The translations under genes and the position numbers were made by a program. Below the pieces are notes generated by a model, which searched no databases, was not told the origin of the DNA, and saw only the letters and a list, made by a program, of their open reading frames with translations. Source: Candidatus Zixiibacteriota bacterium (GTDB lineage: Bacteria > Zixibacteria > MSB-5A5 > GN15 > FEB-12). From it: a DNA stretch of 42,948 nucleotides. Location of the stretch: contig JAUVAR010000002.1 in the NCBI GenBank assembly GCA_030591625.1, forward strand, positions 1 to 42,948, in the 5' to 3' direction. How positions within the stretch are numbered: position 1 is the stretch's first letter; every line of letters begins with the position of its first letter. Positions 1 to 42,948 of the stretch are shown in pieces.

Positions 1-920
1 ATTTCAACCGTAAACGGTGATGAGAAGCTGCCTGTAGGTGGATTATCAAGAAGATCAGGAGGTGTCTTGGTTCCAAAAGAGAATTTATACTTTCCATCTT
101 TATCAAATACACACACACGATTATTATTTACGTCCGTTATATAAACATCACCAGCAGAATTGATTGCCAGGTCAGCTGGCTGATTGAGGTCTCCGTCATT
201 ACCTGCCGATTCAATTTTCCAAACAAGAGACATTGGAATATCAATCAAAACAATTTCATTCGCTTTTTCTAATGAGTCTAATTCTGCCTTACTGGTTCCA
301 AATTTGAGACTGCGTTCTTCTGATAATTCAGTCTCTTCGAATTGATCATTAAGGCCAGAAATGACGTAGTAATAGGTTGTGCCTTTTTCAAGACCATCAC
401 CATCGCTATGCCTGTTGGCTGTGGCGTTTCCAATAACTTCGTAACCATCACCACTCGTTACTGATCGATAAACGTTATACGCTATTGCTCCGGGAACTTT
501 GTCCCACCTGAGCAAAATCTTTTTTCTATCAATTCTGATACCAGACCATACCGGTGCTTTAAACTCACCTGCTGCGGCGGCGGGGGTTGTTACTTTCTTT
601 ACACTCGAAAGCACTTCGGCCCCATCGGCTCCAATGTATCCAATCTTATAACTGAGCACGGTACCAGCTATCGGGAGAACATCGAAATATTGAGGTTTCT
701 TGACTCTTGTAAGTTCTTCAAACTCACCATCGGCAACTGAGCGATAAATAATGTACTCGGTTGCATCGGCTGCTTTTTGCCACTTTAGCCCAACTTTTCC
801 ACTAACATAAAAAGCACCAATCCACTTTGTGCCGTCTGCAGCTATTGCTGTGGAGACGAGAGCAACCACTAAAGTAATTGCTAAAAATGTAATAAAACGT
901 TTGTTAAAAAATTCTTTCAT
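1..920 (-). CDS. Secreted protein with two FN3-like modules followed by NHL-repeat beta-propeller (N-terminal part; continues past window start)
   Basis: Absent from the ORF track because the window edge truncates it. My translation from the ATG at 918-920 gives MKEFFNKRFITFLAITLVVALVSTAIAADG..., a signal peptide. Two ~85-aa modules follow, each with 'L(K/R)W.K...A..Y.(I/V)YRS', and then an NHL-like repeat 'PADLAINSAGDVYITDVNNNRVCVFDKDGKY'. The frame stays open to nt 1. Confidence 0.7.
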   Translation of the reverse strand, partial: MKEFFNKRFITFLAITLVVALVSTAIAADGTKWIGAFYVSGKVGLKWQKAADATEYIIYRSVADGEFEELTRVKKPQYFDVLPIAGTVLSYKIGYIGADGAEVLSSVKKVTTPAAAAGEFKAPVWSGIRIDRKKILLRWDKVPGAIAYNVYRSVTSGDGYEVIGNATANRHSDGDGLEKGTTYYYVISGLNDQFEETELSEERSLKFGTSKAELDSLEKANEIVLIDIPMSLVWKIESAGNDGDLNQPADLAINSAGDVYITDVNNNRVCVFDKDGKYKFSFGTKTPPDLLDNPPTGSFSSPFTVE

Positions 921-1424
921 AACTCCGTACCCTCTCAAAAGGAATCCTTTCCCTGCACTATGCAATACTCTGCCCGGTATTCTGTTTGTAAGAAGACATT
1001 GTTCCCCAACGTCATGTTATTTCTTTCACAAGATAAGATAGAGCAATTGCCCTGCCTGCTATTGCTGGCGGAGAAACTATAATCAAAGTTGTTAATTAGT
1101 AACGTCATAACTGGCTCTATCTACATTTCCTTGAAAGTGCTATCTGCATTAGAATGCCTATATATTCTTTCGGCAGATCACTTTATTCCAACATTGTTTA
1201 CCGTCATGTTCCTTTCGTGACAGGCCTTATCTATAAAGACCTGACCTATCAGTTCACTAATAGGTTGTGAACAAAATAACAATCTAAGGCAATCTGTCAA
1301 GTGGAAATCATGCCATTTTTCTCTTATTTCTCTGTATTTCCTCCTCAAATTTACGGCTATACAATATTTTATTGTCGTGTATTATCGAAATTTTCTAAGA
1401 TGCTGCCCCGCCGTAACTTAACCC

Positions 1425-2729
1425 TTACAATATAGACTTTATTAGTCCATTCAGATTCCCTGCGTGTGGGCTATGACAGTCAACACAGACCAAATTATTT
1501 CGTTTTGAACTGCTATGAGGCCCCTCAGATTCCGGTTCGTCGTGGCAAACAAGGCATATTTCTTCGGATTTGAGATCTTTTGGAGTTTGACCTTCTTCGT
1601 GACAAGCTTCACAATCTCGTTCTTCAAACGGTGGATGTTCGGTCTCTTTTATCAATTTTTCTTTACTTGAACCATGGGGGTTATGGCAACCTGTACAACT
1701 TGCAGGCTCAATTCCGCCATGTAATCCAACGAAGTCTTCATCTTCCACATCATGACATCCGCTACACAGGTCGATTTGTGGATCGACAAGCTCTTTGAAA
1801 TGAGGATTGTGACAAAGAGTACAATCTTCGTCCTCAACAGCTACATGTACATATTCTGCTTCAAGTAATTCTTCTATATCGGAGTGACACCCAAAGCAGA
1901 GATCTTTCTGTGGGTCATGTAATGAATTTTCACCTTTTTGGAAATGTGGTGTGTGACAGACCTGGCAGTTTTCATCTTCAAGCAGAGAATGAACCGGACC
2001 TTGTTTGATACTTTCGGCCAAATCTTTATGGCATTCAAAACAGATACCATCTTCACTTGCCTTGAGCATATTAACATTTTCAGAGAGATGCCCATAATGG
2101 CACTGCTCACATGACTGGATTTCATCTGCAGCATGCATCTGAGCCGGACCGAAACCATCCAATATCGGATCGTGACAGCTCAAACAAAGATAACCTGCAG
2201 GCATTTGGAAAAATGTTCCATAGGGAGATCCATGCGGATTATGACATTCGGTACATTTCCCTTCGACAAACGGCTTATGCTTCGTATGTACATCACTCTC
2301 AAAATCATGACACTCAAAACAAAGCTCAGGAACCTCCAAACGAAGCTGCTTTGTATTATCAGCGCTATGAGGAGTATGACAGACCGCACAAGAGAGATCA
2401 TCAAAAACTGGAGCGTGAATATGATCTTCATCCATGCCATCGACAACCGAGTGGCAGGTTCGACACAATTCTATCACTTCATCGCTGAACTCAACTTTAT
2501 TTCTGAATTCATGAAACTGGTGACAGGCATCGCATTCATCGTTTTTAAAAGGAGAATGATTGAATTTGCCTGACAGCCTTTTTTTGAAATCATCATGACA
2601 TTCAAGGCAATTTTTGTCTTCGTCTCTAATTAGAGCTTCTGCCGAGAGGCTCCCAGAGAATAAGATCAGCGCAAAGCATATCAATAATATACTTCTTAAA
2701 GTGCTCTTCAATGTGTGCTCAACAATCAA
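1425..2729 (-). CDS. Multihaem cytochrome c with 17 CXXCH motifs (doubled-CXXCH / c7-like repeat architecture)
   Basis: 434-aa ORF with a signal peptide (LLICFALILFSGSLSA). I counted 17 CXXCH motifs. They occur as pairs 'CxxCH ... CxxCH(T/N/S)PH' roughly every 45-50 aa. Confidence 0.9.
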   Translation of the reverse strand: MIVEHTLKSTLRSILLICFALILFSGSLSAEALIRDEDKNCLECHDDFKKRLSGKFNHSPFKNDECDACHQFHEFRNKVEFSDEVIELCRTCHSVVDGMDEDHIHAPVFDDLSCAVCHTPHSADNTKQLRLEVPELCFECHDFESDVHTKHKPFVEGKCTECHNPHGSPYGTFFQMPAGYLCLSCHDPILDGFGPAQMHAADEIQSCEQCHYGHLSENVNMLKASEDGICFECHKDLAESIKQGPVHSLLEDENCQVCHTPHFQKGENSLHDPQKDLCFGCHSDIEELLEAEYVHVAVEDEDCTLCHNPHFKELVDPQIDLCSGCHDVEDEDFVGLHGGIEPASCTGCHNPHGSSKEKLIKETEHPPFEERDCEACHEEGQTPKDLKSEEICLVCHDEPESEGPHSSSKRNNLVCVDCHSPHAGNLNGLIKSIL

Positions 2730-2833
2730 TTTAGATATCCTGAAACCTGTAAATCAATTCTTCTTAATAACTACAATTCTTGTCTTAATTCTTCTTCTAT
2801 TTGTATCGTCAAATGTTCGATATACTCGAATCA

Positions 2834-3649
2834 TTAGTACGATAGCTTATCTGATTCCACCGTAAAAAAGTTGTCCGCAACTTCTTTGTTGTATTCACAA
2901 TTCACCATTTTCGATCTGCCCATTGTCATCCAAAGAGAGATATCTTGCTGATAATTTGGTGTCCAGTACCCATTTACAAGCTTATGGCCATCAAATATAT
3001 TTTGATAAATTGACTTCTGCTTCCCCTGGAAAATTACTCCTTCTGATGATTTTATCAGGTTATCAGCAGGGTCGATTCCGATTACAATCATTAGAGAATC
3101 AGTCTTGAGCATATAGATATATCCAAGGGAATCCCCTTCTCTTACACCATATTTCATTTCCGCAAAAGTCTCGGTCTTTATAGACACGGGCATTCCGAGA
3201 GTAAGGTAGCTAAATAGAAATCCTTTGTACCGATTACCTTCAACAAAGCTGACCGTATCGTGAGATTCAAACCATGCTGAATCACCTCTCAATATTTTTC
3301 TTTCCATGTTACCATCATAGTAAGTTTTAATTAAGAGGCGCTTGTTTGGAGCCCAGGTCTTGACAATATCAACGGTATCTCGAGTCCCGGCAATTTCCAT
3401 CCGCCAGGATTGTCTGATTGATTTTACAGTTTTGAGTTTTTCAAGGCCGCCATATTTTTCAATACAGGCATCGACCAAGGCCATACCTTCGGTAGATTTA
3501 TCGAGACTAACCGCAGCCTCAAAAAGAGAGTCAAGCTTGGGATGAGGCCGTCCTTTGTGCCCATGAAAATTCTCAAAAGCAAATAGTTGGGAGGCACTTA
3601 AAATCAAAATAGCAATAACAATTAAAAGCATTTTATGAACGCGTGACAT
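2834..3649 (-). CDS. Secreted hypothetical protein (member of the cytochrome operon)
   Basis: ORF 2834-3664. I prefer the ATG at 3647-3649 (MSRVHKMLLIVIAILILSASQLFA), which is preceded by AAGGA; the track start at 3664 is a TTG. It has a signal peptide and no motif I recognise. Confidence 0.6.
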   Translation of the reverse strand: MSRVHKMLLIVIAILILSASQLFAFENFHGHKGRPHPKLDSLFEAAVSLDKSTEGMALVDACIEKYGGLEKLKTVKSIRQSWRMEIAGTRDTVDIVKTWAPNKRLLIKTYYDGNMERKILRGDSAWFESHDTVSFVEGNRYKGFLFSYLTLGMPVSIKTETFAEMKYGVREGDSLGYIYMLKTDSLMIVIGIDPADNLIKSSEGVIFQGKQKSIYQNIFDGHKLVNGYWTPNYQQDISLWMTMGRSKMVNCEYNKEVADNFFTVESDKLSY

Positions 3650-3730
3650 AATGAATCCTTTCAAGATTCTATAACAATTATTTAAGAGATTATACAGGTT
3701 AGCTGGCCGAATAGCCGATAAGTTCCTTTT

Positions 3731-4852
3731 TCAATCCGAAGGATAGAGGAGTTCGAGGGCTTTTATATACGACTCAGTCGCTTTGTCATCATTGCCAGCC
3801 TGTCGATAAACCTGTCCTAAGTAATAGTGAACAGTAGGGTTTGCAAAATTCAGCTCTTTTGCCTTGTTCAATGAATCAATAGCATCGTCATACAATCCTT
3901 GTTGAGCCAAACACATACCTAAGTCCAGAAAGGCGGGGGTGTATTCAGAGTCAAGATCAAGAGCATGTTTCAATTTTGCTATTGCTTCTTCAATAGTACC
4001 ACTTTTTAGTAAGGCCTGACCCCACCCAGCCCACGCAGCAACAACCATGCTATCGAGTTTGATTGCTTTGGCGAATGAAGTTTGAGCATCTTCGTATCGT
4101 TCCAATCGAATCATAATATCACCCCTGAGGGTGTGAGGCCCGGCAAACATACTATCTGCAGCTTCTGCCGAATCAAGAATGCTCAAAGCTCTTTCCCATG
4201 ACTTTTTCAATCCAAGATTCAGAGCCATATTATAAAAACGAGAAGATTTATTTTTGGGTCTGTATCCATCTCTAAATTGAGCGACTTTGTCCGGTTTTTT
4301 TAGACCCAGGAATACGTCAATAGAATCAACAATACGGTCTTTGGTCGTAAGAGAGAATCCCGCCGGGCCATATTTTAGAACGCCAGAAGAATCGAGCACG
4401 GCGGTTGACGGCACAGCAATGACTCCAAATTCATAGAATATTGAAAGCTTGTCATCGATTATTACAGGGAAAGGAAGATCGAGATCGGCCAGTGTAGAAT
4501 TAATTTTATCACGAGTTATTGGAGAGATATTCTGACCATCAACATTGACGGCAATAAATTTAATCGGTTGATCCTGGTATATGGCATGAAGTTCTTTGAG
4601 CGATTGCAGCTCTTCGAGTGAACGTGGTGACCAGGTTGACCAGAATACGACAATGATCAGATTGTCACCAAGCCATTGTCTGGTGCTTATTTTTTCGCCA
4701 CTTTTAAGATCTACACCCGATAGTTCGGGAGCTTTCATTCCTTCGGAAAGATACTTGAACGCAGCCGTAGCCGATGGAGCAACAATTATGCTCATAACAA
4801 AAAGCGCCAGAGCTATCACGCGTGTTAGGAAGTTACTAAATATCGGTTTCAA
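3731..4852 (-). CDS. Exported thioredoxin-fold (TlpA/ResA/CcmG-like, Cys-less) protein fused to C-terminal TPR repeats
   Basis: 373-aa ORF with a TTG start that overlaps the upstream stop (TTGA). It has a signal peptide. A TlpA-like stretch 'LIIVVFWSTWSPRSLEELQSL' has WSPRS where WCxxC is expected. The C-terminal ~150 aa is TPR-like (AWAGWGQALLKSG..., AFLDLGMCLAQQG..., VHYYLGQVYRQAG...). Confidence 0.75.
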   Translation of the reverse strand: MKPIFSNFLTRVIALALFVMSIIVAPSATAAFKYLSEGMKAPELSGVDLKSGEKISTRQWLGDNLIIVVFWSTWSPRSLEELQSLKELHAIYQDQPIKFIAVNVDGQNISPITRDKINSTLADLDLPFPVIIDDKLSIFYEFGVIAVPSTAVLDSSGVLKYGPAGFSLTTKDRIVDSIDVFLGLKKPDKVAQFRDGYRPKNKSSRFYNMALNLGLKKSWERALSILDSAEAADSMFAGPHTLRGDIMIRLERYEDAQTSFAKAIKLDSMVVAAWAGWGQALLKSGTIEEAIAKLKHALDLDSEYTPAFLDLGMCLAQQGLYDDAIDSLNKAKELNFANPTVHYYLGQVYRQAGNDDKATESYIKALELLYPSD

Positions 4853-5385
4853 TTAGACTTCCTGTCAAATGTTGTTTCAACAGCTTTTTCAAGGATATTT
4901 ATAGCAGTTGGATCACCAAGTCCTTTGAGAGCCAAGCCTTTATAATAAAGAGCTTTACCTTCTCTGGGTTTGATCTTAAGAACTGACTCAGTTAATTCCA
5001 AAGCTTTTGCATAGTCGCCAAGACTAATTTTGATTCTGGCTAAGAGTAATTTCAGGCGTGATGATTTTGGAGCTTTTTCAATGCCTGTGCTTGCTTGAGA
5101 TTCTGCGGCATGGGTGTCACCCCTTACCAAATTTATTTTACTTAAGAAGTAATAGGCATCCGGGTTCGAAATATCACATAAAATTAGTGAGTCAAGAAAC
5201 GCTTTCGCTTCATTGTATGCACCATCCCGGAATGAAATTTTAGCAGACCTTAATAGCTGTCTGCAAATTTTCTTATTTTTACGTCTCGCATCTTTAGCGC
5301 TAGCATCATCTTGAGAAAATGCAAAGGATGGCAGCAAAAACGAACCGATAGAAATTGTTAGAACAATTAAGACAATTCTTCGCAT
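4849..5385 (-). CDS. Exported TPR-repeat protein
   Basis: 178-aa ORF with a signal peptide (IVLIVLTISIGSFLLPSFAFS). TPR-like helices are present (AYYFLSKINLVRGD, ALYYKGLALKGLGD). The start shares one base with the upstream stop (TGATG). Confidence 0.7.
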   Translation of the reverse strand: MRRIVLIVLTISIGSFLLPSFAFSQDDASAKDARRKNKKICRQLLRSAKISFRDGAYNEAKAFLDSLILCDISNPDAYYFLSKINLVRGDTHAAESQASTGIEKAPKSSRLKLLLARIKISLGDYAKALELTESVLKIKPREGKALYYKGLALKGLGDPTAINILEKAVETTFDRKSN

Positions 5386-6650
5386 CAGCGATGATATTCC
5401 TTAGGGGCATGGCATCCGACAACACAGCTACCACCATCATCAAGCTTGGTGAACTTGATAGGTAATTCCCAGTTCATGGAACCAAATGGGACAGATTCTC
5501 TAATATGTTTGTCCTGGTTGGTCGCATGAGCCTGGTGACAAGCTTTGCAGCTTCTGCCTTTAACTTCCTTGTTTACATGCAAATTGTGAAGATTTATATC
5601 TCCATCACGAAAATCAGTCAGCGTCATAGTTTTCGCATCAAGGGCAATTGTACTATTATGGCAATCAAAACAGATTGCGTAATTTTCGGTCTCATAAGGC
5701 ATATAAAATTCTTCGGGGAAATACTTCCTTAGAATTTTATAGTTTTCACTCCCATGGGGATCATGGCAGGCATTGCAGTCACCCTGTTTAACTGGTCCAT
5801 GCTTATGGCTGTTTTCTGAAACATAGCTTGACAGTTCTTCGTGGCAACTAAAACATAGTTCCTCTTGTGGAACTGCAAACATTCTTGGATTATCTGAGGC
5901 ATGAGGGTTGTGGCAATTGGTGCACTTTCCATTCACGACCGGGTCATGTTGAAATGCAGCATTGCTATATTCTTCAAAATCGTCATGGCAGCCATAACAA
6001 AGCTCGGGTGGATCATTGGGGAGCAGGAATTTTGCTTTATCCGAATGAGGGTCGTGGCAAGTTGTGCACTTTTCTTTGGCCGGCTCATGAATATGGCGTT
6101 TTGTAGGAATATCTGATTGCTCGATATGACAGTTGTAACAGATTTTATCGGGCGAGGATACAAGTTGCATTTCATTGGAAGATGAGTGTGGGTTGTGGCA
6201 GACGTTACAATCACCAACACCAACCGGACCATGAACAAACTCCTGCATGAACTGATCTTTTTTATGGCAAGTAAAACAGAGTTCTGAGGCGTTGCCTTTT
6301 AACTGAAAACGATAATCGGCCTGATGCGGGTCATGGCAGCCAACACAGTTACCATCTGCAACAGGTGTATGGAGATAATCTTCAAGCATCATGTCACGCT
6401 TTTCTTCGTGGCAGGCAAAACATAATTCTTCTTTATCTGTAGTGTACTCAAATTGATGTTTCTTTCCCTGGACTTCTGTATGACAAATAGTACAGATTTT
6501 GGCTCCTACCGGACCATGAACAAACTGTTTGGTCCCCATGTCTGCATGACATTTGTTTTCGGTACAGCCTGCATCCTGTTGACTCCAACCAGTCACAGAA
6601 AAGAGAATTACCATTAGCCCCGCGATTAATAATGTCTGACCTTTTCGCAT
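5385..6650 (-). CDS. Multihaem cytochrome c with 13 CXXCH plus one CX4CH and one CX3CH candidate haem site
   Basis: 421-aa ORF with GGAGGA upstream of the ATG and a signal peptide (LLIAGLMVILFSVTGWS). I counted 13 CXXCH motifs, plus CTENKCH at the N-terminus and CVVGCH at the C-terminus. Confidence 0.9.
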   Translation of the reverse strand: MRKGQTLLIAGLMVILFSVTGWSQQDAGCTENKCHADMGTKQFVHGPVGAKICTICHTEVQGKKHQFEYTTDKEELCFACHEEKRDMMLEDYLHTPVADGNCVGCHDPHQADYRFQLKGNASELCFTCHKKDQFMQEFVHGPVGVGDCNVCHNPHSSSNEMQLVSSPDKICYNCHIEQSDIPTKRHIHEPAKEKCTTCHDPHSDKAKFLLPNDPPELCYGCHDDFEEYSNAAFQHDPVVNGKCTNCHNPHASDNPRMFAVPQEELCFSCHEELSSYVSENSHKHGPVKQGDCNACHDPHGSENYKILRKYFPEEFYMPYETENYAICFDCHNSTIALDAKTMTLTDFRDGDINLHNLHVNKEVKGRSCKACHQAHATNQDKHIRESVPFGSMNWELPIKFTKLDDGGSCVVGCHAPKEYHR

Positions 6651-6691
6651 CTATCCTCCAGCCGGAACGAGTGAAAATTCGATCGGCCTCA

Positions 6692-6721
6692 AAATTACAA
6701 ATTCTTTAGAACTCCTGTCAA
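6692..6721 (-). promoter_or_regulatory. Candidate sigma70-type promoter for the cytochrome operon
   Basis: The minus strand reads TTGACA (6721-6716), an 18-nt spacer, then TAATTT (6697-6692). It sits about 40 nt upstream of the ATG at 6650. Confidence 0.3.
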
Positions 6722-7031
6722 CTTTGTCCTTGTGAAATATATAACAACTTATTCCAAATGAGTCAAGGATTATCGGGGTTTTGCCAGTATGAAACGATCA
6801 AATAAGGATACACTCAACAGTCTTTTAAGATACTTCCACATCAGGCCAGTTTCCCTATAATCGATTGTCGATTAACTACTTACATCCTTAAGTTCCATGA
6901 TTTTCAAGTTTTTTGTAGCTTCAACTATTGAAAATATGAAAAATTATCGGTAATTTAGCAAATACATTCCAATCCACTTATACAAGAAAGATTAGTATAA
7001 AATAAACTAAGTCTTTATTAGTCTCAATTAC

Positions 7032-7415
7032 TTAAATTACTGCTGCTGTCCGGTAAGTTTCTGATGCTTCTCCAAGTTGATGAAGCAGAATATCAATTTC
7101 ATTTTTGAAAATATTGAGTCGTTCGTGGCAAGAATCACAATTGATTTCCTCGCAACTCGCTTCAAGATCTTTTAAGTATCCCAAAGAACGATAAGCTCTC
7201 AAGTGAACGAGTAGCTCTTCGAGTGTGTGGGCTGCTTTATGCAGGAGTTTCCCGTCACGACTTTCAACAGCTGTTTCAATGTGGTTAACCAGGAATGGCA
7301 CCTGTTTACTAAACAAAGATATTGTCTCGCCTAGGATTGTTTCATCATCACCACATGCTTTCAAAGCGAGATCATAATCGAATGCGCTAAAAGAATCGAT
7401 ACTTGCCTTATTCAT
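7032..7415 (-). CDS. Hpt (histidine phosphotransfer)-like domain protein, degenerate motif
   Basis: ORF 7032-7460. I prefer the ATG at 7413-7415 (MNKASIDSF...), which is preceded by GGAGGA. It shows a four-helix Hpt-like pattern, but 'LLHKAAHTLEELLVHLRA' replaces the consensus 'aHxLKGsaxxlGa'. Confidence 0.5.
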   Translation of the reverse strand: MNKASIDSFSAFDYDLALKACGDDETILGETISLFSKQVPFLVNHIETAVESRDGKLLHKAAHTLEELLVHLRAYRSLGYLKDLEASCEEINCDSCHERLNIFKNEIDILLHQLGEASETYRTAAVI

Positions 7416-7602
7416 GATTCTTGTCCTCCAATGAGTTATCCGACAATTTCCATCTGTCATATTTCCTGTTGCCTACAATTAATAGTCGGCAGGAGGAGCT
7501 ATATATTGAGTGTGATGATTAATCTTTTGTCGTTCTAAAGCTGTCTAAACCAAATAGAAAACTGCATCGTCTTTATGAATAGCACCCAATAAAGGAGCAA
7601 TA

Positions 7603-8475
7603 GTGCGAAAATTTAATAATCGGATCATAAGTAATACTTTTCAATTGGGACTAATGGTCCTCATAGCTTTGGCTTTCGTGTCGTGTGATGCAAAGATTTT
7701 CGAGTCGAAGTGGGTTGCAAACCCTATAACTGTCGATGGTATAGCCTCGGATTGGCGAGGTATCGCATTACACAAGATTGCCGATAGTGACGCATCTTTT
7801 GGAATCAGTAATAATGAGGATAATATTTATCTGATTTTGCGTTTTCAGGATTCTCAGTGGGCCAGAGCAATGCGACAAAATGGCCTCACTATTTGGATTG
7901 ATGATGGCCGAGATGAGAGCAAGGATCTTGGTATAAAATTCCAAGATGGGCCTGATATGGCTGAGATTATGTTGATGGAGGGTCGCTCCACGAATGAGAT
8001 GAGACCGGAAATGGTCGAACGGATGCAGCAAATGGAATCCCAACTTAAAAAGTCTTTAACATTTATAGATAAAGCTAATCTGATAAAATCAGAGATTGAG
8101 CCCGATGGCTCAAATGGACCCAAAGCAGCATTTGCGATAGATAAGTCCTTTGTTGTATATGAGTTTAGCCTTCCAATTGGAAAATCTGAAGTTAGAGATT
8201 ATGGTCTCGACCTTGAGCCAGGACAGGAATTTGGAATAATTTTGGAATTTGGTGGTCATAATGTGCGCACATCAAATGATCGCAGCGAAAGAGGCGGAGT
8301 TGAAATGTCAGGCGGAGGCAAACAAGGTGGCTCGCGCATGGGAGGCGGAGGCGGACGTCGCGGTGGCATGGGTGGTCGTAAAGGTGGCGACACAAGACAA
8401 CGACAGCAACAACTCGAAAAGCAAGAATTGAAAGTTAACACAGCTCTCGCATTGTCAGATGAGCCTGCAAAATGA
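7603..8475 (+). CDS. Lipoprotein with Gly/Arg-rich C-terminal tail (function unknown)
   Basis: GTG start after AAAGGAG. It has a lipobox-like 'LIALAFVSCD'. The N-terminal 'PITVDGIASDW' region resembles CBM9/DOMON-type modules (weak). The tail reads 'GGGKQGGSRMGGGGGRRGGMGGRKGG...QRQQQ'. Confidence 0.6.
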   Translation: MRKFNNRIISNTFQLGLMVLIALAFVSCDAKIFESKWVANPITVDGIASDWRGIALHKIADSDASFGISNNEDNIYLILRFQDSQWARAMRQNGLTIWIDDGRDESKDLGIKFQDGPDMAEIMLMEGRSTNEMRPEMVERMQQMESQLKKSLTFIDKANLIKSEIEPDGSNGPKAAFAIDKSFVVYEFSLPIGKSEVRDYGLDLEPGQEFGIILEFGGHNVRTSNDRSERGGVEMSGGGKQGGSRMGGGGGRRGGMGGRKGGDTRQRQQQLEKQELKVNTALALSDEPAK

Positions 8476-8539
8476 AAATTGAGCCAGATTTAATGCAAAA
8501 AGACCAAATAGATAATAAATAAGATTTACAACAACTCTC

Positions 8540-8668
8540 AGTCACTTTCTGTCGTATGAAAACAAGTTATCATTTTTGGCCTTTTTCAAAGAGACCATTG
8601 ATATTTCTATCCTTTACCGTTAATATGTTGGCCATATTATTGCCAGACGATTGAAACAGAAAGTGACT
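8540..8668 (+). promoter_or_regulatory. 13-bp perfect inverted repeat pair bracketing the leader of the ABC/RND operon
   Basis: AGTCACTTTCTGT (8540-8552) and ACAGAAAGTGACT (8656-8668) are exact reverse complements, 103 nt apart. The distal arm ends 10 nt before the TTG start at 8679. Confidence 0.4.
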
Positions 8669-8678
8669 ATTAAAGCTT

Positions 8679-9590
8679 TTGCAGATAACAATTAACAACC
8701 TTTCCAAGCAGTACGCCGGTGGTAAGTTTGCCCTTCGCAATATTGATCTGACAATCAATAGCGGTATGTTCGGTCTTTTGGGTCCTAATGGTGCCGGCAA
8801 AACTACACTCATTCGAATTCTTGTAACTCTTCTTAAGCCATCCGAAGGAAAAGTAAAGATCAACGAATTAGACCTTCAAAAAGATCGCCGTGAAATCAGA
8901 AAGATGATCGGCTATCTACCTCAGGACTTTGCGACTTTCTCAAAACTTCATGTTTGGGAATTTTTAGATTATGCCGGTGCCATGTCGGGAATAAAATCGA
9001 GAAAGAAACGGATGTCAGAAGTTGACAGGCTTTTGGAAGAGGTTGGTTTGTTTGATGTTCGTGATCGTCGCGCCGACAAACTGTCGGGTGGTATGAAACG
9101 TCGTTTGGGAATTGCTCAAACATTAATTGGCGAACCATCGGTGATGATTGTCGATGAACCGACTGTCGGACTTGATCCCCACGAACGGCTGCGATTTAGA
9201 AATCTTCTCGCCGATCTTTCACGTAAAGAAATGATTATTATTCTTTCTACTCACATCGTAGGAGATATCTCCTCGACTTGTACCGATGTAGCACTACTCA
9301 ATAATGGTAAAATTTCATTCAATGGCTCGCCCGATGAATTGGTAGCATCGGCACAGGGTAAAGTTTGGCGTATAGTTTCGTCATCTTTGGAAATGGATAG
9401 CATAAGAGTTAAGTATCCGGTTATCTCGGCGGTACCTGCCGAAGAGGGTTTTGAGTTGCGTGTTGTGGCCAATGAAAAACCCGGACCAAACGCCCAAGTT
9501 GTCGAGCCTAATCTTGAAGATGCCTATATTCATTTCATGCAGTCAACAGGTTATGACATGAACCTTGAGTCGGGAGATAACGGATGGTAG
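8679..9590 (+). CDS. ABC transporter ATP-binding protein (NBD1)
   Basis: TTG is the only possible start; an in-frame TGA lies at 8664-8666. Motifs present: Walker A GPNGAGKTT (8781-8807), signature LSGGMKRR, Walker B MIVDEPTVGLD, H-loop STH. It is a clear paralogue of the C-terminal domain of ORF 18710-23443. Confidence 0.92.
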   Translation: MQITINNLSKQYAGGKFALRNIDLTINSGMFGLLGPNGAGKTTLIRILVTLLKPSEGKVKINELDLQKDRREIRKMIGYLPQDFATFSKLHVWEFLDYAGAMSGIKSRKKRMSEVDRLLEEVGLFDVRDRRADKLSGGMKRRLGIAQTLIGEPSVMIVDEPTVGLDPHERLRFRNLLADLSRKEMIIILSTHIVGDISSTCTDVALLNNGKISFNGSPDELVASAQGKVWRIVSSSLEMDSIRVKYPVISAVPAEEGFELRVVANEKPGPNAQVVEPNLEDAYIHFMQSTGYDMNLESGDNGW

Positions 9591-9614
9591 TGACATCGGA
9601 AGGATTGCTATAGT

Positions 9615-12600
9615 ATGAATTTTCACTCTATCTGGACAATCGCACGCTTTGAAGCAAAGTTGTTGCTACGTTCATGGGCATTCAGAATCTTTTCTGCAGG
9701 TGGTTTTTTAATACTGCTCATAATGGATATTGCAGTAGGTTCGAAGGTCGCCGATGAACCACATTACATGGTAGCGCTCTCTTCTGCCCTTCCGTTGGCC
9801 AATCTTAAAATGCTCAATGTATATCAGGGAATCATTGCAGCATTTCTTGCAACTGAGTTCATGAAACGTGATCGCAAGCATGATACAACACAAGTCTTCT
9901 ATGTCAGGTCGTATTCCAACTGGGATTATATCTTGGGTAAGCTGGCAGGCATAACAACCGTTTTTGGATTTCTAAATATTGCTGTTCTCTTTCAGGTTTT
10001 AATAATACATCTCTTCTTCTCGCATTCACCATTCGCATGGCAGCCATACTTGTATTTTCTTGGTATAATTTCAATCCCGACATTATTCTTTATGATCGGA
10101 ATGTCGTTCCTGCTAATTACTGTCCTGCGTTCACAGGCTTTAGTTTTTGTAATCATGCTTGCCTATTCGTTGCTTGTTTTAATTATGCTCGGAGGTAAGT
10201 ATTTCAACATCTTAGATTCTTTTGCTCTGTGGCAACCGATCACTTATTCGGATTTCAATGGACTCGGTGATCTCAAGCCGTTGCTCCTGATAAGAGGTGC
10301 GTATTTCATGTTTGGGCTTGGCTTGATTTCGCTGGCTGTGCTAACGACCCGACGGCTGAGACAGTCTATCACATTCAACAGCTTAGCAGGTTTTATTGCT
10401 GTAGGTTCAATAGCTATCGCATGTACACTTGGCGTTATGCATATAAATGATTCCAAGACGGACTTAGCATATAGAGAGAAACTTAAAGAGCTATCAATTA
10501 CCAATGCTAATTATCCAACAGCGACGATACGAGATTATAAAATTGATCTCAAATTGTTAAACCGTGAAATCAATGTCGTTTCAAAAATAACAACTGTTAA
10601 TGAAACTGATACAGCTTTGGATTCGGTTTTCTTTACACTTAATCCGGGGTTGACGATTAGTTCGATTACATCGTCGGGTGCATCTGTTAACTTTGATCGC
10701 AACGAACAGATATGCTGGGTAAAACCTGACGGTCAGCTTGGAATTAATGACAGCCTGATACTCGACGTTGCATATACTGGTGCCATTGACGACAGGGTAA
10801 TGTATCTCGATATCGAACAGGAACGTCTTGATGCTCTTTATTATCTATGGATGATCAGAGTAAAAAAACAATACTCGTATTGTGAATCTGATTATTTGCA
10901 TCTTACACCTGAAGCAGCCTGGTATCCGATTGCCGGGGTTCCGCATGGTGCGGCTTTGCCTGCATCGGGAGCACAACGATTCGCAACGTATCAGCTGTCT
11001 GCAACAGTACCTGCGGGTTTGACCGTAATTTCACAAAATGATGGTGAACCAGAAATAGTCACAAACGAATCAGGCGTTACATACAAATTTACATCGGAAC
11101 AAGTATTGCCACAGATTTCGTTAACAGCCGGTAACTATGAACGACGCAGCATAGATGTTGATTCAGTAAATTATTCGCTCTACTTCCTTCCGGGACACAA
11201 TTACTTTGATGAATATTTTGAGAATGTTGGGGATACGATTGAATATCTGATTAGAGATTTGCGTAATGGTTACGAAGTACCGCTTGGTATAAAATATCCG
11301 TATTCAAATCTTTCGATAGTTGAAGTACCGGCCGGCTTCTATAGTTATGAACGATTATGGACATCTGCTCAAGAGATGGTCCAACCACAGATTGTATTCA
11401 TGCCTGAGATGGGTGTTGTTGGTGATGGTACCGATCTTGATCGCGCCAAACGAAGTGGCACGAGACGTCAGGAACGAAACAACCAGGAGGAGAGCTCTCT
11501 TGTTCTGGAGTCAGGGTATTTTAATAATTTCGTGAAGGCTGATCTTCTTGCTCAAAATGTAGCCTGGTGGGGTATCAGACGGCGTGTTGATTTTTTTGAA
11601 CCTCGCTATGAACTCTTTTCCAATTTCGTATCGTACAAGACTCGAATCGTTTCTGATCAATGGCCGGTGCTCAATCGTGCAATTGAGTCATACTATCAAC
11701 AGAGAGTGAAAGTCCCTGATGAAACATTTTCAAGAATGTGGCGTGGATTGACAGATACTGAAAAAGCAAATCTCGCTCTGAAGAGAATTCCGTTTAAGGA
11801 CTTATTATCAAATACTAAAATTGAACGTGACATCAGGCAGGCCGCTCTCACCAACAAATGTGAATACCTCCTCTTGATGATGGAAGCTAAAATTGGACCG
11901 GATATATTCTCGGAAGCTATGGATAGTTATCTTGAGAACAACGCCAACACAGTTGTACCTGAAAGTACTTTTATGCAGTTTGCATCGGAGATGACAAACA
12001 GTGATTTTGCGGGCATTGTTGACCAATGGTATGCCGACACTGTTTTAGCAGGATATTATATTGAAAATGTGGAATGCTACAAAGTTATAGATGGTGAACG
12101 AACGCGCACACAGGTTAAGTTTAAACTTACTAACCCTACAAAGACCGACGGTGCCCTTTCTGTTAACATTCGCTACAGGAAAAAGCAGGCAGACCGTCAC
12201 TCCGGACGTGACCAACCAGATTATACTCGTACACTTTTTGTACCGGCTTTGACAAGACATGAAATTGGAATTATAGTAGATGACGAAGTTTCCAATCTGC
12301 AACTTGGTACTTTTGTTTCACAGAATATCCCTTCTGTTTTACAGTCTCATTTCAGAGAACAAAAACTAAGAGATGATGAAATTATCTTTGAAGGTGAGAT
12401 CGTTGACACTTTCGACTTAAAGAGCACGGTTAATGCGAGTGAGTACGTTGTTGATAACGAGGATCTCGGATTTGAAGCTACCAACTCAGCCCGTGAAAAC
12501 TGGCTAAGACTATATCTGTTGAAACTTATCGGTGACGAAGAAGAAAATGATGTCTATCATGGCATGAGATTTTGGGATCCACCCGGAACATGGCTCGCTA

Positions 12601-12983
12601 CCACCGATCAACGATTCCATGGACGATTTATTCATTCGGCTTACTATAAAAGATCAGGAGATGGTACATCGATCGTTTCATGGGCTGCTGACTTAGAGGA
12701 GGCTGGTGACTACGATGTGTATTATTACTGCGAAGGGGAACAGCGTTTCAGATGGTGGCGCCGTAGAAATCGTGGAAAGATGGTTGATAAGGGCGAGAAA
12801 CAGTTCATTGTTCATCATGTTGATGGTTCAGACGATGTACCGCTGGACTTAAACGGGGTTGAAGAAGGTTGGAATTTCTTGGGTACTTTCAGATTTAAGT
12901 CCGGCGAGAACTGGATTGATCTAACTGATAAAACAACTGCGCAAACTATTACAGCCGATGCGATCAAGTGGGTGAAACGTTAG
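9615..12983 (+). CDS. ABC-2-type permease (~7 hydrophobic helices) fused to an M1-aminopeptidase-like domain lacking HExxH and a golvesin-C-terminal-like domain
   Basis: 1122 aa. The N-terminal ~290 aa is polytopic. Next comes a region resembling the M1 N-terminal beta-sandwich ('IRDYKIDLKL...LDSVFFTLNPGLTISSITSSG...LILDVAYTGAI'). There is no HExxH anywhere in the protein. The C-terminus, 'GDYDVYYY...FIVHHVDGSDDVPLDLNG..GWNFLGTFRFKSGENWIDLTDKT..TITADAIKWV', resembles the golvesin-type C-terminal domain. Confidence 0.6.
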   Translation: MNFHSIWTIARFEAKLLLRSWAFRIFSAGGFLILLIMDIAVGSKVADEPHYMVALSSALPLANLKMLNVYQGIIAAFLATEFMKRDRKHDTTQVFYVRSYSNWDYILGKLAGITTVFGFLNIAVLFQVLIIHLFFSHSPFAWQPYLYFLGIISIPTLFFMIGMSFLLITVLRSQALVFVIMLAYSLLVLIMLGGKYFNILDSFALWQPITYSDFNGLGDLKPLLLIRGAYFMFGLGLISLAVLTTRRLRQSITFNSLAGFIAVGSIAIACTLGVMHINDSKTDLAYREKLKELSITNANYPTATIRDYKIDLKLLNREINVVSKITTVNETDTALDSVFFTLNPGLTISSITSSGASVNFDRNEQICWVKPDGQLGINDSLILDVAYTGAIDDRVMYLDIEQERLDALYYLWMIRVKKQYSYCESDYLHLTPEAAWYPIAGVPHGAALPASGAQRFATYQLSATVPAGLTVISQNDGEPEIVTNESGVTYKFTSEQVLPQISLTAGNYERRSIDVDSVNYSLYFLPGHNYFDEYFENVGDTIEYLIRDLRNGYEVPLGIKYPYSNLSIVEVPAGFYSYERLWTSAQEMVQPQIVFMPEMGVVGDGTDLDRAKRSGTRRQERNNQEESSLVLESGYFNNFVKADLLAQNVAWWGIRRRVDFFEPRYELFSNFVSYKTRIVSDQWPVLNRAIESYYQQRVKVPDETFSRMWRGLTDTEKANLALKRIPFKDLLSNTKIERDIRQAALTNKCEYLLLMMEAKIGPDIFSEAMDSYLENNANTVVPESTFMQFASEMTNSDFAGIVDQWYADTVLAGYYIENVECYKVIDGERTRTQVKFKLTNPTKTDGALSVNIRYRKKQADRHSGRDQPDYTRTLFVPALTRHEIGIIVDDEVSNLQLGTFVSQNIPSVLQSHFREQKLRDDEIIFEGEIVDTFDLKSTVNASEYVVDNEDLGFEATNSARENWLRLYLLKLIGDEEENDVYHGMRFWDPPGTWLATTDQRFHGRFIHSAYYKRSGDGTSIVSWAADLEEAGDYDVYYYCEGEQRFRWWRRRNRGKMVDKGEKQFIVHHVDGSDDVPLDLNGVEEGWNFLGTFRFKSGENWIDLTDKTTAQTITADAIKWVKR

Positions 12984-13025
12984 AGAGATTCTTGCGTACC
13001 TGTATAGATGACTCAGAGGAGACCG

Positions 13026-14516
13026 ATGATACAATTTGATTTAATGAAACGAACATCTAAAGCTTTGCTTATTCCGTTATTACTCATTGCGATAATTGTA
13101 ATAATAGCGTCGAGCAGCAGCCAGGCCGAAACGTTCACTCTTGAACAGGCACTTGACATTGCATTCCAAAATTCCCCTACAATGAAAAATGCAGGTTGGA
13201 ATTTAGAGATTTCTCAACATAATCTTAATGCCCAGAAAGCATCACTGAAGTCGCAATTCTCGCTGAACGTCACACCGTTTTCGTGGGACAGAGGAACATC
13301 CTTTGATCCAACAACTTCTCAATATACAATAAGAGAAACCAAATCTTCCTCTGCCCGTTTTAACATTTCACAACCAATCAAATGGACTGATGGGACACTA
13401 ACTGTTTCTGAATCTATCAACTGGCAGGAAACATCTGACTCTTATTCCGGCCGCAACGACGTTACAAACTACTTAAGTTCGTTGGAACTAAGGTTCTCAC
13501 AACCAATTTTTACTTATAACCGAACCAAGATGCGGTTGAGTGAGCTTGAGCTTTCATTAGAGAATTCACAATTGAATTTTGCTTTGCAAAAACTGCAAAT
13601 TGAACGTTCAGTGACACAGGATTTCCTCGGCCTCTACCATCAATTTGAAAGTGTTAAAATTTCTCAGGAAGAATCGACCAACGCCAACGTAAGTTACGAG
13701 ATTATCTCAAACAAAGTTGAAGCGGGCATTTCTGCTCGCGAGGAACTATTTCAGGCCGATCTCACCAAAGCTAACTCGCAGGCGAACCTTGACAATAGTC
13801 GCAATCAGTATGAAAACTCATCGGACAATTTCAAACTCGCACTGGGACTTGATCTGAATATTGATGTTGAAATTGCCGCCAAACTTGAACAGGAGATTGC
13901 GAATGTTAATCTTTCTGAGGCGATCAATCATGGGCTGAAGCATAGAATGGAATTGCGTCAAAAAGATATCGATATACAGAATGCGTTATTTAATCTTACT
14001 CGTACCGGCGCTCAAAATGAGTTCTTCGGAACTCTTAATATGTCATGGGGTTTAACCGGAACCGATTCAAGCTACAAGGATATTTTTGACTCACCGTCCA
14101 AAGATCGAGGGGTTGCAATTTCATTTGATATACCTCTATTCGATTGGGGCGAGAAGAAACATCGCATGGAAGCGAGTGAGTTGGAAATTGAATCAGCTCG
14201 CCTTTCCGCCGAAGAACAACAACGCCAGATCATTCTGGAAATCAGACAGGCGTATCGCAATCTCGTCTATCAGGAATCACAAATAGCCATTGCGGATAAA
14301 AATGTAGAAAACGCACGCCGGACTTATGAACTGAATTTGGAAAGATATAAAAGTGGTGACCTTTCGTCTAAAGATATCGCTTTCTATCAAACACAACTTT
14401 CTCAGCAACGACTGAGTAAAGTCCAGGCGTTAATAAATTATAAAATAGCCCTGCTTGATCTGAAGATACGATCCCTTTGGGATTTCAGCACCGGCAAGGC
14501 GGTGCTCGAACTGTAA
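13026..14516 (+). CDS. TolC-family outer-membrane efflux protein
   Basis: ORF 13008-14516. I prefer the ATG at 13026, which is preceded by AGGAGA. It has a signal peptide. 'FTLEQALDIAFQNSPTMKNA' is a typical TolC/OEP start, and the coiled-coil/beta repeat is duplicated. Confidence 0.85.
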   Translation: MIQFDLMKRTSKALLIPLLLIAIIVIIASSSSQAETFTLEQALDIAFQNSPTMKNAGWNLEISQHNLNAQKASLKSQFSLNVTPFSWDRGTSFDPTTSQYTIRETKSSSARFNISQPIKWTDGTLTVSESINWQETSDSYSGRNDVTNYLSSLELRFSQPIFTYNRTKMRLSELELSLENSQLNFALQKLQIERSVTQDFLGLYHQFESVKISQEESTNANVSYEIISNKVEAGISAREELFQADLTKANSQANLDNSRNQYENSSDNFKLALGLDLNIDVEIAAKLEQEIANVNLSEAINHGLKHRMELRQKDIDIQNALFNLTRTGAQNEFFGTLNMSWGLTGTDSSYKDIFDSPSKDRGVAISFDIPLFDWGEKKHRMEASELEIESARLSAEEQQRQIILEIRQAYRNLVYQESQIAIADKNVENARRTYELNLERYKSGDLSSKDIAFYQTQLSQQRLSKVQALINYKIALLDLKIRSLWDFSTGKAVLEL

Positions 14517-14528
14517 CAGGAGATTTCA

Positions 14529-15587
14529 ATGATAAACCGATTAGCAATAATCACCCTTGGCATTTGCGCCCTCTTTGTAGTAGGGTGTGAAGATGATGGC
14601 CCTGACCTGGATATTGAAGCATCTATTCCTGTCCGGGTGGATTCGGTCGCACTTAAACCGATTATGGAATTTGCATTTGCAACGGGAACGGTCAAGGCGG
14701 TCAAAGAAGCGACGCTTAGCGCACAGCAGCCGGGCTATTACCGTCTTTTGAATAACCCACGTACCGGCAAAGCGTTTGCAATGGGTGATGAAGTTAAGAC
14801 TGGTGAAATGATTGTAAGGCTGGTGAATCAGGAATTTGAAAACCAAATCGGCTTTGAATCGAAGAAACTAAATTTTGATATCTCCGAACGTGAATTTATT
14901 AAACAAAAATCGCTGTACGAAAAAGGTGGAATCACCCAACGTGAGTTGATCGACTCTGAACGTTCGTTCATCGATGCTCGTTATGGTTTAGACAATGCCA
15001 AGCTGTCACTCGATAAACTCAAGATCAAGTCTCCATTCAATGGAATCATCGTTGACCTTCCATTTTATAGTGCCAATCAACTGGTAGAATCGAACGCCCT
15101 CATTGTACAAGTTATGGACTACTCTCGTCTTTATACCGAAGTAACACTTCCGGGTAAAGAGATGGAACGAGTGAAGCGTAATCAGGAAGCCCTCATTACA
15201 AATTATGCGCACCCTGAGGATACACTCAATGGTTTTGTGTCGCAAGTCTCACCTGCACTCGATCCTGAGAGCCGTATGTTTAAACTCGGAATTGAAATTA
15301 ACAATGACTCTCTCCTTTTGAGACCGGGGATGTTTGTTAAGGCAGACATCATTGTTGACTCACGTGATTCGACCCTTGTTATCCCGAAAGATATTATTTT
15401 GGAACGTCGCGGTAATAAGACTGTCTTTGTTGTTGAAGCAGGTGTTGCCCAGGAACGAATATTACGTCTGGGCCTATCGAATCAAAAAGAAGTGGAAGTC
15501 CTTGATGGACTTGAACACAATGATCGTCTGGTCGTTGAGGGATTCGAGACCCTCCGCCCTCGCTCTAAAGTAAAGATCACTAAATAG
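14529..15587 (+). CDS. Efflux RND periplasmic adaptor (membrane fusion protein), lipoprotein
   Basis: AGGAG precedes the ATG. Lipobox 'LFVVGCED'. It has an HlyD/MFP-like lipoyl and beta-barrel pattern ('IKSPFNGIIVDL', 'RPGMFVKADI'). Confidence 0.85.
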   Translation: MINRLAIITLGICALFVVGCEDDGPDLDIEASIPVRVDSVALKPIMEFAFATGTVKAVKEATLSAQQPGYYRLLNNPRTGKAFAMGDEVKTGEMIVRLVNQEFENQIGFESKKLNFDISEREFIKQKSLYEKGGITQRELIDSERSFIDARYGLDNAKLSLDKLKIKSPFNGIIVDLPFYSANQLVESNALIVQVMDYSRLYTEVTLPGKEMERVKRNQEALITNYAHPEDTLNGFVSQVSPALDPESRMFKLGIEINNDSLLLRPGMFVKADIIVDSRDSTLVIPKDIILERRGNKTVFVVEAGVAQERILRLGLSNQKEVEVLDGLEHNDRLVVEGFETLRPRSKVKITK

Positions 15588-15608
15588 AACTGCATCAGGT
15601 AGAATACT

Positions 15609-18600
15609 ATGTTTAGACTGGCCCGCTTTTCTGTAAAATATCCTACTACTGTTCTAATGATGATCTTAGCAATCGGTTTGCTTGGATACATTTCGTTCAC
15701 GCGACTTGGAGTTGATCTTCTTCCGGACCTGAATAACCCAAGATTATTTATTGAAGTTAATGCGGGTGAAAAACCTCCTGCTGAAATGGAACAACAATAT
15801 GTAACCGACCTTGAGGCTGTTGCTGTCAGGGGAAGTAAAGTTGAAAACGTATCGTCGATTTCACGAATAGGCAAAGCTCTTATTACAGTTGAGTACTCCT
15901 GGGATGCCGACATGGATGAGGCGTTTCTTGATCTGCAAAAATCAATAGCCGACTTCACTCAAGGTTCTGATGCCGACGAAGTTAGTGTAAGTCAACTTGA
16001 TCCCAACGCAGTTCCTATTTTGATTGCAACGTTTGCTCATCCCGAGATTGATGACCTTGACCTGCTCAGACAAACTGCGGAAAATATAATTCAGAATGAA
16101 CTGATTCGTCTGCCTGGTGTGGCAGGTGTTGATGTTGTTGGCAGTCGGGTGCGTGAAGTTGAAGTAAGGACTGATGCATTCACCCTTGAAGCTTACGGTC
16201 TCACTCTTGATGAATTGGCAGGCGCGATCGAACGTACCAATCGGAATATGACCGGTGGTTCTATAATCGAAATGGGTCGTCGATATATGATTCGCGGTGT
16301 AGGCGAACTGACCAGCCGTGAAGACTTGGAAGATATCATTGTAACATACAAAACACCTGCCGTTTCAAGAGGCTTAGGTGAACAGTTAAATAGTGAGCGG
16401 GTGCCGGTATATCTGCGTGAGGTTGCAACTGTTGAATTTGTTCTTAGTGAACCAGAAAACATTGTTCGTTCGAACGGACGTCAGTGTCTTGCGCTCGAAA
16501 TATTCAAAGAAGCACGATACAACACTATAGATGCAGCCGAGACAGCTCGTAAAAGACTTGATGAACTGCACGCTTCACTATCTGGATATGAAATTGATAT
16601 TATTCAGGATCAATCAAAATTTATTGATGCAGCTATAACAGAAGTTGAACAGACCGGTTTGGCCGGGGTCCTTCTTGCTATTATGATTCTGTTTGTTTTC
16701 CTGCGACGTATTGGTGTAACGGCAATCATAAGTATAGCGATTCCGATTTCCGTCATTGCTACTTTCAACCTGATGTACTTCAATGGCCTGTCGTTGAACA
16801 TCATGACACTTGGAGGACTCGCACTTGGCGCGGGCATGCTTGTTGATAACGCTATTGTTGTTATGGAGAATATTTTCAGACACCTTGAGTCAGGTAAATC
16901 AATTACTGAGGCTGCAATACATGGCGCGGGTGAAGTTGGCGGAGCGATTACGAGTTCAACACTTACAACAATTGTTGTTTTCCTTCCGATTGTATATCTG
17001 CATGGTGCTGCCGGTGAACTCTTCCGCGAGCAGGCCTGGACAGTTGCTTATTCGCTGATCTCATCATTATTTGTTGCACTAATCGTAATTCCAATGCTCT
17101 GCTCAAGAATGCTCAAGGATAAAAAAGCCAAAACAATTTCATCCGTTCAGTTTACAACCTACGGTAATTTTCTTAAGACCGTTATCGCCAAAAAAGGTGT
17201 TGTTGCATTTTCCGCCGCAATGCTCGTCTTGACCGCTGCATTTATTGTACCGATGGTCGGTAGTGAGTTCATGCCCCAAACTGAGCAGGGAGAGATGTTT
17301 GTTCATTTGACTTTACCGGAAGGAACTTCACTTGAACGCACAGAAGGAACAGTACGGAACATTGAAGCAATGATAGGGCAGAAATATTCTTCTTTTATCA
17401 GTAAGATATATTCTAAAGTTGGACCGACCAGCAATAACTCAGGCTCGGCTGTTGAACTAACAGATGACAATTATGCAGTCATTCATCTTGTGCTTACAGA
17501 AGCTGGTTCCGGGGCCACACATTCGCTTGTAGCTGGACTTGACGCAGAACTTAAAAACATTCCGGATGCCGAGACACGGATATCGCTTCAACAAACAGCT
17601 CTCAAGACGACGCTTGGAACAACAACCGCACCTCTCGTTGTCGAGATAAAGGGCAAAGATTTAGATGTCTTGCAGTCTTTATCGGAAGAAGTCAAACTGA
17701 CTCTTGAGTCTATTGAGCATCTTACTAATGTTGAGACGAGTTTTCGCGATGGACGCCCCGAGATCAATATTATGGTTGATCGCACAGTTGCCTCGCAGTT
17801 CTCACTTGATGCCGACAAGGTTGGTAATGATCTAAGAGCGTTGCTTTCGGGGCGTGACGCCGGACAACTTCAATACCAGGGAGATTATGCCGATATAAAG
17901 CTACGACGCCCAGAGGTTTCTTTAAGCGAACTTAACTCTATTATAATAGAAGCGCCGGGCGGACGTCAGGTCCGACTTGATGAAATCGCACGATTGATAC
18001 CATCAGTTTCAACACGAGAGATATCTCGCAACAATCAAATTAGAATTGCAAGCGTGAGTGCTCATTTGACATCGGATGAAGCGTTTGATAAAACGGCTGC
18101 AACAGTTCGTGATGCGATATCAAAAATAACGATACCACCAGAATATTCATTTGAAATCACCGGTGAAGAAAAAATGCGTCGCGAAGCGTTTGGTAATCTC
18201 AAGTTCGCTTTGTTGCTTGCAATTATACTCGTTTATATGGTTATGGCTGCACAGTTTGAATCGCTCCTGCATCCCTTTGTAATATTGCTGACTATTCCGC
18301 TCGCAGGAGTTGGCGCTGTGCTAATTCTTTTTGTGATGGGACTGCCCTTCAATGTTATGTCTTTCATTGGAATAATCATGCTTGCAGGTATAGCTGTTAA
18401 TGATTCAATTATTCTGGTGGACAGGATAAATCAGAACCGAAGGAATGGACTGGCTCTTATCGATGCAATCGTTGATGCCGGTCAGACTCGTATTCGTCCG
18501 ATTGTTATGACATCGGTAACAACAATTCTCGCACTACTTCCTCTTACAATTGGAATTGGTGAAGGAGCAGCGCTTCGTGCTCCTATGGCTCTTGCAGTTA

Positions 18601-18713
18601 TTGGTGGACTTGTTACATCAACTGCTCTTACTCTTATTGTTATACCAGCTGTTTATCATCTTATAGCTGGACGCTCTGCAATCAGTAACAGGATAACAAC
18701 CTCCGAACAATGA
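15609..18713 (+). CDS. RND efflux permease (AcrB/CzcA superfamily), RND1
   Basis: 1034 aa with 12-TM/2-loop organisation. TM4 reads 'GMLVDNAIVVMENI' and TM11 reads 'RIRPIVMTSVTT'. The stop overlaps the next start (ATGA). Confidence 0.92.
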   Translation: MFRLARFSVKYPTTVLMMILAIGLLGYISFTRLGVDLLPDLNNPRLFIEVNAGEKPPAEMEQQYVTDLEAVAVRGSKVENVSSISRIGKALITVEYSWDADMDEAFLDLQKSIADFTQGSDADEVSVSQLDPNAVPILIATFAHPEIDDLDLLRQTAENIIQNELIRLPGVAGVDVVGSRVREVEVRTDAFTLEAYGLTLDELAGAIERTNRNMTGGSIIEMGRRYMIRGVGELTSREDLEDIIVTYKTPAVSRGLGEQLNSERVPVYLREVATVEFVLSEPENIVRSNGRQCLALEIFKEARYNTIDAAETARKRLDELHASLSGYEIDIIQDQSKFIDAAITEVEQTGLAGVLLAIMILFVFLRRIGVTAIISIAIPISVIATFNLMYFNGLSLNIMTLGGLALGAGMLVDNAIVVMENIFRHLESGKSITEAAIHGAGEVGGAITSSTLTTIVVFLPIVYLHGAAGELFREQAWTVAYSLISSLFVALIVIPMLCSRMLKDKKAKTISSVQFTTYGNFLKTVIAKKGVVAFSAAMLVLTAAFIVPMVGSEFMPQTEQGEMFVHLTLPEGTSLERTEGTVRNIEAMIGQKYSSFISKIYSKVGPTSNNSGSAVELTDDNYAVIHLVLTEAGSGATHSLVAGLDAELKNIPDAETRISLQQTALKTTLGTTTAPLVVEIKGKDLDVLQSLSEEVKLTLESIEHLTNVETSFRDGRPEINIMVDRTVASQFSLDADKVGNDLRALLSGRDAGQLQYQGDYADIKLRRPEVSLSELNSIIIEAPGGRQVRLDEIARLIPSVSTREISRNNQIRIASVSAHLTSDEAFDKTAATVRDAISKITIPPEYSFEITGEEKMRREAFGNLKFALLLAIILVYMVMAAQFESLLHPFVILLTIPLAGVGAVLILFVMGLPFNVMSFIGIIMLAGIAVNDSIILVDRINQNRRNGLALIDAIVDAGQTRIRPIVMTSVTTILALLPLTIGIGEGAALRAPMALAVIGGLVTSTALTLIVIPAVYHLIAGRSAISNRITTSEQ

Positions 18714-21700
18714 TCGCCTTTATCATAAGACGTCCTGTGCTGGTGGCTATGATAATAGCCGCACTCTGTTTGCTGGGCATTGTTGCGTATGATCGCCTGC
18801 CGGTTGAAAACCAGCCCTCAATCGAACTACCTATGTTAATTGTAGTGGTTGGTGGTGCCCGCGACTCTGACCCATCTTATCTTGAACGACATGCGGTAGT
18901 ACCACTTGAGAGTGCAATAGCCGGACTTGAAGATATTGAGTCGATAGAATCATACATCAGTCGTAACCGAACAACTGTCTTTGTTTATTATCAACAATCA
19001 ACTGATGTTCGTTATGCCTACCTCAAGCTTCAACAGCGAGTAAAGGCTGTTCAACAGGAGATGGGCAACAGTTTCTTTTTCTCTGTCTGGAAAATTGATA
19101 CAGAACAATTAGCAAACAGGTTTATGACACTCGAAGCGCGTGGCGCAGGTGATGTTGATCAGATACGAAACGTAATTGACCGTAAGGTAACTGCTGAACT
19201 CCAAAATATCGACGGTGTCGCTAATGTCGCAATCTATGGCGGGCGTGAACGTTCGGTTGAAATTCTTCTTGATGAAACAGCAATGGCTGCACATAAGCTG
19301 ACTTCGGCACAAATCAGAAACGCTATCGCATCGGGCAATCAGGACCGTCAGTTCCTTGGCCATGTAACTGATGGCCGACGTAAGCATGCAGTAAATTTGG
19401 GGTCCGATCTTACATCCGTAGAAAATCTTGGTAATATTGTTCTGAAGGAACAAGGGCCGGTTCTGCTTAAGCATGTTGCCGAGGTATTAGATGGTGCGTC
19501 GGAAGAGACTTCGATTTCACGAGTCAACGGCATGGAGTCAGTTTCGGTTTCAATAATTCGTGAACGACAGGCGAACTTATTGGAACTGGCCGAACGAACT
19601 CATGAACAGATTGAAAAACTTAATGAACAACTCAAGATTGATGGTATCGAGCTAATCGTAAAAGAAGATCAAGCTGAAGCGATCTCAAAAAATATTGACA
19701 CGATCAAAGAGCTTGCACTAATCGGTTCAATTTTGGCAATAATTATACTATGGCTTTTCCTTCGCAACTTTGCTTTGGTGCTTGTTGTTGCCGGAGCAAT
19801 TCCGATATCTGTTTTGATAGCACTCAATTTCTTTTATGTCTATGACCTGACAATCAATACGCTCTCGCTTTTTGGAATCGCTATTGCCATTGGTATGCTG
19901 TTGGATAATAGTGTTGTTGTTTTAGAATCGATTCACAGACAGATAGGACTGGGCAAAAATCCGTACGATGCGGTCATCATCGGGGCCGGCGAAGTTTGGC
20001 GTCCTGTCATGGCTTCCACTATGACTACAGTTGCGGTTTTCCTTCCGTTTATTTTTACCGACAACTTTTTGATACAACTGTTGGGACGTCATATTGGAAT
20101 TTCGATTGTCTCGACTCTGCTTGTATCACTCGGTGTTGCCTTTTTAATTATTCCCGCTTTCGCATACAGATTTTTGTCTAAGAAAAGTGATTCGTCAATT
20201 GCCGACATGAACATCATTCCCCGCTCAAACCGAATGATGCAAATTTATACTCTATTCTTAAAATCATGTCTGCGTTTCCCTGCTCGTACTTCGATTATTA
20301 GTGTCGTTGTGCTTTTCATGAGTATCATAATTTGTCTCGCGGTCAGTATCAATTCTCCAACTGAGGTAGAATCAGAGATGTTCAATCTCTATGCTACTCT
20401 TCCAAGCGGGACAACTCTTGACGTTGCTGACATACAGTCTGTAAAGATGGATGAACGAATTTCTGACATTGCTGAGTTAAAAGAACGTGCGGCTCAGATT
20501 GAAGAAGATCAAATCACTTTCTCGTTTGAATTGCTTGAAGATTACGAAGATATTGATGATCGTGACTTGAGTGCGGTTAAGTCTGCAATTATCAATAGTC
20601 TCGAAGATGGTTTTCCAAGAATAGATTTTAATTATGAACAGCCACTCTCCGATTCTCGTTATCAAGGAGGCGGTGGTGGAGGCATGGGCGGAGGAGGCGG
20701 TGATGAACGCGCCTTTGGACGTTTGCTCGGTATCGGTGTAGCCGAAGAAAAAGTTATTATACGTGGACAGGATATCGGTTTGCTCGCAACTGTCGCCGAT
20801 GACATTCAGTACAACATAGATAATATGGAAACAGTGCGTCGTTCGCGCCAAAGTATCGCTTCTCCAAGACCAGGTATTGATTTGGTGTTTAGTAAAACTG
20901 CAGTTGGTTATTTTGGTATTACTCCACAGGCGATAATTGCAGAACTATCGAATTTTCAGAGTGAAGTTTCTTCCGGCGTAAGCTTACAGGATGGCGACGA
21001 AAAAATATCGGTCATCCTCAAGAATGAAGAACTTGAGGAACGAAATTCTGATGATTTAAGAATACTGCAAATTCCTTCGAATGTTGGCGGTACTGTTCCG
21101 ATCAGTCAATTAGCTCGGTTAGTTTATACTTCATCACTTTCCGGGATTAACAGAATCAATCAGGAAAAAGAGGTTGAAGTAACTTATACTTTTGAAGATG
21201 ACATCACTGGATCAAAACAACTATTAGATGATGCAAGAGCATCGATTGATGATGTCATAGACGATATCATTCCTCCACCGGGAATTTCAATTGAAGTTGT
21301 TCATGATGAACTTGATCTTTCAGAATTTTATTTCCTTATCTTTGCAGCAATTGTTTTGATCTTCATGATTTTAGCTTCTGCTTTTGAATCATTGATTCAA
21401 CCTCTGGTCATGATGTTCACAATACCGCTTGCAACTGTTGGTGCCTTTTGGGGTCTTATTCTTACCGGAAATTCTATCATGAACGCCAACGCTTTGATAG
21501 GATTCATAATTTTGCTCGGTGTGATTGTGAACAACGGTATTATTCTGATTGACTACTCACGTTTGCTTCAGAAAAGAAATTATCGTCCTACGCGCGCTTT
21601 GCTGATGGCCGGACAGGCTCGCTTGCGTCCAATTTTGATAACTACTATTACTTCAGTTCTGGCGATGATTCCTCTGGCGATGGGCAACACCGACTATGTA

Positions 21701-23443
21701 GCAAAAATTGGGGCACCATTTGCAATTACGGTTATTGGCGGTCTTTCAATCGGAACACTGTTCACACTCTTATTGATTCCTACTTTTTCTTATGGCATGC
21801 ACACCGCCTTGGTATGGTGGCATAAGCTATCATTAAGAATCAAACTGATTCAGTTAGTTGCGTTGATTGGAGCTTCATTTATGATTTATAATGGTGTTGA
21901 TTCAACTCTCTGGCAATTTGCGAATCTGATCGCAGTATTTGGAATTGTACCTGGCATTACATATTTCAGCATGACATCACTAAGACGTGCATCATCAAAA
22001 ATAATTCCTGAGACTGATCCTATCACCATCAAAATCCACAACGTTGTAAAGTTCTATGACGGCTTCTCTCGTTTCGTTAGAGAATGGCACAAAGCTGATA
22101 GACGCAATGAACACTTACAGGCAAGAGGAGAACGGTTGCCGGGCAGAAAGACGATTGATCAAATCTGGCAACTTCCACTTTGGCTTTTCCATCTATACTT
22201 TGCGTATATCCATGCCGAAAGTGGTTTCTGGATTCTGATTTTCGCTATCACTGCATATATCCATACTGTTTTGTTAGGCAGATTTATTCTTGGTATCTTT
22301 AAGAGTAACGATAATCATTCAATCAAAAGTGCAAAATGGTACCAACGCCTGCTCACTCTTATCGTCTGGATTGCCCCGGGTGCAAATATTGGATGGTGGC
22401 TCTTCGGTCATGATGCTATCGCTTCGGCAATTGTCTTTGGTACACCGTGGTATCTGGCTGTTCTAATATGGCGAACTTCGGAAATACTATATCGCAACAA
22501 AACCGATATCATGCGTCTTACCGGCAGGTTCAAAAGAACCCGCAAACTTTTTTATCGCATGGTAAAAGCTATTCCAATAATTGGTAAGAAGAAGATTCCG
22601 TTCCGTGCTCTTGATCAAGTATCATTGGAAATCGGAAGCGGCATGTTTGGACTTGTTGGTCCTAACGGTGCAGGTAAAACTACCTTGATGCGAGTTATAT
22701 GTGGAATCCTCGAACAATCGCAGGGTGTAGTGACCGTTAATGGACTTGATCTAAATGAGTACCGCGAAGAAATGCAGGCATTGATCGGATATCTTCCGCA
22801 GGAGTTTGGTACTTATGAAAATATGACGGCGTATCAATTCCTTGATTACCAGGCGATTCTTAAAGGCATCACCGAACCAACAAAACGCAAAGAGATTGTT
22901 GAACGTGCAATCAAATCAGTGCACCTGGGAGAAAAACGGAATACTAAGATAAAAGCATTCTCCGGTGGTATGAAACAACGCGTTGGTATTGCACAAACAT
23001 TATTGCATTTGCCTCGCATTCTTGTTGTTGATGAACCAACGGCCGGACTCGATCCACGCGAGCGAATAAGATTCCGTAATTTACTTGCCGATCTTGCTCG
23101 TGACAGAGTTGTTATTTTTTCTACTCACATAATTGAAGATATATCAAGTTCGTGTAATCGTCTCGCCGTCTTAACCGATGGAAAGGTCAGATTCCTCGGC
23201 ACACCTGTTGAAATGGTTAAGCTGACCGAAGGCTATGTATGGCAAGCAACTGTGAGTGAGGAGTTCTTCGAAACTTTCCGTACAAAAGCAAGAGTTGTGC
23301 ATCATATGCGTGATGGTGATGGAATAAAATTACGAGTACTCTCAAAAGAGAAACCACTGGAACAGGCAAAAGCTGTGACGCCGTCGCTTGAGGATTCATA
23401 CCTTTGGTTGCTCGATACTATGGAGACCAGAGATGACAACTAA
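18710..23443 (+). CDS. RND efflux permease (RND2) fused to extra TM helices and a C-terminal ABC ATPase domain (NBD2)
   Basis: 1577-aa uninterrupted ORF. aa 1-~1030 is an RND permease (TM4 '[13 protein letters not shown]', TM11 '[12 protein letters not shown]'). aa ~1040-1095 holds 2 hydrophobic helices. aa 1105-1118, '[14 protein letters not shown]', is the NBD strand beta1. aa 1119-1295 is a hydrophobic insertion. From aa 1296 the NBD continues with Walker A [9 protein letters not shown] (22658-22684), [19 protein letters not shown] and STH. Confidence 0.85.
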   Translation: [1577 protein letters not shown]

Positions 23444-24170
23444 CAACCAATCTTCTACATCTCTGCTCGGAAAACTTTCTACTATTATTACATTCCTTCG
23501 CTATAATGCGTCGAACATCTTTGCGGGTAAATTCTTCTACTTCCTCGGGCTTGCAGTTGCAATTTATTTTACTGTAATTATTATTTATGTCCTTGATGAA
23601 GCACTACCCCCGGATGCTGAAGTTATTTACTATATGCTGCTCGTTCCAAGTGTCTTGCTGGTTTTTTATCCATCTTGTTACTCGATACAGGCAGATGTTG
23701 ATTCACGCATGATTGAAACTCTTTTTGGCATTCCTGATTATCGTTACAAAGTCTGGCTTGTGAGAAATCTGACTCAGTATGGGGTTGTAATTATTTTATT
23801 AAGCGGGCTTGCTATTTTAAGCAGATTTGCTATTGCAGAATTCAGCATTACAATGATGCTGTACCATCTTCTATTTCCTGTGATTTTCATAGGGAGTCTT
23901 GGTTTTTTAACTTCGACAATAAGTCGTTCCGGTAATGGTACGGCGGTGATTATGGTCATAGTGTTAATGGTTTTTTGGATTTTGTCTGCAGATGTACTTG
24001 AAGAGAGCAGATGGAATCTGTTTTTTAATCCATTTGAAAAAGTTGATATGTATCAAACTGTCATGCTCGAAGCTAACACATTTTATAATCGTGTCTATTT
24101 GATTGTTGGTTCAATTATTGCAACGATGCTTGCACTATTAAGACTGCAAAAGCGAGAACGATTTATATAA
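23433..24170 (+). CDS. ABC-2-type polytopic membrane protein (putative permease 2)
   Basis: ORF 23388-24170, whose track start is a TTG. I prefer the ATG at 23433, which overlaps the upstream gene end by 11 nt. It has ~6 hydrophobic helices and no other motif. Confidence 0.55.
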   Translation: MTTNNQSSTSLLGKLSTIITFLRYNASNIFAGKFFYFLGLAVAIYFTVIIIYVLDEALPPDAEVIYYMLLVPSVLLVFYPSCYSIQADVDSRMIETLFGIPDYRYKVWLVRNLTQYGVVIILLSGLAILSRFAIAEFSITMMLYHLLFPVIFIGSLGFLTSTISRSGNGTAVIMVIVLMVFWILSADVLEESRWNLFFNPFEKVDMYQTVMLEANTFYNRVYLIVGSIIATMLALLRLQKRERFI

Positions 24171-24196
24171 GCAATATTGTATTTATTAATATAGAA

Positions 24197-24228
24197 AGCC
24201 TGACAGTTAATTTCAAAACTATCAGGCT
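24197..24228. terminator. Bidirectional rho-independent terminator between convergent genes
   Basis: AGCCTGACAGT (24197-24207) pairs with ACTATCAGGCT (24218-24228) at 10 of 11 positions, with a 10-nt loop. Both flanks are T/A-rich. Confidence 0.65.
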
Positions 24229-24253
24229 CTATTTGTTTATGTAGAGTTAATTA

Positions 24254-26152
24254 CTAATGTCGTTCCTGACAACAACCAAATCCTTCACCGGCGTTAATAA
24301 CTTCGTCGGTAAATGGTCCTTCGGGGAGTTTCAGTGCGGTCGGTGCAATTTGATTCATTGTCATCGCATCGTATAGACGTCCGTTGATCATCGTATATTT
24401 TATATTCTCCGACTGTCTGATATCAGCAAGCGGGTCACCATCAATAACAATAAGGTCAGCAAGCAATCCACTCTGAATCGAACCGAGTTGACCATCTAAA
24501 CCAATCGCTCGCGCACCCATCCATGTCGCAACACGTAATGCCTGATGCGAAGTCATGCCACCCTGCTCAAACATCCAAATTTCCCAATGAGCTGCAAGTC
24601 CCTGCATCTGACCATGCGAACCCATCTGAACATTGCCACCACGACGAACAACTTCTGCGGCTGTTTGCGCAATTGTAATATGATGATATTCTCTATCGGG
24701 TGCCATGTCACGACGAACTGATTTAGGTTCATAGACCGAACGCGGCGTGAACGCAGCCAGACGTTTGTTTTCATATACCTTTGTATGTTGATACCAGTAT
24801 TTCTCACCTGAGAGACCACCGTACGAAACAACGAGCGTAGGAGTGTAGCCCGAACCAAAACGACTAAGCAAATTCAACTCAGGTTCATACAACGGTGCCA
24901 CCGGGATGTTATGCTCAAGTGTTGTGTGGCCATCTAATAGTTGAGTCATGTTATGATGAAGGGTCGAACCACCTTCGGGTACGACCATTATACTATCGGC
25001 CAGAGCAGCTTTGATAACCATCTGACGTTGATTACGTCGCGGCTGGTTGTAGCTCTTAACCGAGAACGCACCCCATGCAGCAGTACGTTTGATAGCTGAG
25101 ACAGCATCTTCATATTTGTTGATGACCGTTTTGAAACTTCCGTCGGCCCCATACAAAATTGTACCTGTGCTAAAAATGCGAGGTCCAATCAACATCCCTT
25201 TGCGAACACGTTCACTTGCGGCGAATATCATTTGAGTATTGTTCGATGGGTCATGAATAGTTGTTACACCAAACGCAAGATTGGCAAGAAGACTCCAACT
25301 CTGTTGAGCATAGATGCCACTATTGCTCGACCATACGTGCGCATGAACATCAACAAAACCCGGAAGGACAGTCATGCCGGTAACATCGATAATCTGTGCA
25401 TTAGCGGGAATATTTATTGAACCAGCCGGTCCAACTTCTGCAATTTTGTTATTAACTACATGCACAACACCATTCTCGATGATCGACATATCATGCATCG
25501 GGAGAATACGACCACCTACGAAATAGATATCAGTCGCAGGCAAATCGTCAGTTTCAGTCCAGCCGATATTGGCGATCGCTTGAACAGCTTCATCTTTTTC
25601 GTCCTCTTCTGCATCTTCGTCATTGCTGTCATCACCGTCGTCATCATCATCTTTTTCTTCAACGACGTAAAGTGAATCAACAAACTCGGAGAAAAGTTCT
25701 GGACCAAGAGACCATGTCACCTGTTTGCTGTCGTGTGTCCAGCCGAGATAAGTTCCGGCATGTTCGCTCAACTGTTTAACCGGAAGGCTTTTCATGCTCG
25801 CTTGAACAGAAAGTGGCATCGGCGATTTTGGGAACGGGATAACATAGCTCTGCCATAATTCTTCGAAGGCGAGCCAGTTTTCATCGGGCGACAATCTGTA
25901 ATCAACCGCGTATTTCGATTTAGCAATCACTCGCCGGTCGGAACCGAGAAGGTTGTAAGAAATAAGTGCCGCACCGTCACCCTCCCAACCTACAAGATAA
26001 ACACGGTTGCCATCTTTGGAGAAACGTGGTGTTCCACCGGAGCGTGTTAACAGACGCGGATCTTGTTTACCATCGATACTCGCAATATAAATACCCGGCT
26101 CTTCATCCCAGATCCTTCCACGAAATGAATCACCACCCGAACGATCATACAC
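24254..26152 (-). CDS. Amidohydrolase-family domain with residual PD40 repeats; C-terminal part of a gene interrupted by an in-frame TAA
   Basis: PD40-like 'RFSKDGNRVY' and 'RLSPDENWLAF', then an acidic linker, then the metal-binding 'GFVDVHAHVW' of amidohydrolases. The track 'start' is a GTG 6 nt after an in-frame TAA that ends ORF 26159-27580. Confidence 0.75.
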   Translation of the reverse strand: MYDRSGGDSFRGRIWDEEPGIYIASIDGKQDPRLLTRSGGTPRFSKDGNRVYLVGWEGDGAALISYNLLGSDRRVIAKSKYAVDYRLSPDENWLAFEELWQSYVIPFPKSPMPLSVQASMKSLPVKQLSEHAGTYLGWTHDSKQVTWSLGPELFSEFVDSLYVVEEKDDDDDGDDSNDEDAEEDEKDEAVQAIANIGWTETDDLPATDIYFVGGRILPMHDMSIIENGVVHVVNNKIAEVGPAGSINIPANAQIIDVTGMTVLPGFVDVHAHVWSSNSGIYAQQSWSLLANLAFGVTTIHDPSNNTQMIFAASERVRKGMLIGPRIFSTGTILYGADGSFKTVINKYEDAVSAIKRTAAWGAFSVKSYNQPRRNQRQMVIKAALADSIMVVPEGGSTLHHNMTQLLDGHTTLEHNIPVAPLYEPELNLLSRFGSGYTPTLVVSYGGLSGEKYWYQHTKVYENKRLAAFTPRSVYEPKSVRRDMAPDREYHHITIAQTAAEVVRRGGNVQMGSHGQMQGLAAHWEIWMFEQGGMTSHQALRVATWMGARAIGLDGQLGSIQSGLLADLIVIDGDPLADIRQSENIKYTMINGRLYDAMTMNQIAPTALKLPEGPFTDEVINAGEGFGCCQERH

Positions 26153-26158
26153 GAAAAA

Positions 26159-27580
26159 TTACCAAACCCGTGAACAAGATACAGAGGCGTAATGCCCTGG
26201 TCGGTCAACAACCGTGCGTGCTTTGCTTCCATTTAGCTTCATCACCATGACTCGGCCACCTATGCGGTCGTTCCATGTTGTGTATGCGATCATTTTTCCA
26301 TCGGGAGAGATTTCCGGAGCAAATTCATAAGCATCTATTTGTTTGGTTAATCTTGTTTGTTTACCACTTGCAAGGTCATAGGCACGTATGTAACCGAGAG
26401 CTTGAAAGATTACTTTCTTGCCATCTGGAGTTAGCTGTGGCCACCTGGCAACTTTGATATTGAATTTACCCGATGTAATATCAGGCGAGAATCTAAGCGG
26501 GTCAGCCACAACCTGTTCGATACTTGCTTTGAATGGGATTTGATTTGCCATCCCCGTTGTTGCATCGATGCGCCAGATTTTACCTTTTGCCCAGATAACG
26601 ATCTGTTTTCCGTCGGAGGTCCAGTCAAAGCCTGGCCATACTCCAAAGATCGCCCATGCTTCCTGTTGGTCACGGTCGAGCTGATCCCAAAGATGCTTTA
26701 TCGTTCCGGTTTCAATATCAAACAACGACAACACCGAACGATCCTGAACCCGCCTTACGAAGGCAATAGTCCTACCATCGGGTGAAACTTGAGGCCTGAC
26801 AGCGCCACCATTCAAACGTACAAGATTGCGTAGTTCGTTTGTTTCCAGGTCAAGCCTGCGGACAACATAGATCGACCCATTAGGATCTTTGTTATACTGG
26901 AACGATGACCCGCCCGACATATCCTCCGACCAGTACAGATATTTTCCATCGGGAGAGATGACGGGTTCACCGGCATCCTGTTGTTGATTTTTCCGTTTGG
27001 TTAATTGAACGCCACTACCTGGTTCATCTATTCTAAAGAGCCACATCTCTCCGGCACCGAGTGAACGACCCGATGTAAAATGTTTTCGCGCAACAAAGTA
27101 TTCACCACCCGGATGCCAGGTACCGTTGTTTAGAAGACGAAAAGTTTCAGTCGTTAAGGCATGACGATTTGTACCGTCTGAATTCATCACCCAGATATTA
27201 TCGCCACCGCCACGATCGGATGTAAACAGAATCTGTTGGCCGTCGGGACTGAAACGCGGTTGGATTTCGTATGGAAGTCCGCCAGAGATCAGCGTCGCCT
27301 CTCCCCCTGCGAATGGAATAGTGTAAATATCACCGAGCAGATCAAAAACAATTGTTTGTCCATCGGGCGAGATATCTACAGACATCCATGTCCCTTCGGT
27401 CGTTTCGAACCGGACGGTGTCATGAGGGACAGCTATTTCGGCAACGTCCCAATCTTTATCTTTTTCGGTTTTTGTAGAGTCTGTTTCTGTCTTAGTGGAA
27501 TCTTCGGTCGCAAGTGTCAGTGCAGGCAACACTGATGCGAGAAAAAAGCAAAAGCTTAGTAGTTTTTTTATTATACTCAC
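26159..27580 (-). CDS. Exported TolB-like (PD40/WD40-like) beta-propeller; N-terminal part of the propeller-amidohydrolase gene
   Basis: GTG start after GGGAGG, with a signal peptide. At least six PD40-type repeats are present (RFSPDGQQILF, VISPDGKYLYW, QVSPDGRTIAF, QLTPDGKKVIF, EISPDGKMIAY...). It ends at a TAA that is in frame with 24254-26152. Confidence 0.75.
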   Translation of the reverse strand: MSIIKKLLSFCFFLASVLPALTLATEDSTKTETDSTKTEKDKDWDVAEIAVPHDTVRFETTEGTWMSVDISPDGQTIVFDLLGDIYTIPFAGGEATLISGGLPYEIQPRFSPDGQQILFTSDRGGGDNIWVMNSDGTNRHALTTETFRLLNNGTWHPGGEYFVARKHFTSGRSLGAGEMWLFRIDEPGSGVQLTKRKNQQQDAGEPVISPDGKYLYWSEDMSGGSSFQYNKDPNGSIYVVRRLDLETNELRNLVRLNGGAVRPQVSPDGRTIAFVRRVQDRSVLSLFDIETGTIKHLWDQLDRDQQEAWAIFGVWPGFDWTSDGKQIVIWAKGKIWRIDATTGMANQIPFKASIEQVVADPLRFSPDITSGKFNIKVARWPQLTPDGKKVIFQALGYIRAYDLASGKQTRLTKQIDAYEFAPEISPDGKMIAYTTWNDRIGGRVMVMKLNGSKARTVVDRPGHYASVSCSRVW

Positions 27581-27733
27581 GGAACCTCCCGGGTCTCCAA
27601 ATTCGAATTGTCGAGATACGAATGATTGACAGTCATATAATGCAGGAAATATCAGAATTGCGAAAGCGAATAATTTTCGCGTGCTAACTCTTTGCTACCA
27701 AAGCTGATCAGGTTCATTTTTTTGCCCATACAA

Positions 27734-27762
27734 AAGGCCTCAGTAATAATTACCGAGGCCTT
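27734..27762 (-). terminator. Hairpin terminator downstream of pmbA
   Basis: AAGGCCTC (27734-27741) pairs with GAGGCCTT (27755-27762), with an inner GTA/TAC extension. The T-run on the minus strand is short. Confidence 0.5.
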
Positions 27763-27789
27763 ATTTTTGGTTATACCTAAACTGTGCGA

Positions 27790-29112
27790 CTACAGCCCGG
27801 AGAACTCAACATCTTTGAAGTACATCGAAGGAGTTCGGGTCGATGAATAAATATGCGGGTCATTGCCAACTTCCGAAAGTGACATCCAGAAATCAATCAG
27901 ATTCCCGGAGATATTCATCTCGTTAACAGGCTTGACTCGTTTACCGTTCTCGATCAACATTCCCATAATACCGTAACTAAAATCTCCAGTAGTAGAATTG
28001 GCATTGCCGCCGATAAAGCGGGTCACTAAAATACCGCGTTCCATAGAAGCAATCATCGCTTCCATGTCCCTGTCACCTGTTCCAAAAATTACATTCGAAG
28101 TTCCGGCAGTTGTCGGTTCTACTTCAAGCTTACGACTATAGTAAGCGCTGATGAAATATTGTTTCAAGACTCCCGCTTCAAGAATTGTACGTTTGCGGGT
28201 AGCCATTCCTTCACCGTCATAGAGCCGCGAACCTCTGCCACGCACAATAAACGGATCATCAATAATCGTTAGTTTATCTGATGCTATCGGTTGGTCAAGT
28301 TTTCCTTCGAGATAGGAACGTTCTTGATAAAGTGCTCCACCGCTCATTGCTCCACGCATCGCACCAAGCGGACGGTTGCCTGCTATATTTTCGATAATCA
28401 AGTCATACCGACCTGATTCGAGTTTGGTCTGGCCAAGCCTGCTGAGTGCCACTTCAACACATGGTGTAGCGAGCTCTTCGGCAGGTGGCAACTCATCAAA
28501 GTGTCGAGTCGAACGGTAACGCCAACCTTCGGGACGTCCGCCTTTGCCGTCGTCTAACGAGACCTCTGCACCAAGATAGAAATAGGTTCGAGCGTTGGTA
28601 CCTTCGAAACCGTTGCTCTGAACTTTAACACTCTCGGTTATGCCATCACCACAACCGGCTGTACAGGTTACAATTTTATCACTCTTGGAACTGGTTAGTT
28701 TTTGTAGTTCAGCAGCCATATCGACACGCTGTTTCGATGTTATACTACTATGATTGTGATCAACCTGATCAAGATTGATATCCTTACGACCCTCATAATA
28801 TTTGGGGTCAGGTAATCCTCGAAACTTATCGGCACCAAGATATTTGGTCATAGCGATCGCTTCGGAGATAAATTTCTCAAGCGAATCTTTACGCAGATCA
28901 TTGGTCGAATGCGATGAGTACTTACTATCGGCATATACATCCAACGATAGCCCGTTCTGGGTTGATTCCTGTAGTTTCTCAAGACTTTCATCCCGATAAC
29001 TTATTTCGATGCTGCGATCATTTGTAATATTGACAGCAACATCGTTGGCGCCGGACTTCTTCGCGAACGTCACCGCCCACTTCCCCAACTCCAGTCTTTC
29101 TGATTTATTCAT
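27790..29112 (-). CDS. pmbA: PmbA/TldE-family metalloprotease subunit (no signal peptide)
   Basis: ORF 27790-29118, whose track start is a TTG; an ATG lies at 29110-29112. The length and family-typical C-terminal region ('GDFSYGIMGMLIENGK') fit PmbA, and it is adjacent to tldD. Confidence 0.8.
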   Translation of the reverse strand: MNKSERLELGKWAVTFAKKSGANDVAVNITNDRSIEISYRDESLEKLQESTQNGLSLDVYADSKYSSHSTNDLRKDSLEKFISEAIAMTKYLGADKFRGLPDPKYYEGRKDINLDQVDHNHSSITSKQRVDMAAELQKLTSSKSDKIVTCTAGCGDGITESVKVQSNGFEGTNARTYFYLGAEVSLDDGKGGRPEGWRYRSTRHFDELPPAEELATPCVEVALSRLGQTKLESGRYDLIIENIAGNRPLGAMRGAMSGGALYQERSYLEGKLDQPIASDKLTIIDDPFIVRGRGSRLYDGEGMATRKRTILEAGVLKQYFISAYYSRKLEVEPTTAGTSNVIFGTGDRDMEAMIASMERGILVTRFIGGNANSTTGDFSYGIMGMLIENGKRVKPVNEMNISGNLIDFWMSLSEVGNDPHIYSSTRTPSMYFKDVEFSGL

Positions 29113-29151
29113 GGACAATACCTTTATTTTTCAATTTGTTCATTAAGGGGA

Positions 29152-30696
29152 TCAACTATTGATACCGCCGACTGTTATCGACGAAATCTTGATACTCGGC
29201 AGACCCATCGAAACAGGTACGCCCTGACCACCCTTACCGCAGGTCCATCCACCTTCGGCCATCTTAAAGTCGTCGGCAACCATTGTTACCTTAGTCAGAA
29301 CATCCGGGCCGTTACCAATCAGATTGATATCTTTGATCGGTTTTGTAATCTTACCGTCTTCGATCAGGCTGCCTGATTTAACAAAGAAAGTGAAATCACC
29401 GGCTCCAATCGCCACTTCACCATTGGTGAACTGCTCGACATAGATACCCTTCTTGACACTCTTGATAATTTCATCCTTAGTGTGTGGACCGGGAAGCATA
29501 TAGGTATTGCGCATTCTTGGGATCGGTGCAAAACGGAATGACTGCCTGCGACCATTGCCGGTTGGCTTAAGGCCGTAGTGGGTCGCACTGATGCGATCAT
29601 GCAGATAGCTTTCTAATATTCCGTCACGAACCATATAAGTTTTTTCTGTCTGATGACCTTCATCATCGACATTAAGTGAACCGCGTATATTCGGGTTAGT
29701 GCCATCATCAACGATTGAAACAATACTCTCGGCAACCGGTTTGCCAATTTTGGTTGAGAAGATTGATGCATCTTTGCGGTTGAAGTCTGCTTCCATCGGA
29801 TGTCCGATTGCTTCATGCAGAAGAATCCCCGAACTACCGGCAGCCATCACAACAGGCATTTCGCCAGCTTCAGGTTTGATCGCTTCAAAGAGAGCGACTG
29901 TCCGGCGGACAGACTCAGTTCCGATACGAGCCAGGTTTGCTTCGGTCAGGAATTCAATTCCCTGTCGTCCACAAAGATTAAAGCCGTTACGTTCACGACG
30001 ACCATTTTCTTCGGCTGAACATGAACCACCCACACGAGTCATTGGCTGATAGTCACAGGCAATCGTTCCTTCGGATGTTGCAACCATCATATAGGAGTTG
30101 TCATCGGAGAACGAAACAGAAGATTTGATAACTCGTTTATCTGTTGCCTTCATTGTCTCATTGATTTTCAATAACAGAGGAATCTTCTGATCGATAGTTA
30201 CATCTTCCCAAAGAGTCTTGATCGGATAATAATTTGGTGTGACTTCCATGCGAAGATCCACAACTTTAGCGGTTGGAGCACTATTCGCAATATTGGAGGC
30301 TGTTTTGGCAGCCAGTTTCATCGCTTCCGGAGTAATCTCCTCGGTGAATGAATAACCGACCTGGTCACCCTTGAGGACCCGGATACCAACACCAAAATCG
30401 ATATTGCTGTATGCTCGGTTGACCGCATCATCTTCAAGTGCGACATAATTTCCGATGCTATGCTGAAAATAGAGGTCACAGTAATCGCCACCCTTTTCGA
30501 GTGCGATAGACATTATTTTCTGCATTAAATCTTTATCAACCCCGAAATGCTTCATGTAAGCATCGAGTTTGCCTTCACCCTCAAGCCCAGGCGCAAACGC
30601 CATTAGTGGGTTGGCATTAAAAATGATTGGAATCGACGCCAATGCTGCCCCTTTCGCACTTAGTTCGACAAATCTCCTGCGAGAGATATTAGCCAT
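29152..30696 (-). CDS. tldD: TldD-family metalloprotease with twin-arginine (Tat) signal peptide
   Basis: 514 aa with AGAGGAG upstream. The N-terminus 'MANISRRRFVELSAKGAALASIPIIFNANPLMAFA' fits the S/T-R-R-x-F-L-K pattern. The zinc motif is 'HEAIGHPME'. Confidence 0.85.
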   Translation of the reverse strand: MANISRRRFVELSAKGAALASIPIIFNANPLMAFAPGLEGEGKLDAYMKHFGVDKDLMQKIMSIALEKGGDYCDLYFQHSIGNYVALEDDAVNRAYSNIDFGVGIRVLKGDQVGYSFTEEITPEAMKLAAKTASNIANSAPTAKVVDLRMEVTPNYYPIKTLWEDVTIDQKIPLLLKINETMKATDKRVIKSSVSFSDDNSYMMVATSEGTIACDYQPMTRVGGSCSAEENGRRERNGFNLCGRQGIEFLTEANLARIGTESVRRTVALFEAIKPEAGEMPVVMAAGSSGILLHEAIGHPMEADFNRKDASIFSTKIGKPVAESIVSIVDDGTNPNIRGSLNVDDEGHQTEKTYMVRDGILESYLHDRISATHYGLKPTGNGRRQSFRFAPIPRMRNTYMLPGPHTKDEIIKSVKKGIYVEQFTNGEVAIGAGDFTFFVKSGSLIEDGKITKPIKDINLIGNGPDVLTKVTMVADDFKMAEGGWTCGKGGQGVPVSMGLPSIKISSITVGGINS

Positions 30697-30921
30697 TGCA
30701 TACTCCTCTTGCTCTATCCTGTATTAAAATCTAAATTTATATTCGTAGGTAGGTATTTCATATTACTATAGTTGTATAGACGAAGAATTCACCCAAAAGG
30801 TTCATAGTAGTACTCAAATTATTCTTAAAATCGCTGTTTCAAAAATAAGCGAACTGCTATAAGTCGCCACTAACCTTATAACCTACTCGCACACAACAAC
30901 ATATCGAGCGAGATTTGAGCT

Positions 30922-31410
30922 TTACGGATCAGGCTGACGGTATGACATTTCTGACTCGCCGGAATCAAAGGGAGAAATTTCAACCATTTCTTCAGGTGAA
31001 GGAGGTGGTGGCTTCTTTCCGGATAAGAATTTCTTCAAGAATGAGATTATCGCACTCCCCTGCCAAAGCAGAAAGGTGATCGTCGCTAACCCCACAAATA
31101 GGATTGCTACATGCGGATGAACAAACACCCAATAGGTATTGATAGCAAAATGTAAATAAACAAAAATTGAAAGTTCAGGATTGAGATTCTTGGGAATAAC
31201 CGATGGGCCGCCAATTCGGGAATAGTAATCTTTTAGACGACGTAACCATTCATGTCCTTCTCTCCAGAAATTTCTCCACAATATTCTAAACTGTGGTGCA
31301 ACGAGTTTCCAAAGAATTACTATGCTAAGGTTATAGACACAGTACCATCCCCACTCAGTTAAGGTGAAGTCCTCTAATTCGAGAAGATATTCTAACGTCA
31401 GCTGTTCCAT
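30922..31410 (-). CDS. Hypothetical membrane protein
   Basis: 162-aa ORF with 3 hydrophobic segments and a Pro-rich tail (KKPPPPSPEE). No motif recognised. Confidence 0.45.
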   Translation of the reverse strand: MEQLTLEYLLELEDFTLTEWGWYCVYNLSIVILWKLVAPQFRILWRNFWREGHEWLRRLKDYYSRIGGPSVIPKNLNPELSIFVYLHFAINTYWVFVHPHVAILFVGLATITFLLWQGSAIISFLKKFLSGKKPPPPSPEEMVEISPFDSGESEMSYRQPDP

Positions 31411-31448
31411 AGAGGGAATCTTGCCCGAGGGAACGATTATAACAAGTT

Positions 31449-32036
31449 TTAAATCCGTTCATCCTCATCGGGAAGACCTAAAATAGAGAATGTTGTGTTT
31501 CCGTATTTTCGTTGTTGCTGAAGCTCAAACCCGTGAAACCTGATCCTTTGGGTTTCACTTGTATCATGCTGACAAAGAATAATTCCATCTCTATTGAGAA
31601 TAGAGCAGGCAGCAATTTCTGACATTGTGCGATTGATTATTCCTTTGTACTGAGGTGGTGCGATCATAATAATATCAAATTTTTCAGTTTCTGACAAACC
31701 AGGAATCGCATCAAAGACATCGGCATGCAAGCACTCAAGTGAATCTGCCACCCCAAGTGTCTCCGCCTGTTTATTTATTTGGTCGACAAGTTGCTGCTCA
31801 AGTTCAACTCCAACCGCTTTGTCGGCTCCTCGTGAGACTGCCTCAAAAAGATATGAGCCTGTCCCGGAAAAGAGGTCAAGATATGACGCACCATCGAGAT
31901 ACGGATACAGAAAATCGAATATCGATTTGCGAATTCTCGAGAGTGGCGGACGGGTCACACCAAGATCGGGCGCAGTTATACGACGACCTTTTAAATGGCC
32001 GGCTATAATTTTAAACTCAAATTGCTTCTGTTTCAT
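31449..32036 (-). CDS. rsmD: 16S rRNA (guanine-N2)-methyltransferase RsmD-like
   Basis: ORF 31449-32084. I prefer the internal ATG at 32036 ('MKQKQFEFKIIAGHLKGRRI...TRPPLSRIRKSIFD'). The SAM motif is 'LDLFSGTGSYLFEAVSRGA'. 'IMIAPPQY' stands where DPPF/Y is expected. Confidence 0.7.
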   Translation of the reverse strand: MKQKQFEFKIIAGHLKGRRITAPDLGVTRPPLSRIRKSIFDFLYPYLDGASYLDLFSGTGSYLFEAVSRGADKAVGVELEQQLVDQINKQAETLGVADSLECLHADVFDAIPGLSETEKFDIIMIAPPQYKGIINRTMSEIAACSILNRDGIILCQHDTSETQRIRFHGFELQQQRKYGNTTFSILGLPDEDERI

Positions 32037-32174
32037 AAATTTAACACCAACTCTTTCATCACCAGAAGATAAGAACTCCAACATGCTAACAAAACAGTTT
32101 TAAACTGTCGATAGATTATATATAAAGAAAAAGGTTGTTACTAAAGGGTAAGCCACTTATTAAAAGATAGTAAT

Positions 32175-32831
32175 ATGAAAAAGATAATTAACATCAAGTC
32201 AATCGACATTGATCTATCGCAGATTGAAGATGATCTTTATAAAAAAGGCTACAAGTCGGTGTGTGGCGTTGACGAAGCAGGACGAGGCCCTCTCGCGGGT
32301 CCGGTTGTGGCAGCGGCAGTTATTCTTCCACCGGAGACAGAAATCGAAGGTCTCGATGATTCCAAAAAACTATCTGCCTCCAAAAGAGATAAATTATTTG
32401 AAAAAATTGTAAATCTTGGTCTTATCTGTGCGGTAGGTATTATCGATCATACCGAGATTGACCGTATCAATATTCACCGCGCTTCACTTAGAGCGATGTG
32501 TAAAGCTGTTCTTGATTTGAAACAGAGTCCTGATTTCATACTTGTTGATGGTCGTTTTTGTATTCCAAATCTGTCTCAGGCACAACTTGCGGTGGTCGGT
32601 GGAGATGCCTGTTGTCCTTCAATTTCAGCAGCTTCTATAGTTGCCAAAGTTACCAGAGATCGCATAATGGAAAAATTCGAAAATATTTATCCGAATTTTT
32701 CATTCTCAACCCACAAAGGTTACCCCACTGCGTTGCATCAAAAAGAGCTCAAAGAATATGGCCCGACAGAAATCCACAGGCGAACCTTCAAGCCGGTAGC
32801 AGAGCTGATTGATGAACTCACCCTCTTCTGA
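32175..32831 (+). CDS. rnhB: Ribonuclease HII
   Basis: 218 aa with the motif 'GVDEAGRGPLAGPVVAAAVIL' and a C-terminal 'THKGYPT'. Confidence 0.92.
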   Translation: MKKIINIKSIDIDLSQIEDDLYKKGYKSVCGVDEAGRGPLAGPVVAAAVILPPETEIEGLDDSKKLSASKRDKLFEKIVNLGLICAVGIIDHTEIDRINIHRASLRAMCKAVLDLKQSPDFILVDGRFCIPNLSQAQLAVVGGDACCPSISAASIVAKVTRDRIMEKFENIYPNFSFSTHKGYPTALHQKELKEYGPTEIHRRTFKPVAELIDELTLF

Positions 32832-33198
32832 TCAAAGCAAAGAGAGTCGCAAAAAACGAGGCGATAAATTTGAACGGCTGGCTGCAAAATTCTACAAAAA
32901 TAATAAATACGAAATTCTCGAACAAAACTGGCGAGCCGGTCGGAAAGAGATTGATCTGATTGTACGAAAAGATAATCTGCTCATTTTTGTCGAAGTAAAA
33001 TCAGCATCATCAAAAAAATTCGGTCATCCTGCCGAGCGAGTTGATAATCGTAAACAGAAAAATATTATCGAAGTAGCGAAACAATATCTTATCTCCCACG
33101 AAGTGTTAGATTGTGATTTCAGGTTTGATGTTGTTGCGTTTATTGATGGCCAGCTTGAACATTACCCCGGGGCTTTTGAAGTCGATACTGAATTCTGA
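32809..33198 (+). CDS. yraN: YraN-family (UPF0102) endonuclease-like protein
   Basis: 129 aa with 'KYEILEQNWRAGRKEIDLIVRKDNLLIFVEVKS'. It overlaps rnhB by 23 nt, and rnhB-yraN is a conserved gene pair. Confidence 0.8.
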   Translation: MMNSPSSDQSKESRKKRGDKFERLAAKFYKNNKYEILEQNWRAGRKEIDLIVRKDNLLIFVEVKSASSKKFGHPAERVDNRKQKNIIEVAKQYLISHEVLDCDFRFDVVAFIDGQLEHYPGAFEVDTEF

Positions 33199-33627
33199 TT
33201 ATTTGAGACTATCCGAAAAATCGGTCGAATCTGACAATGCCAACGAATCGGCAATTTTAGCCCTTGAAATTGAATCAGAAACTCTCGAAATTGAATCAAC
33301 CAGGTCATAAACCGACTGTGTAAAGGGGAATAATCCGGCTGGATCAGACTCACATCTCTTGATCAGTGCAGTCATTTTCCCAAGTGTCAGCCCGTTGGAT
33401 GTTAGAATTGAATCCCTGTATTCAAGATATCTTTCCGGCTCATTTCGGAATTCTCCTGCCGCAACCCAAATTCGGGCAGTCGCCTGCGCCATAATTTCAT
33501 CTTCAGAAGCAACTTTTTGGATGCTCCAGACGTTATATTCCTGATAGGCGAACCAGCCACCAATTAGAACTACAAATGGGATTATTCTTTTGAACCAAAT
33601 CACACTTTTCCAACTTTCCTTTGACAC
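33199..33627 (-). CDS. Hypothetical membrane-anchored protein
   Basis: 142-aa ORF with a GTG start and one N-terminal TM helix. The C-terminus has a 7-aa periodic 'DSISR' repeat. Its stop abuts the yraN stop with 0 nt between them. Confidence 0.4.
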   Translation of the reverse strand: MSKESWKSVIWFKRIIPFVVLIGGWFAYQEYNVWSIQKVASEDEIMAQATARIWVAAGEFRNEPERYLEYRDSILTSNGLTLGKMTALIKRCESDPAGLFPFTQSVYDLVDSISRVSDSISRAKIADSLALSDSTDFSDSLK

Positions 33628-33681
33628 AGAGCTTAGAAGTCATAACTTAAACAACCCGCACGGTGCGGTCAACTTATTGAT

Positions 33682-34767
33682 ATGGAAATAAATTACCCTC
33701 AAGAACGGCGTAAAAGCCGTGCAGTCAAAATCGGAGATGTCCTTATAGGGGGCGGATTCCCAATAGCGATTCAGTCAATGACCACCGCTGACACCCGTGA
33801 TGTAGCTGCTACTATCGCTCAAATCAACGAACTTTTTGAAGTTGGTGCAGATATTGTCAGAATTTCTGTACTCAATCATGACGCTTCAGATTCGCTCTCT
33901 AAGATCCGAGCAGGCGTAACGGGACCAATTGTTGCCGATATTCATTTCCAATACAAGCTCGCTCTCAAAGCGATTGAAGCCGGATTCGATAAAATTAGAA
34001 TCAACCCTGGTAACATCGGAGCCGAATGGAAAGTACGAGAAGTCACTAAAGCGGCCAAAGATGCCGGTGTACCGATCAGAGTTGGTGTGAACTCAGGTTC
34101 ACTGCCCGAAGATATTTTGAAAAAGTATGGCCACGATGACCCTCGTGCCTTCTGCGAAGCTGCAATGCGAGAAATTGAAGTTCTCGAAGATTGCGGATTT
34201 ACTGATACTGTGATCTCTGTCAAATCTTCCAACACCGTAACAGCTTACTGGGCCTACCAGATGCTTGCACAGAAATGCGACTACCCATTGCATCTGGGAA
34301 TCACCGAAGCGGGCATACTTGAGGCTGGAACGATTAAATCATCAATTGGAATTGGTGCAATGTTGTTGACCGGCATCGGTGACACTATTCGAGTTTCACT
34401 CACTGCTGACCCGATTCATGAAGTTCGTGTTGCTAAACAGATTCTAAAATCGTGTGCGCTTAAAGATGAAGGGGTGGAAGTTATCTCCTGTCCTACTTGC
34501 GGACGATGCCAGATCGATATGATCCCACTCGCCGAATCAATTTCTGAAAAGACAAAACATATCAAGACACCTCTTAAAGTTGCAGTCATGGGTTGTGCGG
34601 TCAATGGACCGGGCGAAGCTGCCGCTGCCGATGTTGGTATCGCCGGAGGTGATGGCAAAGGGATACTCATCAAGAAGGGTGAGATTGTCAAACGTATGAC
34701 CGAAGCAGAACTTGAATCGACATTGCTTGCAGAGATCGAAGCGATGACCGGCGAGAAGACAGGATAA
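33682..34767 (+). CDS. ispG: 4-hydroxy-3-methylbut-2-en-1-yl diphosphate synthase (IspG/GcpE)
   Basis: 361 aa with 'RKSRAVKIGDVLIGGGFPIAIQSMT', the cluster cysteines 'ISCPTCGRC' and 'VMGCAVNGPGE'. Confidence 0.93.
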   Translation: MEINYPQERRKSRAVKIGDVLIGGGFPIAIQSMTTADTRDVAATIAQINELFEVGADIVRISVLNHDASDSLSKIRAGVTGPIVADIHFQYKLALKAIEAGFDKIRINPGNIGAEWKVREVTKAAKDAGVPIRVGVNSGSLPEDILKKYGHDDPRAFCEAAMREIEVLEDCGFTDTVISVKSSNTVTAYWAYQMLAQKCDYPLHLGITEAGILEAGTIKSSIGIGAMLLTGIGDTIRVSLTADPIHEVRVAKQILKSCALKDEGVEVISCPTCGRCQIDMIPLAESISEKTKHIKTPLKVAVMGCAVNGPGEAAAADVGIAGGDGKGILIKKGEIVKRMTEAELESTLLAEIEAMTGEKTG

Positions 34768-34835
34768 TGGAAACGAACTAAACTTTCAGCTGCACAACTC
34801 TGAATACTGTAATATAAAATTAACATCACAACAGA

Positions 34836-34869
34836 AAACCGGGCTGGCCATATTGGCCATACCCGGTTT
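34836..34869. terminator. Strong bidirectional rho-independent terminator (ispG / porin gene, convergent)
   Basis: AAACCGGG (34836-34843) pairs with CCCGGTTT (34862-34869). An inner TGGCCA/TGGCCA stem closes on a 3-nt loop. T-runs lie on both strands. Confidence 0.75.
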
Positions 34870-34899
34870 CTTTAACAGGAAAGGAGGTAACTTAAGGTT

Positions 34900-35334
34900 T
34901 TAGAAACTTATTTCCACACCTGTACGAATTCCTGTCAACGAACCAGTTTCTGATCCATATACCCAGGCTGCTGCATCGGTTAGTTCGGCATAATCAAAGT
35001 CTGCCGTCAGCATCATACTTGGAGAAACTCTGTATGCAGCTCTTACTGCAAGTATCGATAACTTGTAATTCAAATCAGAGTATGTGTGCATCTCATCAAA
35101 GAAAAAGTCCTGATGGGTCAGTTCTGGATCGCCAAGATCATTAACCGCCAGATGTTCAACCGATGGCATAACTACTTCGTCATAACCTCCACTTGATTGA
35201 TTATATGTGAAGCTTGTTGTCAGAGAAAGTTTCTGAGTCGGCATCACTGTAATCGAACCAAACAGATTGTGCGATGAGTTTCTGTAGTCGGTCATCGAAT
35301 AGATCGAGCCATAATGTTTCGCTGCGCCACTCAC
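34900..35334 (-). CDS. C-terminal segment of outer-membrane beta-barrel (ends in aromatic beta-signal ...GVEISF)
   Basis: It is in the same frame as 35359-37092 and separated from it only by a TGA (35359-35361) plus 8 sense codons. The track 'start' is a GTG. It has an alternating beta-strand pattern and a terminal Phe. Confidence 0.65.
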   Translation of the reverse strand: MSGAAKHYGSIYSMTDYRNSSHNLFGSITVMPTQKLSLTTSFTYNQSSGGYDEVVMPSVEHLAVNDLGDPELTHQDFFFDEMHTYSDLNYKLSILAVRAAYRVSPSMMLTADFDYAELTDAAAWVYGSETGSLTGIRTGVEISF

Positions 35335-35358
35335 GGTGTCGCGGAATATATGGCCACC

Positions 35359-37092
35359 TCAGCCATCAAAGAGGGCAATAGTGACCGGTCCCCTATTCTT
35401 GATAAACGAGTAAGTATAACCAACCGTGAAGATAGCCTTTTGACTTGGACTATAATTTATCCCAAGGTTAGGCCGAATAGAAAAACGTTCAACATCGAGA
35501 GAATCAAGATCGTCGTTGAATTCATAATAACCTTTTATACCAGTGTTAATAGAAGTCTTAAGCGATGGTCTGAAGGTTGTCACTATATCGATCTCGTGAC
35601 GATCGGTTGCTTCGGTAGTAATTTTCTGATAGCGAAGATCTTCGCGTTGGAAATACTGGAACTGGAATCCTGCTGAACCTATGTCTGTCAGTGGTTCGAG
35701 CAATTTGGAACCATCAGCTTCAAACAGACCACGCGCAGAAGTGAATGGATCGCTTGTCTTCTCCCAACGATACTTAATCTTCTGAGAAAATTGTCGACCC
35801 GCCAGATACTTCAAATTTGCTTGACCAGAGAACTTATTGGTTGTGGCATTATCGCCCGGACCGAAGAAATCGTAGCGATCAATTCTATCATATCCGGCAA
35901 GTAACGAGAGCGTTGTACTCTTATCAAGGCGTGTAATCAACTCTATACTCGCTTCACCATTGAGCCTGTCAAGAGATGAATAGCGAATAAAATCAAAGTC
36001 AAACGTAGCCGAGTCAGCCGCACCCTCTCGATAATCTGGAAGATCGATAAGTGGATTATCAGACGTTACCCTATAGGCAGTAAGTCGTCCTACCAACCTT
36101 GAACTTTTTGACAGCCTGGTAGTTGTGCTCAAGGCACCGTTGATTGAGTTGGCATCAAGGTTCGCAGTCTTGTTGCGGGTCTTGGAATGACCGAACGAGC
36201 CAACAAATCTTGTTTTTCCAATATCACCTTTGACTCGGAATTTCTGCCAAATTTTCCGTTTCTCGGGAAAGACCGAATATGCAGCTGTTGTATCGTCGTA
36301 AAGAACTCTTGATCCAAATTCATCTGTAGCTCCCCCTGTCACAGGATGAGCTGCATTATCATAATATGCCGTCGGTGCATCAGCATGTGACTTGAAAGTT
36401 CGCATACCAACTTTTAGACCAAGATCATATTTACCAGCCTTACCTTCAAGTCCAGCCTCGACTGAATGTGTCTGTCTGTTAACAGTAGCACCCTGAGAGG
36501 TCAGATGACAACTGAAACAATGGTCTGAAGCTATCTGCTGCTCTTCACCCTTCTTTATGATTGAACGATGGCTTACCAGAAGACGCAAATCGTTCTGGCG
36601 GGAGAGCAAGAGATTGAACTGACTCGAAATTTCACTGCGAGTATAATTGTAATCAGCTCCCGGATCGAGAATCTCGTGAGTGAGCATCTTACCACCCGGT
36701 ACAGTCGATAACCACTCACGTGCAGCAATATTTTCAAGCAAATCCTGGCCGGTCTGCCGAATCATCGACCTGAAATTGATCTCAGTTGAGAATTTATCTG
36801 CCAAATTATAATTGAATCGTCCCAATACATTATCATCATCGAAATATTGGACATTTAGATCAAGACGGGAATCATCTTGCCAACGCCAGTAGTGAATCTT
36901 TCCTTCGGGAAGGAATTCATCATTACCTTTTTTGTATTCTCCAACTTTCTTCGTGTAGCCGTCGTAATCAGTAGAGTGTCCTCCAAGCCAGAGTTTGACA
37001 CCCTGATCCGAAACATCTTCTTGAGCCGATACAGCCGCACCAATCGCCAGGAGCAAAACGATGCTTAGCAGTAAACTTAGTAATCTTAACAT
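35359..37092 (-). CDS. Outer-membrane beta-barrel, MtrB/PioB-like decahaem-associated porin (N-terminal 577 aa), contains one CXXCH
   Basis: Signal peptide 'LLSLLLSIVLLLAIGAAVSAQ', followed by long amphipathic beta-strand repeats. It starts 9 nt after the decahaem cytochrome gene. CFSCH lies at aa 192-196 (nt 36505-36519). Its end, '...ALFDG', has no beta-signal. Confidence 0.65.
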   Translation of the reverse strand: MLRLLSLLLSIVLLLAIGAAVSAQEDVSDQGVKLWLGGHSTDYDGYTKKVGEYKKGNDEFLPEGKIHYWRWQDDSRLDLNVQYFDDDNVLGRFNYNLADKFSTEINFRSMIRQTGQDLLENIAAREWLSTVPGGKMLTHEILDPGADYNYTRSEISSQFNLLLSRQNDLRLLVSHRSIIKKGEEQQIASDHCFSCHLTSQGATVNRQTHSVEAGLEGKAGKYDLGLKVGMRTFKSHADAPTAYYDNAAHPVTGGATDEFGSRVLYDDTTAAYSVFPEKRKIWQKFRVKGDIGKTRFVGSFGHSKTRNKTANLDANSINGALSTTTRLSKSSRLVGRLTAYRVTSDNPLIDLPDYREGAADSATFDFDFIRYSSLDRLNGEASIELITRLDKSTTLSLLAGYDRIDRYDFFGPGDNATTNKFSGQANLKYLAGRQFSQKIKYRWEKTSDPFTSARGLFEADGSKLLEPLTDIGSAGFQFQYFQREDLRYQKITTEATDRHEIDIVTTFRPSLKTSINTGIKGYYEFNDDLDSLDVERFSIRPNLGINYSPSQKAIFTVGYTYSFIKNRGPVTIALFDG

Positions 37093-37101
37093 TGCTTCCT
37101 C

Positions 37102-38043
37102 CTACCTTGTTAATGCGTTGCCACCGGTTGGAATAGCCTGAGAAGGCATATCGGAACCGTGAATTTGAGAGTGACACTGAGTACACTTAGTTAACATACC
37201 TTTTTTCCAACCATCTGTAGTTGACATCGTCGTGCGGTCGTCAGCAAGTGGCGGAGTAAACTCACCATCCTGCCCTTCTACCGACGCATGGAAATGCATC
37301 GCATGACAATTCAAACATAACGCTGGTTCATTGTATCTAAGCAACTTGTCGGCTACTGTACCATGCGGTGCATGGCAGATGTTGCAATCTTCGTTTACCG
37401 GATCATGCTCGTAAACAAATGGTCCTTCCTGCTCCATATGGCAGCTAAGACAAAGTTCACGACCTGTATTATCAGCCGTTAACTTAGCAGGTTCACCATG
37501 AACACCATGACAATCTGCACATTCGAGTTTACCTTCCACGATCGGATGATGTGACGGCAAATACGTAGCAGCTTTTACTTCAATATGACAGCTGTAGCAA
37601 AGTGCCTCGCCTGATTCTTTTGCCGTTGAACCGCCATGAGTAGTATGGCAGTCTGAACAAGTTGCTCCGCCACCATTATGATCAGAGAACTCCCAATTGT
37701 CTAATATACCATCCGAATGACAGTTCAAGCATAGAAGATCGGCCTGAAACTGGTCAGTATTGGCAGGATTAAAGATCAATTCGGGATCGCCTGTCGAAGC
37801 ATGTTCTACTGCCGCTCCATGGCAAGACTCACAGACACTATGCGCCCGATCCGGCATTGCGGAAATGGTAGTACCATGTGAAGTCTTGCCGTAAGAGGCG
37901 ACAATCTCCTCATGGCAGTCGGCACAAAGTGCACCTGCAGTCTGCTCTGCCCGGATAGCAGAAGACGCAAGGGCTGCAATTAACAGCATACATGTTACGA
38001 CTACCGTGAAGAAATTTCGTTTACTTACAATTCTTGTTTGCAT
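37102..38043 (-). CDS. Periplasmic decahaem cytochrome c, MtrA/DmsE/PioA-like
   Basis: ORF 37102-38112. I prefer the ATG at 38041-38043 (MQTRIVSKRNFFTVVVTCMLLIAALASSA), which is preceded by GGAAGGGA. It has exactly 10 CXXCH motifs in ~310 aa, and the C-terminus reads 'CTQCHSQIHGS'. Confidence 0.8.
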   Translation of the reverse strand: MQTRIVSKRNFFTVVVTCMLLIAALASSAIRAEQTAGALCADCHEEIVASYGKTSHGTTISAMPDRAHSVCESCHGAAVEHASTGDPELIFNPANTDQFQADLLCLNCHSDGILDNWEFSDHNGGGATCSDCHTTHGGSTAKESGEALCYSCHIEVKAATYLPSHHPIVEGKLECADCHGVHGEPAKLTADNTGRELCLSCHMEQEGPFVYEHDPVNEDCNICHAPHGTVADKLLRYNEPALCLNCHAMHFHASVEGQDGEFTPPLADDRTTMSTTDGWKKGMLTKCTQCHSQIHGSDMPSQAIPTGGNALTR

Positions 38044-38103
38044 GCGGTTGAATCCCTTCCTCTTGGATATAAGTTCTATTACTAAATTCATATTCGTAAT
38101 GTT

Positions 38104-38117
38104 AGTTAGCACTAACT
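38104..38117. promoter_or_regulatory. 14-bp palindrome between tetR and the decahaem gene (candidate TetR operator)
   Basis: AGTTAGCACTAACT has 6-bp arms, AGTTAG and CTAACT, around a 2-nt centre. It lies 61 nt upstream of the preferred cytochrome start. Confidence 0.3.
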
Positions 38118-38138
38118 CACTTTATTAAGAAAAAAATA

Positions 38139-38735
38139 CTACTTTTTTAATCCTCTCGCATAAATCGGCACATTATTGGCAATAACTTTTGAGGGGTCAT
38201 ATACTTTCCCCTGCATTCCCCGCCATAGGGTTTTGCCCAGAGCACAGTCGAAAACCATACCTGTAAAGCAGCGGGCTGTAATATCATTATTCTTCTTTAA
38301 TATCTTTCCTTCACTATAAAGCCTGTCGAGTTGCTCCCTGAGAAACTTTTGATAGCTGCCTCTGATCTGATTATAGATCTGCCCTGCTTTATCATGACCG
38401 CTCAAAGCTGAGTACAACAACAAACGATACATATCGGATCGTTTGGTAAAGAAAGAAATAATGTGTTTAGCCAAACCTTTCAAAAGAGCTTCTACATCAC
38501 TTTCATTTCGCAGTTCATCAAAAACTGCCTCATAATCGAGCTTCGATTTTAAAGACTCAAGCACCGCTATATATATATCTTCCTTGGAATTGAAATGTTT
38601 GTAAACCGCCGGCTCAGTTATTCCACAAACTGCGCCAATCGACTTAACCGTCACGCGATCATAGCCATCAGAACTAAAGAGATGAGTGCTCTCTTCAATT
38701 ATTTGTATTTTTCTGTCAGTTACTTTATTTATCAT
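38139..38735 (-). CDS. TetR/AcrR-family transcriptional regulator
   Basis: 198 aa with an N-terminal HTH, 'FSSDGYDRVTVKSIGAVCGITEPAVYKHFNSKEDIY'. Confidence 0.88.
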   Translation of the reverse strand: MINKVTDRKIQIIEESTHLFSSDGYDRVTVKSIGAVCGITEPAVYKHFNSKEDIYIAVLESLKSKLDYEAVFDELRNESDVEALLKGLAKHIISFFTKRSDMYRLLLYSALSGHDKAGQIYNQIRGSYQKFLREQLDRLYSEGKILKKNNDITARCFTGMVFDCALGKTLWRGMQGKVYDPSKVIANNVPIYARGLKK

Positions 38736-38842
38736 AACAACTCAGGTTAGGACTCACTAACTATAGAATAGTATTCATATCGGCAGGTCAAGTCAAAAAT
38801 GCTGGATTTTGTGATATTTTTCACCATTTTATTTTACGCGCT

Positions 38843-38854
38843 ACACTATAGTGT
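38843..38854. promoter_or_regulatory. 12-bp perfect palindrome upstream of tetR
   Basis: ACACTATAGTGT is its own reverse complement. It lies ~110 nt upstream of the tetR start and just downstream of the rqcH stop. Confidence 0.25.
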
Positions 38855-38871
38855 TGTTATACAATCGCTTA

Positions 38872-40551
38872 CTATTTCGACTCCGCTGGCTTTGGGGCAA
38901 CCATAACCGACTTCTCACGCTCAACAGAAACCAAACCAGGCTTTGCTTTGCGAGGTTTACGAACATATTTCCTTTGAGTATAGATAACCGAGACGAGCGA
39001 ATCATTGCGTGCCTTACTATGAAATGCAGCAATTGCCGCAGTCTCTTCGATCTCTCGTTTTGATGGCTCAAAAGTTTTGCTCGGAAACTTAATCACAACA
39101 TGTGACCCGGGGCATTGTCCGGCATGAAACCATAATTCGTAAGGCTTGGCAAAATCAAAGGTGGTGCGATCATTATCGGCACCATCTTTCCCGACAAAAA
39201 TTGTCAGTCCGGTTGAAAGCTGATGCTCACGGTATGGCAGTCTCGGTTGCGAATCTCGTTTTGTCGAAATTCTGGGAAGAAGTGATTCTATCTCCTCGCG
39301 ATACTGTTCGCTGGCACTGTCAAAATTCATATCAAGGGCGGCATAAATCTCTTCAAATCGAATCAATTCAGCTTTTGATATTTCCAATCTTCGTTCCAAA
39401 AGCTCAAGCCCCTCGCGTCCCTTGCGGTACCGTTTGAAATATGATTCTACATTGTCAGTCGGTGACAAAACAGGATTAAGCTTGATAGTAACTTCACCAC
39501 CCGAGGCATCATACATATTGACAAGCGTAACAGTTTCATCACCGCGCTTAAATTCATTTAAGTTAACTTTCAACAATTCACCATTGATACGAAACAGTTC
39601 AAAGTCAGCCGCCTCGACAATATCATTCCCCAAATGTTCTACCCTGCGAGACAATTTCTTTATCGAACGCTTAAGGGCCGATGTGATAACTTTTCGTTCA
39701 TCAGTTTCTGAAACAACCGCTCGGCGACGGGCAGTCATTGCGGCTACAGCGAACGAAAGTGTTTTGTATTTTTCGGGCTGTTGCTCTATAGTTTTTAATC
39801 GGAACGGATAAACTTCGACCCCGGACTGACGTTCGTACAAGTAACCGGTCGGACCGGTAGTGAAGCGTGATACGATCTCTTTTATATCAGCTACTAATTT
39901 TATAGCAGAAGCATCATCCAACTCATCTTCATCAAGATTAATTTCGCTTCTTCGGAGCAGTTCAAAAACAATCGTCTTGTTAAAGCCACCCAGCGTTCTG
40001 GTCAGAGCATTTACAAAAGTTATCTGACGGTCACACTCCTGAGCAATTTCTAAAATCTTTGCATCGTCAATATTATTTGGATCTACCAAATGTTCTGGTT
40101 GTGGTGGAGGCGCATACGCTTCTTTCTGATCGTACGTTTTCTTTCTTAGCGTTGCTAACCGGCATGAGTTTTCATCAAGCAGCCAAAGATTTCCATTAGG
40201 CCCCATCGCTTCAACAACAAGTGTCCGACGACCGGCATCTGTCGATAAATTTATTTTGAAAATACGATCATTTGCATACTGTTCGACCGATTCAACAACG
40301 CTCTCTTCTAGTGCAAAGACAGGCCACGGTTTTTCATTTGTAGTTGGCATAACCTTGGAGGCAGGCACAAGGAAACAACCTGCACCGGCCGGATGATAAA
40401 CAAAGCCAAGGGCGTTCAACGAACGATCCGACTTGATAAAGAAGAACGCCGATCGTTCTTTTTTGTAGAACTCGGTACGTACAATCTTACCGCCAACAAT
40501 CGTTTCCTTAAGTTCGGCAACTAATGCCTGTATGTGTAGTGCAGTTTGCAT
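38872..40551 (-). CDS. rqcH: NFACT-family ribosome quality-control protein (RqcH / FbpA-like)
   Basis: ORF 38872-40608. I prefer the ATG at 40549-40551 (MQTALHIQALVAELKETIVGGKI...). The NFACT-N region includes 'ANDRIF'. It has a coiled-coil middle and a C-terminal NFACT-R/DUF814-like 'YELWFHAGQCPGSHVVIK'. Confidence 0.8.
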   Translation of the reverse strand: MQTALHIQALVAELKETIVGGKIVRTEFYKKERSAFFFIKSDRSLNALGFVYHPAGAGCFLVPASKVMPTTNEKPWPVFALEESVVESVEQYANDRIFKINLSTDAGRRTLVVEAMGPNGNLWLLDENSCRLATLRKKTYDQKEAYAPPPQPEHLVDPNNIDDAKILEIAQECDRQITFVNALTRTLGGFNKTIVFELLRRSEINLDEDELDDASAIKLVADIKEIVSRFTTGPTGYLYERQSGVEVYPFRLKTIEQQPEKYKTLSFAVAAMTARRRAVVSETDERKVITSALKRSIKKLSRRVEHLGNDIVEAADFELFRINGELLKVNLNEFKRGDETVTLVNMYDASGGEVTIKLNPVLSPTDNVESYFKRYRKGREGLELLERRLEISKAELIRFEEIYAALDMNFDSASEQYREEIESLLPRISTKRDSQPRLPYREHQLSTGLTIFVGKDGADNDRTTFDFAKPYELWFHAGQCPGSHVVIKFPSKTFEPSKREIEETAAIAAFHSKARNDSLVSVIYTQRKYVRKPRKAKPGLVSVEREKSVMVAPKPAESK

Positions 40552-40947
40552 GCTTGGAATATATTCACGTTTTAAGTTAGTAACAAGAGCGCATTTTGTT
40601 TTGCGCAACTATTCAATGCTATCAATTTATCTCCTGTTAGGGGGAACCATAAATGACTCTGATTTGTTTTAGTAGATAGACAAAGGAATGTCCATTGTAC
40701 TATCACCTCGCTCTGGCGGAGTGGTTCATCCAGATGATCTGGTTCATCGTGAGTGACATCTTTAGAATTCTGCTCCGCCTACAACTCGGTTCACACTCAG
40801 AATAATACACTTGTCGCACTTTTTTTATTCAACTTTTTAGTCCTTAAACACGTCTAATATATACGCGTTCAAATGGAATGAACGCATTGGTACCCTTTTA
40901 GAGGGGGGAAGGTGAGAGCGGTAACTTCGTTCTTACCAAAATGAAAG

Positions 40948-40977
40948 CAAGGCTCCTTCGCCATTGAAGGAGCCTTG
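40948..40977 (-). terminator. Rho-independent terminator of fumC
   Basis: A perfect 12-bp stem forms between CAAGGCTCCTTC (40948-40959) and GAAGGAGCCTTG (40966-40977), with a 6-nt loop. On the minus strand it is followed by CTTTCATTTT. Confidence 0.8.
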
Positions 40978-41000
40978 TGACTAAGACTAATAATTCAAAT

Positions 41001-42392
41001 CTACTTTTTCGGTCCGGTCATATTCTCGGGCCGAACCTTTTCGTCGAATTCTTCACCGGTCAAAAGTCCAAGCTCAATTACTGCCTCACGCAAAGTTGAA
41101 TTATCTGCATGAGCTTTCTTGGCAACTTTTGCAGCATTATCATACCCGATATGCGGGCTAAGCGCAGTCACAAGCATGAGTGAATTCTTCAGGTAATAAT
41201 CGATCATCGTTGGGTTCGGTTCGATTCCAACCGCACAATGTTCGTTGAACATATCGCAGGCATCGGCAATCAAACGAATCGACTGCAGGACATTGTAAAT
41301 CATAACCGGCTTATAAACATTCAATTCAAAATTACCGTTTGAACCACCAATGTTAACCGCAACATCGTTACCGATCACCTGAGTGCATACCATTGTCATC
41401 GCTTCCGGCTGAGTTGGATTAACTTTGCCCGGCATAATCGACGATCCCGGTTCGTTAGCCGGAATAGAAATTTCACCGATTCCACAACGCGGACCCGATG
41501 CCAACCAACGGACATCATTCGCAATTTTCATAAGTGAACAGGCGAGAGTTTTGAGCACACCGGAAATTTCAACTAGGGCGTCATGGCCAGCGAGAGCCTC
41601 GAATTTGTTCGGTGCGGTTATAAATGGTTTGCCGGTAAGTTCTGCAATTTTCGCCGCTGACTTAACGGCGAAATCAGGATGCGTGTTCAGTCCGGTTCCT
41701 ACCGCGGTACCACCAAGTGCTAAAGGATACAAACGCTTGAGCGAATCGTCAATCCGATCAAGACCGTTTGAGAGCATCTGCACATAGCCCGAAAATTCCT
41801 GACCAAGAGTAAGCGGAGTTGCATCCATCAGATGAGTACGACCAATTTTGATAATGCCTTCGAACTTTTTTGATTTCTCCGCAAACGTATCACGCAACTG
41901 CGTGATCATCGGAATCAAACGACGATGAATCTCTTCGACGGTAGCAATATGCATCCCGGTCGGGAACGTATCGTTCGATGACTGCGCTTTGTTGACATCA
42001 TCGTTTGGATGAACCGGCGTTTTTGAACCCATCGTTCCACCAGCGATTTCAATCGCGCGATTCGAAATCACTTCGTTGGTGTTCATGTTGGTTTGGGTGC
42101 CGGAGCCTGTTTGCCAAATTACGAGTGGGAAATGGTCGTCGAGTTTTCCTTCGATTACTTCGTCGGCAGCTTTGGCGATCAGGTCACCTTTCGCTTTGTC
42201 TAACAGTCCGAGTTCGACATTAACGATTGCGGCTGCTTTTTTGAGAATCGCCATTCCGCGAATAAGTTCGCGTGGCATCCGTTCGCCACCGATTTTGAAA
42301 TGATGGAGCGAGCGGGCAGTCTGTGCGCCGTAGTATTTGTCGGATGGGACTTTGATTTCGCCCATCGAGTCGGTTTCAACTCTGTAATCCAT
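41001..42392 (-). CDS. fumC: Class II fumarate hydratase
   Basis: 463 aa with the signature '[13 protein letters not shown]' and a typical N-terminus, '[23 protein letters not shown]'. Confidence 0.95.
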
Positions 42393-42527
42393 ACTTGTAT
42401 CCTCACATTTGTACTAATTTTCACAATCTGAGAATGAATATACTGATTTAGTGAAGAAGCGCAAGTGTGAGGGAGGGGATACGAATTTGTATTAGCTTAA
42501 ATCCACAGCATTACTTATCGTCTCTTC

Positions 42528-42948
42528 ATGGACTTTGAAATACTAGACACGATGAAGAGACTGACAATACAGGCTATTGTATCGGACGACGAATTAATGG
42601 ATAGGTTGATTCTCAAGGGAGGTAGTGCTCTGGACATGATTCACAAGATCGCTCAGAGATCATCAATTGACTTGGATTTTTCGATGATTGATAGCTTTGA
42701 TGAGAGTGATTTGGGAAGTCTGGAGATTAGGATTAGGAAACTCCTTGAGAATATTTTTCTTGAGAATGGTTATCAGGTACTCGACGTGAATCTAGCAAAA
42801 CGACCTAGTAATATGACGCCATCGTTAGAGTCATTCTGGGGTGGCTACAAGATAACCTTTAAATTGATTTCAATTGAAAAGTATGAAGAACTAGAACAGG
42901 ATATCGAATCTTCTCGAAAGAACTCCTTACCTCTTGGAGCAAATGACG
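42528..42948 (+). CDS. AbiEii/AbiGii-like nucleotidyltransferase toxin (DUF1814-type), 5' part truncated by window end
   Basis: Absent from the ORF track. My translation is MDFEILDTMKRLTIQAIVSDDELMDRLILKGGSALDMIHKIAQRSSIDLDFSMIDSF..., which matches the family N-terminal pattern 'l.LKGGtAL....R.S.DlDF'. The frame stays open to the window end. Confidence 0.55.
   Translation, partial: MDFEILDTMKRLTIQAIVSDDELMDRLILKGGSALDMIHKIAQRSSIDLDFSMIDSFDESDLGSLEIRIRKLLENIFLENGYQVLDVNLAKRPSNMTPSLESFWGGYKITFKLISIEKYEELEQDIESSRKNSLPLGAND

Follow-up and report, generated by a model that had tools for sequence, protein, structure and literature searches.

The window analysed here (the whole stretch of DNA, 42,948 nucleotides) carries an operon in which genes for an outer-membrane factor (OMF; 13008..14516, Pfam OEP), a membrane-fusion protein (MFP; 14529..15587, Pfam HlyD_D23) and a second RND permease (RND1; 15609..18713, Pfam ACR_tran) precede an ORF of 1577 codons (18710..23443). 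All features described below lie on the forward strand. The product of the long ORF is a fusion protein made up of an RND permease, two transmembrane (TM) helices, strand beta1 of an ABC ATPase, an insert and the rest of the ATPase. The same gene order (OMF, MFP, RND, fusion) recurred in 19 genome loci. For the fusion protein itself, an exact-sequence look-up returned no record. Elsewhere in the window, a free paralogous ATPase without the insert (NBD1; 8679..9590) was available for comparison, and an upstream protein of 1122 aa carries an ABC-2-like membrane part according to Pfam.

Directly downstream of the fusion gene, here and in 20 related loci, lies a gene for a six-helix membrane protein of 245 aa (23433..24170), the start of which overlaps the fusion stop codon. 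This protein had no Pfam match. Its AF2 model, predicted with the use of database homologues, reached a pLDDT of 90.8 and a pTM of 0.88, and its top fold matches were all membrane domains of type V exporters (PmtCD, ABCG2/G25/G5-G8, CcmB, TarG and Wzm), with TM-scores of 0.46-0.61 and E-values that were weak (0.02-0.5) but mutually consistent. The ATPase of the fusion is thereby predicted to have an ordinary ABC-2-type membrane partner in the next gene. The fold of this protein was overlooked in the original prediction.

Layout of the RND-ABC fusion protein

The fusion's N-terminal part (18710..21814, aa 1-1035) was an AcrB-like permease matching PF00873 in Pfam (E = 4e-157, in two stretches, the best covering aa 1-592) and RND_permease_2 in NCBIfam (aa 4-1025). 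Its ACR_tran architecture was full-length, comprising 12 TM helices, and it aligned to MdtB, MdtF and AcrB, MdtB being the best solved match to its C-terminal half. Two additional helices, TM13 and TM14 (21827..21982, aa 1040-1091), followed TM12 of the RND part and were recognisable both as hydropathy peaks and as AF2 helices (H13-33 and H37-66 in model numbering, pLDDT 83-94). Their hydrophobicity was kept across the family, and they are predicted to bring the chain back to the cytoplasm. Situated after RND TM12 and ahead of beta1, they bring the C-terminal module to 2 + 4 TM helices; this additional pair had likewise escaped the original prediction.

From beta2 onward, the remaining ABC ATPase (22595..23443) matched PF00005 (aa 1301-1445, E = 2.5e-28, Pfam) and contained all catalytic motifs (Walker A, Q-loop, LSGGQ-type signature, Walker B with the catalytic Glu, the D-loop AGLD and the H-loop STH), together with a C-terminal regulatory-type domain. 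About 200 NCBIfam ABC models matched it, with GldA and DrrA as the best profiles. The best PDB sequence matches were ABCA3/4/1/7, TM0544, TM_1403 and NosF, and fold matches were TM_1403, NosF, ABCA3/4/7 and LptB, so that sequence, profiles and fold all pointed to an ABCA/DrrA/NosF-type nucleotide-binding domain (NBD) of type V exporters. NBD1, which matched PF00005 and was aligned by GldA/DrrA-type profiles from position 1, shared 46% identity with this second NBD from NBD1 residue 18 onward (BLASTP). Judged by its motifs, the ATPase looks catalytically competent and canonical apart from the insert.

An AF2 model of the 548-aa C-terminal part of the fusion (pLDDT 86.5, pTM 0.75) was used for secondary structure only, and the path of the chain was derived from sequence. 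RND TM12 leads into TM13-14, a 12-residue linker and then beta1 with a putative adenine-stacking tyrosine (Tyr1116); beyond beta1, the chain continues through a basic amphipathic helix, two tight TM hairpins and a basic connector into beta2, Walker A and the remaining NBD. From DSSP, pLDDT and pTM we infer that beta1 may pair with beta2/beta4 and that the four insert helices may pack on TM13-14. A fold search with the 548-aa model returned NBD matches only, in which local alignments began at beta2, so the search was blind to the helices and to beta1.

The insert and strand beta1

It had been proposed that a membrane module of four hydrophobic helices interrupts the first beta-hairpin of this ATPase. 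Nucleotides 22064-22594 were indeed in frame with ORF 18710..23443 and encoded aa 1119-1295 (177 residues between beta1 and beta2), with the sequence as originally quoted and with both flanking strings present (aa 1105-1118, and the second from aa 1296). The four helices coincided with AF2 helices (aa 1146-1168, 1172-1199, 1205-1234 and 1237-1262) and with hydropathy peaks (mean hydropathy 0.7-1.8 across the family). In the model of the C-terminal part, the insert was helical, mostly with pLDDT 85-92, and aa 1107-1116 formed a strand.

The entry connector (22064..22144) comprised a basic amphipathic helix (aa 1121-1138, SRFxREW; AF2 H92-109) and a loop, with family means of 6.3 and 1.7 K+R, respectively, and with R1124, E1125 and W1126 nearly invariant. 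In the first TM hairpin (22145..22300), TMa (aa 1146-1168; AF2 H117-139) and TMb (aa 1172-1197; AF2 H143-170) were joined by a 3-residue turn, predicted to be periplasmic, and the conserved residues were W1153, P1156, F1160, F1164 and W1174. A basic inter-hairpin loop (22301..22342, aa 1198-1211) led to the second TM hairpin (22343..22483), formed by TMc (aa 1212-1233; AF2 H176-205) and TMd (aa 1237-1258; AF2 H208-233), again with a 3-residue turn, and with W1220, P1223 and W1247 conserved. The exit connector (22484..22594) contained an amphipathic helix (aa 1275-1287; AF2 H246-258) followed by coil and ran through IPxIGKKK into beta2; G1272 and P1289 were invariant, and R1269, F1274, R1278, V1285, I1291 and G1292 nearly so.

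Mean K+R across the family was 8.0 in the entry connector, 4.1 in the inter-hairpin loop and 11.1 in the exit connector, compared to no more than 0.5 in either 3-residue turn. No charged or polar residue was conserved in the membrane part. Hydropathy and charge distribution thus support a membrane-embedded four-helix module, in line with the original proposal, and the connectors with their flanking amphipathic helices are all predicted to be cytoplasmic.

Placement of the insert in the first beta-hairpin was upheld by conservation of beta1, by its strand in the AF2 model, by a splice test and by a natural fission point. Among 114 homologues (45-57% identity), Y1116 in the beta1 segment (22022..22063, aa 1105-1118) was invariant and V1113 and K1114 nearly invariant, and divergent family members retained a canonical IxIRNLTKxYG at this position. 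In the AF2 model, aa 1107-1116 were assigned as a DSSP strand (E78-87, pLDDT about 90), and every other strand of the model fell within the NBD. The A-loop aromatic of ABC ATPases stands at the end of beta1, some 23-25 residues ahead of Walker A. With the insert removed, Y1116 took this place, 24 residues from Walker A as compared to 23 in NBD1, so that the boundaries of the insert should be correct give or take 1-2 residues.

In the splice test, aa 1119-1295 were deleted and the result was aligned to NCBIfam ATPase profiles, with the native flank and eight decoys as controls. About 20 of the 25 listed profiles then aligned from profile position 1-5, whereas with the native flank or decoys most began near position 16, with few isolated exceptions; the profiles spanned the beta1-beta2 gap only when the insert was deleted. 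Scores rose from 178.0 to 181.5 for GldA, from 117.2 to 122.3 for NodI and from 106.9 to 113.4 for PotA, gains that were small (2-8 bits). Some decoys reached the profile start in single profiles, and in FtsE one decoy scored equal to the real segment. The top-ranking MI-APC pair of the family was G1118-Q1338, linking the end of beta1 to the start of beta4, and was the only noteworthy pair in covariation data that were noisy at an Neff of just 78. By BLASTP the beta1 segment aligned separately to NBD1 residues 1-14, with an E-value (2.8) not significant alone.

A few loci (L023-L025) carried the protein as two genes. In these, an RND gene of 1101 aa, which in L023 was seen to retain TM13-14, closed with a stop codon, and a separate ATPase gene of 483 aa opened with MMGTEYIKSDEPLRIKVQNVVKIYD, exactly at beta1; at the fission point, the beta1 region showed a short duplication in tandem. 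Taken together, these data support aa 1105-1118 behaving as the true beta1 and A-loop of the NBD.

Distribution and origin of the module

A profile of the module (beta1 plus insert) searched against 1.84 billion cluster representatives recovered 122 of them, and every full-length match was the same RND-ABC fusion, 1550-1590 aa long and carrying the module around residues 1095-1300. The module thus occurred only in the RND-ABC fusion family and, by the measure of this homologue search, is clade-specific, a point that the original prediction had left to be checked. Fused ORFs of ~ 1570 aa in the same operon were present at 19 genome loci, including those of the cultured Perlabentimonas gracilis and Labilibaculum euxinus. 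An assembly or frameshift artefact was rejected given the recurrence of these ORFs in 19 independent genomes. The observation was confirmed, and its conservation in the 114 homologues and in divergent members indicates a pattern beyond chance. The structural part of the original proposal was borne out by each of the tests applied.

Neither the insert alone nor aa 1030-1297 matched a Pfam or NCBIfam family, with only noise returned (US30 and DUF6574, E about 0.06-0.08). Derivation of the insert from an ABC-2 membrane domain was rejected, as hhalign probabilities lay at 0.1-1.1% when the insert and the 2 + 4 TM region were compared with the permease family and with the N-terminal ABC-2 part of the 1122-aa protein. 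An internal duplication of the two hairpins was also considered; hhalign placed their W-x-x-P motifs in register, at a level that was not significant (P-value 0.026, probability 1.9%).

Known relatives and possible roles of the insert

ABC ATPase domains are usually seen as compact and soluble, touching the membrane only via the coupling helices of separate transmembrane domains (TMDs). In sequence and fold, the NBD of the fusion was nearest to those of type V exporters (DrrAB, GldA, NosFY, Wzm-Wzt, TarGH, ABCA and ABCG). Unlike the aligned solved type V NBDs, it has no contiguous beta1-beta2 hairpin, 177 residues with four TM helices intervening. We know of no type V member whose NBD contains TM helices or is fused to an RND permease, and a literature search for RND-ABC fusions or for TM insertions within NBDs found no description of either.

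The closest precedent, which the original prediction had not considered, is NBD1 of CFTR, whose regulatory insertion (residues 404-435) separates strands 1 and 2 within the antiparallel, ABC-specific beta-domain (PMC2217481), at the same site as the present insert, just past the A-loop aromatic. CFTR channels severed inside this insertion (1-414 plus 433-1480) still function (PMC2217481), showing that beta1 can come from a distance. The CFTR insertion is about 30 residues long, soluble, mobile and largely disordered, and is phosphorylated at kinase sites. The insert described here is not such a short, soluble and mobile segment; it has 177 residues, is predicted to be well ordered, comprises four TM helices and two conserved amphipathic connectors, and belongs to a bacterial ATPase of type V that is fused to an RND pump. 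The original description of the arrangement as very unusual thus holds for the membrane nature and size of the insert, which are without precedent, but not for the insertion site, which has one.

Two efflux systems offer further points of comparison. MdtABC-type pumps share with this operon an OMF, an MFP and two tandem full-length ACR_tran permeases, to the second of which two TM helices and an ABC ATPase are added here at the C-terminus. Both RND permeases have D-N in TM4 in place of AcrB D407-D408 (LLDNS in the fusion, from the MdtB alignment), and in TM10 both have N in place of AcrB K940, followed by D in RND1 and by N in the fusion (VIVNNG); the AcrB-type proton relay of two Asp in TM4 and Lys in TM10 is altered in the fusion. 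MacB/FtsX-type (type VII) systems likewise have an ABC ATPase covalently attached to four TM helices and work with MFP and OMF partners. In MacB, TM1 and TM2 are separated by a large periplasmic domain, as opposed to the predicted 3-residue periplasmic turns here. The MacB NBD is intact and N-terminal to the helices (PMC8277102), whereas the helices of the fusion lie inside the NBD. Among the Pfam and NCBIfam matches returned for the fusion or the insert, there was no FtsX or MacB family.

We consider it fairly probable that this is a real, conserved and clade-specific four-helix membrane insertion in the beta1-beta2 hairpin of a canonical ABC ATPase, acting as an anchor or docking scaffold and as a link. 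The ATPase and the 245-aa permease would form a type V (ABC-2) exporter, and the insert, as membrane anchor and docking scaffold, would hold the ATPase against TM13-14 of its RND protomer. The original suggestion that the insert could dock on, or couple to, the transmembrane domain of the RND part is plausible; since a conventional TMD partner is predicted next door, the insert could dock to that permease instead of, or besides, the RND part, and we infer that it may serve the RND extension, the permease or both as anchor, dock or coupler. Both ends of the insert exit the NBD a few residues from the A-loop Tyr, so ATP binding or NBD dimerisation could pass mechanically into the helices, and the reverse. 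In this manner, the insert would physically, and possibly also allosterically, connect an ATP-driven inner-membrane exporter with the tripartite RND pump of the same conserved operon.

A simpler explanation would be an N-terminally truncated NBD preceded by an ordinary TM linker or TMD, with aa 1105-1118 resembling beta1 by chance and aa 1283-1295 supplying the first strand. HMMER does align this native flank with beta1 of ABCA3 (IKELSKVYEQRVPL) at moderate posterior probability, and the BLAST alignment that pairs the distal segment (aa 1105-1118) with beta1 of NBD1 falls short of significance alone, as given above. The local segment, however, has no aromatic at the A-loop position, where a nearly invariant Gly1292 is found instead; AF2 gives helix at aa 1275-1287 and coil at aa 1288-1297, and NCBIfam profiles fail to extend through it. 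The distal segment, for its part, keeps an invariant Tyr in an LxKxY(G/D) context across very divergent members, is a confident AF2 strand and goes with the NBD gene at the natural fission, which leaves truncation very improbable. Somewhat less remote, though still distinctly doubtful, is that the 2 + 4 TM helices are a degenerate six-helix TMD that forms a heterodimeric type V exporter with either the permease or the 1122-aa protein's ABC-2 domain, NBD1 being a possible second NBD. Six is the number of helices in ABC-2 TMDs, the operon has two ATPases 46% identical and two proteins with ABC-2-like membrane parts, and the pTM of the 548-aa model suggests that helices and NBD are one rigid unit. 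Against this, neither the permease nor the 1122-aa protein's ABC-2 part showed similarity in the profile-profile comparisons described above, the neighbouring gene already provides a predicted six-helix permease, and the natural split leaves TM13-14 on one polypeptide and the four helices on another. The 3-residue periplasmic turns and the lack of a conserved polar or charged intramembrane residue are also unlike a substrate pathway, and the insert is most likely not a translocation pathway.

Two further readings are each regarded as unlikely. The insert may be a plain membrane anchor for the ATPase, with neither a specific partner nor a coupling role, a role that would fit the results equally well. 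In its favour, the conserved helix residues are mostly interfacial Trp, Pro and Phe, none of them charged within the membrane, and a split 483-aa ATPase would need an anchor of its own. By far most members are fused, however, and in these such an anchor would be redundant, beta1 being tethered to TM14 by about 12 residues; ABC ATPases normally require only their permease, and the connectors beside the A-loop (SRFxREW, GRF, IPxIGKKK) are strongly conserved, which argues for a specific interface. At the other extreme stands an integrated ABC-RND hybrid, in which the A-loop-anchored insert would relay NBD closure to TM13-14 and to an RND transmembrane domain with an altered proton relay, such that ATP hydrolysis would gate the tripartite pump or help to drive it, or the type V exporter would pass substrate straight into it.

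In this family, four predicted membrane helices thread through the nucleotide-sensing A-loop hairpin of an ATPase that is joined to an RND pump, a class that is proton-driven, and that lies beside a predicted ABC-2 permease. Should the insert prove to be a coupling element, it would represent a new route for ATP-dependent motion into the membrane, and the first sign of the two main Gram-negative efflux energy classes being built into one complex. The beta1-beta2 loop of an NBD appears to accept a large folded domain, which may be useful for protein engineering and for annotation. As the family is present in cultured Bacteroidota (Perlabentimonas, Labilibaculum), these proposals are directly testable. 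Current pipelines annotate its members only as 'efflux RND transporter permease subunit' or 'ABC-type multidrug transport system ATPase subunit'.

Domain layout of the fusion protein

A single long ORF (18710..23443, + strand) encodes a protein of 1577 aa, RND2, whose N-terminal two thirds matched the AcrB-type RND permease family in Pfam (PF00873, E = 4e-157). An ABC ATPase domain, NBD2, was recognised at aa 1301–1445 (PF00005, E = 2.5e-28), with no Pfam domain match across aa ~1030–1300. Among NCBIfam models, RND_permease_2 aligned to aa 4–1025 and GldA/DrrA-type ATPase profiles matched the native sequence from aa ~1298, entering at profile position ~6–16; none matched aa 1030–1297. Every catalytic motif of NBD2 reads as intact. 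Two extra transmembrane helices were placed at aa 1040–1091, between TM12 of the RND part and strand β1 of NBD2, by hydropathy, AlphaFold2 (AF2) and family averages, so that the C-terminal module comprises 2 + 4 transmembrane helices, with β1 ~12 residues below TM14. In its periplasmic portion the permease carries a glycine run at aa ~650–666 (window ~20660–20710), an unusual feature for a porter or docking domain.

The original prediction placed a 177-residue insertion in the first β-hairpin of NBD2. Its interval, nt 22064–22594, is in frame and encodes exactly the residues quoted there, aa 1119–1295. The accompanying alignment with NBD1, the free ATPase paralogue (8679..9590, +), was also reproduced: NBD1 residues 1–14 pair with aa 1105–1118, 177 residues upstream of the rest of the domain, and the 46% identity between NBD1 and NBD2 extends only from NBD1 residue 18 onward.

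The first strand of NBD2

Six agreeing lines of sequence and model evidence (conservation, spacing, AF2, a splice test, gene split and covariation) bear out the claim that aa 1105–1118 is the true β1/A-loop strand of NBD2. Over 120 homologues from the database align along 98% of aa 1095–1577, insert included, at 48–59% identity; in an alignment of 114 sequences Y1116 was among the invariant residues, with V1113 and K1114 nearly so. Divergent members (insert-profile E = 1e-4 to 1e-10) keep 'IxIRNLTKxYG' or similar directly before the hydrophobic block, which is the classical β1/A-loop signature of ABC domains, with its adenine-stacking aromatic residue. Leaving out the insert, the tyrosine lies 24 residues before the Walker A glycine, versus 23 in NBD1.

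In the AF2 model of aa 1030–1577, run with the homologue alignment (mean pLDDT 86.5, pTM 0.75), aa 1107–1116 (model residues 78–87) formed a DSSP strand with pLDDT of about 90, and all remaining strands lay in the NBD. Since a DSSP strand call requires a ladder partner, β1 would be paired within the NBD sheet of the model, as read from DSSP rather than from coordinates. A crude covariation analysis (Neff 78) ranked G1118–Q1338 first among all pairs in the alignment, joining the end of β1 to the first residue of strand aa 1338–1343; weak on its own, this pair would fit an antiparallel β1–β4 contact.

For the splice test, aa 1100–1118 were fused directly to aa 1296–1577. Around 20 of the 25 NCBIfam profiles listed (including GldA, PQQ-system ATPase, LptB, FtsE, ECF, sulfate and PotA) now started at profile position 1–5, with a score gain of about 1–8 bits; with the native flank (aa 1270–1577) most began near position 14–16. 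With eight random 19-residue decoys taken from the fusion protein, profile starts remained near position 16 and scores did not change. A few individual profiles also placed a decoy close to their start, and only one such decoy (β-rich, in FtsE) equalled the score of the real segment. The alternative that NBD2 is a truncated domain whose β1 comes from the local segment just before β2, the likeness of aa 1105–1118 being due to chance, draws on a HMMER alignment of that local segment to β1 of ABCA3. However, a nearly invariant Gly occupies its aromatic position in the 114-sequence alignment, AF2 renders the region as helix then coil, and NCBIfam profiles stop short of it, with no extension through it, making this reading very improbable.

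The distal strand is also where the gene divides in three metagenomic contigs (L023, L024 and L025). There, an RND gene of 1101 aa, including both extra helices, ends in '...AEYINSDESLRINI*', and an ATPase gene of 483 aa begins 16 bases after the RND stop with 'MMGTEYIKSDEPLRIKVQNVVKIYDKD...', so that the ATPase polypeptide starts at β1, as in any ABC ATPase, and continues with four helices and then the rest of the domain. The β1-coding region falls in a short tandem duplication at the junction (L023:9040–9125, likewise in L024 and L025), which in L023 reads '...AEYINSDESLRINI*LVVKIYDG' then 'MMGTEYIKSDEPLRIKVQNVVKIYD'; the RND gene terminates in copy 1, at a stop codon, and the ATPase gene begins with copy 2. 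Judged by these junctions, the split form looks like a recent gene fission via short duplication.

Membrane module, probable permease partner and possible role

The four hydrophobic helices proposed for the insert reappear in the AF2 model as long helices at aa 1146–1168, 1172–1199, 1205–1234 and 1237–1262, flanked by amphipathic helices at aa 1121–1138 and 1275–1287, and hydropathy and Lys+Arg bias mark them as membrane hairpins. Their mean Kyte-Doolittle hydropathy was 0.7–1.8 across the family; Lys+Arg averaged 8.0, 4.1 and 11.1 in the three segments predicted cytoplasmic and at most 0.5 in the two opposite-side turns of three residues each. This fits the positive-inside rule and a predicted topology of two tight hairpins with both ends cytoplasmic, as insertion into a cytoplasmic domain requires. 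W1153, P1156, F1160, F1164, W1174, W1220, P1223 and W1247 were conserved within the helices, and no conserved charged intramembrane residue was found there in the 114-sequence alignment. Connectors adjoining the A-loop (SRFxREW, GRF, IPxIGKKK) were strongly conserved.

A gene at 23433..24170 (+), overlapping the stop codon of the fusion gene, encodes a 245-aa six-helix protein matching no Pfam or NCBIfam family, with 1243 homologues (all source names 'hypothetical protein' among the 120 listed). The best fold matches of its AF2 model (pLDDT 90.8, pTM 0.88) were all type V ABC TMDs, with TM-scores of 0.46–0.61 and weak E-values: PmtCD, ABCG2, ABCG25, ABCG5/G8, CcmB, TarG, Wzm and ABCA. The closest relatives of NBD2 are likewise type V (ABCA3/4/1/7, TM_1403, NosF, GldA/DrrA profiles), and this protein is thus probably the ordinary permease that NBD2 works with; from its modelled fold it appears to represent an unrecognised ABC-2 permease family. 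Both RND2 and RND1 (15609..18713, +) are without AcrB-type proton relay residues: TM4 (aa ~395–415 of the fusion protein) has D-N instead of D407-D408 ('LVDNA' in RND1, 'LLDNS' in RND2) and the Lys of TM10 (aa ~937–955) is replaced ('AVNDS' and 'VIVNNG', respectively), which leaves the ATPase-bearing RND2 one carboxylate short and puts its energy source in question.

That a conserved membrane module of two hairpins splits the A-loop hairpin of NBD2, with NBD2 covalently tied to the RND protomer, is highly probable as anatomy. A specific docking or coupling role for the insert is put forward tentatively; anatomy and role combined, as one statement, are somewhat favoured. The insert could instead be a plain membrane anchor, which we regard as unlikely, or the 2 + 4 helices a degenerate TMD, which seems less likely still. 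Because it has no periplasm-exposed loops and lacks any conserved charge inside the membrane, the insert would be a scaffold and not a pathway, holding the ATPase in the plane of the membrane next to RND TM13–14 and/or the permease. As both ends of the insert emerge from the NBD a few residues away from the tyrosine that binds adenine, movement of its helices might be coupled to the binding of nucleotide and to closure of the NBD. Speculatively, from the likeness of the two tandem RND genes to MdtB2C, an RND trimer of one RND1 and two RND2 would let two NBDs dimerise over two permeases.

At the β1–β2 site, the one precedent for an insertion known to us is the CFTR NBD1 'regulatory insertion'. 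It comprises residues 404–435, and gating is still normal in CFTR split inside it (1–414 plus 433–1480) (PMC2217481). The CFTR element is short, soluble and mobile, whereas the present insert has 177 residues and four predicted membrane helices. MacB-type transporters join an intact, N-terminal NBD to four helices (PMC8277102). Here the four helices lie within the NBD. MacB has a large periplasmic domain. A literature search returned no description of an RND-ABC fusion or of transmembrane helices inside an NBD, and a comprehensive review of tripartite pumps mentions no such fusion in 300,000 characters of its text. The fusion combines known kinds (ABC NBD, type V exporter, RND tripartite pump).

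Family distribution and operon context

The homologue alignment and insert search suggested with the original prediction confine the insert to one RND-ABC family: a profile of β1 plus insert found only 122 proteins among 1.84 billion cluster representatives. Full-length matches all measured 1550–1590 aa and had the module near residues 1095–1300; the other hits were partial sequences or, rarely, split forms near 500 aa, and none of the 122 carried the module without an ATPase or in another architecture. This is a small, widespread, uncharacterised family, with homologues in Zixibacteria, Aminicenantes, Krumholzibacteria, Latescibacterota, Spirochaetales and many Bacteroidales/Marinilabiliales, under generic names ('efflux RND transporter permease subunit', 'ABC-type multidrug transport system ATPase subunit').

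A fused ORF of ~1570 aa recurs across 19 genome loci, among them those of the cultured species Perlabentimonas gracilis and Labilibaculum euxinus, with the genes in the order 1122-aa protein (ABC-2 membrane, M1-peptidase-like and Golvesin_C regions), outer-membrane factor, membrane-fusion protein, RND1, RND2 with insert and NBD, permease. As ORF and gene order recur, the fusion is real, and an assembly artefact is ruled out as its source.

In the window the operon opens with a second ABC pair (8679–12983, +), NBD1 and the 1122-aa protein. The latter begins with an ABC-2-like membrane part, ends with a Golvesin domain and has a weak M1-peptidase-like region; most of the related loci keep its C-terminal end ahead of the outer-membrane factor. 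Just upstream of NBD1 lies a 290-aa ORF (7603–8475, +) with no Pfam/NCBIfam match except noise-level ones in its low-complexity C-terminus. In one related locus (CAWDBX010000009.1, 3600–11450) the genes for RND1 and RND2-NBD are fragmented over several reading frames, which probably reflects sequencing frameshifts in a long-read assembly rather than true pseudogenes.

Follow-up and report, generated by a model that had tools for sequence, protein, structure and literature searches.

A probable OmcK/OmcL-type outer-membrane electron conduit with a predicted haem- and selenocysteine-bearing barrel and an associated TetR gene in a Zixibacteria-like cold-seep bacterium

The closest described counterparts of the locus analysed here are OmcK and OmcL of Geobacter sulfurreducens (GSU2203 and GSU2204), which belong to the same two NCBIfam families, NF041028 and NF041027, that our gene pair matches at or near the curated cut-offs. 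The OmcKL conduit of the ANME-partner sulfate reducers (HotSeep-1, Seep-SRB2) likewise belongs to these families. Gene order, decahaem then barrel, is shared with OmcK/OmcL, as are a barrel CXXCH and a selenocysteine (Sec) or Cys site, and a third cytochrome alongside is absent both from OmcK/OmcL-type pairs and from ours. In the MtrA-MtrB(-MtrC) conduit of Shewanella (PDB 6R2Q) the decahaem and barrel genes are adjacent, as here, but our unit has no MtrC/OmcA-type partner. MtrB has an N-terminal CXXC motif and is not known to carry the c-haem motif and predicted Sec of our barrel. PioAB and MtoAB are also two-gene units of decahaem and barrel, with no surface cytochrome gene; their barrels are not known to carry haem and, unlike our pair, they are placed in the MtrB/PioB family proper. 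In the fused cytochrome-porin Cyc2 of Fe(II) oxidisers the barrel itself bears one c-type haem, attached at a CXXCH near the N-terminus of a much smaller barrel that is not known to have a decahaem partner. OrfR of Geobacter is a TetR-family protein, and the Geobacter orfR-ombB-omaB-omcB clusters differ from our unit in having a separate outer-surface OmcB and an 8-haem periplasmic cytochrome; no haem or Sec is reported for their porins. As in our unit, a transcription-factor gene stands at the head of these operons of porin and cytochromes (PMC4282303).

The window, the whole 42,948-nt stretch of DNA that was analysed, comes from a cold seep metagenome. The following features were located in it:

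34836..34869, minus strand: terminator-like hairpin with a U-rich tail, 31 nt past the barrel stop (-25.4 kcal/mol, z -5.0)
34900..37092, minus strand: barrel gene of 730 codons and a stop, codon 578 being the predicted Sec; OmcL/GSU2204-like, MtrB-like outer-membrane barrel (NF041027 and AF2 model)
35314..35352, minus strand: conserved His581 and His593 past the Sec (U-G-G-H ... K-H-Y-G-S), from 46 C-terminal parts
35325..35341, minus strand: SECIS-like hairpin CGACAC-CGUGA-GUGGCG, starting 17 nt past the UGA, identified by covariation
35359..35361, minus strand: in-frame UGA, predicted selenocysteine 578 (ALFDG-U-GGH), by conservation and Cys orthologues
36505..36519, minus strand: CFSCH haem c attachment motif, barrel residues 192-196, a CXXCH invariant in the family
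37102..38043, minus strand: MtrA/DmsE-type decahaem c-type cytochrome, 313 aa with signal peptide, OmcK/GSU2203-like (family models and MtrA match)
38102..38119, minus strand: 18-bp near-palindrome TGAGTTAGTGCTAACTAA in the TetR-decahaem spacer, candidate TetR operator
38139..38735, minus strand: TetR-family regulator gene, 198 aa (PF00440 TetR_N, E 2.7e-12)
38747..38762, minus strand: operator-like AGTTAGTG...CTAA, downstream of the promoter-like site and ahead of the TetR start, a candidate by its repeat and by relatives
38768..38796, minus strand: promoter-like TTGACT-17-TACTAT upstream of the TetR gene, inferred from a consensus match only (9/12 positions)

All three genes lie on the minus strand in the arrangement given by the first-pass annotation of this DNA, with the TetR gene (38735..38139) upstream, followed by the decahaem gene and then by the barrel gene, whose ATG at 37092 comes, as claimed, 9 nt after the cytochrome end; the spacer is GAGGAAGCA. 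No further cytochrome gene adjoins the unit in its window neighbourhood, and the next gene past the barrel is ispG, on the opposite strand. The terminator-like hairpin was not flagged by a simple terminator scan; 0 of 200 shuffles folded as well. The TetR, decahaem and barrel genes travel together in relatives: almost every relative with flanking sequence has an ORF with 10 CXXCH some 9 nt ahead of its barrel gene, and at 47 of 63 related loci the decahaem gene is preceded on its own strand by a TetR homologue (mean identity 52%), which bears out the inclusion of the TetR gene in the module. By its sequence families the unit is of a catalogued kind (OmcK/OmcL, GSU2203/GSU2204), as a three-gene set of repressor, ten-haem cytochrome and barrel. 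It differs from OmcK/OmcL in coming from a Zixibacteria-like lineage and from the Desulfuromonas thiophila locus, which has neither TetR nor palindromic sites, in having both.

Only three copies of AGTTAGTG are present on the minus strand of the window, two of them inside the TetR-decahaem-barrel unit, and palindromes related to TTAGT-N8-ACTAA were found upstream of TetR in 24 of the 36 relatives examined. The spacer sequence TGAGTTAGTGCTAACTAA is identical at 16 of 18 positions to the perfect palindrome TTAGTTAGCGCTAACTAA of L010; of 36 relatives, 11 have similar palindromes between the TetR and cytochrome genes. The TetR protein may bind palindromes of the TTAGT...ACTAA type and would then keep the operon repressed until some signal is received. 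Elsewhere in the window, multihaem genes are indeed present at 1425-6650, but the '32-haem operon' described there has 17 CXXCH in one protein and 13 in a second; the latter also contains two CX3-4CH motifs, and a single CXXCH occurs in an adjoining ORF. The neighbours of the unit itself, in most relatives, are multihaem cytochromes, either NrfH-like or with a fused FdnI/cytochrome b556-like membrane domain, and these are predicted to be inner-membrane, quinol-linked entry points.

The length of the cytochrome, its count of exactly 10 CXXCH (residues 40, 71, 105, 129, 149, 175, 198, 220, 243 and 287) and its C-terminal ...CTQCHSQIHGS were all reproduced. The DmsE/MtrA-type assignment was upheld by TIGR03508 (DmsE family), which the protein matches with 211.6 bits against a cut-off of 192.2, and by a match to MtrA (6R2Q_A; E 3.9e-37) over residues 39-302, spanning all ten haems; with NF041028 it scores 322.7 bits, just under the cut-off of 325. 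At the level of sequence, these matches show the cytochrome to be a ten-haem MtrA homologue. A 2023 paper took OmcK to be an extracellular cytochrome (PMC10553843), whereas the window decahaem can be aligned over its whole length with MtrA, which is the component inside the barrel.

The barrel had been described as a protein of about 730 aa with a signal peptide and a terminal ...ISF. Both ends are as described (the C-terminus is ...GVEISF) and the codons number 730, but they do not form a single plain ORF. Codon 578 is an in-frame TGA, at which mechanical ORF calling splits the gene into 577 aa and 144 aa; this feature had been overlooked together with the invariant CXXCH. The protein scores 522.7 bits with NF041027 (cut-off 350), whose profile ends exactly at the TGA, and its identity to database relatives does not exceed about 49%. 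An AF2 model covering only residues 1-577 (pLDDT 83.3) had MtrB (6R2Q_B) as its top Foldseek match (E 8e-13, TM 0.65; runner-up 2e-8), while a full-length family member (pLDDT 85.9) matched MtrB with E 1.3e-24 and TM 0.67/0.75 (runner-up 3.8e-9). The latter model has 26 long strands when one short DSSP strand is taken as loop (138-143 in P0233; 132-141 in the window model). Other NF041027 members score 42-55 bits with PF11854 (MtrB_PioB; threshold 23), the window barrel falls below the cut-offs of the MtrB/PioB models, and a search of PDB sequences with a profile of its N-terminal part gave no match. These data show that the barrel's family is homologous to MtrB/PioB and MtrB-like in fold. The first-pass annotation's MtrB/PioB-type porin thus stands for fold and family, though the window sequence itself is under the model cut-offs, and its MtrAB-like reading holds, with MtrA homology over ten haems and an MtrB-like fold; neither a barrel unrelated to MtrB/PioB nor a cytochrome grouping with NrfB-type proteins was found. 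The precise family, by NCBIfam, is GSU2203/GSU2204 (OmcK/OmcL) instead of PioAB/MtoAB.

Residues H191, C192, C195 and H196 of the barrel are invariant in 69 sequences, and the two Cys of CFSCH are the only ones in the window protein, which lacks the N-terminal CXXC of MtrB. Since it has a CXXCH of its own, the barrel is not a haem-free porin, and it is predicted to be both a monohaem c-type cytochrome and a selenoprotein. The earlier statement that there is no outer-face cytochrome is correct in that none is encoded nearby, but its wording may mislead, as the barrel is itself predicted to bear haem. The likeness to Cyc2 is one of possible mechanism, not of family; our motif falls at residue 192, in a barrel of the 26-strand type with a decahaem partner. 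In the window model, strands 169-191 and 196-219 make up an extra-long hairpin that turns at CFSCH. Hairpins of 22-24 residues flank the CXXCH in both models and likewise the Sec/Cys site in the full-length one. When strand parity is counted from the C-terminus, the periplasmic turns are all of 2-5 residues and the long loops are all on the outer face. By this parity the haem motif and the Sec would both lie on extracellular loops; each would cap a hairpin of unusual length, and the two hairpins would stand on opposite barrel walls.

That the gene is a pseudogene or misassembled and the TGA a true stop, leaving a 577-aa truncated barrel and 152 untranslated codons, would agree with the database record, where gene callers split the gene throughout and none of 100 homologues is full length (429-597 aa, nearly all about 570-590); the site is also outside the independent contigs of the source run. 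The comparative data already contradict this reading, which we consider very improbable. The codon 578 position holds TGA in every one of the 63 related loci, which come from different genomes, and 140-165 in-frame codons always follow; the 152-aa part past it shows 49% column identity over 46 sequences, with H581 kept in 93% and H593 in 100%, and always completes the barrel with the usual C-terminal aromatic residue. A barrel cut at residue 577 would, by the full-length model, lose its last five strands. Three family members (P0233, P0259 and P0299 from Desulfuromonas thiophila) have Cys at the Sec column, and such Cys orthologues run without interruption for 723-810 aa. The downstream hairpin covaries: over 64 sequences 91.7% of cells are paired, compared with 19-52% in slid registers, compensatory changes are seen in 6/6 pairs, and RNAalifold recovers the identical helix. 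The window copy has one A.G mismatch, and its 44-nt stretch from UGA through hairpin folds no better than shuffled sequence. Reassignment of UGA to Trp or Gly in the host (code 4 or 25) would fit the members with Gly at the Sec column, but is extremely improbable and already contradicted by stop-codon usage, as 8 other well-formed genes in the window end in UGA and the code is therefore standard; the conserved hairpin, moreover, specifically follows the barrel UGA. The family is also curated as a selenoprotein family, under the NCBIfam name "CXXCH-containing (seleno)protein", and a 2026 review lists the GSU2204 type among selenoprotein families (PMC13188914). No Sec-insertion genes were found within the window, nor a tRNA-Sec near any related locus examined. 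Read data do not extend over the TGA, and a look for transcripts gave none. Taken together, the invariant TGA, the covarying hairpin, the roughly 150 conserved codons and the Cys members argue for selenocysteine and not a stop, and the sequence comparisons show that the recoded UGA is conserved and is followed by a hairpin that covaries.

What the unit does can be read in other ways. Bacterial proteins almost always use Sec as a catalytic redox residue, and the decahaem might feed a catalytic haem/selenol site on the outer loops. The unit would then be no simple wire but a reductase at the cell surface, for soluble or colloidal substrates such as polysulfide, elemental sulfur, selenite, tellurite or another metalloid. 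The Sec occurs without exception in the 63 loci of the clade, beside conserved His residues and with no free Cys in the protein to pair with, and haem and Sec are both predicted on the outer face; a Geobacter porin-cytochrome cluster, ext, is tied to selenite/tellurite reduction (PMC5877670) and includes the selenoprotein ExtKL (PMC13188914). We nevertheless regard this as unlikely: some members have Gly or Lys at the Sec column, and the gene neighbourhood contains respiratory cytochromes rather than sulfur or selenium enzymes. Since the CXXCH is retained where Lys or Gly takes the place of Sec, haem binding does not depend on Sec. A plain PioAB/MtoAB-type conduit, with a decahaem in a haem-free porin that takes electrons from external Fe(II) and needs no surface cytochrome, is a little more doubtful still. 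It is consistent with the two genes, the lack of an adjacent MtrC/OmcA-type gene and the MtrA/DmsE family of the decahaem, and Mtr-type conduits run in either direction. Against it, the best family matches are GSU2203/GSU2204 and not MtrB/PioB, and the barrel has a haem motif and Sec. Expression data for the family come only from Fe(III)-oxide-grown Geobacter, where haematite raises GSU2203 and GSU2204 2.4- to 2.7-fold (PMC4070692), and from HotSeep-1, a syntrophic sulfate reducer with proposed electron uptake, whose OmcKL homologues, a putative porin:cytochrome conduit, are expressed 4-fold over OetABI (PMC10553843). The earlier leaning to iron oxidation had gene count as its sole basis.

The reading that we favour, and consider probable, is a TetR-controlled, two-protein outer-membrane electron conduit of the OmcK/OmcL type (GSU2203/GSU2204 family) in a Zixibacteria-like cold-seep bacterium. 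From homology and gene context, the unit probably carries electrons across the outer membrane. The decahaem would sit inside a 26-strand barrel and shuttle electrons between periplasm and cell surface, as in MtrAB, while the barrel would be produced as a c-type cytochrome bearing a single haem and a single selenocysteine. The haem loop and the Sec loop may then form an outer-face redox site, in the role that a separate MtrC/OmcA-type cytochrome has in Shewanella.

The TetR, decahaem cytochrome and barrel genes follow one another on the minus strand of the window, whose sequence originates from a cold seep metagenome. The first-pass annotation had described this layout, a TetR gene, a cytochrome with ten CXXCH motifs and a barrel gene nine nucleotides on, and in this it was right; what it missed were an in-frame TGA in the barrel gene and a haem motif within the supposed porin. 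The unit and its flanks comprise the following features.

Features of the three-gene unit and its flanks
38872-40608, minus strand: RqcH/NFACT-like gene, on the other flank of the unit
38762..38747, minus strand: related candidate operator site, just downstream of a promoter-like TTGACT-17-TACTAT
38735..38139, minus strand: TetR-family gene (PF00440)
38119..38102, minus strand: candidate operator TGAGTTAGTGCTAACTAA, a TTAGT-N8-ACTAA-type palindrome, by sequence match
38043..37102, minus strand: decahaem cytochrome gene, 313 aa, signal peptide, exactly ten CXXCH
Nine nucleotides, GAGGAAGCA, minus strand: spacer between cytochrome and barrel genes, ending before the barrel ATG
37092 (ATG) to 34902..34900 (TAA), minus strand: barrel gene, with a single in-frame interruption, TGA at 35361..35359 (codon 578)
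34869..34836, minus strand: hairpin with a U-rich tail 3' of the barrel stop (-25.4 kcal/mol, z -5.0)
33682-34767, plus strand: ispG, the next gene beyond the barrel, on the strand opposite to the unit

Mechanical ORF calling split the barrel gene into a 577-aa ORF and a separate 144-aa ORF because of the TGA at codon 578. For the cytochrome, the ATG at 38043 is more likely to be the start than an upstream GTG, since GGAAGGG lies in front of it and translation from it yields a normal signal peptide.

Comparison with relatives establishes, at the level of sequence, the TGA at codon 578 as a selenocysteine (Sec) codon. Among database homologues of the barrel, the 100 closest measured 429-597 aa, nearly all about 570-590, and the complete ones among them all terminated at an identical ...A-L-F-D-G. 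In 66 related loci from species-representative genomes, of which 63 contained the site, the codon following this sequence was TGA without exception (63/63), and 140-165 in-frame codons then led to a barrel-type C-terminus; in the window, 152 conserved codons lie 3' of the TGA. Mean column identity in this part was 49% (46 sequences), with H593 invariant and H581 nearly so, giving the pattern U-[AG]-[GA]-H ... H-[YF]-G after the Sec position. A SECIS-like hairpin with a 6-bp helix and a 5-nt loop (CGUGA or CGGUG, holding GU) begins 17 nt past the UGA. Its helix positions were paired in 91.7% of cells (64 sequences) versus 19-52% in slid registers, and all six helix pairs showed compensatory changes, one of them occurring as AU 26, GC 23, UA 11 and CG 3 times. 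RNAalifold recovered the identical helix downstream of the UGA. The window copy of the hairpin (35341..35325, minus strand) carries one A.G mismatch, and the 44-nt window stretch from the UGA through the hairpin folded no better than shuffled sequence, so the case for a SECIS element is a comparative one, made by covariation. Against Rfam, the window had no match at gathering score, and the region around the UGA had none at E up to 10.

Full-length members of the barrel family (718-810 aa) were recovered using an exhaustive profile search. Three of these carry Cys in the Sec column, namely P0233, P0259 (Acidobacteriota MAG) and P0299 (Desulfuromonas thiophila), and others carry Lys or Gly; the CXXCH motif is kept in all. 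The Cys forms came from this exhaustive HMM search, word-index searches having yielded short fragments only. MAFFT alignment of N- and C-terminal fragments misplaced a group unless eight full-length relatives were included. In public protein collections the family is almost everywhere split into a "hypothetical protein" of about 575 aa and an orphan fragment of 80-150 aa, and the full-length entries there are Cys, Lys or Gly forms only.

Reassignment of UGA in the host was ruled out by stop-codon usage: UGA terminates eight other genes in the window, and the genetic code is therefore the standard one. No tRNA was found in the window and no tRNA-Sec in the flanks of 47 related loci. The assembled contigs of the source run gave no cover at 35048-35417, TGA site included, and the operon was absent from three metatranscriptomes of the same study, which is uninformative.

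The barrel belongs to the NF041027 family, described as a GSU2204 family CXXCH-containing (seleno)protein (OmcL), with 522.7 bits against a curated cut-off of 350. Residues 11-577 cover profile positions 2-580 of 580, so that the profile ends at the TGA exactly. The MtrB/PioB models did not reach the window protein directly: for PF11854, the N-terminal part of the barrel gave no match and the C-terminal part 13.3 bits against 23 (E 0.03), and TIGR03509 gave no match. Four other NF041027 members passed the PF11854 gathering score of 23 collinearly (P0249 with 54.1, P0312 with 54.8, P0233 with 41.9 and P0097 with 30.1 bits). A PDB sequence search using a profile of the barrel N-terminal part returned nothing at E up to 10, and likeness to MtrB within the PDB was thus seen by fold comparison only. 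To our knowledge, the Mtr complex is the only outer-membrane electron conduit with a solved structure.

For the fold comparison, AlphaFold was run on window residues 1-577, and the full-length protein was represented by P0233, a Cys-form relative that scores 540 bits on NF041027. The model of residues 1-577 (pLDDT 83.3) had MtrB of the Shewanella Mtr complex (6R2Q_B) as its top Foldseek match (E 8e-13, TM 0.65), followed by TonB-dependent receptors (2e-8, TM 0.3-0.45). The P0233 model (pLDDT 85.9, pTM 0.84) likewise placed MtrB on top of the PDB matches (E 1.3e-24, TM 0.67/0.75; runner-up 3.8e-9). The E-value of MtrB is thus 4 orders of magnitude better than that of the runner-up for the window N-terminal part, and 15 orders better for full-length P0233. 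The P0233 model has 26 long strands, and one further short strand was assigned to a loop. Since family members pass PF11854 and MtrB is the top fold match, the window barrel is, as judged from profiles and models, a divergent MtrB/PioB relative. The earlier assignment to the MtrB/PioB family accordingly holds by way of intermediates and of an MtrB-like fold, and fails on direct scores, the window barrel itself lying under the model cut-offs.

The cytochrome was placed in the same way. Its best-scoring family was NF041028 (GSU2203 family decahaem; OmcK), at 322.7 bits against a cut-off of 325 over residues 33-313. DmsE/MtrA membership was judged by a score over the cut-off, ten CXXCH motifs and a length of about 300-350 aa; the cytochrome passed TIGR03508 (DmsE family) with 211.6 bits against 192.2, as the first-pass annotation had expected. 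A match to MtrA from the Shewanella baltica Mtr complex (6R2Q chain A; E 3.9e-37, residues 39-302) spanned all ten haem motifs. Both homology proposals of the first-pass annotation therefore survive: the barrel is related to MtrB/PioB and the cytochrome is an MtrA homologue. An exhaustive HMM profile search for the OmcK/OmcL type gave 414 cluster representatives. Lineages known to have the type are Zixibacteria and relatives in the FCB group, Acidobacteriota, Desulfuromonadales and sulfate reducers of seeps. The pair adds a new, Zixibacteria-like representative to a family that is catalogued but experimentally untouched.

The only two Cys of the barrel lie in a CFSCH motif at residues 192-196, and H191, C192, C195 and H196 do not vary across 69 sequences. 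Topology was assigned by counting strands backwards from the C-terminus, taken as the periplasmic end in outer-membrane barrels. Under this count, the periplasmic turns in the models are all 2-5 residues and the long loops all face outward. The CXXCH forms the turn of an unusually long hairpin with strands of 22-24 residues (169-191 and 196-219 in the window model, 170-191 and 197-220 in P0233), and a second long hairpin (558-579 and 593-615 in the P0233 model) carries the Sec/Cys position in its loop. From these models we infer that both loops would be extracellular, probably 14 strands apart out of 26 and on roughly opposite walls of the barrel. The window barrel does not fit the fused cytochrome-porin Cyc2: Cyc2 has an N-terminal CXXCH and a small barrel and is not known to have a decahaem partner, whereas the motif of the window protein is found at residue 192, within a barrel of the 26-strand type, and a decahaem gene adjoins in nearly all relatives with flank.

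The three-gene arrangement is itself conserved. The 10-CXXCH gene lies about 9 nt 5' of the barrel gene in nearly all loci with flank, and 47 of 63 related loci also have a TetR gene. The window TetR protein matched PF00440 over residues 12-58 (46.7 bits, cut-off 24). Palindromes of the TTAGT-N8-ACTAA type were found 5' of TetR in 24 of 36 loci and between TetR and the cytochrome gene in 11 of 36. In the window, the palindrome at 38102-38119 (minus strand) overlaps the GTG at 38112, the cytochrome start used by mechanical ORF calling (336 aa).

In most relatives, large multihaem cytochromes with 6 to 21 haems adjoin the unit (L001:5332-10758, L030:6989-8947, L044:1409-4015, L002:5382-6893 and many other loci). 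We considered these as the missing surface cytochromes and rejected them: the sampled neighbours with 8, 11 or 21 haems end in an FdnI/formate-dehydrogenase-gamma/cytochrome b556-like membrane domain (CbcL-like fusions) and the sampled 6-haem neighbour is NrfH-like, marking them as inner-membrane components. By their domains they are likely to be quinol-linked inner-membrane partners or entry points. The Desulfuromonas thiophila Cys-form locus is a bare two-gene unit, and the window unit is also without such large neighbours. L018, L034 and L036 share with the window the gene order RqcH/NFACT-like, TetR, decahaem, barrel, ispG; one of the three is a Zixibacteria chromosome, one a GN15 MAG and one an unclassified MAG. 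Members of this sub-lineage have the unit surrounded by housekeeping genes and not in a cytochrome island. Five loci (L044:8384-8938, also L045, L047, L049 and L055) have a small 4-haem protein just 3' of the barrel gene. It matches the C-terminal part of NF041198, a "UshA-like (seleno)protein", with 71 bits, and the window decahaem matches the same region weakly. These matches hint that a second selenoprotein family may be linked to these cytochrome domains.

Other multihaem genes of the window lie at some distance from the unit.

Other CXXCH-containing genes of the window
1425-6650, minus strand: "32-haem operon" of the first-pass annotation, with a 17-CXXCH protein (434 aa) and a 13-CXXCH protein (421 aa, plus two CX3-4CH)
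7472-7035, minus strand: 146-aa ORF with one CXXCH, near the "32-haem operon"

The 17- and 13-haem proteins were rejected as orthologues of the cytochromes neighbouring the unit in relatives, since they match decahaem repeats only, at 27-36% identity. Between their genes are encoded a 276-aa unknown, a ResA-like thioredoxin-fold and TPR protein with WSPRS in place of CXXC, and a TPR protein. A transport-type run on the plus strand (8679-23443) encodes an ABC ATPase, a protein of 1122 aa that matched no family, a TolC-like outer-membrane factor and an RND-type adaptor, and is followed by proteins of 1034 and 1577 aa.

Published data on the family come from expression studies. In Geobacter, GSU2203 (OmcK) and GSU2204 were up 2.4- to 2.7-fold with haematite (PMC4070692). 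A study of ANME-partner sulfate reducers named the pair OmcK/OmcL and described the HotSeep-1 and Seep-SRB2 homologues as a putative porin:cytochrome conduit, expressed 4-fold over OetABI and unusual in lacking a third cytochrome gene (PMC10553843). We found no paper in which a member of the OmcK/OmcL family had been tested for function or for its content of haem or selenium.

We propose that a TetR repressor, presumably binding at the candidate sites, controls an operon encoding an outer-membrane electron conduit made up of two proteins. The MtrA-like decahaem would be threaded through the MtrB-like barrel, and the barrel would be matured as a monohaem c-type cytochrome as well as a selenoprotein. 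Located on outer loops, its haem and Sec could provide a surface redox site in the role that MtrC plays in Shewanella. A more specific arrangement, which we regard as rather unlikely, is that the two meet over the outer pore mouth, above the last haem of the decahaem, as a haem-selenol (or Sec-ligated haem) centre that would act as the terminal site of electron exit, electron entry or catalysis. Such a terminal centre would make a separate surface cytochrome unnecessary and, if real, would represent a hitherto undescribed type of outer-membrane redox enzyme.

As to function, the main rival reading is that of a surface reductase with Sec as its catalytic residue. Both Cys are required for haem attachment, which leaves Sec without an intramolecular thiol partner, and the Lys and Gly variants still hold the CXXCH, so Sec is not needed for haem binding as such. 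An iron-oxidation conduit of the PioAB/MtoAB type, toward which the first-pass annotation leaned, is possible; the MtrA and MtrB homology upholds its MtrAB/PioAB reading in part, and for iron oxidation we found no specific support.

Conduits for electrons across the outer membrane play a central part in metal cycling, methane-oxidising consortia and bioelectrochemistry. The OmcK/OmcL type is widespread, and high expression of its homologues has been reported for one ANME consortium (PMC10553843). Because automatic gene calling nearly always ends the barrel ORF at the Sec codon, a survey built on called proteins meets a truncated "hypothetical protein" together with an orphan fragment, and can overlook the barrel as well as its need for selenium. 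The interest of the unit lies less in its two-gene layout than in a haem- and selenium-bearing barrel that automatic annotation splits in two. If, as in the two-protein conduit proposed here, haem and Sec are on the outer face, the family would show how such a conduit manages without an MtrC-type partner, and extracellular electron transfer would be tied to selenium supply.
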